Source of the DNA: Candidatus Krumholzibacteriaceae bacterium
GTDB taxonomy: Archaea; Thermoproteota; Bathyarchaeia; TCS64
Length of the DNA: 36,805 nucleotides
Assembly: GCA_035529515.1 (NCBI GenBank)
Contig: DATKWN010000033.1
Coordinates: forward strand, 1 to 36,805
Direction: 5' to 3'
Positions 1 to 36,805 of this stretch are shown piece by piece. Every line of letters begins with the position of its first letter. Within the stretch, counting starts at the first letter, position 1. The notes below the pieces were generated by a model. The model had not been told where the DNA came from. It was given only the letters and a program-made list of their open reading frames with translations, and made no database searches. The translations under genes and the position numbers were made by a program.

Positions 1-189
1 CTCCCCCGGAGCCTCGCCCTGGCCGTAGGGCCGAGCATCGCGGGCTACGTGATGCAGTTCGTGGGGCTGTCGCTCCCGTTCCTCCTCGCCGGGGCAATCA
101 AGGCTGTCTACGACGTGCTTCTCTGGGCGACGTTCAAGGACGTGAAGCCCCCCGAGGAGCGGGCTGACGCGTCTCAAGGAAACCGATAA
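1..189 (+). CDS. C-terminal fragment of a membrane transporter (MFS-like); 5' end lies outside the window
   Basis: Frame 1 is open from base 1 to TAA at 187-189. The translation ...GPSIAGYVMQFVGLSLPFLLAGAIKAVYDVLLWATFKDVKPPEE looks like a last TM helix plus cytoplasmic tail of an MFS permease. It is absent from the ORF track because no start codon lies in the window. Confidence 0.4.
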   Translation, partial: LPRSLALAVGPSIAGYVMQFVGLSLPFLLAGAIKAVYDVLLWATFKDVKPPEERADASQGNR

Positions 190-230
190 GCCTAATACAA
201 TCCTCTTTCAACACTAGGAGAGGCATAGTA

Positions 231-2108
231 TTGGCAAATTCGTTATCGAGGTACATGGACGACGATAGCCTTCGCAAGCTCAAGGCTCTCAATAATCCAC
301 ACGTCGAGGAGCAGGTCAACCGCTTCCTCGACCTCTGCAAGCCCGAGAAGGCCTTCGTGTTCACCGACAGCAAGGAGGACGTCGCCCTCGTCCGGAAGCT
401 GGCGGTGGACTGGGGCGAGGAGGCGCCCCTTAGGATGAGGGGCCACACAGTCCACTACGACGGCTACCGGGACCAGGCCAGGGACAAGGAGAACACCCGG
501 GTGCTGCTGCCCAAGGGCATGAAGATGACCGAGTCCATCAACACCATCGACAGAGACGAGGGGCTGGAGGAGGTCCTCGGCATCCTGGACGGCATCATGA
601 AGGGCAAGCAGTGCCTCGTACGTTTCTTCAGCCTAGGCCCCACGGACAGCAGGTTCACCCAGTGCGCCCTCCAGCTCACGGACAGCGCGTACGTCGCCCA
701 CAGCGAGGACATCCTCTACAGGAACGGCTACGAGGAGTTCAAGAAGCTCGAGGGCAGCGACGACTTCTTCACATTCATCCACAGCGCCGGCGAGCTGGAC
801 GAGAGGAGCACCACCCTGAACGTGGACAAGCGCCGCATCTACATCGACGTCGTGGACGGCAAGGTCTACACCGTGAACAACCAGTACGCCGGCAACAGCC
901 TGGGCCTGAAGAAGCTGGCGCTTCGCCTCTCCATATACAAGAGCAACCACGAGGAGTGGCTCACAGAGCACATGCTCATCATGGGCGTCAGGCACCCCGA
1001 CAAGGACAGGGTCACATACTTCACGGGCGCCTACCCGAGCGCCTGCGGGAAGACCAGCACCGCCATGATCCCAGGGATGACCATCGTGGGCGACGACATC
1101 GCTTTCCTCAAGCGGGACGAGGAGGGCAACTGCCGCGCCGTCAACATCGAGGCCGGCGTCTTCGGCATCATCAAGGACGTGAACCCGGTGGACGACCCAG
1201 TTATCTACGAGGCGCTCACGACCCCGCGGGAGATGATATTCAGCAACGTCCTCATCCACGACGGCGAGCCCTACTGGCTCGGGATGGGGCTGGAGGACGA
1301 CGAGTACCCGAAGACGGGGATGAACCACGGCGGCGAATGGCATGAAGGCAAGAAGGATGAGAAGGGCAACGAGATACCGCTGGCCCACCCCAACGCCCGT
1401 TACACCATCAGGCTCCAGGAGCTGGAGAACCTGGACCCCAACTGGGACGACAAGGAGGGCCACGTCATCCACGGCATCTTCTACGGCGGCCGCGACAGCG
1501 ACACCAACGTCCCCATAAGCGAGGCGCTGAGCTGGGTCCACGGCGTCAACATGGGAGCCACCATCGAGAGCGAGACCACGAGCGCCACCCTGGGCAAGGC
1601 GGGGGTGAGGAGCAGCAGCCCCATGGCTGTCATGGACTTCATGGTGGTGCCCTTCGGCCTCTACCTTAGCAACCACATCCGGTTCGGGGAGAGGCTAAAG
1701 AACTGCCCCAGGGTGTTCAGCACTAACTACTTCATCAAGGGCGAGGACGGCCGTTACCTCAACGAGAAGGTGGACAAGAAGGTCTGGGTCATCTGGGCCG
1801 AGGGACGTGTACACGGCGAGTATGGAGTCATAGAGACCCCAGTCGGCTACATCCCCAGGTACGAGGACCTGAGAGCCCTGTTCAGGAGGGTCTTCGACAG
1901 GGAGTACACGACGGAGGAGTACACGCAGCAGTTCAGCGTCCGCGTCGACAAGTACCTGGAGAAGCAGGCACGGATGGAGGAGCTCTACGGCGACGAGGAG
2001 GGAGTACCCGACGAGTTCTGGGCGGTACACCGCCGAATAAAGAAGCAGCTCAAGGAGCTACGGGAGAAGACCGGGGAACCAGTTCTCCCGCCCAGCTACT
2101 TCCAGTGA
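231..2108 (+). CDS. pckG: Phosphoenolpyruvate carboxykinase (GTP)
   Basis: 625-aa ORF with the GTP-PEPCK signature YFTGAYPSACGKTS (P-loop/kinase-1a), plus GDDIAFL and NARYT. An RBS-like AGGAGAGG lies at 216-223. The start could be TTG 231 or ATG 255. Confidence 0.9.
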   Translation: MANSLSRYMDDDSLRKLKALNNPHVEEQVNRFLDLCKPEKAFVFTDSKEDVALVRKLAVDWGEEAPLRMRGHTVHYDGYRDQARDKENTRVLLPKGMKMTESINTIDRDEGLEEVLGILDGIMKGKQCLVRFFSLGPTDSRFTQCALQLTDSAYVAHSEDILYRNGYEEFKKLEGSDDFFTFIHSAGELDERSTTLNVDKRRIYIDVVDGKVYTVNNQYAGNSLGLKKLALRLSIYKSNHEEWLTEHMLIMGVRHPDKDRVTYFTGAYPSACGKTSTAMIPGMTIVGDDIAFLKRDEEGNCRAVNIEAGVFGIIKDVNPVDDPVIYEALTTPREMIFSNVLIHDGEPYWLGMGLEDDEYPKTGMNHGGEWHEGKKDEKGNEIPLAHPNARYTIRLQELENLDPNWDDKEGHVIHGIFYGGRDSDTNVPISEALSWVHGVNMGATIESETTSATLGKAGVRSSSPMAVMDFMVVPFGLYLSNHIRFGERLKNCPRVFSTNYFIKGEDGRYLNEKVDKKVWVIWAEGRVHGEYGVIETPVGYIPRYEDLRALFRRVFDREYTTEEYTQQFSVRVDKYLEKQARMEELYGDEEGVPDEFWAVHRRIKKQLKELREKTGEPVLPPSYFQ

Positions 2109-2119
2109 CCCCCACCCCT

Positions 2120-2758
2120 TCACCTGAGCCTAGACAGGTCACAGGCGTACCTGTGCGCCGCCGCGAGCGGCTCGGGGAGCGAGTGGTCCAGGAAATAGGC
2201 GTCCACTATCTCGACGCAGGACTCCAGCGTGATCAGGTGACCCACCGAGACGTACACGGGTGACCCCGTTGGGGAGGTCATCTTAGCGCCTATCACCTTT
2301 CCGCTATGCCTTATCAGCGTCTCATCGGCGTCGGGGTCGTCGAGTTCACCGCAGAGCAGCCTCCTGGCCACACCTATCGCAGGCTTTTTTAGCTCGACTC
2401 CGATGTGGGAGGCCAGCCCGAAGCCCCTGGGGTGAGCAAGCCCGTGGCCGTTCACCATCAGGACGTCGTACCCGGACAGCCCGTGCAAGGCCTTCACCGC
2501 GGGGCGGAGCTCCCTGTATGAGAAGAAGCCGGGCACGTACGGGAACTCCACCCGCGTCTCGGCCGTGGATACCTCAAGCACGTCGAGGCTCTCGTCCATG
2601 ACGACGGCGGCCGAGAAGGCCACCCCACCCACGTACGAGACGTCTACCCCTGCTATGAGCTCGGGTTCGTGCTCAAGCTCCACCGCCTGCACCATTTCGG
2701 ATAACTCTATCTGCTCCAACATGAGACGGTCGAGCGGTTCCCTTGAGAGCTGATCCAC
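2120..2758 (-). CDS. nfi: Endonuclease V (deoxyinosine 3' endonuclease)
   Basis: 212 aa with GVDVSY, HPRGFGLASHIGV and IGVARRLL blocks typical of the Nfi family. Confidence 0.85.
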   Translation of the reverse strand: MDQLSREPLDRLMLEQIELSEMVQAVELEHEPELIAGVDVSYVGGVAFSAAVVMDESLDVLEVSTAETRVEFPYVPGFFSYRELRPAVKALHGLSGYDVLMVNGHGLAHPRGFGLASHIGVELKKPAIGVARRLLCGELDDPDADETLIRHSGKVIGAKMTSPTGSPVYVSVGHLITLESCVEIVDAYFLDHSLPEPLAAAHRYACDLSRLR

Positions 2759-2871
2759 ATGTTCCTCGAAGCGGTGCCTGTTTTTCTGTTTATCGCCGAG
2801 ATCGTGACGAGCCGCTCCACGAGCTCATGGTTTTCCAGTTATTCTTATAGCCGAGACGCAACACGTTCAAC

Positions 2872-4185
2872 GTGTCGAGGCGGATCTTAATGGGTTACAC
2901 GGAGAGGACTAAGGGATCGAAGGCGCTGAGCGAGCGAGCGGCGAAGGTGCTGCCTGCGGGGGTGAGCTACGCCATCCGCGCGCTGCCGCCGTACCCTTTC
3001 TACGTCGACCACGCGGAGGGGGTGAAGGTCTATGACGTCGACGGCAACGTCTACACGGATTACTGGGTGGGCCACGGGGCTCTGATACTGGGCCACAGCC
3101 CTAAGCCCGTCGTGGACGCCGTGGCGGAGCAGCTGCACCTTGGAACCCACTACGGGTTCGCCCACGAGAAGGAGATCGAGCTCGCCGAACGCATAGTCAA
3201 GCACGTTCCCTCGGCGGAGATGGTCCGATACACCAGCAGCGGCACCCTCGCCAACCTCTACGGTACACGCCTGGCCCGCGCCTACACGGGCAGGATGAAG
3301 ATGCTTAAAGTGGAGGGGAGCTGGCACGGCGGATACGACAGCCTCCACGCGTATGTGACCCGCCCCTTCGGGAGGCCGGAGAGCGCGGGCCTCAACCCCA
3401 AGACCACGGAGGACACGTACGCCGTCCCCTTCAACGACGTCGAGGCCGCGAGGAGGGTCGCCGAGAGACACGATCTGGCGTGCATCATACTGGAGCCGGT
3501 CATGGCCGCCGCGGGGTTCATCACCCCGGAGCCCGGCTACCTCGAAGGCATCAGGGAGGTCTGCGACGACACGGGCGCCCTCCTCGTCTTCGACGAGGTG
3601 GTGACCGGGTTCAGGCTCGGCCTCGGCGGGGCCCAGGGCTACTACGGCGTGGAGCCGGACATGACGATAATGGGGAAGATAATCGGCGGCGGCTTCCCGG
3701 TGGGCGCGTTCTGCGCCTCAGAGGAGATAATGGAGCTCCTCGACCACAGGAAGCACCCGGAGCCCGAGAAGCGGAGCGCCCACGGCGGCACCTTCACGGG
3801 TAACCCGATAAGCATGGTCGCCGGATGCGCCACCATAGACGCCCTCGAAGACAGGCGAATCTATGGGCACATAGACGCCCTCGGCGAGAAGATGCGTATG
3901 GGGCTGGACGACATCTTCCAGCGGAGCAGGCTGCCGGCGTCGGTCACCGGGGTCGGCTCCACCTTCGCCATCCACTTCCAGAAAGAGCCGCCCAAGAACG
4001 TGGGGGACACCGCCAGAAACGACCTCGACGCCACCCGAGCCTTCTTCAGCTACATGCTGGAGCGCGGCATCGTGTTCCTCAGCCCCACCGTCAGCCACAG
4101 CTGGGTGGGCAGCCCCCACACCGCGGAGGAAGTCGAGGAGTACCTGGCGGCCACCGAGGGCTTCATGAAGAGCTACAGAGGCTAA
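2872..4185 (+). CDS. hemL: Glutamate-1-semialdehyde 2,1-aminomutase-like class III PLP aminotransferase
   Basis: 437 aa with FDEVVTGFR and the PLP-lysine context MGKIIGGGFPVGAF typical of HemL-type enzymes. The start is GTG 2872 or ATG 2890. Substrate specificity cannot be fixed by eye. Confidence 0.7.
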   Translation: MSRRILMGYTERTKGSKALSERAAKVLPAGVSYAIRALPPYPFYVDHAEGVKVYDVDGNVYTDYWVGHGALILGHSPKPVVDAVAEQLHLGTHYGFAHEKEIELAERIVKHVPSAEMVRYTSSGTLANLYGTRLARAYTGRMKMLKVEGSWHGGYDSLHAYVTRPFGRPESAGLNPKTTEDTYAVPFNDVEAARRVAERHDLACIILEPVMAAAGFITPEPGYLEGIREVCDDTGALLVFDEVVTGFRLGLGGAQGYYGVEPDMTIMGKIIGGGFPVGAFCASEEIMELLDHRKHPEPEKRSAHGGTFTGNPISMVAGCATIDALEDRRIYGHIDALGEKMRMGLDDIFQRSRLPASVTGVGSTFAIHFQKEPPKNVGDTARNDLDATRAFFSYMLERGIVFLSPTVSHSWVGSPHTAEEVEEYLAATEGFMKSYRG

Positions 4186-4279
4186 CTCTTCTCCTCGGAG
4201 CCGAGACGTGGAAATGTGTTACGACGGCGGGGCCGTCAAACCCTCATATAGCTGCGGTGCGCATATTCGGTGAGAGACA

Positions 4280-4969
4280 ATGTCCGTGATAATCGTCCAG
4301 TACCCGTTGATCATAGTCAACCTCAAGACCTACGAGGAGGCTATGGGCCAGAGGGCCATCGAGTTCGCCAGAACCGCCGAGAGAGTGTACGAGAAGACCG
4401 GCGTCAGCATAGCCGTGGCCGCGCAGGCGGTGGACCTGGGGGCCGTGGCGGACAGCTGCGAGACCCCCGTCTTCGCTCAGCACATAGACCCGGTCACGTA
4501 CGGCAAGTACACGGGGCACATGCTCCCGGAGGCCGTCGCAGAGGCCGGCTGCGAGGGGACGCTGCTCAACCACTCGGAGAGGCAGATCCCGTTGAACGTC
4601 ATCGAGGCGAGCGTAGCGAGGGCTAAGGAGGCCGATCTCATCGTCGTTGTATGCGTGGATACCCCGGAGAAGGCTGGCCTAGTAGCTGCCTTCGAACCTG
4701 ATGCGATAGCCATCGAGCCGCCGGAGCTCATAGGCACCGGTATCTCCGTCTCCAAGGCCAGGCCCGAGGTGGTGAGCGACTCCGTGGAGGCGGTGAGGAG
4801 GGTCAACCCGAAGGTGAAGGTGCTCTGCGGGGCAGGCATCACGAACGGCGAGGACGTGAGGGCCGCCATGAAGCTGGGGGCCGAGGGCATACTGGTGGCC
4901 AGCGGCGTGGTGAAGGCGGAAGACCAGTACAAGGCGCTGCTGGACCTGGCGAGAGGGATGCAGGGCTAG
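4280..4969 (+). CDS. tpiA: Triosephosphate isomerase (short archaeal type)
   Basis: 229 aa with IIVNLKTY, LLNHSERQ, EPPELIGTG and CGAGI blocks. Confidence 0.85.
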   Translation: MSVIIVQYPLIIVNLKTYEEAMGQRAIEFARTAERVYEKTGVSIAVAAQAVDLGAVADSCETPVFAQHIDPVTYGKYTGHMLPEAVAEAGCEGTLLNHSERQIPLNVIEASVARAKEADLIVVVCVDTPEKAGLVAAFEPDAIAIEPPELIGTGISVSKARPEVVSDSVEAVRRVNPKVKVLCGAGITNGEDVRAAMKLGAEGILVASGVVKAEDQYKALLDLARGMQG

Positions 4970-5017
4970 CGCCCTAAGCGCTACTTTTTCAATTCATAAG
5001 CCAACTCTATCTTTGGT

Positions 5018-5596
5018 TTGAAGCCGAGAGTCCTCACGAAACGTTTCTATGCACGGGACACCGCGGAGGTGGCCCGTGACTTACTCGGGAAGAAGCTTGT
5101 TAGAAGGCTTGGCGGCGAGTCGCTGGAAGGCCTCATCGTCGAGACCGAGGCGTACTATGGCGTGGATGACCCTGCGTCAAGGGCGTACGGAGGGAGGAAA
5201 CGGTACAACGCGGTAATGTTCGGGGAGCCGGGCCGCCTCTTCGTCTACAACGTCCACAGGTACTGGATGCTCAACTTCGTCGCTCACGAGCCGGGAAAGG
5301 TCGGCGGCGTTCTGATAAGAGCACTTGAACCCGTAAAGGGAGTCGAAGCCATGATGATGAACAGGCCTGTAAAGGACGTCAGGGAACTCACAAGCGGCCC
5401 GGGTAAGCTAGCCCTCGCGTTGGAGGTGGATAAGATCCTGAACGGGTGCTCGGCGACGGGGCTGAACTGCCCGGTTCACGTGCTAGAGAACAGATTCGTG
5501 TTTGAGGGGGGGGAGTCGCACCGCGTAGGGGTCAAAGCTGATCTGCCTGAGAAGCTCAGGTTCTATGTCAACGGTAACAGGTTTGTTTCTAGATGA
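5018..5596 (+). CDS. mpg: DNA-3-methyladenine (hypoxanthine) glycosylase, AAG/Mpg family
   Basis: 192 aa with FYARDTAEVARDLLGKKLVRR and ETEAYYGVDDPASRAY blocks characteristic of the Mpg family. TTG start. Confidence 0.8.
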   Translation: MKPRVLTKRFYARDTAEVARDLLGKKLVRRLGGESLEGLIVETEAYYGVDDPASRAYGGRKRYNAVMFGEPGRLFVYNVHRYWMLNFVAHEPGKVGGVLIRALEPVKGVEAMMMNRPVKDVRELTSGPGKLALALEVDKILNGCSATGLNCPVHVLENRFVFEGGESHRVGVKADLPEKLRFYVNGNRFVSR

Positions 5597-5606
5597 CTAT
5601 ATTCAG

Positions 5607-6404
5607 TTAAGGGTCTATCCTTACTGTGTGTTTTACCTCGTGGCTGCTTACCTTGAAGACGAGTATGTAGTCACCTACCTCTGATGGGGAGAAAGGACTC
5701 GTCTTGTAAACGTAGCTTGAGTGTGGCTCTATGTCTATGGACGCCCCGGTAATCCAGCTTATTTGAGTACCTTCCGTGGTCATGTCATCGGGTGTGTACC
5801 CGTAACTAACCCTAAAACTGCTGTAGGCGGGTAGACTTACATGATACGGGTTGTCGTTGACGATGCCAAACTTGGCGGTGAACCGTTCACCGTGTCTGAT
5901 CTTGGTTGGCGCCGAAATGTTGAGGTAGACGTTGGGTGAGATCAGCGATGCCCCCCTGTATGGGTGTATCATCACTGTGAGTGACTCGCCGAGTACGTTG
6001 AACCTGAATTCCCCTGGCTCAGTTGGCGACAGAGCCTCGTCCAGAATCGTGTGATTGCCATGAGGGGGTATGTGGTACGCTGACCCACGAACGATGTTGA
6101 TGTTTACATCTGCGCTGACCCAAGGCTTGCCTGCCTGCACGGTCCCGTAGGTGATTCTTGTTATTGGCTCAAGCCTTACGTCATGGTCGAATGGGTTGAC
6201 TAGCTGTACTTTGACGTTGACTGTCTCCCCCAGGTAGTACTCGTCTTTGTCTGACGTGATCCGCTTCTCCATGTCGGCCAGTGAGGCGACAGGCGGAGCC
6301 GTGGCGTAGGAGACTACGATGACGAGGCAGAGGAAGGCAGCAACAGACCGAAATACAGCCATAAAAGGACCACTTGGCTGAGGGACTTTGATGTTCACGT
6401 CCAC
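5607..6404 (-). CDS. Hypothetical secreted or membrane-anchored protein with two tandem beta-sandwich-like repeats
   Basis: A hydrophobic N-terminal segment, MAVFRSVAAFLCLVIVVSYATA, makes ATG at 6362 the likely true start. Two internally similar halves are visible (GETVNVKVQLVN...HIPPHGNH...SPTEPGEF and GERFTAKFGIVN...DIEPHSSY...SPSEVGDY). GC is visibly lower than in the neighbouring genes. Confidence 0.55.
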   Translation of the reverse strand: MDVNIKVPQPSGPFMAVFRSVAAFLCLVIVVSYATAPPVASLADMEKRITSDKDEYYLGETVNVKVQLVNPFDHDVRLEPITRITYGTVQAGKPWVSADVNINIVRGSAYHIPPHGNHTILDEALSPTEPGEFRFNVLGESLTVMIHPYRGASLISPNVYLNISAPTKIRHGERFTAKFGIVNDNPYHVSLPAYSSFRVSYGYTPDDMTTEGTQISWITGASIDIEPHSSYVYKTSPFSPSEVGDYILVFKVSSHEVKHTVRIDP

Positions 6405-6457
6405 TTAAGAACCGAATAAGTATATAATCCTAGATTTTTGAACGGATAAAAAGGGGT

Positions 6458-7621
6458 TTAGCTCTTCCACTGGACTATGGCGCCCTGTTTCTCCAGCGCG
6501 TCGAGCTCCTCGTCGGTCTTTCCCAGAAGCTCCTTCAGCACCTCCCGGGTGTGCTGCCCCAGCATGGGGGCCGCGTTCGTGACCTCGCCGGGGGTCTCGC
6601 TGAACTTCACCGGGAAGTTAGGTATCTTGTAACTGCCTGCGGCCTTATGCTCCACCTCGACCCACATGCCTCGGGCCTCCAGGTGGGGGTCCCACATGGC
6701 CTCGTGGGCCTCGTAGACGGGGGCGCACGGGAAACCCATCTCGGCGAGCCACTTGAAGGCCTCCATACGGGTCATGTCCTTGATGCGCCCCTGCACTAGT
6801 TCCTCGCTGACCTCTTCGACGCCAAGCTCCCGCTTGAGGTTCTCGATGGCCTTGCCTCGCTCGCCGGCGATCTGTATCCACCCGTCCTTCACGGGCAGGA
6901 TGCCCCATATCCTGTTGGGGTCCTGGGGCCTCTGCTGTCCTCTCTTGATGGGGCTCTCCTTGAGGAGGTCGTATGCTACGCTTGCTGTGCAGTTGAAGGC
7001 CACCATGGTGTCTATCTGGGCGACGTCGATCATCTGGCCCTCGCCGGTCTTGTCGCGGTGCCTGAGGGCGGCGACTATGGCGAAGGCGGCGTACATGGCG
7101 GGGCCGAGGTCGCCGAGGGCTCCGGCCATGGTGATGGGCGGCCCGTCTGGGTCGTGGTATTTGCCGGTTGCGTAGCTGTGGCCGCTGATGGCCTCGGCTG
7201 TCACCGCGTAGCTGCCGTACCTGCTGTAGGGGCCGGTCTGGCCGAAGCCGCTGAGGGCTGCGTAGATGATCCTGGGGTTCCACTCCTTGAGGACGTCGTA
7301 GCCGAGGCCCAGCCTCTCCATGGTGCCTGGAGCGAAGTTCTGGACGACCACGTCGCTCTGCTTGATGAGCTCCTTGATCATCTCCTTGACCTCGGGGTTC
7401 TTGAGGTCCATGGCCACGTCCTTCTTGTTGAGGTTGAGCGCGTAGAACGTGGTGCTGGTGCCGTGGTGGAGCTCGCCTGGCCCCAGGCGGCCGATGGTTC
7501 CCCACGGGGGCTCCACCTTGATGACCTCGGCGCCTAGTTCGGCGAGCATCATGGTGCAGTAGGGGCCGAACCAGACGTGGGTGAAGTCGAGTATCCTGAT
7601 GTCTTCGAGGATCTTCTTCAT
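6458..7621 (-). CDS. Family III CoA-transferase (CaiB/BaiF/Frc-like)
   Basis: 387 aa. The N-terminal IRILDFTHVWFGPYCTMMLAELGAEVIKVE and the overall layout are typical of class III CoA-transferases. The substrate is unknown. Confidence 0.85.
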   Translation of the reverse strand: MKKILEDIRILDFTHVWFGPYCTMMLAELGAEVIKVEPPWGTIGRLGPGELHHGTSTTFYALNLNKKDVAMDLKNPEVKEMIKELIKQSDVVVQNFAPGTMERLGLGYDVLKEWNPRIIYAALSGFGQTGPYSRYGSYAVTAEAISGHSYATGKYHDPDGPPITMAGALGDLGPAMYAAFAIVAALRHRDKTGEGQMIDVAQIDTMVAFNCTASVAYDLLKESPIKRGQQRPQDPNRIWGILPVKDGWIQIAGERGKAIENLKRELGVEEVSEELVQGRIKDMTRMEAFKWLAEMGFPCAPVYEAHEAMWDPHLEARGMWVEVEHKAAGSYKIPNFPVKFSETPGEVTNAAPMLGQHTREVLKELLGKTDEELDALEKQGAIVQWKS

Positions 7622-8047
7622 GTTAATCCCATGAAGGATGCATCACAATAGATAATGTTTACTGCGGACCGGTGTGCATCGGGGAGAATCTGTTAATCCA
7701 TCGTATGTCAGGTTCCAGTGGGGGGTTCCATGGTTCTTCGGCTTATGCGTTTTCAGATGCAGTGTGTGGGTCCACAGTCGCGCACGTTCTTCGCCGTCAC
7801 CCTTGCGGAGGGGTTGCCGAGGAGGCGTGAATCGACGACTCGGTGTTTCCCTTATAGTTGGTTACCAGCGATAAGCGTTTTTAGGAGAACTAGTTTAGAT
7901 AATTTTAGCTGTTGTCTCTGGTTTTCTTTGCACCGATTCGCACTATTTGCTGGGAACAAGCGTTTTGGATTCATATGGATGGGTTCCTGGTCGAGCCGTC
8001 TCGTTGATGTGTCTGGTTAAGTCTCGTGAGGGTTTAGCTGGCTTTAG

Positions 8048-8587
8048 TTATCTTCTTATCTCCAGGTTTACAGCGTTGACCATCACCACGGTGTTGAGCT
8101 TGACGTTGACGGCTTCGTCGAATGAGGCGGAGAGGTAGCTCTCGAGGAAGACGCTCCACTTGTAGCCCATCTTGTGGGTCAGGTGGAAGCTGTCCAAGCC
8201 CTCCACCGTGTTGCGGTCGCATCGGAACCAGCCGTCGTACTCGCCCAGGATCTGGGTGATGTACCAGACCACGTTCTCGTAGTTCACCCTCATCCCCCTC
8301 TGCATTAGGCTGCTCTTGACGTGTCTCCTGCCGGAGGCTTCCCCGATCTCCTGTATCTGCTCGTTGTCCAGTCTGGAGATGAACTCGTTGAACGTGTCAG
8401 AGGAAAAGGTCACCATGCCGGCGCTGTCCTGGAACCGTATGGAGGCGAGGTACCTGTTGAAGATGTTCCCTATGAGGGCGTTGACGCTGAAACCCCGGCG
8501 CTCGGCCTCCCTTATCAGCGCCTGCTCCTGCTCCTCGTCGAGCCGGATTGTTCTGGTGGCCGTCTTCCTGTGTTCCCTGCTTGTCAA
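8048..8587 (-). CDS. Ribbon-helix-helix (CopG-like) domain protein with an uncharacterised C-terminal domain; putative regulator
   Basis: The N-terminal TRTIRLDEEQEQALIREAERRGFSVNALIGNIF fits a beta-strand/helix/helix RHH pattern. TTG start. It is divergently transcribed from the first glycine-zipper paralog. Confidence 0.55.
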   Translation of the reverse strand: MTSREHRKTATRTIRLDEEQEQALIREAERRGFSVNALIGNIFNRYLASIRFQDSAGMVTFSSDTFNEFISRLDNEQIQEIGEASGRRHVKSSLMQRGMRVNYENVVWYITQILGEYDGWFRCDRNTVEGLDSFHLTHKMGYKWSVFLESYLSASFDEAVNVKLNTVVMVNAVNLEIRR

Positions 8588-8690
8588 ACTGATCTACATT
8601 GTACCACAGTGTGTTCTCTTCATATGGTTTACGCTGTGTGGACACAAAGGCGGCGCTAATGTACATTTAGTTACGGTGTGGACTGACGGC

Positions 8691-8700
8691 TTAAATAAAA
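8691..8700 (+). promoter_or_regulatory. TATA-box-like element upstream of the left-hand module
   Basis: TTAAATAAAA lies about 30-38 nt upstream of the ATG at 8729. This is compatible with an archaeal promoter giving a very short leader. Confidence 0.4.
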
Positions 8701-8728
8701 ACCAAGGTCATGGCTACTTGGTAGAGAA

Positions 8729-9178
8729 ATGCCCTACGTGAAAAGGTACAAAGACCTGAGCACCGACCTGAACGCCGTCTACGACGACATCAAGTACGAG
8801 CTCCAGACAGGAAAGGGGCTCAACGTGGTGAAGGAGCAGGACGGAACCGTGAACGGCGTCCCGTTCAAGAGCATCTTCGCGGTTCGAGAAAGCGTCCCCA
8901 AGGCCCTCACCGGCACCCTGAGGGAGGTAACGGTGACCATCACCGGCGTGGCGGACGACTGGCTCCTCGAGGTCCACACGGGTGCGTGGTTCAGCAACAT
9001 GATCACGCCGGGAACCGGCGGCCTAATCATCGCCGGCCCCCTCGGCGGGATAGCCGCCTCGGGGACAGGCGCCGTCTACGCCGTGAAGTTCGAGCGGGAC
9101 CTCAAGAACCGGATCAAGGAGATCGTCAAGAAGCACAGCAAGAAGCCCTACACCGAAGACAAGGTGGAGACGTTCTAG
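8729..9178 (+). CDS. Uncharacterised small protein, paralog 1 of 6 (subfamily A), with a Gly/Ala-rich glycine-zipper-like hydrophobic segment
   Basis: 149 aa. It shares MP(F/Y)V(K/R)RYKDL...TGTLREVTVTITG..DDWLLE.HTGAWF.N...PG.GG.IIAGP.G...KNRIKE.VKKHS.K.Y.E.KVETF with ORFs 9191, 14910 and 15372. Conservation across paralogs supports real coding. Confidence 0.85.
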   Translation: MPYVKRYKDLSTDLNAVYDDIKYELQTGKGLNVVKEQDGTVNGVPFKSIFAVRESVPKALTGTLREVTVTITGVADDWLLEVHTGAWFSNMITPGTGGLIIAGPLGGIAASGTGAVYAVKFERDLKNRIKEIVKKHSKKPYTEDKVETF

Positions 9179-9190
9179 GAGTGAATATGT

Positions 9191-9646
9191 GTGCCATTCG
9201 TTAGAAGATACAAGGACCTGTCTACCAACCTGGATGGCCTCTACACGGACATAGTCATGGAGCTGCAGCAGGAGAAGGACCTGGAGATAGTTAAGGAGAC
9301 AAATGGAGTCATCAACGACGTGGGGTTCCGCAGCGTGACGGCGATACGCGCCACGGTTCCACGCGCCGTGACCGGCACCCTCAGGGAGGTCAGCGTCACC
9401 GTCGCAGGGGAGCCGGATGACTGGCTGCTTGAGCTCCACACCGGGGCCTGGTTCGGCAACATGGTTCTGCCCGGAGCGGGCGGGTTCCTCATAGCCGGCC
9501 CAGTTGGCACAGCCGCAGCCGCCGGAACCACGACGCTGCTCGCCGTCACGTACGGCCGCAGGCTCAAGAACAGGATCAAGGAGCTTGTGAAGAAGCACAG
9601 CGGCAAGAAGTACACCGAGGAAAAAGTCGAGACATTCATTTCGTAG
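9191..9646 (+). CDS. Uncharacterised small protein, paralog 2 of 6 (subfamily A)
   Basis: 151 aa with a GTG start preceded by GGAGTGA. It aligns over its full length with paralogs 1, 5 and 6. Confidence 0.85.
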   Translation: MPFVRRYKDLSTNLDGLYTDIVMELQQEKDLEIVKETNGVINDVGFRSVTAIRATVPRAVTGTLREVSVTVAGEPDDWLLELHTGAWFGNMVLPGAGGFLIAGPVGTAAAAGTTTLLAVTYGRRLKNRIKELVKKHSGKKYTEEKVETFIS

Positions 9647-9657
9647 GCGGTGGAAGA

Positions 9658-9951
9658 ATGCCCGAGAAGACAAGGAAAGAACTGGAGAAGCTCGAGGAGA
9701 GAGCCGAGAAGCTCGTCAATAAGGCCAAGGAGACGCCCAAGAAGGCGGTGAAGGGCCTCAGGGGGGAGTTCAAAGGGCTAGCCCAGGACGGTAAGAAGCT
9801 AGCCAAGAGGATCGACGACTCAGCCGACAAGGCTGAGGAGAAGACCATGAAAACCTTCAAGGCCCTAGGCGACAGGCTGCAGAAGCTTCTCAAGAAGCTC
9901 AACGACTGGTCCGAGCTGGCTGATGAGCCAGACACTAACCTACTGGAGTAG
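9658..9951 (+). CDS. Lys-rich helical protein with an acidic Trp-containing tail, paralog K1
   Basis: 97 aa: MPEKTRKELEKLEERAEKLVNKAKETPKKAVK...WSELADEPDTNLLE. It is collinear with ORF 14595-14891 (MPQKIKQELDEWEEKTKNVIKKVKKVPKKVSK...WQEATEEDLIEPME). An RBS-like GGTGGAAG lies upstream. Confidence 0.75.
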   Translation: MPEKTRKELEKLEERAEKLVNKAKETPKKAVKGLRGEFKGLAQDGKKLAKRIDDSADKAEEKTMKTFKALGDRLQKLLKKLNDWSELADEPDTNLLE

Positions 9952-9993
9952 CCCTTCACCGAGGCGACGGCTCTGACAAACTTCCTCTTTATT

Positions 9994-11238
9994 TTGACAG
10001 GCGTCATCGTCTGCCTAGGATACATAGGCAACTTTCTGTTCAACAGGAAGGGGATCCCAGACAACCTAATACTGATCCTCTTCGGCATAGCCCTTGGCCC
10101 GGCTCTGCATCTCATCGATCCAACGGGGTTCATAAATATAGCGCCCATCTTCAGCGGGTTAGCGCTGCTCATCATATTATTCGACGGAGGCATGAACCTG
10201 AACCTCTACAAGGTGCTTGAGGAGAGCCCCAAAGCCATGGTGCTCGGCGTCGTGAACGTGCTGCTAAGCATGGCGTTAACAGCGGCGTTCACCAGCGTGG
10301 TGCTGGGCTGGGAGCTTCTCCACGGACTCCTCCTGGGCACCATCGTTGGAGGCACCAGCAGCAGCATCGTGCTGTCCCTCACAAAGAAGATGGATGTCCC
10401 TGAGCGCATAAACACGCTTATGAGCCTCGAGTCGGTGTTCACGGACGCCATCGTGATAGTGCTAGGCATCACCTTACTCGACCTCATCGTTAGCGCCAAG
10501 TCCATGGTGTTCAGCGAGGTGGCGAAGAACATCGCCAGCGCCTTCAGCATAGGCGTCGTCTTCGGTCTAATCTGCGGATTGGTGTGGCTCAAACTGCTGA
10601 GCGTCATCAGAGACCAGACCTACGACGACATACTGACGCTCTCGGTGACTCTTCTCTTCTACGGCCTGACGGAGGTGGTGGGAGGCAACGGCGCCATCTT
10701 CGCCCTCATATTTGGCCTCGTACTGGGAAACGGAGTCGAGATCGGCGGAATCTTCAGGATGGAAGGCATCGTAGAGATTGGCGGCATAATGAGGAAGTTT
10801 ATGAACCAGATGAGCTTCTTCATACGCACCTACTTCTTCGTCTACTTGGGCCTCATACTGTTCATAGAGAACAGTATGACCGTCCTCTACAGCGTCGCCC
10901 TGTCTCTGCTGCTGCTGGGGGGCAGGTTCATCGGCGTGATGTTCACCACCTTCAGGGACCCGGAGCTAGGCGAGTACAACAGCGTCCTAACGTCGATGAT
11001 GCCCCGAGGCCTGGCGGCGGCCATCATGGCGCAGCTAGTGGCTTCGTCTGGCATCGCCTACTCCTCGATGTTCCCGGAGCTCATAATGATAGTGATCATA
11101 GTCTCCGTGGTGATCTCAAGCGTAGGAGCTGCGTTATTGAAGAGGAGAATGAGTAGAGATAGTGTAGACGCTGGCCCCGCAACTGCTTCAACTGGGGTCA
11201 ACGTCGACAGACAGTTTTTAAATGGTAGAAAAAGTTGA
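9994..11238 (+). CDS. nhaP: CPA1 (NhaP-type) monovalent cation:proton antiporter
   Basis: 414 aa and polytopic. LFGIALGP, LILFDGGMNL and LESVFTDAIVIVLG blocks are typical of NhaP-type exchangers. No C-terminal regulatory domain. The annotated TTG start leaves a short first TM helix (see findings). Confidence 0.8.
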   Translation: MTGVIVCLGYIGNFLFNRKGIPDNLILILFGIALGPALHLIDPTGFINIAPIFSGLALLIILFDGGMNLNLYKVLEESPKAMVLGVVNVLLSMALTAAFTSVVLGWELLHGLLLGTIVGGTSSSIVLSLTKKMDVPERINTLMSLESVFTDAIVIVLGITLLDLIVSAKSMVFSEVAKNIASAFSIGVVFGLICGLVWLKLLSVIRDQTYDDILTLSVTLLFYGLTEVVGGNGAIFALIFGLVLGNGVEIGGIFRMEGIVEIGGIMRKFMNQMSFFIRTYFFVYLGLILFIENSMTVLYSVALSLLLLGGRFIGVMFTTFRDPELGEYNSVLTSMMPRGLAAAIMAQLVASSGIAYSSMFPELIMIVIIVSVVISSVGAALLKRRMSRDSVDAGPATASTGVNVDRQFLNGRKS

Positions 11239-11684
11239 CAAAGACACAGTTATTCAAGAACAAGGCCGTAAACCTCGAGACCCTTTACAAAAAGATAAAG
11301 AGAAGGCTCCTCGAGGACGACTTTAGGCTTACAAGCGAGGCCCAGACCGAGCACGTATACCATATGAGGGCCGAGAAGACAGGCGTCACAGAGATCATAA
11401 TAGGCGCGGTCAGGGACATAGAGCTCATAATAGCCGGGGAGCCAAACTCGTTCGCGGTCATCTTCACCGTCGGCGCTTGGGGCAAGAACATAGTCTCCTC
11501 CGGATCCACAGGCTACATCGTCACGTCCCTCATCGCCGGCCCCGCGGCCATCTACGGCGGCCTAGCCGCCACAACCAGCTACATCAGGGCCGTAGCCTAT
11601 GAGGGCGACTTCTGGAAACAGATCGAGAAATACATCGACCTCCAGTCCAAGGAGAGCAAGAAAAAGGAGGCAGCCAAGGACTAA
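11235..11684 (+). CDS. Uncharacterised small protein, paralog 3 of 6 (subfamily B)
   Basis: 149 aa. Its TTG start overlaps the nhaP stop (GTTGA). It shares KAV.L..LY..IK..L.(E)D.F......GA.RD(I/V)E(L/I)(I/V).AG(E/D)P(N/D).FAV(I/V)..VGAWGKN...SG.TG(Y/F)IV with ORF 12894, and the overall architecture with subfamily A. Confidence 0.8.
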   Translation: MTKTQLFKNKAVNLETLYKKIKRRLLEDDFRLTSEAQTEHVYHMRAEKTGVTEIIIGAVRDIELIIAGEPNSFAVIFTVGAWGKNIVSSGSTGYIVTSLIAGPAAIYGGLAATTSYIRAVAYEGDFWKQIEKYIDLQSKESKKKEAAKD

Positions 11685-12907
11685 TGGAGCAACAACTGCT
11701 CTTCCGCGCAGTCGTGGACATCTGTCTGCTTATAGCCCTCGCCGAGGTAGCGTCGGCTGTCAACGCCAAGCTGAGGATTCCGCGCATCATCGGCACCCTC
11801 TCCATCGGAATTCTCTTCGGCCCCAAGCTGCTGGGAGGTCTCCAGCTCGCCGGCAGATCCCTCATCGAGTTCAACGAACTGGTGTACGTTTTCGCCGAGG
11901 TCGGCGCCGTCCTCCTGTTATTCAGCGCAGGGCTCCACATGACCTTCGGCGAACTGAAGAGGTCAGGCGCCATCTCGTTCACGGTGGCGCTAGCCGGTGT
12001 CATCGTGCCCTACGTCATGGGCTTCGCGGCTACCGTGCTTCTCGGCTACGACTGGTACATCGCGATGATCATAGGCGGCTCCATGGCGGCCACAAGCATA
12101 GCGATCTCGGTGAAGAGCCTGGACGAAATGGGCCGGATGAGCTCTACCGAGGCCAAGATAATACTTGGCGCCGCCATAATCGACGACGTGCTGGCGCTGT
12201 CATTGGCGAGCGTAATATTCACCATCGTCGTCAGCCACGCACAGATATCGACGCTGGACATCATCCTTTCGCTGAGCAAGACCCTAGGTGTATGGCTCGT
12301 GCTCACCGCCGTCAGCGCCCGCGTGGTTCCCATGCTGCTGGACTACGTGATTAGGCTCAAGGTAGGCGTCGGGCACCTCATAGAGGCTTTCTCCATTCTT
12401 GTGTGTTTCAGCTACGCGGCGTTCAGCGGCACACTTGGGCTGAGCCCCCTCGTCGGGGCGTTCATAGCTGGCATGGCCATCGCCGACAGCCTGTACTTGG
12501 ATCTGATCAAGGACTTCTTGGAGAAGGTGGAGGTGATCTTCGTGCCCCTGTTCTTCGTGGTGATGGGCGCCAGCGTGGACCCGCAATCGATCCTGCATGG
12601 CAACTTCCTGCTGATCCTCATCCTTTGCCTCGTGGGTGTGGTCAGTAAACTGATCGGCTGTGGGCTGCCTGCTGCCTATCTGCTCAAGGATCGTACTTGC
12701 GGTATACGGATAGGGTACGGCATGATCTCCCGGGGCGAGATAGGCTTGGTCATCGCAAGCATGGGTGTGACCTACGGGATCCTGCCGGGGGAGGTGTACA
12801 CGGCGCTCATCCTCATGATATTCGTGACTAGCCTCCTGCCGCCTTTCCTGCTGAAGCGGTCGTACTCGATGGAGGCTAAGACGCTGGAGGTGGTTGCACG
12901 TGACTAG
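11684..12907 (+). CDS. CPA2 (Kef/NapA-type) monovalent cation:proton antiporter
   Basis: 407 aa and polytopic. It has LLLFSAGLHM and the CPA2 DD motif in GAAIIDDVLALSL. Its ATG overlaps the stop of paralog 3 (TAATG). No KTN/RCK domain. Confidence 0.8.
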   Translation: MEQQLLFRAVVDICLLIALAEVASAVNAKLRIPRIIGTLSIGILFGPKLLGGLQLAGRSLIEFNELVYVFAEVGAVLLLFSAGLHMTFGELKRSGAISFTVALAGVIVPYVMGFAATVLLGYDWYIAMIIGGSMAATSIAISVKSLDEMGRMSSTEAKIILGAAIIDDVLALSLASVIFTIVVSHAQISTLDIILSLSKTLGVWLVLTAVSARVVPMLLDYVIRLKVGVGHLIEAFSILVCFSYAAFSGTLGLSPLVGAFIAGMAIADSLYLDLIKDFLEKVEVIFVPLFFVVMGASVDPQSILHGNFLLILILCLVGVVSKLIGCGLPAAYLLKDRTCGIRIGYGMISRGEIGLVIASMGVTYGILPGEVYTALILMIFVTSLLPPFLLKRSYSMEAKTLEVVARD

Positions 12908-13334
12908 GCTGATGAAAGTAGAGGGAAAAGCTGTCGATCTGAGCAGGCTGTACGCGAATATAAAGAAGATGCTGGAGGACGAGAAGTTCAGGATCGTCAA
13001 AGACGACGTCACCGAGAACGCCTACCATATACGAGCCCTCAAGACGCAAATCACACGGATCATCGTCGGGGCTACCAGGGACGTAGAGATCGTCGTCGCC
13101 GGGGATCCGGACAATTTCGCCGTGGTGCTCATCGTCGGGGCCTGGGGCAAGAATCTGGCCATCTCGGGGGCGACGGGGTTCATAGTCGCCAGCACGATTG
13201 CGGCGCCTGCGGTCGTCGTCGGCACCGTGGCGGCAGCGGGCAGCTACCTGACAGCGATAAAGTTCGAGGAGCAGCTCTACAAACGGATAGAAGACGAGAT
13301 CAGGAAACAGAAGAAGCAGAGCACGCGTGCATGA
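12894..13334 (+). CDS. Uncharacterised small protein, paralog 4 of 6 (subfamily B)
   Basis: 146 aa from GTG 12894, which overlaps the CPA2 gene. ATG 12912 (MKVEGKAVDLSRLY), 4 nt after the CPA2 stop, is the more likely start by comparison with paralog 3. Confidence 0.8.
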   Translation: MHVTRLMKVEGKAVDLSRLYANIKKMLEDEKFRIVKDDVTENAYHIRALKTQITRIIVGATRDVEIVVAGDPDNFAVVLIVGAWGKNLAISGATGFIVASTIAAPAVVVGTVAAAGSYLTAIKFEEQLYKRIEDEIRKQKKQSTRA

Positions 13335-13396
13335 TCGATCCATCGCCTTGGCTCGATCCATTCTTAGGCTCGGCGTCTCCGCGTCTGCACACGGCT

Positions 13397-14458
13397 CTAT
13401 AGCCACTTTCTTCTCTTGAAGAAGAGGATCATCACCGCGGTTACTGTGATCATTATGAGCCACAGGGCGGGGTAGGCGTTTCTCCACTCCAGCTCGGGCA
13501 TGTACCTGAAGTTCATGCCGTAGATGCCGGCTAGGAAGGTGAGGGGTATGAATATGGTGCCTATTATGGTGAGCACCTGCATTATCTGGTTCATCTTGTT
13601 GCTGATGCTGCTCAGGTAGATGTCCAGCATCCCGCTGAGGAGGTCGCGGTAGGTCTCGATGGCGTCTATCACCTGTATGGTGTGGTCGTAGACGTCGCGG
13701 ATGTAGGGCCTGGTGTTTTCCCGGAACTGTCTGCTGCCTAGCTTGTCCAGGCGGCTGATGACCTCGCGGAGGGGCCAGACGCTCTTGCGGACGGCTATCA
13801 TCTTGCGCTTCATGTTGTAGATGTCGTGGAGGGTCTCGATGCGGGGGTCTACGACCAGCTCGTCCTCGATCTCCTCGACGCGGTCGCCGATCTTCTCCAG
13901 CACGGTGAAGTAGCCGTCCACCACCATGTCTATGAGGGTGTAGGCGAGGTAGTCGGCCCCCATCTTCCTGATGATCCCCTTGTTGTCCCTGATCCTCTGC
14001 CTCACGGCGTCGAAGCAGTCGCCGGGCGCCTCCTGGAAGGACACTATGTAGTGGTCGCCGAGGATTAGGCTGATCTGCTCTATCTCTATCTCCTCGGTCT
14101 CCTGGTTGTAGGTGATCATCTTGAGGACGAAGAAGACGTGGTCGTCGTACTCGTCGAGCTTGGGGCGTTGCAGTGTGTTGACGATGTCCTCCTGTATGAG
14201 GGGGTGGAACCCCATGTGTGTGCCTATCTCGACGATGTCCAGGGCCTTGAGGCCGTCGACATTTACCCACGTGATGTCTGGGCTGCGGAGGTCGTCGATT
14301 ATCTCGGAGGGCTCCTCTACGGTTCTCTCATCGTAGCTTGTCTCGTTGTAGGAGATCACGGTTATGTGTGCGGGGAGGGGCTCCTCTTCCCCGACGTAGA
14401 CGGGGGTTCCGGGGGGCAGCCCCGACTTCCTGGATCTCCTGAGGAGAATGCCTGCCAT
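13397..14458 (-). CDS. corA: CorA-family Mg2+/Co2+ transporter
   Basis: 353 aa with a cytoplasmic N-domain and two C-terminal TM helices carrying the YGMNF (GMN) signature. Confidence 0.9.
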   Translation of the reverse strand: MAGILLRRSRKSGLPPGTPVYVGEEEPLPAHITVISYNETSYDERTVEEPSEIIDDLRSPDITWVNVDGLKALDIVEIGTHMGFHPLIQEDIVNTLQRPKLDEYDDHVFFVLKMITYNQETEEIEIEQISLILGDHYIVSFQEAPGDCFDAVRQRIRDNKGIIRKMGADYLAYTLIDMVVDGYFTVLEKIGDRVEEIEDELVVDPRIETLHDIYNMKRKMIAVRKSVWPLREVISRLDKLGSRQFRENTRPYIRDVYDHTIQVIDAIETYRDLLSGMLDIYLSSISNKMNQIMQVLTIIGTIFIPLTFLAGIYGMNFRYMPELEWRNAYPALWLIMITVTAVMILFFKRRKWL

Positions 14459-14575
14459 GATTAATCACTAAATGATCAGGTATTATCCGTTGATAATTGT
14501 TGTCTCATGACTGGACACCACTTCAGAGGATATGATTTACAGCGAATCAAATTGAAGATTGGTTGAGCATTCGAT

Positions 14576-14590
14576 TAATAAAAAAGGTTG
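14576..14590 (-). terminator. Oligo-T tract immediately after the K2 stop
   Basis: The minus strand reads CCTTTTTTATTAAT directly downstream of the TAA at 14595-14597. Archaeal terminators are typically T-runs. Confidence 0.4.
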
Positions 14591-14594
14591 GTTG

Positions 14595-14891
14595 TTATTC
14601 CATTGGTTCTATGAGGTCTTCCTCTGTCGCTTCTTGCCAGCCTTTACGCATGGCTTGGTAGGCTTTCTTGGTTCTCTCCCTGAGCTGCTTCAAAGTCTCC
14701 TTGGACTTGTCTTCCACCTGAACCATTCGCTTATCGATCTTCTTGACGAGGCTCTTCCCAGCTTTGGCGAGGCTCTTCGCCTCGTCTCGAACCTCTTTTG
14801 ACACCTTCTTGGGCACCTTTTTGACTTTCTTGATGACGTTCTTGGTCTTCTCTTCCCATTCATCCAACTCTTGTTTTATCTTCTGAGGCAT
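14595..14891 (-). CDS. Lys-rich helical protein with an acidic Trp-containing tail, paralog K2
   Basis: 98 aa, collinear with K1 (9658-9951). GGAGCAGTGA lies upstream of the ATG. Confidence 0.75.
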   Translation of the reverse strand: MPQKIKQELDEWEEKTKNVIKKVKKVPKKVSKEVRDEAKSLAKAGKSLVKKIDKRMVQVEDKSKETLKQLRERTKKAYQAMRKGWQEATEEDLIEPME

Positions 14892-14909
14892 TTTTCACTG
14901 CTCCAAGTT

Positions 14910-15365
14910 TTATGAGACGAAGGTCTCTATTTTATTTTCCGCATAGGTCTTTCCGCTGTGTTTCTTGACCATGCCCTTGATCTTGTTCTTCAGCTTCCTA
15001 CCATAGTCTGCTGCAAACACAGCCGAGGCCCCTGCGCCCGCTGCGGCGCCGAAGGGACCTGCAATCAAGAAGCCCCCGGTTCCAGGTAGTAGCATGTTTC
15101 CAAACCATGCTCCGGTGTGGAGCTCAAGCAGCCAGTCGTCTGGTACGCCGGCGATCGTGACTGTTACTTCTCGGAGTGTTCCAGTGATGGCTCTAGGCAC
15201 GGTTGCACGCACAGCCGTGATGGACTTGAATGGAACGTTGTTGATGACTCCGTTGTTCTCCACTGCGATGGTGAGGTCTTTGTCCTGCTGCAGCTCCTTC
15301 TTTGTGTCTTCGTAGAGACCATCAAGGTTGGTACCGAGGTCCTTATACCTTCGTATGAACGGTAT
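14910..15365 (-). CDS. Uncharacterised small protein, paralog 5 of 6 (subfamily A); canonical start codon missing
   Basis: The ORF track starts at GTG 15263 (MENNGV...). Homology to paralogs 1, 2 and 6 continues upstream in the same frame as IPFIRRYKDLGTNLDGLYEDTKKELQQDKDLTIAV, back to an ATA codon at 15363-15365, where the paralogs have their initiator. An out-of-frame ATG sits at 15367-15369. Confidence 0.7.
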   Translation of the reverse strand: MPFIRRYKDLGTNLDGLYEDTKKELQQDKDLTIAVENNGVINNVPFKSITAVRATVPRAITGTLREVTVTIAGVPDDWLLELHTGAWFGNMLLPGTGGFLIAGPFGAAAGAGASAVFAADYGRKLKNKIKGMVKKHSGKTYAENKIETFVS

Positions 15366-15371
15366 CCATTC

Positions 15372-15827
15372 TCACCCTATGAAGGTCTCTACCTTCTCGT
15401 CGCTATATTTTTCCTTGCTGTGCTTCTTGACGAGATCCTTGATCTTAGCCTTAAGCTTCCTTCCATACTGGGCAGCCATGAGTCCCGCCGTACCTGCTAC
15501 AGCCAACCCTGCGAGTGGTCCAACTAGGATTGAGGCTCCCAGGTAAGGCATAGCGAGGTTGCTGAACCACTCACCCGTGTGCATCTCGATGAGGTAGTCG
15601 TTTTTCTCCCCAGTGATGGTCACCGTGACCTCCCTCAGGGTGCCTGTAACCATCTTGGGTATCGAGGCACGGTTCGCGGTTACACTCATGAAGGGAACCC
15701 CGTTTACGTCTCCTTTAAGCTCCTTGGCGACGTTGAGTTCTTTCTCGTTCTGAAGCTCCTTTACGATGTCCTTGTATAGAACGTCAAGGTCTGTGTTCAT
15801 GTCCTTGTATCTTCTAACAAAAGGCAT
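15372..15827 (-). CDS. Uncharacterised small protein, paralog 6 of 6 (subfamily A)
   Basis: 151 aa: MPFVRRYKDMNTDLDVLYKDIVKELQ...TGTLREVTVTITGEKNDYLIEMHTGEWFSN...KVETFIG. Full-length alignment with paralogs 1, 2 and 5. Confidence 0.85.
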   Translation of the reverse strand: MPFVRRYKDMNTDLDVLYKDIVKELQNEKELNVAKELKGDVNGVPFMSVTANRASIPKMVTGTLREVTVTITGEKNDYLIEMHTGEWFSNLAMPYLGASILVGPLAGLAVAGTAGLMAAQYGRKLKAKIKDLVKKHSKEKYSDEKVETFIG

Positions 15828-15935
15828 CTTTCATACCTGAAATGATAATTAAAACGAACACTTATAGTGGTTTTGTATTCGGTAAGAGTAATACCTGAGC
15901 TATGTGAACGATATACTGCAGTGACACACAGAAAT

Positions 15936-16355
15936 TTACTCTTTGAGCCGGTAGCTGTGGCCCTCGGCCTTCTCCACGATGCCCTCCTCGACGAGCTCCA
16001 GCACCTTTTTACGCACCGTCACGCGGCTCCCCGTGCCTCGCTCCCGTTGCACTTCCCTGGTTAATGCGCTGATGTTCTGCGGCCCCTTTAACGCCAGCAC
16101 GTTGAGGATCACTCGGCTCACGTCGTCCCTGTGCTCCTCGTCTCGGGACAGGTGCCTGCGGACGCTCACCAGCCTCTGGATCAGCTTCAGCGGCTCGCTG
16201 TACAGTGCCGCCCCGACTCGGAGGTCCCCCATCACCTGAGCCAGCTCCGGGTACTGCCTGCTCTCCGTCAGCACCGCCTCCAGGTAGTCGAGGCGACGCA
16301 TCATGTACTCAAGCTTCTCGTTGACCTCCTTGAGGTCCCGCTCCAGGCCCGACAA
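15936..16355 (-). CDS. Putative transcription regulator: N-terminal coiled coil plus C-terminal winged helix-turn-helix
   Basis: 139 aa. The C-terminal ILNVLALKGPQNISALTREVQRERGTGSRVTVRKKVLELVEEGIVEKAEGHSYRL looks like an ArsR/MarR-type wHTH. It has the same orientation as paralog 6 and lies 108 nt upstream of it. Confidence 0.55.
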   Translation of the reverse strand: MSGLERDLKEVNEKLEYMMRRLDYLEAVLTESRQYPELAQVMGDLRVGAALYSEPLKLIQRLVSVRRHLSRDEEHRDDVSRVILNVLALKGPQNISALTREVQRERGTGSRVTVRKKVLELVEEGIVEKAEGHSYRLKE

Positions 16356-16410
16356 CGCTAGGAAGATATCCCCCGATCAGGTTATTGAGTCTAACCTAAA
16401 CCATAGGGGG

Positions 16411-16833
16411 CTAGAGGTCGGCCCTAAGGATCTCGATGGTGCCAGGCCGCATCAGCTGAAGCGTCTTCGGCTTGAACTCGAGGAGCGTGAACCCCTGGTC
16501 CTGGGGCTCCGCCCAGAAGCCCTGGATGAAGCCCACGCAGCCATGGATCTTGGCGCGGACGTCCTCGTCGTACACGAACCCCATCGCCCCCGTCATGCGG
16601 AGGCTCCCGCCGTCGTCACCCTCTCCGAGCAGGACGCAGACCTCCGTTTTCGGGTTCCTCATGAGCTGAGCAGCCTTGGCGTCGCTGGTGCCTGTCGCGT
16701 AGTAGAAGACGCCGTCGACGTAGATCAGCATCATAGGCCTGACGCGGGGCTGGCCGCCGTCGCAGGTGGCCACGTAGCTCACCGTCTCCTGGCCGAGGCT
16801 GCCTAAGGCCTCGTCGACGATCTTTTCTGACAT
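16411..16833 (-). CDS. Pyridoxamine 5'-phosphate oxidase-like FMN-binding split-barrel family protein
   Basis: 140 aa. The pattern ...VATCDGGQPRVRPMMLIYVDGVFYYATGTSDAKAAQLMRNPKTEVCVL... is typical of the PNPOx-like superfamily. Its function is not assignable. Confidence 0.55.
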   Translation of the reverse strand: MSEKIVDEALGSLGQETVSYVATCDGGQPRVRPMMLIYVDGVFYYATGTSDAKAAQLMRNPKTEVCVLLGEGDDGGSLRMTGAMGFVYDEDVRAKIHGCVGFIQGFWAEPQDQGFTLLEFKPKTLQLMRPGTIEILRADL

Positions 16834-16911
16834 GGATGGTTCAGAGTTGGAGGATGGTAAAAGCCTTGCCTCGGAGCCATACCCATATATCGGGAAGCCA
16901 CTAAAAATACG

Positions 16912-17952
16912 TTGATAACCATGAACATGGAGCTACTGAGAAGACTCTCCAACAGCTTCGGGCCCCCCGGCACCGAGGCCGAGCCCCGCATGATACTCCG
17001 CGAGGAGCTGGAGGAGTACGCCGACGAGGTCGTCGTCGACAAGCTGGGAAACATCTTCTTCCACCACAGGGGAGACGAGGGCGCCCCGGTCATCATGCTC
17101 GCCGCCCACATGGACGAGGTCGCGTTCCTCGTCACCTACATCGAGGACACGGGCTTCCTCAGGTTCCACACCTGGGGCATCGTGGACAGCGTCCTGCCGG
17201 GGCAGCGGGTGCTCCTCAAGGGCAAGAAGGGAGACCTCTACGGGGTGCTGGGCACCAAGCCGCCCCACGTCCTCAGCGACGAGGAGCGCAAGAAGATAAT
17301 ACCCGGCGACGAGCTCTTCCTAGACATAGGCGCCATGACCCGGGAGGAGGCCGAGAACAAGGGCGCCCACGTCGGGATGCTGGGAGTCTTCGACGTCGAG
17401 TTCAAGGACCTGGGAGACGGCTACATCTGGGGCAAGGCCTTCGACGACCGCGTAGGCTGCTACGTCATGGCCGAGGTCTTCAAGTGGGTCAAAGACGCCC
17501 CGTACAACGTCGTCGCCGTCGGCACGGTGCAGGAGGAGGTGGGGCTCAGGGGCAGCAAGACCGCCGCCTGGCAGGTGGACCCCGACTACGGGCTGGCCCT
17601 CGAGAACACCTTCGCCATGGATATGCCCGGGGTGCCGCCGCACAAGCAGAGCGCAGGCCTCAAGAAGGGACCGGTCGTGACGATCGCCGACCGGAGCGTC
17701 ATCGCCCACCCAAAGGTGCTGGGCAGCATCATGGAGGCATGCGAAGCCGAGAACATCCCCTACCAGTTCAAGAAGATACCAAGCGGCGGAACCGACGCCG
17801 GCAGCATACACCTGACCAAGGCGGGGATACCCAGCGGAACCGTCGCCAACCCCTGCCGCTACATACACGGACCATGCGGCGTCACCACCGTCGAGGACAT
17901 CGAGAACACCGTGAGGCTGGTGAAGGCGTTCATAAAACGCATCAGCAGCTAA
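16912..17952 (+). CDS. M42 family (TET/FrvX-like) aminopeptidase
   Basis: 346 aa with LSNSFGPPGTE, MLAAHMDEVAFLV, GKAFDDRVGC, VQEEVGLRGS and a GGTDAG block, typical of M42 peptidases. The likely start is ATG 16921 or 16927. Confidence 0.85.
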   Translation: MITMNMELLRRLSNSFGPPGTEAEPRMILREELEEYADEVVVDKLGNIFFHHRGDEGAPVIMLAAHMDEVAFLVTYIEDTGFLRFHTWGIVDSVLPGQRVLLKGKKGDLYGVLGTKPPHVLSDEERKKIIPGDELFLDIGAMTREEAENKGAHVGMLGVFDVEFKDLGDGYIWGKAFDDRVGCYVMAEVFKWVKDAPYNVVAVGTVQEEVGLRGSKTAAWQVDPDYGLALENTFAMDMPGVPPHKQSAGLKKGPVVTIADRSVIAHPKVLGSIMEACEAENIPYQFKKIPSGGTDAGSIHLTKAGIPSGTVANPCRYIHGPCGVTTVEDIENTVRLVKAFIKRISS

Positions 17953-17980
17953 CCCAAACAAATTTTTTGGAAAGGGGAGC

Positions 17981-19525
17981 CTACCGCTCCAGTATGAACT
18001 CCCTGCTCGGCGCCGTGGGCTTACCTATCCACTTCTTCAGCATGGTCTCACCCACCTTTGTGCCAACCTCCATGGGGTGCTGAGTCTCAAGCATTCTGAC
18101 CGCGTTCTCCAGCTTGGTGGCTGACTCGCTGTAGATCCTGAACATGGGCTTCCCCTCCTCGACCTTGTCCCCGGTCTTGGCGAAAAGCTTCAAGCCGGCG
18201 CCCTTGCTGCTCGGTGTGCCGGCGGACCTCGCGATCCGGACCAGGTCCCTGCTGTTGAACCACAGGACCCTGCCGTCCTTGGGCGCGGGCACGTCGTGGG
18301 TGTACTTGCCGGGCGCCAGATCCTCGATGGTCACATCGGGGTCGCCCCCCTGAGCCTCGATGATCTCCCTCATCTTCTCCAGAGCCTTGCCGTTGGCTAT
18401 GAGGCCGTGGGCCATCTGCTTACCGTTCTCGTGGCCCACCATGTCGAAGAGTATGCCCGCGAGGTTCGTGGCCTTGTCCACCAGATCGTGGGGGCCTCTG
18501 CCCATCAGGGTCTCCATGGCCTCCCTCGCCTCCAGTATGGGGCCTATGTTGTACCCTATGGGCTGGCTGCCCTCGGTCACGGCGCACTCGATGTGCATGT
18601 CGAAGCGGCTGCCGAGCTCTATGAAGTCGCTTGCCAGCTGCTCCGCCTCGCCCAGCGTATTGATCTTGGCGTCGATGCCCACCGGGATGTCTATAACCAC
18701 GTGGGTGCTGCCCATGGCCTTCTTCTTGCTCATGATGCTGGGCAGCAGCAGCGGGTCGATGCTGAGGGGGTACTCGATCCTGATGAACAGGTCGTCGGCG
18801 GGCGCCAGGTCGATGCTCCCGCCCCAGACTATGCAGGCGCCGACCCTCTCCACTATCTCCCTGATGCTGTCGAAGGACAGGTTGACCGGGGCCAACGCCT
18901 CCATGCGGTCAGCTGTTCCGGCGGGGCTGGTAATCGCCCTGCTGCTGCTCTTCGGTATGGTGTACCCCACTGAAGCGACTATAGGAGCGACTATGAGCGT
19001 CGTCTTATCGCCTGGGACGCCGCCGATGCTGTGCTTGTCAAGTATGGGGCTGCGCCCGAAGTCGATGGTCTTGCCGCTCCTTATCATGCTGCGGCTGAGC
19101 GCCTCAACCTCTTCCATGCTGACGCCGTGTATGTGCAACGCGGTGACGAAGGCCGCGAGCTCTATGTCACTCAGGTGCCGCTCCACCGTGTCCCCGACGA
19201 TCCTCGCTATCTTCCATGGCGTCAGACGCTGTCCGTTGACCTTCTCCCTGATGTGGTCGAGGCTCTCCGGGCGCCTGGCAGGCTCGACGCTTACTACTCC
19301 GCCCTTTGATACGCCGAGTCTATGGGTCACCTCCCTGTATAGACCCAGATCGCCGGGGACGTCCTCGGTGCTTATGTTCAGGATGCATATTACATGATTC
19401 TTCTTGTACCTCAGGAAGATGCGGTCGCTGCTTATGACGCCCAGGTTAGCTGCGTCCTGCTTGTTCATGACCACGATTAGGGGTCCGCCTGCCTCGATCT
19501 CAAGGGGGACTGCCTTCAGCTGCAT
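17981..19525 (-). CDS. deoA: AMP phosphorylase (thymidine phosphorylase family, archaeal DeoA type)
   Basis: Thymidine-phosphorylase-like core (DKHSIGGVPGDKTTLIV, SSRAITSPAGTADRME) with an extra N-terminal domain. I place the start at ATG 19525 (MQLKAVPLEIEAGGP...), which is preceded by GAGGAG, rather than at the track start 19594. It is adjacent to RuBisCO and R15P isomerase. Confidence 0.85.
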   Translation of the reverse strand: MQLKAVPLEIEAGGPLIVVMNKQDAANLGVISSDRIFLRYKKNHVICILNISTEDVPGDLGLYREVTHRLGVSKGGVVSVEPARRPESLDHIREKVNGQRLTPWKIARIVGDTVERHLSDIELAAFVTALHIHGVSMEEVEALSRSMIRSGKTIDFGRSPILDKHSIGGVPGDKTTLIVAPIVASVGYTIPKSSSRAITSPAGTADRMEALAPVNLSFDSIREIVERVGACIVWGGSIDLAPADDLFIRIEYPLSIDPLLLPSIMSKKKAMGSTHVVIDIPVGIDAKINTLGEAEQLASDFIELGSRFDMHIECAVTEGSQPIGYNIGPILEAREAMETLMGRGPHDLVDKATNLAGILFDMVGHENGKQMAHGLIANGKALEKMREIIEAQGGDPDVTIEDLAPGKYTHDVPAPKDGRVLWFNSRDLVRIARSAGTPSSKGAGLKLFAKTGDKVEEGKPMFRIYSESATKLENAVRMLETQHPMEVGTKVGETMLKKWIGKPTAPSREFILER

Positions 19526-19608
19526 ACGGCTACTCCTCAGAACCAAGGAATATTTGTTGAGTAAAGGTAAAAACATACTGGAACAATAACGCATATGGAG
19601 GACCTCAA

Positions 19609-20835
19609 ATGCGTTACATCGACTTCGTAGACCTCAAGTACGAGCCAAAGGAGACGGACCTCGTCTGCGAGTTCCACGTCGAGCCTCTGAACCAGCCGCT
19701 GGAAGTCATTGCGGGCGGGGTGGCTGCCGAGAGCAGCGTGGGAACCTGGACGGAGCTATCCACCGAGAAGCCCTACATGCAGAAACACGCCGCCAAGGTG
19801 TATAGCATCGAGGGAAACGAGGTCAAGATAGCGTACCCGATAGAGCTCTTCGAGCCGGGGAACATGCCTAACATACTTAGCAGCGTCGCGGGCAACGTCT
19901 TCGGGCTGGAGGACATAGAGAACCTGAGGCTCAACGACATCCACTTCCCCAAGGAGCTCGTGAAGAGCTTCCAGGGGCCGAGGTACGGCGTACAAGGCGT
20001 CAGGGATATAACCGGCATAAGGGACAGGCCGCTCGTGGGCACCATAATCAAGCCCAAGCTGGGCCTCGTCACGGCGGACCACGCCCAGGTGGCCTACGAG
20101 GCCTGGAGCGGCGGCTGCGACGTGGTGAAGGACGACGAGAACCTGAGCAGCCAGAAGTTCAACCCCTTCGAGGACCGCGTTGTGCAGACCCTCGAGGCCA
20201 GGGATAAGGCCGAGTCCGAGACCGGCGAGAGGAAGGTGTACCTCGTCAACGTCACCGCCGAGATGGAGGAGATGAAGCGCAGGGCCCAGTACGTGGAGGA
20301 CCACGGGGGCAGGTACATGATGATCGACATCCTCACCACGGGATGGAGCAGCCTCCAGGCCATGAGGGACGAGGGATTCAACCTCGTCATCCACGCCCAC
20401 AGGGCGGGCCACGCAGCCTTCACCAGGAGCCGCGTTCATGGCATCAGCATGGTGGTCCTGGTGAGGGTGGCGCGGCTGCTGGGCGTAGACCAGCTCCACG
20501 TGGGCACAGCCGTGGGCAAGATGGCGGAGACCGAGGAGGAGGTCAGAGCCAACATAGCGGCTTGCAAGGAGCCCATGCACGGCGTACGCCCTGTGCTGCC
20601 CGTGGCCTCAGGCGGCCTCCACCCAGGGATGGTGCCAAGGCTTGTAGAGATATTCGGCGACGACACCGTCATCCAGGCAGGAGGAGGCATACATGGGCAC
20701 CCCGACGGAACCGTGAAGGGGGCCACAGCCATGAGGCAGGCAGTAGACGCGGCCACTCGGGGCATAAGGCTGGAGGACTACGCGGAGGACCACGTGGAGC
20801 TTTCAAGGGCCCTAAAGAAGTGGCCCGTGGTCTAG
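19609..20835 (+). CDS. rbcL: Type III ribulose-1,5-bisphosphate carboxylase/oxygenase large subunit
   Basis: 408 aa. All canonical catalytic blocks are visible: AAESSVGTWT, GNVFG, GTIIKPKLGL, VKDDENL (carbamyl-Lys, Asp, Glu), HAHRAG, LHVGTAVGKM, ASGGLHPG and GGGIHGHP. A GGAGG RBS lies 10 nt upstream. Confidence 0.92.
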   Translation: MRYIDFVDLKYEPKETDLVCEFHVEPLNQPLEVIAGGVAAESSVGTWTELSTEKPYMQKHAAKVYSIEGNEVKIAYPIELFEPGNMPNILSSVAGNVFGLEDIENLRLNDIHFPKELVKSFQGPRYGVQGVRDITGIRDRPLVGTIIKPKLGLVTADHAQVAYEAWSGGCDVVKDDENLSSQKFNPFEDRVVQTLEARDKAESETGERKVYLVNVTAEMEEMKRRAQYVEDHGGRYMMIDILTTGWSSLQAMRDEGFNLVIHAHRAGHAAFTRSRVHGISMVVLVRVARLLGVDQLHVGTAVGKMAETEEEVRANIAACKEPMHGVRPVLPVASGGLHPGMVPRLVEIFGDDTVIQAGGGIHGHPDGTVKGATAMRQAVDAATRGIRLEDYAEDHVELSRALKKWPVV

Positions 20836-20838
20836 ACG

Positions 20839-21747
20839 CTACGCCAGTATCCAGGGGTAGTGCCTCTGGACAGCCTCCAGGATGCTGTGGGGACTGATGA
20901 TCCCCTCCTCTGTTATAATCCCGTGGATGTAGTCCCTCCGGGTCACGTCGAAGGCGGGGTTCCTGATCTTCAGGCCCTCCGGGGGGGCGTCCCATAACTC
21001 GTCGGTGTTCCTCTCCTCGATGGCCTCGAACTCGCCGTGGATGGTCACGGGGTCGAACTTGAGGAGGGTACATAACACGTAGAAGGGTATCCTTGCCTCC
21101 TGGGCCGCGAGCGCGACCTGGCTTGTGCCGATCTTATTTATCACGTTTCCCTCGCTCGTGACTGCGTCGCTGCCCACCAACACGAAGTCGATCTCCTTCA
21201 TGAAGTGCCTCGCGGCGCTGTCCACTATCATGGTCGTGTCGATGCCGGCCTCAACCAGCTCGCGGGCGGTGATCCTGCCCTGGTACTTGGGGCGCGTCTC
21301 AGTCTGTATCACGCGGAACCTCTTCCCAGACTCGTGGGCCCTGATGAGGGTCTCCGTCACGGCGCTGCTGTGACAGTGCGTGAACACGGTGTCGCCGTCC
21401 CTCACCCTCCTGGAGCCGATCTCCACGATGTTTTTCCTGGCCTTATCATAGAACTCGAGTACCTCGCTTGACGCCTTCTCGACCTGGGCGCTGAACTTTT
21501 CGAAGGACGTCCATTTCCCCGAGAGGTTCTTCTGGAGGTACCTCAAGCCGTTCCGCATCATCGGCTCGGTCTCCCTGGTCTCGACGAGCTTCTTAACGCC
21601 CTCCGCCAAGACTCGCTGGGCGGTGCTCTGACTGTCCGCCGCGAGGAGATCGTCCCTAAGGGACTCCACCGCCCTGACTGCTATGCTCGTGGCGCCTTGT
21701 ATCTCGAGGTTCTTGATTCGCCGTGCAGTCTCGTCTATCTTGTCCAA
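20839..21747 (-). CDS. e2b2: Ribose-1,5-bisphosphate isomerase (eIF-2B alpha/beta/delta-like family)
   Basis: 302 aa with an eIF2B-like fold signature (LEIQGATSIAVRA, VFTHCHSS, VLVGSDAVTSEGNVINKIGTSQVALAA). Assigning it to R15P isomerase rather than MtnA or a translation factor rests on its adjacency to deoA and rbcL. TTG start. Confidence 0.75.
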   Translation of the reverse strand: MDKIDETARRIKNLEIQGATSIAVRAVESLRDDLLAADSQSTAQRVLAEGVKKLVETRETEPMMRNGLRYLQKNLSGKWTSFEKFSAQVEKASSEVLEFYDKARKNIVEIGSRRVRDGDTVFTHCHSSAVTETLIRAHESGKRFRVIQTETRPKYQGRITARELVEAGIDTTMIVDSAARHFMKEIDFVLVGSDAVTSEGNVINKIGTSQVALAAQEARIPFYVLCTLLKFDPVTIHGEFEAIEERNTDELWDAPPEGLKIRNPAFDVTRRDYIHGIITEEGIISPHSILEAVQRHYPWILA

Positions 21748-21874
21748 AACTGCTCACATGATAGATTCTTTACTTTGTTTTTAAGGCTTGGCTGTAGTTT
21801 AAAGCTACTAATTTTTTAGTTGACATGTGTATTATTGGGGAGCACCAAGGAGCACGAGGGTATTTTCAGTAACC

Positions 21875-21881
21875 TTTATAA
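21875..21881 (+). promoter_or_regulatory. TATA box candidate for tfb
   Basis: TTTATAA lies in the divergent e2b2/tfb spacer, 55-73 nt upstream of the candidate tfb starts. Confidence 0.4.
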
Positions 21882-21935
21882 GGTGCCGTATAGAAGATCG
21901 ATACACGATATGGGTAAAATACCCATAAATCTTCT

Positions 21936-22913
21936 TTGGTGATAACGGAAGAGATGAAAGAAAGAATGGACCTGCAAGACGAGACCAGCTGCCCCGTATG
22001 CGGCGGCACGAGGATAATAAGCGATAACATTACTGGGGAGAGGGTTTGCGGCGACTGTGGGGTAGTGCTCACCGAGACGGTGATGAACACGGGCCCAGAG
22101 TACAGGGCGTTCAACCTGCAGGAGGCAAACGACCGGAGACGGACAGGCTCGGGTTACAGCTACAGCATATACGACAAGGGCCTCAGCACAGTCTTCAAGG
22201 GCGACAGGGACGCCCAGGGCAACAGGCTCGACCAGGAGACCCAGAGACGCATGAAGCGACTCCAGAGACAGGACAACCGCAGCAAGGTCAACGAGACCCA
22301 CACACGGAACCTCAGCATCGCCATGGCGGAGCTCGATAGGATGAGCTCGGAGCTGCACCTGCCTAAAAACGTGAAGGAGCAAGCGGCCTTCATCTACAGG
22401 CGCGCCCTCAAGGAAGACCTCATCAGGGGCCGCAGCATAGACGCCTTCGTGGCCGCGAGCACATACGCCGCGTGCAGGCTCCTAAAGGTGCCCAGGCCGC
22501 TTAAGATGGTATCGAAGGCGAGCATCAGGGAGCACAGCGAGGTAGCAATGACGTACCGGCTTCTCATCAGGGAGCTCAACATCAAGCCGCCGGTGGACGG
22601 GCCCTTCAAGTTCGTGCCCAGCATCGCGTCGAAGCTGGGGGTGAAGCAGCCCACGGAGAGGCTGGCCGTGGAGATTCTCCGGGAGGCCGACAAGAAGAAG
22701 GGGCTGGCCGGCAAGGACCCCAGGGGCCTCGCGGCGGCCGCCCTATACATGGCGTGTCAGGAGAACAACGACAGGCGCGTCCAGCGGGTGATCGCCGAGG
22801 CGGCTGGCACCACAGAGGTGACCCTGCGCAACAGGTACCGCGGCCTCAAAGAAGTGCTGAACGACGAGCTTCCGTCCATCGACTATCAGGTGCCCGTCGC
22901 GACAGTACAATAG
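21936..22913 (+). CDS. tfb: Transcription initiation factor IIB (TFB)
   Basis: N-terminal Zn-ribbon (CPVCGG...CGDCG), then two cyclin-like repeats (AFIYRRALKEDLIRGRS... and LAAAALYMACQEN...). The likely start is ATG 21954. Confidence 0.92.
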   Translation: MVITEEMKERMDLQDETSCPVCGGTRIISDNITGERVCGDCGVVLTETVMNTGPEYRAFNLQEANDRRRTGSGYSYSIYDKGLSTVFKGDRDAQGNRLDQETQRRMKRLQRQDNRSKVNETHTRNLSIAMAELDRMSSELHLPKNVKEQAAFIYRRALKEDLIRGRSIDAFVAASTYAACRLLKVPRPLKMVSKASIREHSEVAMTYRLLIRELNIKPPVDGPFKFVPSIASKLGVKQPTERLAVEILREADKKKGLAGKDPRGLAAAALYMACQENNDRRVQRVIAEAAGTTEVTLRNRYRGLKEVLNDELPSIDYQVPVATVQ

Positions 22914-22956
22914 GCTCTGGAAAGTCTTTTCACATAAATCCCTTTTTCATGTCTTT

Positions 22957-23196
22957 ATGTTCGGGGAGACCCCCCGGGAGGGGTCTCGGTTCTACTTGAT
23001 GATGGCCTATCTGGCCCCCGGGTTTCCGCGAGGGCATCATCTCCCCCATACTCGCCCCTACCTCGGCTACGTTTATGAAGGCCGCGGCGCAGAGGCGTCT
23101 GTGTTGACTGTCTCAGCGGCCCTGTTGTTGACAGCGTTTCTCTCCGTTATAATGGTGAGGAAGAGAGAGGTGATCAGAAGAGCTCAACGGGCTTGA
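22957..23196 (+). CDS. Possible small membrane protein (hypothetical)
   Basis: 79-aa ORF with GC-rich third positions like real genes here and a C-terminal TM-like stretch (VLTVSAALLLTAFLSVIMV) followed by RKREVIRR. No recognisable family. It could be a spurious ORF in a 470-nt spacer. Confidence 0.25.
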   Translation: MFGETPREGSRFYLMMAYLAPGFPRGHHLPHTRPYLGYVYEGRGAEASVLTVSAALLLTAFLSVIMVRKREVIRRAQRA

Positions 23197-23387
23197 GGCC
23201 TACACCCAATGGTTGGTATTGGTCCAGTGTTGGCTGTTTATTGGATTATTTTTGGTTGTTTTTTGGTGGATGCCCTTTTTTATGGCGTGTTTTTTGAAAT
23301 AAGCCGTCTTTCAGCCCTTTTACAAAGAGTTATATGTTTTAATGGTGCTCCAAGGGGTATGCGCTCCTTTTCACGCTGTATGCCCTC

Positions 23388-24200
23388 ATGATTGCGTTGG
23401 GGTCCGGCTTTCTGGGCGCGCTGCTCGGGCTGGGCGGCGGCGTGATAATGGTGCCTCTTATGGTGTTTCTTCTAGGCGTCCCGATCCACATAGCCTCGGG
23501 GGCCAGCATCGTGGCCGTCGTGGCAACGAGCAGCGCCTCCGCCTCCGTCTTCGTCAGGGACGAGGTCACCAACATGCGGCTGGGCATGTTTCTGGAGCTG
23601 GCAACGACGCTGGGGGCGTTGACGGGGGCGAGCTTCGTGGCCATGGCTGCGGAGTCGCTGCTGAAGACAGTGTTCGGGTTGAGCCTCATCTACGCGTCCA
23701 CAGTGATGTGGTACCAGTTGAGGAACAACAGGCGCAGCTGGGTTAACAAGCCCAACGACTGGCTGGCGGAGAGGCTGAGCATAGGCGGCTCGTACTATGA
23801 CGAGGCCCGTGGAGAGCAGATCAGCTACGGCGTCACGAGTACCCTGGGCACCTTCGGCGTCAGCTACGTCGCGGGCATCGTCTCCGGGCTTCTCGGAATC
23901 GGCGGAGGCGGCATCAAGGTGCCTGCCATGAACGTGGTGAGCAGCGTCCCCATGAAGGTGGCGGTGGCCACCAGCAACTTCATGATCGGCGTCACGGCGG
24001 CAGCCAGCGCACTGGTGTACATCAGGCACGGGTTCTGCGACGGCTTCGTGACAGCCCCGGTGGTGCTGGGAACCCTGGTAGGCTCATATAGGGGGGCAAG
24101 GATGACGGGGAGACTCAGGGGCGTGTTTCTCAAGCGGGTGTTCGTCGCCGTGTTGCTACTGCTGGGTCTCAGGATGATCGCGTCGGGGGTGGGCCTCTGA
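23388..24200 (+). CDS. TauE/SafE-family anion (sulfite/sulfoacetate-type) exporter-like permease
   Basis: 270 aa and polytopic. Two internal repeats each open with a Gly-rich motif (GALLGLGGGVIMVP and GLLGIGGGGIKVP), typical of TauE/SafE (DUF81) proteins. Confidence 0.7.
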   Translation: MIALGSGFLGALLGLGGGVIMVPLMVFLLGVPIHIASGASIVAVVATSSASASVFVRDEVTNMRLGMFLELATTLGALTGASFVAMAAESLLKTVFGLSLIYASTVMWYQLRNNRRSWVNKPNDWLAERLSIGGSYYDEARGEQISYGVTSTLGTFGVSYVAGIVSGLLGIGGGGIKVPAMNVVSSVPMKVAVATSNFMIGVTAAASALVYIRHGFCDGFVTAPVVLGTLVGSYRGARMTGRLRGVFLKRVFVAVLLLLGLRMIASGVGL

Positions 24201-24627
24201 TGGATAACGTCCGCTTCCTGGAACTCATGGTGTCGAGGCTCCTCAGGACGGGCGTCCTTGTTCTCGGCCTCCACCCTAACGAGGTCGTTCCCTCCTGATA
24301 GGAACCCTTCGATTATGGGTTCGTACTTGCTACCCTTCTTGGTTCTTTCATGCTTCTCGGCTACAGGCTTCAACTCGAAACTTATTCTACCCATAGCTCC
24401 AGTCGGTTTCGTGTGCTAACACACGCTAGAGCACAACAATTTTATGTTATTCTTAAATTCAAGGGCAAAGGGTTTCCTGAAGAACGGAGAGCAACTGCAT
24501 ATAAATTATTATTAAATCTATGTGTCTGTGGGATCCGTTTAAAAAAATAGGGGAAAGCATTTACTTAAGTTTAAGGTCCTCGATGAAGGTAGATATCTCC
24601 TCGATGACCTTCAGCTTTTCGTTCGGT

Positions 24628-25830
24628 TTATATTACTCCGAGTTTCTTTCCGCCTTCTTTTAATGCGTCCAAGGCTTTATCCAGCTGTTCCATGTTGTGT
24701 TTTGTGCACAGTTGAACTCTTATTCTTGCTTTTTCCCTTGCGACCATGGGGTAGAATATCGGCAGGACGAATATTCCCTTCGACCAGAGGTAATCTGCAA
24801 GATCTTTGGATATTTTGCTTCTTCCACACATCACAGGGATGATGGGTGTCTCTGTGTTGCCAGTATCAAATCCGGCGTCCTTCAAACCATCGAGGAGATA
24901 ATCGCGGTTTTCCCAAACTTTTCTAACATGTTCTGGCTCGGTTTCGAGCACGTCTATGGCAGCGATGCAGGCCGCGGCAACACCTGGTGGGACGGCGCCA
25001 CTTAAAAGCCATGTTCTAGCCTTGTTGTAGGCGAAGTTTCTCAGGTCTTCGCAGCCGGAGATGTGTCCACCTATGACTCCAAAGGCCTTTGAGAAGGTTC
25101 CCATCTCGACGTGGACATCGTCCCTTCCTAGACCGAGATGGTCCACTATGCCCCTGCCGCCTTCACCTAGGACACCCTCGCCATGGGCGTCGTCGACATA
25201 TACGCCTGCTCCACGTTCTTTGGCGATTTTAGCGATCTCTCTGAGTGGTGCTAGGTCTCCACCCATGCTGAAGACCCCGTCCGTTAGAACCCAAATGTGC
25301 CTGTAGAGTGGCTCATGTTTTTCGGCTTCGTCCATAACGCGCGTCAGGTCCTCTACATCCTTATGCTTGAATATAGCTCTCTCAGCTCGGCTCAGTCTAA
25401 CTCCGTCGATTATCGAGCCGTGGTTCAATTCATCCGAGACGAAGAGGTCTCCCCTGCCAGCGAGTTGGGGAATCAACCCCTCGTTGACCATGTAACCAGT
25501 CTGGAACGTTAGTGAGGCTGGAGCTTTCTTGAACTTCGCAAGACGACGGTCTATCTCCTCGTGCAGAGTCATATTACCAGAGATCGACCGGTCGCTTCCT
25601 GCACCAGCTCCAAATTTGCGTGTCGCCTCGATCGTTGCTTCAACAACTTTTGGGTGAGTAGCCAGGTTAAGATAGTTGTTTGAACCGAGCATTAGGACCT
25701 CTTTTCAGTCTACCCTGCAGACCGGTTCGCTTGGAGACTCGAGAACCTTAAGCTCCCAGTTGAGGCTCTCATTGACCAAGCGCCGATATTCCTTGCCTAA
25801 ATACTCTGTTGGATGACATGTACTTGACAT
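24628..25830 (-). pseudogene. kbl: 2-amino-3-ketobutyrate CoA ligase (glycine C-acetyltransferase) interrupted by an in-frame TGA
   Basis: The track ORF 24628-25692 (MLGSNNYLNLATHP..., PLP-Lys context GTFSKAFG) lacks the family N-terminus. That N-terminus is encoded in the same frame upstream from ATG 25830 (MSSTCHPTEYLGKEYRRLVNESLNWELKVLESPSEPVCRVD). A single TGA at 25705-25707 separates the two parts: ...CRVD-stop-KEVLMLGSNNYL. Confidence 0.65.
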
Positions 25831-26048
25831 ATTAACCATGTTACGAAGCTTATATTCACGCCTTTCTAATATTTATCATGCTTGGGTTCCCGCCTTTACA
25901 CTCTTGTTTTTCGCCGCACGGAATCCGAAGTAGCAGAAATACGCCTCAATTTAGAAATGTTAAATGGTGCTTTGTGGATTAATTGGTTTGGTTTGGGGTT
26001 TGTTCTCTCCTGTTCTCCACGTTTCCGGGTTTCTGATCCCCTCTGTTT

Positions 26049-26282
26049 TCACAGGTTGACACGTAGGTTGTAGAGGGCGATCTTGGTCACCAGCCCCCTA
26101 GCGATGTTCTTCAGAGTCATGACCATACTGTGCTCCACGAAGAGACGTTTGAAGGTGAAGAACACGGTCTCTGCCATCCATCGCCTACCATAGCCCTTGA
26201 GCTTAGCCCAATCATCGTAGCCTAGGTCCATGAACTGCCTCACCGCGAGCCTCCTGGTCGGTGATAAACACCATGGTCGATC
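26049..26282 (-). mobile_element. Remnant of an IS4/IS5-type DDE transposase gene (C-terminal ~70 codons only)
   Basis: The translation ...DDWAKLKGYGRRWMAETVFFTFKRLFVEHSMVMTLKNIARGLVTKIALYNL matches the C-terminal Y..R(R)W..E..F...K catalytic-Glu region of IS4/IS5 transposases. The frame is closed by a stop at 26283-26285. No N-terminal part and no inverted repeats were seen. Confidence 0.6.
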
Positions 26283-26343
26283 TCAACATCTTTGAAATAA
26301 ACATTTTATCTAGATCGTCTCATAGTATAATTGTGGTTATTGT

Positions 26344-27321
26344 ATGTCTAGAAGGTTTATGAAGCGGATCCTTGTCACCGGCGCCACCGGCCAGATTGGG
26401 TCAGAGCTGGTGCCTGAGCTCCGCAGGATACACGGCAACGAAAATGTCGTGGTTGGTGCTCATCAGAGGCCACTGTCCGAAGACCTGAAGGAGTCCGGCC
26501 CATTTGAGACCGTGGATGTCACCGATAGAGACTCCATCGAGAAGGTGATGGAACAGTACGACATCGACACCATCTATCATATGGCTGCGATACTATCTGC
26601 TGCAGGTGAGAAGAATCCTTTACTGGCATGGGATGTAAATATAAATGGCACCCTAAACGTACTGGAATTAGCTAGAAAACATGACATAGTTCGCGTTTGG
26701 CATCCAAGCTCCATTGCCGTATTCGGGCCTGAGACCCCTCAAGACAACACGCCACAGGAGACGGTGCTGAAACCGAGGACGATGTATGGTTTGACGAAAG
26801 TCGCCCTAGAGTTGCTGGGCAACTTCTACTTTGAGAGATTTGGATTGGATGTACGCGGCGTTCGTTACCCTGGGATCATCAGCAGCGATACTCTTCCGGT
26901 TGGCGGAACTACAGACTATGCAGTGGAGATATTTTATGAGGCCATCAAGCAGGGGCATTATACCTGCTTCCTAAGGGAGGACACATTCCTGCCTATGATG
27001 TATATGCCAGATTGCATAAAGGCTACAATAGACCTTATGAATGCGGATCTATCAAAACTAAGACATCACACCGACTTCAACATATCAGCAATGAGTTTTT
27101 CCCCGAATGATCTCGCGGAAGAGATAAAGAAACACATACCTGAGTTTACTATCTCCTACGATCCTGATAGCAGACAGGCCATCGCAGATTCCTGGCCAAA
27201 AACTATCGACGACTCCGTGGCCTGTGAGGAATGGGGATGGAAGCCCAGCTATGATCTAGCTGCAATGACGAAAGACATGCTGAAAAAACTCAGAATACGA
27301 TACGAATCAGGTCAACTCTAA
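26344..27321 (+). CDS. tdh: L-threonine 3-dehydrogenase, short-chain (UDP-glucose-4-epimerase-like) type
   Basis: 325 aa with the Rossmann motif VTGATGQIGSEL, catalytic Y-x3-K (YGLTK), and GGTTDYAVEIFYEAIK and LPMMYMPD blocks. These closely resemble the SDR-type TDH characterised in Thermoplasma and Flavobacterium. It is paired with kbl. Confidence 0.85.
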   Translation: MSRRFMKRILVTGATGQIGSELVPELRRIHGNENVVVGAHQRPLSEDLKESGPFETVDVTDRDSIEKVMEQYDIDTIYHMAAILSAAGEKNPLLAWDVNINGTLNVLELARKHDIVRVWHPSSIAVFGPETPQDNTPQETVLKPRTMYGLTKVALELLGNFYFERFGLDVRGVRYPGIISSDTLPVGGTTDYAVEIFYEAIKQGHYTCFLREDTFLPMMYMPDCIKATIDLMNADLSKLRHHTDFNISAMSFSPNDLAEEIKKHIPEFTISYDPDSRQAIADSWPKTIDDSVACEEWGWKPSYDLAAMTKDMLKKLRIRYESGQL

Positions 27322-27499
27322 TAATAACATGTATCGTTACGATATCTAAGTTAAAATTTTTTAAATAAATATTCAAAAATACAAACCAATCCTATAATAT
27401 TAATAGATTCTTCCATCGATCCCGAGCAAAAAACCAAGCCATACAACAAAGAACAAAAATCTTAAAAATTATAACTACTCATCAATTTATAGAGTTAAG

Positions 27500-30052
27500 A
27501 TGAGTAAACAAACATTATCACCAAAAGATTTCTTCGGCTTCCAGCTTGGAAGCGATAGGAAGATCGCTCGATGGGAAAAGATCGTGGAGTACTTCAATAA
27601 ACTTCAAGAGCAAAACGATAAGATCAAGGTCATAGATATGGGTCCTACAACAGAGGGTAACCCGTTTCTACTTGTCATAATATCCTCGGCTGACAACCTC
27701 GGCAACCTAGAACGCCTCAAGGAGGTGAACGCAAAGATCAGTGACCCCCGAGGCCTATCCCAAGAAGATGTCAAAGGACTAATAGCAGAGGGCAAAGCCG
27801 TCATCTGCCAGTCAATGAGCCTCCACGCCACAGAGATCGGCGGCACCCAGATGGCACCAGAACTAGCCTACGACCTGCTGACGAGGGAGGACGAGGAAAC
27901 CCAGAGGATACTGGACAACGTCGTATTCTTGATGATCCCTTGCTTCAACCCAGACGGCGAGATAATGGTCGCAGACTGGTACAAAAAATGGCTCGACACC
28001 GAGTACGAGGGCACGAACCTACCTTGGCTGTACCATAAATACGTAGGACACGACAACAACAGGGACGCTTTCATGACGAACATGGTGGAATCGAAGTACG
28101 CCGCAAAGATAATGTACCAGGATTGGCATCCCCAAGCTTACCAGGACCACCACCACATGGGCAGCTATGGTGCCCGGCTCTATATAGCACCCTACTCTGA
28201 TCCCATCCACCCTCATGGCGACCCGCTGATCTGGAGAGAGCACAGCTGGTACGGTGCCCATATGGCATATAAGCTTGAGGAGGCCGAGAAGACTGGGATA
28301 CTAAACGCCGCGATATTCTCTGGCTGGGCTCACATGGGTTTCCACTGGCTCGGTATCTACCACAACATCGCCAGCATGCTCACAGAGTCCGCGAGCGCCA
28401 AGCTCGCCACCCCCCTATATATCCACCCAGAACAACTCCTAGGCAGAGGCTACGACAACCTCGTCGGAACACAACTTTTTCCCCACTACAAACCCCAGAC
28501 CACCTTCCCCCATCCTTGGCAGGGAGGCTGGTGGAAGCTAAGGGATATCGTCGAACAACAGAAGATCGCATCATGGGCGTTACTGGACATAGCCGCCCGG
28601 TGCAAGGAGACGGTGCTCTGGAACGCCTACCTGAAGGCTAAGAGGCAGACAGAGAGGGGTGCCGAAGGCGAGCCCTACGCATTCGTAATACCGAATACTC
28701 AGCATGATCCCCTGACTGCCAAGTTGCTAATCGAGAAGCTTCTGGTTCAGGGCATTGAGATCCACAGGGCTGCGAAGGAGTTCAAGGTGGAATCTCTGAC
28801 ATATCCGGCTGCATCTTACGTGATATTCCTCGCTCAGCCCAAGAGGGGCGTAATAAAGACGCTGCTTGAGCATACTTTCTACCCCGATGATGCTTGGACA
28901 AGAAAGCAGGATGGATCACCCTATCGACCTTACGACAGTGCAACAGACACGATGGCAGAGTTCATGGGCGTACAAGTAGATCCTGTGAAGAAGAAGTTCG
29001 AGGGCGAATTCGAGATAGTATCCAAATACGAGAAGCCTACAGGTAAGATCGAAGGTAAATCAACCTTCGGCTATCTATTCGACTGCAGGCTCAACAACAG
29101 TTTCAGGGCCGTTAACCTCCTCCTCGCAAAGGACATCAAAGTCCAAAGAGTCAAGGAAGAGGTTGTTGCAGGAGGAGCCACCTATCCACCAGGAGCCTTC
29201 ATCGCAGGAGTAGACTCCGAGGCCACGCTTGAGAAGGTGGCCAAGGATACAGGCGTCGACTTCATTGCACTGGATAAGGATCTGGAGACCGAGGAGATCA
29301 AACAGATGCACATTGGCATGTACCAGCGGTACTGGGGAGGCAACGCCGACGAGGGCTGGACCCGTTTCGTCCTTGAACAGTTCGATTTCCCCTACGACAC
29401 CCTCATGGACGAGGATATCCTCAAGGGAGACCTCGACAGCTATGACGCCATAATACTGCCCAGCGACTCCCCAGCCATGATCACCGGAGGCGACGAACTC
29501 CAGAAATGGTGGAAAGAGAAAAGGCCCAACCAGCCCCTCCCAGAGTACCCGCCGGAGTATCAGAGCGGCATCGGCGACGAGGGCGTAAAAGCCATAAAGG
29601 AGTTCACTGAGAAAGGTGGGACACTGATTACGCTCGGAGATGCCTGCGACTTCGCCATAGAGAAGCTAGAGTTAAAGATGAGGAACTCCCTTAAGGATAT
29701 CGATCCCAAGGAGTTCTATTGTCCAGGCTCGACGCTAAAGGCAAAGGCAGACATTTCCCATCCCCTCGCCTACGGCATGCCCGAGGACATGCTCCTTCTG
29801 CTATGGAGTTCCCAGGCCTTCGAGGTCTTACCTCACGGGTTCAACGAAGACTACGAGGTCGTAGTGAAATATCCTGAGCGGGACATACTGCAGAGCGGAT
29901 GGCTCATCGGCGAGGAGAAGATAGCGAAAAAATACGCAATGATCTCAGCCAAATGTGGAGAAGGCAAGGTAGTTCTCATCGGGTTCAGACCCCAGAACAG
30001 GGCCCAGACACATGGCACCTACAAACTATTATTTAATAGTCTCTTCTGCTAA
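27500..30052 (+). CDS. M14-family zinc carboxypeptidase-like protein with a large C-terminal extension
   Basis: 850 aa. The M14 zinc-ligand motif HxxE (SLHATEIGG) and CFNPDGE lie in the N-terminal third. No signal peptide is visible. The C-terminal part (YDAIILPSDSP...GGTLITLGDA) resembles a class-I glutamine-amidotransferase/DJ-1-like fold, by eye only. Confidence 0.7.
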   Translation: MSKQTLSPKDFFGFQLGSDRKIARWEKIVEYFNKLQEQNDKIKVIDMGPTTEGNPFLLVIISSADNLGNLERLKEVNAKISDPRGLSQEDVKGLIAEGKAVICQSMSLHATEIGGTQMAPELAYDLLTREDEETQRILDNVVFLMIPCFNPDGEIMVADWYKKWLDTEYEGTNLPWLYHKYVGHDNNRDAFMTNMVESKYAAKIMYQDWHPQAYQDHHHMGSYGARLYIAPYSDPIHPHGDPLIWREHSWYGAHMAYKLEEAEKTGILNAAIFSGWAHMGFHWLGIYHNIASMLTESASAKLATPLYIHPEQLLGRGYDNLVGTQLFPHYKPQTTFPHPWQGGWWKLRDIVEQQKIASWALLDIAARCKETVLWNAYLKAKRQTERGAEGEPYAFVIPNTQHDPLTAKLLIEKLLVQGIEIHRAAKEFKVESLTYPAASYVIFLAQPKRGVIKTLLEHTFYPDDAWTRKQDGSPYRPYDSATDTMAEFMGVQVDPVKKKFEGEFEIVSKYEKPTGKIEGKSTFGYLFDCRLNNSFRAVNLLLAKDIKVQRVKEEVVAGGATYPPGAFIAGVDSEATLEKVAKDTGVDFIALDKDLETEEIKQMHIGMYQRYWGGNADEGWTRFVLEQFDFPYDTLMDEDILKGDLDSYDAIILPSDSPAMITGGDELQKWWKEKRPNQPLPEYPPEYQSGIGDEGVKAIKEFTEKGGTLITLGDACDFAIEKLELKMRNSLKDIDPKEFYCPGSTLKAKADISHPLAYGMPEDMLLLLWSSQAFEVLPHGFNEDYEVVVKYPERDILQSGWLIGEEKIAKKYAMISAKCGEGKVVLIGFRPQNRAQTHGTYKLLFNSLFC

Positions 30053-30104
30053 AATCTATCCTCCTTTTTATTTCAATAAATTCACAAATGATTTTTGTTT
30101 TATT

Positions 30105-30461
30105 TCAGAATGGAAAGAACCTTCTCCAGCCTTTCTTGGGAGACTTACCTTCCTCCACCGCCCTAGCCTTTTTCCGCCTAATCTTCTCTTCCTGTTTCCC
30201 TCTTTCCTCCAGCTCTTGGATGAGCCTCTCCACGTTCTCCTTGTTCTGAAAGGTGGCTAGGTAGGGCATGCTCCTGTCGCCTATGAAGGGAATGAACGGA
30301 GCGATCATGAAGCGGGACAGCTGCCCCCCGACAGATGCAAGGGGCTTAATAGACTCCAAGACTAGGATGGCTATGAGATCCATATCGTATTTATATATGG
30401 TCTCAGCCGCCTTCTTGATCATCTCGTCTTTTTCTTTATCGGATGGGTTATCCCACATCAT
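30105..30461 (-). CDS. Hypothetical small protein with a basic C-terminal tail
   Basis: 118 aa with no recognisable motif. It has its own AT-rich upstream region (AAATAAATAAATATT on the minus strand). The central part is hydrophobic and the tail is Lys/Arg-rich (EEKIRRKKARAVEEGKSPKKGWRRFFPF). Confidence 0.5.
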   Translation of the reverse strand: MMWDNPSDKEKDEMIKKAAETIYKYDMDLIAILVLESIKPLASVGGQLSRFMIAPFIPFIGDRSMPYLATFQNKENVERLIQELEERGKQEEKIRRKKARAVEEGKSPKKGWRRFFPF

Positions 30462-30565
30462 TGGTGCATCTCATATCTTTTGTATTATTGAATATTTATT
30501 TATTTGTCTTCAATAGAGGAAAAAATCGTTAAGCTGAAGGGCATGGAAACTAGCGTTAATGAGAA

Positions 30566-30580
30566 TAATAAAAAAGGGGG
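30566..30580 (-). terminator. Oligo-T tract after the four-gene membrane operon
   Basis: The minus strand reads CCCCCTTTTTTATTATTC about 15 nt downstream of the stop at 30591-30593. Confidence 0.4.
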
Positions 30581-30590
30581 TTGAGTAAGT

Positions 30591-31271
30591 CTATCTTCCA
30601 GTGTACCACTCGATCTTATTGGTCTTGTAGCCGTATATTAGGATGACAACTATGATCACTAGGAACGCGTAAGTAATCATACTGACCCGTGGATCTAGCA
30701 TGGCGACTAGGCGACCTATGACCAGTTCCATCCTGAATGAGACGGTCTGCCCGTAGGTCACTCCGAAGGCACACAGCAGGAACACCCTGCCGCCTGTGTG
30801 TATGTACTTGTAGACTCCAGATTCTTGGGTCGTGAAGATGAAGTAGGCAGCGGTTAAGCATGTTCCGATCACCATCACTATGTTGTTAAACGAGTTCAAA
30901 GGGAGCACCGTCGCTTGGATCTGCCCCAAGAAGTCTGCCATCACCGTCGTCCTCATGGCGAGCCCTAGGCCCACTCCCACCGTCAACACGACGGGGTATC
31001 GTGAGATCCACATGTACTTAGCCTTTAGACGGCCCAGCAACATCAGAGAGAGGAGTATGGCGATTATGTAGACGAATTCTCCCTCAGCCACCTTGCTGAG
31101 GGCATTCTTACGTATGAAGTCCCAGTTCACCGCGAAAATGTAGCCACCGAGTATTCCCATGTAGATGTTCTCTGTGATTCTAGAGATCGGGTTATCGCCG
31201 ATCAGGACAGAATAGGCTCCGAGAGAGACAAGCGACCCAGCTATCAATCCTAATATCTCTGCGTCCATCAA
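30591..31271 (-). CDS. Uncharacterised polytopic membrane protein (B2)
   Basis: 226 aa with about 6-7 hydrophobic helices. The start is TTG 31271 or ATG 31268; the ATG overlaps the upstream stop (TGATG). No family recognised. Confidence 0.7.
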   Translation of the reverse strand: MMDAEILGLIAGSLVSLGAYSVLIGDNPISRITENIYMGILGGYIFAVNWDFIRKNALSKVAEGEFVYIIAILLSLMLLGRLKAKYMWISRYPVVLTVGVGLGLAMRTTVMADFLGQIQATVLPLNSFNNIVMVIGTCLTAAYFIFTTQESGVYKYIHTGGRVFLLCAFGVTYGQTVSFRMELVIGRLVAMLDPRVSMITYAFLVIIVVILIYGYKTNKIEWYTGR

Positions 31272-32107
31272 GCCTCACCTCTCATCCTCTGTATGAAGTA
31301 CAGTACGTTTCCAAGGATCACCAGTAACATCCAGAGCAGTCCTCCAAAGTTAGTCGCCATGGCCTGCCCCAGGGCTGGTCCAGGCAGGCTGAGGAGGAAC
31401 TCGTACTCCGCGGATCCCCTAACCCCGCCGAACAAGCCTTGCAGCTGACCTGCGCTGATGTAGGGACTGAAGTTGGGAACCTCATTTGTCGTACACATGC
31501 CAGTCATTGGAATGTCGAAAGGCACTGAGACCTGCCGTACACCATACCCTATGCTAGCTTCGGATCCGCCCCACCAAAGGACGGCAGAAAACGCAGTTGC
31601 GTCGTTGATACCCTCCAACAGGGGGATGTCATCGATGGGCGTGCCGAAATAGTCCGCTGAAACCGTGGCACGGATATCGTTGACAAGCGAGCCTACGCCA
31701 GCCTCCCCTCCTGCGATATATCCCAAGTGAACCCAGTTCACACCGTTTTCGGCGGGCGTACCAGCAGGAAGTTTATCTAAAGCCGTCTCGATGGCTGTCA
31801 TCGTCCAGACATTCTGCTCCGTACCGATGCTAAATAAAACGATCTTCACGCCTTTCGTTAGCATATGATAGATCTGAACCACCATCCCAGGTCCACCCTG
31901 GGGGTAGGTGGCGGCATTTAATCCGCCCTCGAAGAGGACGATAGATCCCTCTGGGATGCTATCGGAGAAATCGAAAGCCTTCTGAGAGTAGTCCTGAATC
32001 GCCATCGGAAGGATGACGGGGTTCAAGATGGGGAAGGCCAACGCGATGAACATTAAGACGAAGATGATCCTCGGGTCGAGGTTCAGTAACCTATCCATTA
32101 TACTCAT
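31268..32107 (-). CDS. Uncharacterised bitopic membrane protein with a large central soluble domain (A2)
   Basis: I place the start at ATG 32107 (MSIMDRLLNLDPRIIFVLMFIALAFPIL...). It is preceded by GGAGGAG and lies 1 nt after the stop of the upstream gene. The track start at 32179 would overlap that gene by 71 nt. The protein has N- and C-terminal TM helices around a ~220-aa domain and is distantly similar to A1. Confidence 0.7.
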   Translation of the reverse strand: MSIMDRLLNLDPRIIFVLMFIALAFPILNPVILPMAIQDYSQKAFDFSDSIPEGSIVLFEGGLNAATYPQGGPGMVVQIYHMLTKGVKIVLFSIGTEQNVWTMTAIETALDKLPAGTPAENGVNWVHLGYIAGGEAGVGSLVNDIRATVSADYFGTPIDDIPLLEGINDATAFSAVLWWGGSEASIGYGVRQVSVPFDIPMTGMCTTNEVPNFSPYISAGQLQGLFGGVRGSAEYEFLLSLPGPALGQAMATNFGGLLWMLLVILGNVLYFIQRMRGEA

Positions 32108-32108
32108 C

Positions 32109-32762
32109 TCATTCTCCTCCTGCCCTCTCCTCTCGGATGCCCAGGTGCTCCTTCTGCCTGCCTGTAAACACCCTGACACCTAGACCCATGATGCCCAGCG
32201 ATGTGCCCATGATCATCCCCCTAAAGCCCGCAGAGCTTGGGAAGGATCTAATCCACTCGCCGATTGGAACCACGGGCGGGAATATTATGGCGCCGATGGG
32301 TATCAGCATCATCAGCACGATGAACCCACAAACCAGTAGTACTGCTGCACTCCAGTTCCTAGCCCTGAAGACTCTGTAAGCCGCGGATGTGATGTAGAAA
32401 GCCGTAAGCGAGTAGAGGGCGGCTCCTATGGGTGCTGTCATGTTATTATAGATCCATAGGAAACTCTCGTTCCTGATTCCGATCAGACCTAAGCCGATGG
32501 TGATCAGTAGCGAGACTATGAAGAATATGCTGTAGTACCATTCGCTCTTCTTTTGCGAGATCGTTCTAACGTGGGCTATTGTGAGGAAGATAATCCCTAG
32601 CATCAACGCGGCGGCTGAGACGATTGTCACGAATGACCTTGTAGTGATATTGAAGTTGGTAACAACGTCCGGCATCGGGAAGAAGTGCTCCAAGACCATT
32701 AGAATACCCAAGAGGGCAGTCAGAAAGATCGGGAGCTGAATCTTATATACTCTGTCACTCAT
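32109..32762 (-). CDS. Uncharacterised polytopic membrane protein (B1)
   Basis: 217 aa with about 6 hydrophobic helices. It starts 9 nt after the A1 stop. No family recognised. Confidence 0.7.
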   Translation of the reverse strand: MSDRVYKIQLPIFLTALLGILMVLEHFFPMPDVVTNFNITTRSFVTIVSAAALMLGIIFLTIAHVRTISQKKSEWYYSIFFIVSLLITIGLGLIGIRNESFLWIYNNMTAPIGAALYSLTAFYITSAAYRVFRARNWSAAVLLVCGFIVLMMLIPIGAIIFPPVVPIGEWIRSFPSSAGFRGMIMGTSLGIMGLGVRVFTGRQKEHLGIREERAGGE

Positions 32763-32771
32763 TCATCTCAC

Positions 32772-33578
32772 CTACCATGCGAATATCCCCGAGACATCGA
32801 AGCCGACGGTCGCTAGAATCGAGCCCAGCAGGATTAAGATAAGGGCTACGTATTTACCGATGTCCTGACCTGCGAGGGAGGCAGTTTGCGTCGGATCCTC
32901 TGAAACGTAAGCACCCAGTGCGTAGAGTTCCTCCCCTATGAGGCTGTAGTCACAAATGGCGACTAGGAAAGGTATGTTGTGGGTGGTGTCGGTGGCGCCA
33001 AGGGTAAGGGCACCCACTCTGGCGGCGTTCTCTGTGAAGATTACGGCCTTGTGGTACCAGCTGCCGAGGAAGAAGACCCCAGCCACCTTCTGGCTCCACA
33101 TGTTGTTTATGATGTACATCCTGTCGGCGCCGTCGGGTAGGTACATGACTGTGCCGAAGGGATCGAAGTCCTCGGGCTTGCCCTCGGCCTTGTATGCCTC
33201 CTCGACGATGTCATTGGCGATAGAGTAAGCCAGACCCTGGACCACAGGGACAAAAAACTTGGCCCCAAGCCGGGCTGCCATCCTCGCAGTATAAGATAGG
33301 ATCTGAAAGGCCGCGACCGTCGGAGCCAGCACGCTCGGTGTCGTCATGTCGACGGTGTCCATGAGGTACCAAGCCGGGGCGCCCATCTCGACGCATCTAC
33401 CTATGATCTCCTCGATGGAGTCGACGGCTTGAAACCGTCTGAGTTTTGGCATCTTTCCTGAGTAAGATCGCTGCATATAGTACAGAATCCCTGCTACGAT
33501 TATGATCAGAATTGATAGACCTAGTATTCTTCCAGTTATTAGTATAGACATTTTTATCCGAAGAGAGATTGTAATCAT
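32772..33578 (-). CDS. Uncharacterised bitopic membrane protein with a large central soluble domain (A1)
   Basis: 268 aa from ATG 33578. ATG 33551 (MSILITGRILGLSILIIIVAGILYY) is more likely, given the TATA-like TTTTATAATAA at 33581-33591. The protein has N- and C-terminal TM helices. The block GATDTTHNIPFLVAICDYSLIGEELYALGAY parallels GMCTTNEVPNFSPYISAGQLQGLFGGVRGSAEY in A2. Confidence 0.7.
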   Translation of the reverse strand: MITISLRIKMSILITGRILGLSILIIIVAGILYYMQRSYSGKMPKLRRFQAVDSIEEIIGRCVEMGAPAWYLMDTVDMTTPSVLAPTVAAFQILSYTARMAARLGAKFFVPVVQGLAYSIANDIVEEAYKAEGKPEDFDPFGTVMYLPDGADRMYIINNMWSQKVAGVFFLGSWYHKAVIFTENAARVGALTLGATDTTHNIPFLVAICDYSLIGEELYALGAYVSEDPTQTASLAGQDIGKYVALILILLGSILATVGFDVSGIFAW

Positions 33579-33580
33579 TT

Positions 33581-33591
33581 ATTATAAAAGG
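33581..33591 (-). promoter_or_regulatory. TATA-box-like element for the A1-B1-A2-B2 operon
   Basis: The minus strand reads CCTTTTATAATAA just upstream of 33578 and about 30-40 nt upstream of ATG 33551. A T5 tract (GGGGTTTTTC) lies further upstream, after oppF. Confidence 0.4.
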
Positions 33592-33736
33592 TTTTAGAAA
33601 AACCCCTAAAATTAAGTTTTAAATCGACATGTATTTATAAGATGTTAGAATACTCCGAACCATTGGAGCGAGGTTAATCGAAATCCTCTAAAGGTTATTA
33701 GCGGGGAGTGTTGCCTGCCTCAGAGCAAGGGTTTGC

Positions 33737-34735
33737 CTACCCGGGAGCAGAAGCCTTCAGGTGGCACGCCACCATCCTACCGCCCTCCACATCCACAAGC
33801 TGAGGCTCCTCCCTTCCGCAGATTTCCTCGGCGTAGGGGCACCGGGGGTGGAACCTGCAACCTGATGGCGGCTCGATGGCCGTCGGAACCTCCCCCTTTA
33901 TTTGGGGCTTAGGGTTATCGGAGTAGAGCCGTGGCACCGATGAGATGAGGGCCGCAGAGTATGGATGTATAGGGGCTTTGATGATTTCCTCGGTTCGACC
34001 TATCTCCACGATCTTGCCAAGGTACATCACCGCTATCCTGTCACAGACGTACCTGGCCACAGCCAGGTCATGGGTGATGAACAGGAAAGATATGTTGAAT
34101 CTCTCCCTTAGATCCTTAAGCAGGTTCAGTATACCTATCCTCATCGAGACATCTATCATGGAAACGGGTTCATCGGCCACGATGAATTCAGGGTTAAGGA
34201 TCAAGGCTCTCGCCACGGCTACTCTCTGCCTCTGGCCGCCGCTCAGTTCGTGTGGATAGTTGTATAGGAAGGTCTCGACGGGGGTAAGCTCAACGATCTC
34301 CATCATCGCGGTGATCCTCTTCTCGGCCTCCGATGTAGGAATTCCATGGATGTTCATGGGCTCGGCAATGATGTCGTAGATAGTCTTCCGTGGGTCAAGG
34401 CTGCTGTAGGGGTCTTGGAATATTATCTGAGTCCTCCTCCGGAACTCCTTTAACTCGTTTCCGTCCAGGTTGTTGATGTCGGAGCCGTCGAAAAGGATCT
34501 CTCCGGAGGTCGGGTTCTCTAGGAGCAGGAGTAGCCTTCCTGTTGTGGTTTTGCCGCAGCCGCTTTCCCCCACCAAGCCGAAGCTCTCTCCTTTCTTGAT
34601 GCCGAAGCTGACTCCGTCCACTGCATGCACGTAGATCTCCTTCTCCCCCAGCAGGGAGGAGAGGATGCCCTTGTTTATGGCGAAGTACTTCCTGAGGTTC
34701 TGCGTCTCTATCAGGTATCCGTCGATCTTCGTCAC
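33737..34735 (-). CDS. oppF: Oligopeptide/dipeptide ABC transporter ATP-binding protein, OppF/DppF type
   Basis: 332 aa with Walker A GESGCGKTT, the signature LSGGQRQR, Walker B FIVADEP and a C-terminal oligopeptide domain ([26 protein letters not shown]...ACHL). GTG start. Confidence 0.9.
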   Translation of the reverse strand: MTKIDGYLIETQNLRKYFAINKGILSSLLGEKEIYVHAVDGVSFGIKKGESFGLVGESGCGKTTTGRLLLLLENPTSGEILFDGSDINNLDGNELKEFRRRTQIIFQDPYSSLDPRKTIYDIIAEPMNIHGIPTSEAEKRITAMMEIVELTPVETFLYNYPHELSGGQRQRVAVARALILNPEFIVADEPVSMIDVSMRIGILNLLKDLRERFNISFLFITHDLAVARYVCDRIAVMYLGKIVEIGRTEEIIKAPIHPYSAALISSVPRLYSDNPKPQIKGEVPTAIEPPSGCRFHPRCPYAEEICGREEPQLVDVEGGRMVACHLKASAPG

Positions 34736-34739
34736 TCTT

Positions 34740-35693
34740 CTACCCCCTGAGGTGGCATGCTACCCTGTGCCCCGACCCCAATGTGATCATTTCAGGCTCC
34801 TCCCGTCTACACCTATCGGTGGCGTGGGGGCACCGGGGGTGGAACCTGCACCCCGTCGGTGGGTTCATCAGGCTCGGCGGCGCACCGCCTATAGCCTTGA
34901 GGTGCTTCCCCTCCCCGTCGATCGTGGGGAACGCTTCCATGAGGCCTGTGGTGTACGGGTGGAGGGGCTCCTTGATGAGGGTCCCTGTGTCGGTGACCTC
35001 CATGAGCTTACCCGCGTAGAAGATGCCCACGCGGTCGCATAGCTCCATTATGACGGAGAGGTCGTGGGTGATGAGGATCAGTGAGAGATTCAGCTCCTCC
35101 CTGAGCCTGTTGATGAGGTCGATGATCTGTCTCTGGATGATTACGTCTAGGGCAGTGGTGGGCTCGTCGGCTATGACAAGGTCAGGGCTGAGGGCGAGCG
35201 CCATGGCTATCATGGCCCTCTGCTTCATCCCTCCGCTGAACTCGTGGGGATAGTTGTCCACCCTTGACTCGTCGATCCCGACGAGCCTAAGCATTTCTCT
35301 GGCCCTGCTCAGCGCTTCCTCCTTGGAGGCCTTGTCGTGGTGGATAATGGCCTCGCATATCTGGTCCCCAACCTTGTAGACGGGGTTGAGGGCGTTCATC
35401 GCTCCCTGGAAGATCATGGATATCCTCTTCCACCTGATGGCGTCGATCTCCTCAATCGACTTCTCTAGGAGGTCCTCACCCTGGAACATTATCCTGCCGC
35501 CCTCTATTCGACCGGGGGGCTTGATAAGCCGCATAACCGATAGAGCCATGGTGGTCTTCCCGGACCCCGATTCGCCTGCCAGCCCGAAGGCCTCGCCTTT
35601 CCTTACCTGTAAAGTCACGCCGTCTACTGCCTTTACCACGCCGTCCATGGTATGGAAGTAGGTTCTGAGGTCTTCTATCTCAAGCAACTTCAA
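34740..35693 (-). CDS. oppD: Oligopeptide/dipeptide ABC transporter ATP-binding protein, OppD/DppD type
   Basis: 317 aa with Walker A GESGSGKTT, FSGGMKQR, LVIADEPTTALD and a C-terminal [28 protein letters not shown]...ACHL. Confidence 0.9.
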   Translation of the reverse strand: MKLLEIEDLRTYFHTMDGVVKAVDGVTLQVRKGEAFGLAGESGSGKTTMALSVMRLIKPPGRIEGGRIMFQGEDLLEKSIEEIDAIRWKRISMIFQGAMNALNPVYKVGDQICEAIIHHDKASKEEALSRAREMLRLVGIDESRVDNYPHEFSGGMKQRAMIAMALALSPDLVIADEPTTALDVIIQRQIIDLINRLREELNLSLILITHDLSVIMELCDRVGIFYAGKLMEVTDTGTLIKEPLHPYTTGLMEAFPTIDGEGKHLKAIGGAPPSLMNPPTGCRFHPRCPHATDRCRREEPEMITLGSGHRVACHLRG

Positions 35694-35697
35694 CTCT

Positions 35698-36030
35698 TCA
35701 CCGCCTCCTCAGCCTCGGGTTGAATATGTCGCTCAAGGTGTAACCCACGAAGGTGAAGCCCAGTCCCACCATAGTGATGCATAGCCCCGGCGGCACGATC
35801 CACCACCACGCCCTCCTGAGGAAGGCACCGTACGCCTGAGCGTAGTAGAGGAGCATACCCCAGCTAACGTGGGTAGGGTCTCCCAGCCCGAGGAAACTCA
35901 GCCCCGCTTCCCCTAGGATGGCGCCGACTACGCTTAGCACTGCTTGGGGCAGGATGAGGCCCACGACATTGGGCAGTATGTGGTCGTATATGATCCTGAA
36001 TGAGCCCGCACCAGCGGCCTTGCTACATCT
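35698..36030 (-). pseudogene. oppC: Truncated OppC/DppC-type ABC permease (C-terminal ~110 codons only)
   Basis: Only ...AAGAGSFRIIYDHILPNVVGLILPQAVLSVVGAILGEAGLSFLGLGDPTHVSWGMLLYYA...WWWIVPPGLCITMVGLGFTFVGYTLSDIFNPRL resembles OppC, and this corresponds to just the last third of the family. The 5' part of the track ORF (36031-36261) translates to Ser/Arg/Pro-rich sequence with no permease-like TM helices. Confidence 0.6.
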
Positions 36031-36264
36031 CCGTCCGGAGCAATCTGGACCAGCCTGTCGTAAACGCTGGGCTCTATTCGTATGGGCACGAGGCACCACT
36101 TCAGCTCCTTCTCCATAAGGCTCCTTACTCCCTCCTTTAGATGAGGAACTGATGGAGGACTTAGAGTTTGGCCGAAGCGAAAGACAGGCACGTTTCGACC
36201 ATGGCGAGGGCCCTGCTCTACATAATAGAGAAGCTACAAGGAAAGGCCTGACGCTCGTCAAGAT

Positions 36265-36805
36265 TCATCTAGTTAAATGACAGGCTACCTTGTGACCCGA
36301 GCTAACCTCTATTGAAAGGGGTTCCTCTCTTTCACATAACTCCTCCGTATATGGGCATCTCGGGTGAAACCTGCAACCCGAAGGAGGGTTCAGTGGACTC
36401 GGAACGTCTCCTTTAAGTATAATCTTCACATGCTTAAGATCTGGATCCGGTATCGGGATGGCTGAGAACAGTGCCCTCGTGTAGGGATGCAGGGGGTTTT
36501 CAAAGAGCTCGACCTTTGTTCCTGTCTCAACGATTTTTCCAACATACATCACAGCGATTCGGTCGCTCATGTATTCGATAACTGAAAGGTTGTGGGATAT
36601 GAACATGTATGTGAGATCCAGCTCCTTCTGCAGTTTTAGTAGGAGGTTCAGAATCTTTGCTTGGACGGATACGTCTAAAGCCGAAGTCGGCTCGTCGAGA
36701 ACTATGAATTTAGGGTTTAAAATAAGAGACCTAGCTATTCCAATTCTCTGCCTCTGCCCACCGCTGAACTCATGAGGGTATCGATAAAGATGTTCCTTCT
36801 TTAGA
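36265..36805 (-). CDS. Second OppF/DppF-type ABC ATP-binding protein; 5' end outside the window
   Basis: The frame stays open past the track start at 36606 to the window edge: ...[69 protein letters not shown]...[26 protein letters not shown]...ACHL. Confidence 0.85.

What the first reader, a model, noticed from the sequence alone, without database searches (positions are those of the whole stretch)
8729..15827. Cluster of six paralogous glycine-zipper-like small proteins and two Lys-rich helical proteins wrapped around three cation transporters: candidate undescribed ion-homeostasis or stress accessory system
Eight of the eleven genes in this 7.1 kb belong to two small-protein families I cannot assign to any characterised family. 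Family GZ has six members of ~146-151 aa (8729, 9191, 11235, 12894, 14910, 15372). All share one architecture. First comes an N-terminal ~25-residue helix-like block (..YKDL...L..LY.DI...L). Next is a beta-rich ~60-residue core ending in (T)LREV.V.I.G..D.....(H)TGAW(F/G).N. A ~35-residue Gly/Ala/small-residue hydrophobic stretch follows (for example PGTGGLIIAGPLGGIAASGTGAVYAV), which looks like a glycine-zipper membrane hairpin. The proteins end in a basic amphipathic tail. Family K has two members, described separately. The remaining three genes are a CPA1 antiporter, a CPA2 antiporter and CorA, all cation transporters. The same order, GZ-GZ-K followed by cation transporter(s), occurs twice in mirror orientation: plus strand 8729-13334 and minus strand 15827-13397. 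A predicted DNA-binding protein sits at each outer edge (RHH protein 8048-8587, wHTH protein 15936-16355). Repeated, orientation-independent linkage inside one locus argues for a functional association rather than chance. My hypothesis, which is inference only, is that these are small membrane-inserted auxiliary or regulatory subunits, or stress proteins, acting with cation/proton exchange and Mg2+ uptake.
Basis: partly seen in the sequence, partly recalled or inferred. Interest (0 to 1): 0.85.

Follow-up and report, generated by a model that had tools for sequence, protein, structure and literature searches.

The report
Unnamed archaeal small proteins beside cation transporters
A Bathyarchaeia genome region packs six copies of an unnamed small, probably membrane-attached protein and two lysine-rich helical proteins around two cation/proton antiporters and a magnesium channel; the linkage recurs in related genomes and suggests new transporter partners or stress proteins, but nothing here shows what they do.

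Summary
The 7.1 kb carries six paralogues (GZ-A: 8729, 9191, 14910, 15372; GZ-B: 11235, 12894), two K proteins, two Na_H_Exchanger antiporters and CorA, in two mirrored arrays. One caveat is that the 14910 copy has no canonical start codon.

No library tested covers GZ or K: Pfam, NCBIfam, PADLOC and PDB sequences. A profile search finds 231 GZ cluster representatives. The few that carry names are archaeal (Bathyarchaeota, Nitrosopumilus, Nitrosotenuis).

AlphaFold gives a confident small alpha/beta domain, then a low-confidence 29-35 residue Gly/Ala-rich stretch centred on a conserved GP, then an amphipathic helix. Hydrophobicity is borderline for a membrane segment.

In Bathyarchaeia, GZ genes recur next to CPA, CorA, MgtE or MscS genes in several different arrangements. 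GZ-B always abuts a CPA gene with overlapping stop and start codons, and these antiporters lack the cytoplasmic regulatory domains of their characterised relatives. Relatives from what look like Nitrososphaeria instead sit next to HSP20, CBS and CDC48 genes.

Best reading: these are membrane-associated stress or accessory proteins. GZ-B is probably a dedicated antiporter partner. GZ-A and K are probably co-regulated stress proteins. It is a new family, a new variant of a known kind, of moderate interest.

The parts
8048..8587 (-). 179-aa putative RHH-type regulator ('RHH179'), divergent from the plus-strand GZ array
   Evidence: ORF. RHH is supported only by weak matches (RHH_4 E = 0.078, NikA-like E = 0.12). 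Orthologues sit divergently upstream of GZ arrays in L001, L010, L013, L014, L016, L021, L026, L027 and L036, and in L016, L026 and L036 they form an RHH179-CorA pair.
8600..8612 (+). TGTACCACAGTGT, candidate operator in the divergent RHH179/GZ promoter
   Evidence: Only match in the window (0.08 expected by chance). Related TGTAACACAATGT motifs occur in the same intergenic position in L010, L013, L014, L016 and L036. The operator role is inferred.
8678..8699 (+). GTGGACTGACGGCTTAAATAAA, conserved promoter element with a TATA-like box about 30 nt upstream of the first GZ gene
   Evidence: Unique in the window, none expected by chance. Conserved in L010, L013, L014, L016 and L036. The promoter role is inferred.
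8729..9178 (+). GZ-A1 (149 aa)
9191..9646 (+). GZ-A2 (151 aa, GTG start)
   Evidence: AlphaFold model.
9658..9951 (+). K protein (97 aa, Lys/Glu-rich amphipathic helices)
9994..11238 (+). CPA1-like (NhaP2/CvrA-like) cation/proton antiporter, membrane domain only
   Evidence: PF00999 E = 1e-35. Best NCBIfam match is the K+/H+ antiporter PRK05326, aligned to positions 12-380 of 499, below its cut-off.
11235..11684 (+). GZ-B1 (149 aa). Its start overlaps the stop of the upstream CPA gene by 4 nt and its stop overlaps the start of the downstream CPA gene by 1 nt.
   Evidence: AlphaFold model. The same position is kept in L013, L015, L016 and L036-L038.
11684..12907 (+). CPA2-like (Kef-type membrane domain) cation/proton antiporter without a KTN/RCK domain
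   Evidence: PF00999 E = 3e-54. TIGR00932 E = 3e-43; aligned to KefC positions 10-386 of 623.
12894..13334 (+). GZ-B2 (146 aa, TTG start overlapping the CPA2 stop by 14 nt)
13397..14458 (-). CorA Mg2+/Co2+ channel
   Evidence: PF01544 E = 9e-78. TIGR00383 scores 329 bits against a cut-off of 200.75.
14595..14891 (-). K protein (98 aa). An oligo-T run and a 136-nt gap follow before CorA.
14910..15362 (-). GZ-A2b, a full-length homologue without a canonical in-frame start codon (canonical ORF only from GTG 15263, 117 aa)
15372..15827 (-). GZ-A3 (151 aa)
15936..16355 (-). 139-aa putative wHTH regulator, first gene of the minus-strand array
   Evidence: Weak wHTH matches (HVO_A0114 E = 7e-4; Csa3/CasR wHTH E = 6e-4). 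The order wHTH-GZ-K-CorA is conserved in L020.

Best explanation
The region is a Bathyarchaeia cation-homeostasis and stress gene island built around an unnamed protein family (GZ) whose few named members are all archaeal.

Architecture. A GZ protein has three parts. The first is a cytoplasmic alpha/beta domain of about 85 residues (one helix on a five-stranded antiparallel sheet). The second is a 29-35 residue uncharged Gly/Ala/Ser/Thr-rich stretch with a conserved central Gly-Pro. The third is a basic amphipathic helix that packs back on the sheet.

Inferred topology. The hydrophobic stretch is a short re-entrant hairpin or an in-plane anchor, not a membrane-spanning helix. Both ends of the protein therefore stay in the cytoplasm.

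Inferred roles.
- GZ-B is made in fixed proportion with the two antiporters through translational coupling. It docks on them and supplies, as a separate protein, the cytoplasmic regulatory or stabilising module that these membrane-domain-only CPA1-like and CPA2-like proteins lack. It would work like the separate ancillary subunits of bacterial CPA2 systems, but it is not related to them.
- GZ-A proteins are encoded as ordered pairs (A1 or A3, then A2), which suggests hetero-oligomers. Together with the apolipoprotein-like K protein they would be stress-induced membrane-associated proteins. They are co-regulated with the transporters by the divergent RHH protein and by the wHTH protein. They would either tune CorA, MgtE, CPA or MscS activity or protect the membrane during ionic, osmotic or heat stress.

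Shown: gene content, paralogy, conserved synteny, translational coupling, absence from described families, the predicted fold and the domain fusions.
Inferred: membrane attachment, topology, binding to transporters and stress induction.
For: Family and novelty:
- No match above threshold in Pfam, NCBIfam, PADLOC or PDB sequences.
- 231 cluster representatives among 1.84 billion proteins.
- The only source names are 'hypothetical', 'uncharacterized membrane protein' or 'zinc ribbon domain-containing', and the only organism names are Bathyarchaeota, Nitrosopumilus and Nitrosotenuis.

Fold:
- Two independent AlphaFold models (GZ-A2 and GZ-B1) give the same order of elements: strand, helix, four strands, low-confidence loop, long helix. 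The structured parts reach pLDDT 84-95.

Topology:
- Relatives carry cytoplasmic domains on both sides of the GZ module: TIR or caspase plus TPR at the N-terminus, and DnaJ, zinc ribbon or SHOCT at the C-terminus.
- The GZ-A model pairs the C-terminal strand with the N-terminal sheet.

Linkage in Bathyarchaeia:
- RHH | GZ-A(1-3 copies)-K-CPA-GZ-B-CPA-GZ-B
- RHH | GZ-A-K-CPA
- GZ-A x3-CPA
- wHTH-GZ-A-K-CorA
- CorA-RHH | GZ-A...
- MgtE/p122 | GZ-A-GZ-A
- GZ-A followed by MscS

GZ-B coupling and the antiporters:
- GZ-B overlaps the neighbouring CPA genes at stop and start in the window. It keeps the same abutting position, with overlapping or touching stop/start coordinates, in the called genes of L036-L038.
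- It stays beside the second CPA gene even where the first has shrunk to a 63-77 aa remnant.
- The antiporters cover only the membrane part of CvrA-type and KefC-type models.
- Subtype order is conserved: A3 or A1, then A2; B1 after the first CPA gene and B2 after the second.

Stress theme elsewhere:
- An HSP20-GZ gene pair occurs in three different neighbourhoods, together with CBS, CDC48, AhpC, Usp and MscS genes.

Regulation:
- A promoter and candidate operator motif is conserved and unique in the window.
Against: - There is no direct evidence of membrane insertion. Summed 19-residue insertion energies are +2.4 to +5.2 kcal/mol, against -2.3 to +2.7 for the real membrane helices of the neighbouring transporters. 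Kyte-Doolittle maxima of 1.4-2.1 straddle the usual 1.6 threshold.
- A few relatives replace the hydrophobic stretch with polar sequence.
- AlphaFold confidence in that stretch is below 50.
- Every transporter-linked locus is from Bathyarchaeia, so conserved order may partly reflect shared descent.
- In the MgtE loci the transporter is not in the same transcription unit as the GZ genes. In the window, an oligo-T run and a 136-nt gap separate CorA from K.
- GZ-A-like and SHOCT-type relatives outside Bathyarchaeia show no CPA, CorA or MgtE neighbour.
- Many CPA antiporters work without any regulatory domain (established knowledge, not tested here), so a missing domain need not be supplied by another protein.
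- No complex modelling could be run.
Confidence: 0.45

Rival explanations
1. GZ-A, GZ-B and K are general membrane-stress protectants, comparable in role to PspA/Vipp1, YtxH, LEA-like or lipid-associated small heat-shock systems. They share regulators and operons with ion transporters because all respond to the same ionic, osmotic or heat stress. They do not bind or regulate the transporters.
For: - GZ-A-like genes from what look like Nitrososphaeria form a pair with HSP20 in three different neighbourhoods, and lie among CBS, CDC48, AhpC and DsbA genes.
- A Usp gene lies next to the GZ pair in L003, L007 and L018.
- K shows apolipoprotein, ApoLp-III, PspA, YtxH and sll1863-like amphipathic-helix composition, all below threshold.
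- The C-terminal part of GZ gives sub-threshold YtxH matches, and 3 of the 120 listed GZ-A relatives carry a precomputed PF12732 hit.
- GZ-A genes are not always in the same transcription unit as the transporter.
Against: - GZ-B is never seen away from a CPA gene in the loci sampled. It is interleaved with overlapping stop and start codons, which is typical of subunits made in fixed ratio.
- K lies directly upstream of a transporter gene in seven of the eight K-bearing arrangements; in L036 a 77-aa ORF and GZ-B intervene.
- The transporter partner changes (CPA, CorA, MgtE, MscS) while the link to ion transport persists.
Confidence: 0.3
2. GZ proteins are soluble helix-grip-like proteins that bind a ligand or lipid, or act as co-chaperones. 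The Gly/Ala-rich stretch is a flexible or oligomerisation loop rather than a membrane anchor.
For: - Foldseek matches, all weak, are to helix-grip or Mog1/PsbP-like alpha+beta sandwiches such as Flpp3, the BamC N-domain, DcrB, EagT6, Mog1, Bet v 1-like and START proteins.
- Hydropathy is borderline.
- Some relatives have a polar loop instead.
- HSP20 and CDC48 are neighbours in some relatives.
Against: - 44 of 67 full-length family members exceed the Kyte-Doolittle threshold of 1.6.
- One source annotates a relative as a membrane protein.
- A 29-35 residue stretch without a single charged or amide residue is conserved in all six window copies.
- Fold matches have TM-scores of only 0.3-0.56 and E-values of 6e-4 or worse.
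Confidence: 0.12
3. GZ proteins are membrane-perturbing effectors (holin-like or toxin-like pore formers, or defence effectors). The transporter neighbourhood is incidental.
For: - Distant relatives fuse the GZ module to TIR or caspase plus TPR domains, an architecture seen in conflict systems.
- Small-residue-rich hydrophobic segments occur in some pore formers (background knowledge).
- One truncated relative, P0154, carries a precomputed holin-family hit, PF04020.
Against: - PADLOC matches are all weak: one 11.9-bit hit for GZ-A1 and coiled-coil-type hits for K.
- There is no adjacent immunity or antitoxin gene, nuclease or NTPase in the window.
- Six paralogues sit in a housekeeping chromosomal context with conserved operon positions next to transporters.
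- The TIR and caspase fusions are 3 of 146 representatives.
Confidence: 0.06
4. The linkage has no functional meaning. A lineage-specific expansion of a small gene family happens to sit in a region that is syntenic across closely related Bathyarchaeia.
For: - All transporter-linked loci come from one class, many share more than 60% protein identity, and several loci are near-duplicates of one another.
Against: - The arrangement has been reshuffled repeatedly while the link is kept. Four unrelated transporter or channel families are involved, RHH-CorA is fused into one unit in some genomes, CorA follows K in others, and GZ-B is retained when the first CPA gene decays.
- Gene overlaps indicate co-translation.
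Confidence: 0.07

Closest known systems
Separate ancillary subunits of bacterial CPA2 antiporters: KefF/KefG with KefC/KefB; KhtS/KhtT with KhtU; AmhM with AmhT
   Same: They are small proteins encoded next to, and co-expressed with, a cation/proton antiporter, and they act from the cytoplasmic side on its activity. KefF as an ancillary subunit is described in PMC2920069 and PMC10224563, found. KhtT and KhtU are mentioned in PMC10117811. The rest is from my own knowledge. GZ-B is likewise interleaved with CPA genes whose products lack fused regulatory domains.
   Different: There is no sequence or fold relationship. KefF/KefG are flavodoxin-like oxidoreductases and KhtT and AmhM are RCK/KTN-type proteins, and no such Pfam match exists for GZ. 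GZ carries a hydrophobic Gly/Ala stretch and a helix-grip-like domain. No interaction has been shown.
YtxH-like proteins (PF12732) and GlsB/YeaQ/YmgE-type small stress membrane proteins
   Same: They are small proteins with a small-residue-rich hydrophobic segment followed by amphipathic helices, and they are associated with general stress (background knowledge). The GZ C-terminal part gives YtxH matches at E = 0.003-0.1.
   Different: The scores of 13.6-18.5 bits are far below the 37.5-bit cut-off. GZ has an N-terminal alpha/beta domain of about 85 residues that those families lack. No Pfam glycine-zipper or transglycosylase-associated family matches.
Helix-grip and Mog1/PsbP-like alpha+beta sandwiches (Flpp3, BamC N-domain, DcrB, DUF1795/EagT6, Mog1)
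   Same: An antiparallel sheet is covered by helices. Several of these proteins are membrane-associated, or bind hydrophobic segments or lipids. They are the best Foldseek matches.
   Different: The matches are weak: E = 6e-4 to 0.1, TM-score 0.3-0.56, sequence identity 6-17%. Strand number and connectivity were not verified. None has the GP-centred Gly/Ala insertion.
Exchangeable apolipoproteins, apolipophorin III, PspA/IM30 and the sll1863 family (compared with the K protein)
   Same: They are Lys/Glu-rich amphipathic helices of similar length and composition. Six of nine K orthologues give sub-threshold ApoLp-III or Apolipoprotein matches, two give sll1863_fam and two give PspA.
   Different: All matches are below the curated cut-offs, for example 18.3 bits against 35 for sll1863_fam and 18.3 against 33.9 for PspA. 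Many unrelated coiled-coil families match equally well, so this is a compositional resemblance and not demonstrated homology.

Membership tests
YtxH-like protein (PF12732) | Score at or above the Pfam gathering threshold (37.5 bits) | tested here: not met
   Best score 18.5 bits (E = 0.003) for the 14910 protein; 13.6-14.5 bits for others; no match for the two GZ-B proteins. Only 3 of the 120 listed GZ-A relatives carry a precomputed PF12732 hit.
Canonical glycine-zipper membrane proteins (GxxxGxxxG; Pfam Gly-zipper families) | A conserved run of small residues at i, i+4, i+8 within a membrane helix, or a match to a Gly-zipper Pfam model | tested here: not met
   No Gly-zipper Pfam family appears even at E <= 1. 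The conserved small residues in GZ-A are G97, G103-P104, A109, G112 and A118, spaced 6-6-3-6. Only A109 and A118 are invariant across GZ-A and GZ-B, with P104 and G112 nearly so. Individual copies do contain (G/A)xxx(G/A) runs.
Integral membrane protein (transmembrane helix or helical hairpin) | A hydrophobic segment predicted to insert into the membrane | tested here: inconclusive
   The uncharged stretch is 29-35 aa. Kyte-Doolittle 19-residue maxima are 1.39-2.07 (usual threshold 1.6). Summed Hessa-scale energies are +2.4 to +5.2 kcal/mol, against -2.3 to +2.7 for membrane helices of the neighbouring CPA and CorA proteins. pLDDT is below 50 there. No dedicated topology predictor was available.
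CPA ancillary subunits KefF/KefG (flavodoxin-like) and KhtT/AmhM (RCK/KTN) | Flavodoxin-like or TrkA_N/RCK domain | tested here: not met
   No such Pfam or NCBIfam match for any GZ or K protein at E <= 1. The predicted fold is an alpha+beta sandwich, not a Rossmann-like fold.
Helix-grip / Mog1-PsbP-like fold | Significant structural superposition with matching topology | tested here: inconclusive
   For GZ-A the best match is E = 9.5e-3 with TM-score about 0.4. For GZ-B the best match is Flpp3, E = 5.7e-4, TM-score 0.41 normalised to the query and 0.56 to the target. Topology was not checked residue by residue.
sll1863 family, PspA/IM30 and apolipoprotein families (K protein) | Score at or above the curated cut-off | tested here: not met
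   sll1863_fam 18.3 bits against 35; PspA_IM30 18.3 against 33.9; Apolipoprotein 17.7-18 against 90; ApoLp-III 19.5 against 36.3.
Known anti-phage defence proteins (PADLOC-DB) | Match to a defence-system model | tested here: not met
   Only weak matches: GZ-A1 to PD-Lambda-5_B at E = 0.037 (11.9 bits), and coiled-coil-type matches for K with best E = 7e-4.
Cation/proton antiporter superfamily (PF00999) for 9994-11238 and 11684-12907 | Score above the Pfam gathering threshold across the whole membrane domain | tested here: met
   123.5 and 184.8 bits against a cut-off of 26.2, covering positions 2-373 and 9-374 of 375. The CPA1-like versus CPA2-like split is suggested by the best NCBIfam matches, which are below the equivalog cut-offs.
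CorA Mg2+/Co2+ transporter for 13397-14458 | Score above the curated cut-offs | tested here: met
   PF01544 261.9 bits against 27. TIGR00383 329.3 bits against 200.75.
Ribbon-helix-helix regulators (8048-8587) | Match to an RHH model above threshold | tested here: inconclusive
   RHH_4 13.5 bits against 25; NikA-like 12.9 against 27. The N-terminal sequence TIRLDEEQEQALIREAERRGFSVNALI has the strand-helix pattern of RHH proteins, which is my reading and not a test.

The most novel reading that the evidence does not exclude
GZ proteins are a previously unrecognised class of monotopic (re-entrant hairpin) regulatory subunits of archaeal ion transporters. GZ-B would be an obligatory partner that gates or stabilises the regulatory-domain-less CPA1-like and CPA2-like antiporters. 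GZ-A hetero-oligomers, together with K, would couple CorA, MgtE or MscS activity to a cytoplasmic or membrane stress signal. This would be a transporter-control mechanism specific to archaea with tetraether-lipid membranes.
Probability: 0.2. Interest if true: 0.7.

Novelty: new variant of a known kind. Interest (0 to 1): 0.55.

Why it matters
Bathyarchaeia are abundant, uncultured sediment archaea, and how they control ions and pH is unknown. If GZ-B is a true antiporter subunit, it would be a new type of accessory protein for the universal CPA superfamily. It would also explain how antiporters without fused regulatory domains are controlled in these archaea.

The wider family has 231 cluster representatives and includes Nitrososphaeria (ammonia oxidisers), where it pairs with HSP20. 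It would then become a named, testable stress or membrane module instead of a set of 'hypothetical proteins'.

If the proteins are only co-regulated stress proteins, the finding is still useful for annotation, but it is ordinary.

Tried and rejected
- Pfam, NCBIfam and PADLOC scans of every GZ and K protein, and Pfam scans of 146 distant representatives, found no family for the GZ core. Only accessory domains matched.
- PDB sequence searches with profiles of GZ (A3, A6) and K (A2) returned noise only.
- Foldseek against the PDB with both models gave only weak helix-grip or Mog1/PsbP-like matches, so I did not file GZ under any fold family.
- The first attempt to scan genome contigs with the mixed GZ-A plus GZ-B alignment failed because it had no conserved stretch. 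The GZ-A-only alignment worked but retrieves only close relatives, all Bathyarchaeia, so it cannot speak to the wider taxonomic range.
- I looked for a shared operator between the plus-strand and minus-strand array promoters. They share no k-mer of 8 or more bases and neither has a perfect palindrome. The conserved motif belongs to the RHH179 promoter only.
- Literature searches for glycine zipper/SHOCT/zinc ribbon, for CPA ancillary proteins and for Bathyarchaeia ion transport found nothing that describes this family. One search failed on syntax.
- The cluster look-up for accession numbers and organism names added almost nothing.
- The defence-effector reading prompted by the TIR and caspase fusions was considered. 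It was set aside for the window genes because of their context and the lack of meaningful PADLOC matches.
- No tRNA genes or signs of a mobile element were found around the locus.

Full report
**1. What is in the sequence**

The plus-strand array has seven genes packed tightly together:
- GZ-A1, 8729-9178
- GZ-A2, 9191-9646 (12-nt gap)
- K, 9658-9951 (11-nt gap)
- an antiporter, 9994-11238
- GZ-B1, 11235-11684 (4-nt overlap with the gene before it)
- a second antiporter, 11684-12907 (1-nt overlap)
- GZ-B2, 12894-13334 (14-nt overlap)

The minus-strand array reads:
- wHTH, 16355-15936
- GZ-A3, 15827-15372
- GZ-A2b, 15362-14910
- K, 14891-14595
- an oligo-T run and a 136-nt gap
- CorA, 14458-13397

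The two arrays converge, 62 nt apart. The RHH-like gene (8587-8048) is divergent from the plus-strand array.

Paralogy is beyond doubt. One copy, 14910-15362, has its conserved N-terminus PFIRRYKDL but no in-frame ATG, GTG or TTG. The DNA reads ATG-GATA-CCG, which puts the ATG one base out of frame. This copy may be decaying, and its counterpart is missing from the otherwise matching wHTH-GZ-K-CorA array of the closest relative, L020.

The flanks are ordinary chromosomal genes. They include triose-phosphate isomerase, a DNA glycosylase, a CoA-transferase, an M42 peptidase, the archaeal AMP-phosphorylase/RuBisCO/R15P-isomerase trio and TFB. No tRNA genes were found.

**2. What the small proteins are**

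No GZ protein reaches threshold in Pfam, NCBIfam or PADLOC, and profile searches of PDB sequences find nothing. The only recurring hint is a sub-threshold YtxH match on the hydrophobic-plus-amphipathic C-terminal part.

Close homologues of both subfamilies are all 'hypothetical protein' from Bathyarchaeota assemblies.

A profile of both subfamilies, searched against 1.84 billion cluster representatives, finds 231 relatives at E <= 1e-3 and 77 at E <= 1e-10. They share three elements:
- the core G..R.i.v.I.G.p..F.v....G.WGkN
- an uncharged Gly/Ala-rich stretch
- a helix of the form FE..lW..I

A scan of 146 of these representatives shows that no Pfam model covers the core. Only accessory domains match:
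- zinc ribbons (19 members)
- SHOCT (14)
- TPR
- DnaJ (1)
- caspase (2, N-terminal to the GZ module)

One search adds one TIR fusion, also N-terminal to the GZ module.

A second word-indexed search, seeded with distant members, returns proteins named only for Nitrosopumilus and Nitrosotenuis. One of them is annotated 'uncharacterized membrane protein'.

The K family has nine distinct orthologues, all in GZ loci. It gives only sub-threshold, composition-driven matches, most consistently to apolipophorin III and apolipoprotein.

**3. Structure and topology**

AlphaFold models of GZ-A2 (20-sequence alignment) and GZ-B1 (43-sequence alignment) agree. Both show a strand, a helix and four antiparallel strands at pLDDT 84-95. 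A segment with pLDDT below 50 follows, covering the Gly/Ala stretch (residues 89-114 and 83-111). A long amphipathic helix at pLDDT 85-93 comes last. In GZ-A a terminal strand (the VETF motif) pairs back onto the sheet.

Foldseek finds only weak similarity to helix-grip and Mog1/PsbP-like sandwiches: Flpp3, the BamC N-domain, DcrB, EagT6 and Mog1. E-values are 6e-4 or worse and TM-scores are 0.3-0.56. I treat this as a description, not a classification.

The uncharged stretch is 29-35 residues long, 52-62% Gly/Ala/Ser/Thr, with a conserved central Gly-Pro. Its hydrophobicity is borderline. Kyte-Doolittle maxima are 1.4-2.1. Summed insertion energies are +2.4 to +5.2 kcal/mol, against -2.3 to +2.7 for true membrane helices of the neighbouring transporters.

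Relatives carry cytoplasmic domains on both sides of the module, and the model joins the two termini. Given that, the most economical reading is a short re-entrant hairpin or interfacial anchor with both ends in the cytoplasm. This is an inference. A few relatives have a polar loop instead, so the soluble fold can exist without the hydrophobic stretch.

**4. Gene neighbourhoods**

I mapped GZ, K, CPA, CorA, MgtE, RHH179, wHTH and Usp homologues onto 27 related loci and read the precomputed annotations. This gave the following Bathyarchaeia arrangements:
- RHH | A-A-K-CPA-B-CPA-B (window, L013)
- CorA-RHH | A-A-A-K-(CPA or a 63-77 aa remnant)-B-CPA-B (L015, L016, L036, L037)
- RHH | A-K-CPA (L001)
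- RHH | A-A-A-CPA, with CorA 6 kb away and a fourth GZ next to a second RHH paralogue (L010)
- wHTH-A-K-CorA (L020)
- MgtE / a 122-aa gene on the opposite strand / A-A, then Usp in some loci (L003-L009, L024, L025)
- CPA-B-CPA-B (L038)
- A followed 122 nt later by an MscS-family channel (L019)
- one locus (L023) with no transporter nearby

Subtype order is conserved: A3 or A1, then A2; B1 after the first antiporter and B2 after the second.

Outside Bathyarchaeia the picture changes. GZ-A-like genes of 150-155 aa lie directly downstream of HSP20 in two different neighbourhoods (L030-L033 and L041). In a third (L039) they are divergent from an HSP20 gene, among AhpC, DsbA, CDC48 and a second HSP20. 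CBS-domain genes are nearby in L030 and L034. A Nitrosopumilus member lies 1.5 kb from an MscS gene. A SHOCT-type member has no informative neighbours. None of these six contexts has a CPA, CorA or MgtE gene within 4-5 kb.

**5. The transporters**

The first antiporter is most similar to NhaP2/CvrA-type K+/H+ antiporters, aligned to positions 12-380 of a 499-position model. The second is most similar to CPA2/Kef-type proteins, aligned to positions 10-386 of the 623-position KefC model. Both are below the equivalog cut-offs.

Both proteins consist of the membrane domain only. They lack the TrkA_C or KTN/RCK domains that regulate their characterised relatives.

**6. Regulation**

The RHH179/GZ intergenic region carries two elements that are unique in the window: TGTACCACAGTGT (8600-8612) and GTGGACTGACGGCTTAAATAAA (8678-8699). 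The second ends in a TATA-like box about 30 nt before the first GZ gene. Both recur at the same place in loci whose proteins are only 60-80% identical. The minus-strand array does not share them.

**7. Interpretation**

The evidence supports a functional link between GZ genes and ion transport or ionic stress in Bathyarchaeia. The link is strongest for GZ-B, which is translationally coupled to antiporters that lack regulatory domains. My preferred model is that GZ-B works like the separate ancillary subunits of bacterial CPA2 systems (KefF/KefG, KhtT), without being related to them.

For GZ-A and K, the HSP20, Usp, CBS and MscS contexts point to stress-induced, membrane-associated proteins. 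Whether they touch the transporters is open. The rival reading, that they are co-regulated protectants only, is nearly as likely.

A toxin or defence role is unlikely for these genes, and so is chance synteny.

**8. Novelty and score**

The protein family is undescribed in every library available here. The kind of thing it most plausibly is, an accessory or stress protein encoded with ion transporters, is known. A specialist would find it a solid lead rather than a surprise, so I score interest at about 0.55.
- The association does not extend across the whole family.
- Membrane insertion is unproven.
- No mechanism has been demonstrated.

Noticed in passing
window 15355-15372 (minus strand), 5' end of the GZ copy at 14910-15362: The conserved N-terminus PFIRRYKDL is preceded by ATG-GATA-CCG, so the ATG is one base out of frame. 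There is no in-frame ATG, GTG or TTG before GTG 15263. This may be a pseudogene, a rare start codon or an assembly error. The closest relative, L020, has the same array without this gene.
   Followed up: partly
window 17981-21747: Three adjacent genes encode an AMP-phosphorylase-like protein (Glycos_transf_3 plus PYNP_C), a RuBisCO large subunit and an IF-2B-family protein (ribose-1,5-bisphosphate isomerase type). This looks like the archaeal AMP/nucleotide-salvage pathway that uses form III RuBisCO. TFB follows at 21936-22913.
   Followed up: no
window 8600-8612 and 8678-8699; the same positions in L010, L013, L014, L016 and L036: There are conserved motifs in the divergent RHH179/GZ promoter. 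One is a TGTAMCACARTGT element, present twice in tandem in L010. The other is GTGGACT..C.G.TTAARTAAA, which ends in a TATA-like box. Both are unique in the window. They are absent upstream of the minus-strand array.
   Followed up: partly
window 14459-14594: An oligo-T run lies directly after the K stop codon, followed by a 136-nt AT-rich gap before CorA. CorA may therefore be transcribed separately from GZ-GZ-K. In L016, L026 and L036, CorA instead follows RHH179 on the other side of the array.
   Followed up: partly
L030-L033 (4281-5453), L041 (3266-4453), L039 (3487-5468): GZ-A-like genes of 150-155 aa, from what look like Nitrososphaeria, form a conserved pair with a 222-223 aa HSP20 gene in three different neighbourhoods. 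L039 also has AhpC, DsbA, CDC48 and a second HSP20.
   Followed up: partly
proteins P0181, P0220, P0295, P0241 and P0196 (distant GZ relatives): The GZ module is fused C-terminally to TIR plus TPR (P0181) or caspase plus TPR (P0220, P0295). It is fused N-terminally to a DnaJ domain (P0241). In P0196 it follows a polytopic membrane region. The organisms are unknown. The TIR and caspase architectures resemble conflict-system proteins.
   Followed up: partly
L016 9237-9467; L036 5766-5999; L037 588-779: In some relatives the first antiporter gene has shrunk to a 63-77 aa remnant, while GZ-B1, the second antiporter and GZ-B2 are kept.
   Followed up: no
L003-L009, L024, L025 (for example L003 8874-9242, minus strand): A conserved 122-aa protein with no Pfam match always lies between MgtE and the GZ-A pair, on the opposite strand. 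It occupies the position that RHH179 holds in the other loci, so it may be another regulator.
   Followed up: no
L010 7489-8590: A fourth, longer GZ copy (172 aa, minus strand) sits next to a second RHH179 paralogue (181 aa). This repeats the regulator-GZ pairing within one locus.
   Followed up: no
proteins P0214 (2968 aa) and P0231 (1790 aa): Two very large proteins match the GZ profile in 15 and 8 separate stretches, limited to part of the beta-sheet region. This is probably a repeat-domain or compositional artefact. I excluded them from the analysis.
   Followed up: no

Follow-up and report, generated by a model that had tools for sequence, protein, structure and literature searches.

Described CPA2 systems and the antiporters of the locus

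To our knowledge, the known regulators of CPA2 antiporters are RCK/KTN domains or KefF-type proteins. The KefF-KefC and KefG-KefB pairs of Escherichia coli are K+ efflux systems of the CPA2 type that include an ancillary subunit. There KefF and KefG, soluble flavodoxin-like oxidoreductases, modulate KefC and KefB, to whose C-terminal KTN/RCK domain they bind. In KhtS/KhtT-KhtU (YhaSTU) of Bacillus subtilis and in AmhM-AmhT, the regulators of the CPA2 membrane protein are encoded by separate small genes of the operon, and KhtT and AmhM are themselves RCK/KTN proteins. NapA- and NhaP-type antiporters are textbook cases of self-sufficient homodimeric exchangers, and NapA of Thermus thermophilus and PaNhaP of Pyrococcus abyssi, which function as homodimers, are not known to have accessory subunits.

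The locus described here lies in a stretch of 36,805 nt (the window), which is the forward strand of contig DATKWN010000033.1 of assembly GCA_035529515.1 from Candidatus Krumholzibacteriaceae bacterium (GTDB lineage Archaea; Thermoproteota; Bathyarchaeia; TCS64). Four genes on the same strand, coding for an NhaP-like antiporter (NhaP), GZ-B3, a NapA-like antiporter (CPA2), and GZ-B4, follow directly on one another, each gene overlapping the next (Table 1), and the alternating antiporter/GZ-B string without spacers that had been predicted is thus borne out by the sequence. The gaps along the string of GZ-A1, GZ-A2, the KE-rich gene, and nhaP are 12, 11, and 42 nt, and this upstream string is also found in seven related loci. 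The CorA gene that converges on GZ-B4 matches PF01544 at 9e-78 and scores 329 bits with TIGR00383, above its cut-off. Two further GZ copies, at 15372-15827 (GZ-A) and at 14910-15359 (ATA start), bring the window to six GZ paralogs, along with two coiled-coil proteins.

Table 1. Features of the antiporter/GZ-B locus (window coordinates)
Feature	Position	Strand	Basis or remark
reg1, divergent 179-aa protein	8048-8587	-	
GZ-A1	8729-9178	+	paralog alignment; upstream, same co-directional string
GZ-A2	9191-9646	+	paralog alignment; upstream, same co-directional string
KE-rich coiled-coil protein	9658-9951	+	between GZ-A2 and NhaP
NhaP/CPA1-like cation:proton antiporter, 414 aa, bare membrane core	9994-11238	+	PF00999
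Junction 1, TTGA: GZ-B3 start TTG (11235-11237) over NhaP stop TGA (11236-11238), -4 nt	11235-11238	+	sequence
GZ-B3, 149 aa	11235-11684	+	paralog alignment, homologue clusters, AF2 model
GGAGG, Shine-Dalgarno-like, in 3' end of GZ-B3, 13 nt before CPA2 ATG	11666-11670	+	sequence; kept in relatives
Junction 2, TAATG: GZ-B3 stop TAA (11682-11684) over CPA2 ATG (11684-11686), -1 nt	11682-11686	+	sequence
NapA-like CPA2 cation:proton antiporter, 407 aa, bare core, DD motif	11684-12907	+	PF00999, NapA relatives
GGAGGTG, Shine-Dalgarno-like, 7 nt upstream of GTG 12900	12886-12892	+	sequence
Junction 3: probable GZ-B4 start GTG 12900, 8 nt within CPA2 (stop TAG 12905-12907)	12900-12907	+	sequence, M-T-[KR] N-terminus
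GZ-B4, 144 aa, GZ-B3 paralog	12900-13334	+	alignment, B4 clade
CorA Mg2+/Co2+ channel, convergent with GZ-B4	13397-14458	-	PF01544, TIGR00383

Both antiporters are bare cores, as had been claimed, and PF00999, the Na_H_Exchanger membrane domain, is the only domain that the Pfam search detected in them. In NhaP it spans residues 4-382 of 414 (1.2e-35, 123.5 bits), the closest solved structure is PaNhaP (4cz8, 1.7e-13), and the NCBIfam K+/H+ antiporter models stay under their cut-off (121.8 against 355). All NhaP orthologues carry ESVFTD, with Thr at the presumed equivalent of the position at which PaNhaP and MjNhaP1 have the Asn of the ND motif of electroneutral CPA1 exchangers. In CPA2 PF00999 spans residues 25-390 of 407 (3e-54, 184.8 bits against a gathering cut-off of 26.2), the top-scoring NCBIfam family is TIGR00932 (148.4 bits, short of its cut-off of 238.3), and the nearest solved relatives are NapA (4bwz/5bz3, about 1.5e-37) and KefC (1.3e-18). 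The motif GAA[IV][IL]DD, which by comparison with NapA we take to mark the ion-binding site, is kept in all CPA2 orthologues. No TrkA_N/RCK domain was found by Pfam or NCBIfam in NhaP, CPA2, GZ-B3, GZ-B4, the coiled-coil proteins, or the GZ-A proteins at 8729-9178, 9191-9646, and 15372-15827.

The locus resembles the Kef systems in that a small gene lies directly beside the gene of a KefC homologue, but CPA2 lacks the KTN/RCK domain and two paralogs bracket the transporter gene. Like KhtT-KhtU and AmhM-AmhT, it pairs a bare CPA2 protein with independently encoded small proteins of one operon. Neither type of regulator could be recognized in GZ-B3 and GZ-B4: the KefF/KefG type was rejected because there is no flavodoxin match in Pfam or NCBIfam and the predicted structure is beta-alpha-beta4 plus a long helix and a hydrophobic hairpin, and the KhtT/AmhM type because no TrkA_N-type domain was detected. 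Nor was any likeness in sequence to KhtS apparent. NapA (4bwz, 5bz3) and PaNhaP (4cz8) are similar in length to the antiporters of the window and likewise lack a cytoplasmic regulatory domain, and CPA2 shares the DD motif with NapA. Since these two homodimers have no known accessory subunits, a bare core by itself calls for no partner. The argument that it makes a separately encoded partner plausible is therefore weak, and around five CPA2 homologues that are 55-61% identical, the 3 kb on either side hold no GZ gene.

Junctions and gene order

The original prediction gave the first overlap as GTTGA, which occupies 11234-11238; the overlap proper is TTGA, and the overlap of stop and start that was claimed is there. 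TTG 11235 is the sole canonical start of GZ-B3, because TAG 11226-11228 closes the frame just ahead of it and no other start codon comes before Met43, and in relatives the M-T-K start position is TTG or ATG. The -4 overlap of nhaP and GZ-B3 occurs in five other loci, and elsewhere the gap is +1 (three loci) or +13 (one locus). The TAATG overlap of GZ-B3 and CPA2 is exactly as claimed. It is kept in 11 loci, down to 63% GZ-B3 identity, and the gap widens to +85 (L022) and +98 nt (L021) in the most distant loci. For GZ-B4 a GTG inside the end of the CPA2 gene and ATG 12912 had been offered as starts. Both codons exist, but position 12894, given for the GTG, is a TTG and the GTG sits at 12900. 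We prefer GTG 12900 as the most likely start, with an overlap of 8 nt, because it restores the M-T-[KR] N-terminus of the family and GGAGGTG precedes it. The equivalent codon is ATG in one locus and TTG in three, and GGAGGTG ahead of GZ-B4 is kept in three. Elsewhere the CPA2-B4 spacing is -4, -1, +2, +3, or +11, so that the whole range is -8 to +11 nt in all lineages, and where CPA2 is absent B3 and B4 are spaced by 0 or -4 nt.

The spacings in the window (-4, -1, and -8 nt) and most of those in relatives lie within -8 to +10 nt, the range in which co-directional genes permit termination-reinitiation coupling (Huber et al. 2023, PMC10666635). In that range heteromeric complexes are 4.5- to 8-fold commoner than at spacings above 20 nt, but tight packing by itself predicts a complex for only about 30-45% of the pairs and none for the other 55-70% (PMC10666635). 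The packing had been read as the pattern expected of stoichiometric partners, and the spacing agrees with that reading while these frequencies limit what it can carry.

It could be argued that the overlaps are ordinary operon packing by genome compaction and give no functional information on the small proteins or the antiporters. Between co-directional genes of prokaryotes no spacings are commoner than -4 and -1 nt, most pairs so spaced are not complexes, and the window has other tight junctions, although elsewhere in it a spacing of +4 nt or less is reached only by one pair of unannotated genes and within the Opp/Dpp-type ABC transporter subunit genes at 33737-36606. The packing of the four genes exceeds chance, yet it is not rare. 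However, adjacency of a B gene and a CPA gene outlasts rearrangements and about 50% sequence divergence and recurs in divergent orientation in an outgroup lineage. CPA genes number, by our estimate, a few per genome and therefore chance adjacency across most lineages is very unlikely. For these reasons we regard compaction alone as a very improbable explanation.

A B gene directly adjoins a CPA gene in 25 of the 43 related loci, or about 11 of 15 sequence lineages, the loci being non-independent samples because synteny is inherited. Antiporters in other genomes do, then, have GZ-B neighbors, as the original prediction required. In the tree B3 and B4 form two old paralog clades. Members of the B3 clade always lie upstream of CPA2 or of B4, and members of the B4 clade always lie downstream of CPA2 or of B3. 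NhaP is present in only some related loci. The order B3-CPA2-B4 occurs with NhaP absent or cut to a remnant of 35-40 aa in L002, L012, L013, L021/L057, and L056 (degenerate in L002, L012, and L056), B3-CPA2 occurs without an intact NhaP in L009, L016, and L022, and in L030 and L034 the order is CPA2-B4-NhaP.

These orders bear on the claim that each antiporter has its own GZ-B protein, of which the recurrent tight linkage of B and CPA genes stands. In the strict form of the claim GZ-B3 serves NhaP and GZ-B4 serves CPA2, each a dedicated downstream partner made 1:1 by translational coupling. The alternating order with its overlaps in the window fits this, and so does the adjacency of NhaP and B3 in 12 loci. 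In strains in which CPA2 is deleted, moreover, NhaP is still followed by one intact B gene, a B3/B4 hybrid. But B3 stays ahead of CPA2 in all the above loci in which NhaP is absent or degenerate, NhaP follows B4 in two others, and the B3-CPA2 overlap is more conserved than the NhaP-B3 overlap. The count of one B per antiporter in the deleted strains is a mechanical result, because B3 and B4 recombined at their shared TGGGGCAAGAA stretch. Taken together, we consider the strict assignment decidedly unlikely.

The GZ-B family

GZ-B3 and GZ-B4 are 47% identical and have no Pfam or NCBIfam match, and GZ-A and GZ-B proteins share 23-29% identity. We define the GZ-B family here by an M-T-K N-terminus, the motifs YHLRAEKTG and VGAWGKN, a Pro-centered small-residue segment, and a length of about 140-150 aa. 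Both proteins have these features and align end to end with the homologues of GZ-B3, which fall in 34 clusters. The one cluster with a source name is a hypothetical protein of Candidatus Bathyarchaeota archaeon, the four genome loci that carry relatives are from Bathyarchaeia MAGs, and in this analysis the family was found only in Bathyarchaeia. The homologues of GZ-B3 and GZ-B4 in the 43 loci are 50-95% identical to them. The dN/dS is 0.11-0.12 for B3 and 0.19-0.20 for B4, similar to that of the antiporters (0.09-0.14), and GZ-B3 and GZ-B4 are genuine genes under purifying selection.

The AF2 model of GZ-B3 (pLDDT 78.6, confident in the domain core) predicts a cytoplasmic beta-alpha-beta4 domain, a small-residue hydrophobic segment, and a long C-terminal helix. 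Its pLDDT exceeds 90 in the sheet and C-terminal helix and drops under 50 across residues 85-115. The segment, about 30 residues rich in Gly, Ala, Ser, and Thr with a central proline, protrudes from the predicted domain, and its 19-residue hydrophobicity maximum of 1.5-2.1 is borderline for a membrane segment. Small residues recur at every fourth position in GZ-B3 (S89, G93, T97, A101, A105, G109, and T113), and S89, G93, and P103 are almost invariant in the family alignment. The best Foldseek matches to the model are small helix-grip-like domains, weak enough (TM-score 0.33-0.42, identity 8-13%) to serve as no more than a lead: Flpp3 (6pny), the N-terminal domain of BamC, DUF4468, DcrB (6e8a), and EagT6 (6xrf). 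They share with it a beta-sheet packed on a long helix, but none has the Gly/Ala/Ser hydrophobic insert or a sequence relation to GZ-B3.

A Gly/Ala/Ser-rich hydrophobic segment with a small residue at every fourth position is also the mark of the Pfam glycine-zipper families (Gly-zipper_Omp, Gly-zipper_YMGG, Gly-zipper_OmpA, and Rick_17kDa_Anti), which are mostly bacterial outer-membrane lipoproteins. In GZ-B, however, the segment is an insert between the predicted cytoplasmic sheet and the capping helix of an archaeal protein. The five paralogs scanned (GZ-A1, GZ-A2, GZ-B3, GZ-B4, and 15372-15827) did not match PF13488, PF13441, PF13436, or PF05433 at E up to 0.1, and their faint Pfam matches were only to YtxH, CopD, and CesT_Tir_1, all under cut-off.

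Roles considered for GZ-B3 and GZ-B4

It is from gene context that we infer a physical partnership of GZ-B3 and GZ-B4 with CPA2. We propose, tentatively and at somewhat below even chances, that they are an accessory or regulatory pair that brackets the NapA-like CPA2, is anchored by the hairpin, and has a looser tie to cation transport in general. The conserved functional unit would be the CPA2 gene with B3 upstream and B4 downstream, and NhaP a later and dispensable addition ahead of B3. The hydrophobic segment may enter the membrane as a re-entrant hairpin, with its small-xxx-small face against other membrane helices. GZ-B3 and GZ-B4 would then act as a pair on cation transporters, chiefly CPA2, and termination-reinitiation coupling could keep them in fixed proportion to it. 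Besides the junctions, the clades fixed around CPA2, and the 25 loci with adjacency, this proposal draws on a single-copy outgroup B (43% identity), which is divergent to a CPA2-type gene, and on one lineage in which B3-B4 adjoin an MgtE-like transporter (2x5-TM) that likewise lacks cytoplasmic domains. The predicted fold, the hydrophobicity, the residue ladder, the antiporter-like dN/dS, and the enrichment of complexes among tightly spaced pairs are in keeping with it. Against it are the CPA2 homologues without GZ genes, the B3-B4 pairs that stand side by side without an antiporter in four loci, the single B4-like genes in other surroundings (see below), the B hybrid that outlives the CPA2 deletion, the large share of tight pairs that are not complexes, and the non-independence of the loci. 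In addition, more distant family members have no transporter context, and there was no GZ-transporter fusion among 10 long proteins scanned.

B genes also occur in other contexts, and these suggest a different role, in which GZ-A, GZ-B, and the KE-rich proteins are co-regulated membrane or ion-stress proteins that act independently of the antiporters. They could stabilize membranes, form small pores, or be amphitropic, shielding or inserting their own hydrophobic hairpin, and would share an operon with cation transporters only for joint induction by salt, pH, or osmotic stress. In L029 and L038-L040 the neighbors of single B4-like genes are an ATP-cone protein, DUF308, and a regulator of Lrp type, which is missing from the flank in L043, and the outgroup B lies upstream of an MscS channel gene. 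A superfamily homologue in Nitrososphaeraceae is beside Cdc48, Hsp20, CBS, and PNPOx genes, and some distant members carry TIR-TPR, caspase-TPR, or zinc-ribbon fusions, those of TIR or caspase with TPR suggesting a portable membrane or interaction module. The six paralogs and two coiled-coil proteins of the window, with their weak YtxH, PspA, and sll1863-like similarity, point the same way, as do the CPA2 homologues that lack GZ neighbors and the MgtE-like neighbor. DcrB and EagT6-type proteins, to which the fold is weakly similar, bind hydrophobic helices. On the other hand, these likenesses to stress-protein families are all under curated cut-offs, and the strict positions of B3 and B4 around CPA2 and a 1-nt overlap kept across wide divergence are more than co-regulation needs. 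This role is a real possibility, in our view slightly less likely than the accessory one.

GZ-B3 and GZ-B4, a conserved pair around a CPA2 gene, are two candidates for a new kind of accessory subunit in Bathyarchaeia, an abundant uncultured sediment lineage, and cation homeostasis offers a first functional handle on a family without Pfam, NCBIfam, or structural annotation. If they are merely co-regulated stress proteins, the result would still be useful for annotation, but ordinary. A bolder form of the accessory proposal, which we think unlikely, is that a heteromeric, hairpin-anchored cytoplasmic B3/B4 module docks by small-xxx-small helices on bare cation transporters, both CPA2 and MgtE-like, and supplies a sensing or gating domain in trans. 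Archaeal cation transporters would then have a portable regulatory subunit of a new class, with no relation to RCK/KTN, CBS, or KefF-type regulators. Nature has provided variants for comparison, namely, loci with CPA2 deleted and a hybrid B, loci that have lost NhaP, and B3-B4 alone beside MgtE.

The gene reg1, whose product gave no significant match in a Pfam search and by eye looks like a ribbon-helix-helix regulator, is kept in divergent orientation upstream of the GZ-A genes in seven related loci, and in L009 it lies upstream of B3.

Gene string and its junctions

The two small type B paralogs, B3 (149 aa) and B4 (144 aa), are encoded in one co-directional string with an NhaP-like, CPA1-like antiporter and a NapA-like CPA2 antiporter (see the table). 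CorA, a second coiled-coil gene and two further GZ-A genes are convergent with this string. Alignment showed that six small proteins in the window are paralogs, four of type A (57-62% identical among themselves) and two of type B (47% identical), with 23-29% identity between the types. An Rfam search of the window gave no RNA family.

Coordinates of the gene string and of other features in the window
Feature	Position	Strand	Basis	Remark
179-aa gene	8048-8587	-		upstream of string, divergent transcription; putative regulator near first triad
First GZ-A, GZ-A, coiled-coil triad	8729-9951	+		
GZ-A1	8729-9178	+	ORF listing and direct reading	in string
GZ-A2	9191-9646	+	ORF listing and direct reading	in string
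KE-rich coiled-coil protein	9658-9951	+	ORF listing and direct reading	in string
NhaP-like antiporter	9994-11238	+	ORF listing and direct reading	in string
GZ-B3	11235-11684	+	ORF listing and direct reading	in string
CPA2 antiporter	11684-12907	+	ORF listing and direct reading	in string
GZ-B4	end 13334	+	ORF listing and direct reading	last gene of string
CorA	13397-14458	-		convergent with string
Second triad	14595-15827	-		inverted
Third GZ-A copy	14910-15359	-		ATA start at 15357-15359
Putative regulator	15936-16355			near second triad
PNPOx-like protein (PF01243)	16411-16833	-		adjoins GZ-A/regulator block
Two ORFs, 226 and 303 aa	30591-32179	-		co-directional, 4-nt overlap, no Pfam match

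The original prediction was that each antiporter is translationally coupled to a GZ-B paralog of its own as a stoichiometric partner. The tight packing that it described was borne out because, as we read the sequence, all three junctions are overlaps (-4, -1, and -8 nt). The NhaP stop (TGA, 11236-11238) overlaps the sole possible B3 start (TTG, 11235-11237) as TTGA. TAATG (11682-11686) holds both the B3 stop and the CPA2 start, with GGAGG at 11666-11670, and the third junction, which includes the CPA2 stop (TAG, 12905-12907), is GTGACTAG. The codons named earlier for the B4 start need correction: TTG is at 12894, GTG at 12900, and ATG at 12912. GTG 12900 was taken as the probable B4 start because it restores the M-T-[KR] N-terminus common to nearly all family members, because the equivalent codon is ATG in one related locus (L005) and TTG in three others (L008, L031, and L032), and because GGAGGTG (12886-12892) lies 7 nt upstream.

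Translational coupling has been shown for gene pairs with a spacing of -8 to +10 nt, of which 45% in Haloferax volcanii and 30% in E. coli encode heteromeric complexes, as against about 6% where the spacing exceeds 20 nt (PMC10666635); this is an enrichment and not proof. Junctions of comparable tightness are found elsewhere in the window, both among Opp/Dpp-type ABC transporter subunit genes and in one unannotated pair, so that such packing is typical of interacting-protein operons without being peculiar to that kind of operon. These other junctions are what mere compaction has in its favor; set beside a linkage that is conserved and resists rearrangement, it is a very improbable explanation.

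The GZ-A, GZ-A, coiled-coil triad is present in two inverted copies, each preceding a cation transporter gene of the same orientation (NhaP on the plus strand and CorA on the minus strand) and each near a putative regulator. Taken as a whole, the 8-16.4 kb region resembles a cation-homeostasis island. At the start position of the third GZ-A copy there is ATA, against ATG in the orthologues of L011, L018, and L019 (GGATACCG in the window versus GGATGCCG in these three loci), and its frame has no other canonical start until residue 33. In the window strain either the rare ATA start is used or the gene is silenced. A PNPOx-like gene is a second recurring neighbor, being also directly 3' of the GZ-A-like homologue in Nitrososphaeraceae loci (L044-L048).

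Arrangement in related loci

Forty-three related loci were mapped by tblastn and their junctions were read. These loci are metagenomic, from hypersaline or estuarine sediments, and share ancestry, and therefore locus counts overstate independence. The full string (A genes, coil, NhaP, B3, CPA2, and B4) was found in L001, L003, L005-L008, and L014, with B3 identities of 63-95%; in L006, L007, and L014 the contig ends inside CPA2 and B4 is not visible there. B3-CPA2-B4 with no NhaP, or with a 35-40 aa remnant of it, was found in L002, L012, L013, L021/L057, and L056, B3-CPA2 on contigs that end ahead of any B4 in L009, L016, and L022, and CPA2-B4-NhaP in L030 and L034. The NhaP remnant is N-terminal and lies between the coiled-coil gene and B3 (L002 5787-5891, L012 385-489, and L056 2859-2981); NhaP has thus been lost there recently, with B3-CPA2-B4 retained. 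The B3-to-CPA2 overlap is also more conserved than the NhaP-to-B3 overlap.

In a neighbor-joining tree of the B family, B3 and B4 form separate clades. B3-clade genes are always upstream of CPA2 or of B4, and B4-clade genes are always downstream of CPA2 or of B3. A single-copy B (protein homologue P0035, 43% identity) serves as the outgroup; it is divergent to a CPA2-type gene, whose product is 47% identical to the CPA2 of the window, and an MscS channel gene follows it. Among more distant relatives a transporter context was not seen, and a Nitrososphaeraceae A-like homologue adjoins Cdc48 as well as a PNPOx-like gene.

The conserved unit is B3-CPA2-B4; NhaP is variable and comes and goes. The broader idea, that GZ-B and CPA antiporters are functionally tied, is upheld by this conserved, rearrangement-resistant linkage; the assignment of a paralog to each antiporter is not supported, and a strict 1:1 model, which the alternating order in the full string would fit, is improbable. 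Four loci (L010, L011, L018, and L019) have NhaP, a B3/B4 hybrid, and then CorA. The hybrid genes (L010 1930-2361, L011 3870-4301, L018 6001-6429, and L019 1998-2423), compared with window positions 11235-13334, switch from 100% B3-like to 100% B4-like inside a shared TGGGGCAAGAA stretch that codes for GAWGKN. The loss of CPA2 is a clean recombinational deletion by B3 x B4 recombination that left an in-frame hybrid GZ-B, and it is a population polymorphism among closely related strains, the CorA flank of L010 and L011 being 99% identical to that of the window. The hybrid was rejected as proof of one B per antiporter, since recombination at the shared stretch produces one mechanically.

In L004, L017, L023, and L025, B3 and B4 are directly adjacent (gap 0 or -4), and an antiporter was not seen over as much as 12 kb. 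That B3 and B4 stay coupled when CPA2 is absent suggests that they work as a pair. The three antiporter-free B3-B4 loci that have an upstream flank are divergent from a gene for a 397-aa protein of two MgtE membrane domains alone. This MgtE-type protein (L004 4634-5827, L017, L023, and L026) has no MgtE_N or CBS cytoplasmic domain, and MgtE-like genes recur no more than about 2-3 kb from B4 or CPA2 in L008, L032, L036, and L058. A single B4-like gene with an Lrp-like regulator, an ATP-cone protein, and DUF308 was found in L029, L038-L040, and L043 (the last without the regulator flank).

The pairing was also inspected from the antiporter side by looking for a GZ gene within 3 kb of seven CPA2 homologues. 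The homologues with 70% and 60% identity to that of the window are B-flanked, and no GZ gene was found within 3 kb of those with 61%, 58%, 56%, and, in two cases, 55% identity. The homologues that have no GZ neighbor fit the explanation that the small genes encode co-regulated but independent membrane or ion-stress proteins, and the conserved linkage of B3-CPA2-B4 stands on the other side; we regard this explanation as a serious though rather doubtful possibility.

Family and predicted fold of the small proteins

B3 and B4 are real genes with homologues in 43 loci, and their dN/dS values (0.11-0.12 for B3 and 0.19-0.20 for B4) compare with 0.09-0.14 for the antiporters. Neither matched a Pfam, NCBIfam, or PADLOC family above threshold, and no PDB sequence matched below E = 0.2 in a profile search. 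A word-indexed search gave 34 homologue clusters, all unnamed, with Candidatus Bathyarchaeota as the sole source name, and the four genome loci with relatives are Bathyarchaeia MAGs. When 1.84 billion representatives were searched exhaustively with a profile, no more than 194 relatives had an E of 1e-3 or better, and 56 of 1e-10 or better. Nothing relevant came from a search of the literature on glycine zippers, antiporters and archaea.

The AlphaFold model of B3 (pLDDT 78.6, pTM 0.71) has a confident domain core, with a beta-alpha-beta4 sheet (residues 1-81) and a long, mostly confident C-terminal helix (residues 104-148) whose pLDDT rises from about 60 at 111-120 to 93-95 at 121-140. Residues 85-115 have pLDDT below 50; Gly, Ala, Ser, and Thr make up 55% of this segment, which has a nearly invariant central proline, and small residues occur at every fourth position (S89, G93, T97, A101, A105, G109, and T113). 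The 19-residue Kyte-Doolittle maximum is 1.47 in B3 and 2.07 in B4 as compared to 2.69 in the CPA2 helices, which is borderline for a membrane segment. A single membrane-spanning helix was rejected because in the model the C-terminal helix packs confidently on the N-terminal sheet. Both ends would then be on the same side, and the segment would probably form a re-entrant hairpin. Foldseek gave weak helix-grip-like PDB matches (Flpp3, BamC N-terminal domain, DUF4468, DcrB, and EagT6; TM-scores 0.33-0.42), which were not used for assignment.

In some distant relatives the hydrophobic insert is replaced by polar sequence. In others (P0068, P0103, P0151, P0048, P0066, and more) the GZ domain is C-terminal to TIR-TPR or caspase-TPR or is followed by a C-terminal zinc ribbon, architectures that are typical of conflict or signalling systems. 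These replacements and fusions give the GZ domain the look of a portable module, not of a part dedicated to transporters, and the architectures hint at a general membrane-targeting or effector module. GZ-transporter fusions were sought among 10 long superfamily members and none was found. In P0034 (148 aa, on a 978-nt contig) residues 1-68 are a B3 N-terminal domain, to which a PF04020 membrane domain is joined; this could reflect a genuine domain swap or a chimeric assembly.

The antiporters and a possible accessory role

In both antiporters Na_H_Exchanger is the sole domain, as had been predicted. The nearest solved relatives are PaNhaP (1.7e-13) for the NhaP-like protein and NapA (1.5e-37) and KefC (1e-18) for CPA2, which has the DD motif. 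The argument that such bare cores need a partner is weak because NapA and PaNhaP are, as far as is known, self-sufficient.

From the gene context and the monomer model we tentatively propose, at somewhat short of an even chance, that B3 and B4 are an accessory pair that acts on CPA2 and maybe on other domain-less cation transporters. The two proteins would insert into the membrane and would pair and contact CPA2. Among known systems, the closest parallels in which a CPA2 protein has a partner from a separate gene are KefF/KefG with KefC/KefB and KhtS/KhtT with KhtU. Unlike KefF/KefG, GZ-B has no flavodoxin-like fold, and unlike KhtS/KhtT it has no RCK/KTN domain; the CPA2 of the window, in contrast to KefC/KefB, has no KTN domain for a partner to bind. 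GZ-B also does not match any of the Pfam glycine-zipper families. If B3 and B4 are such an accessory pair, they would constitute a partner system from a previously unannotated protein family.

The residues ESVFTD of NhaP (window about 10420-10440) contain a Thr-Asp that is found in all NhaP orthologues, at what we take to be the position of the Asn-Asp ion-binding motif of CPA1 exchangers. This Thr-Asp in place of Asn-Asp may mean an unusual ion specificity or stoichiometry.
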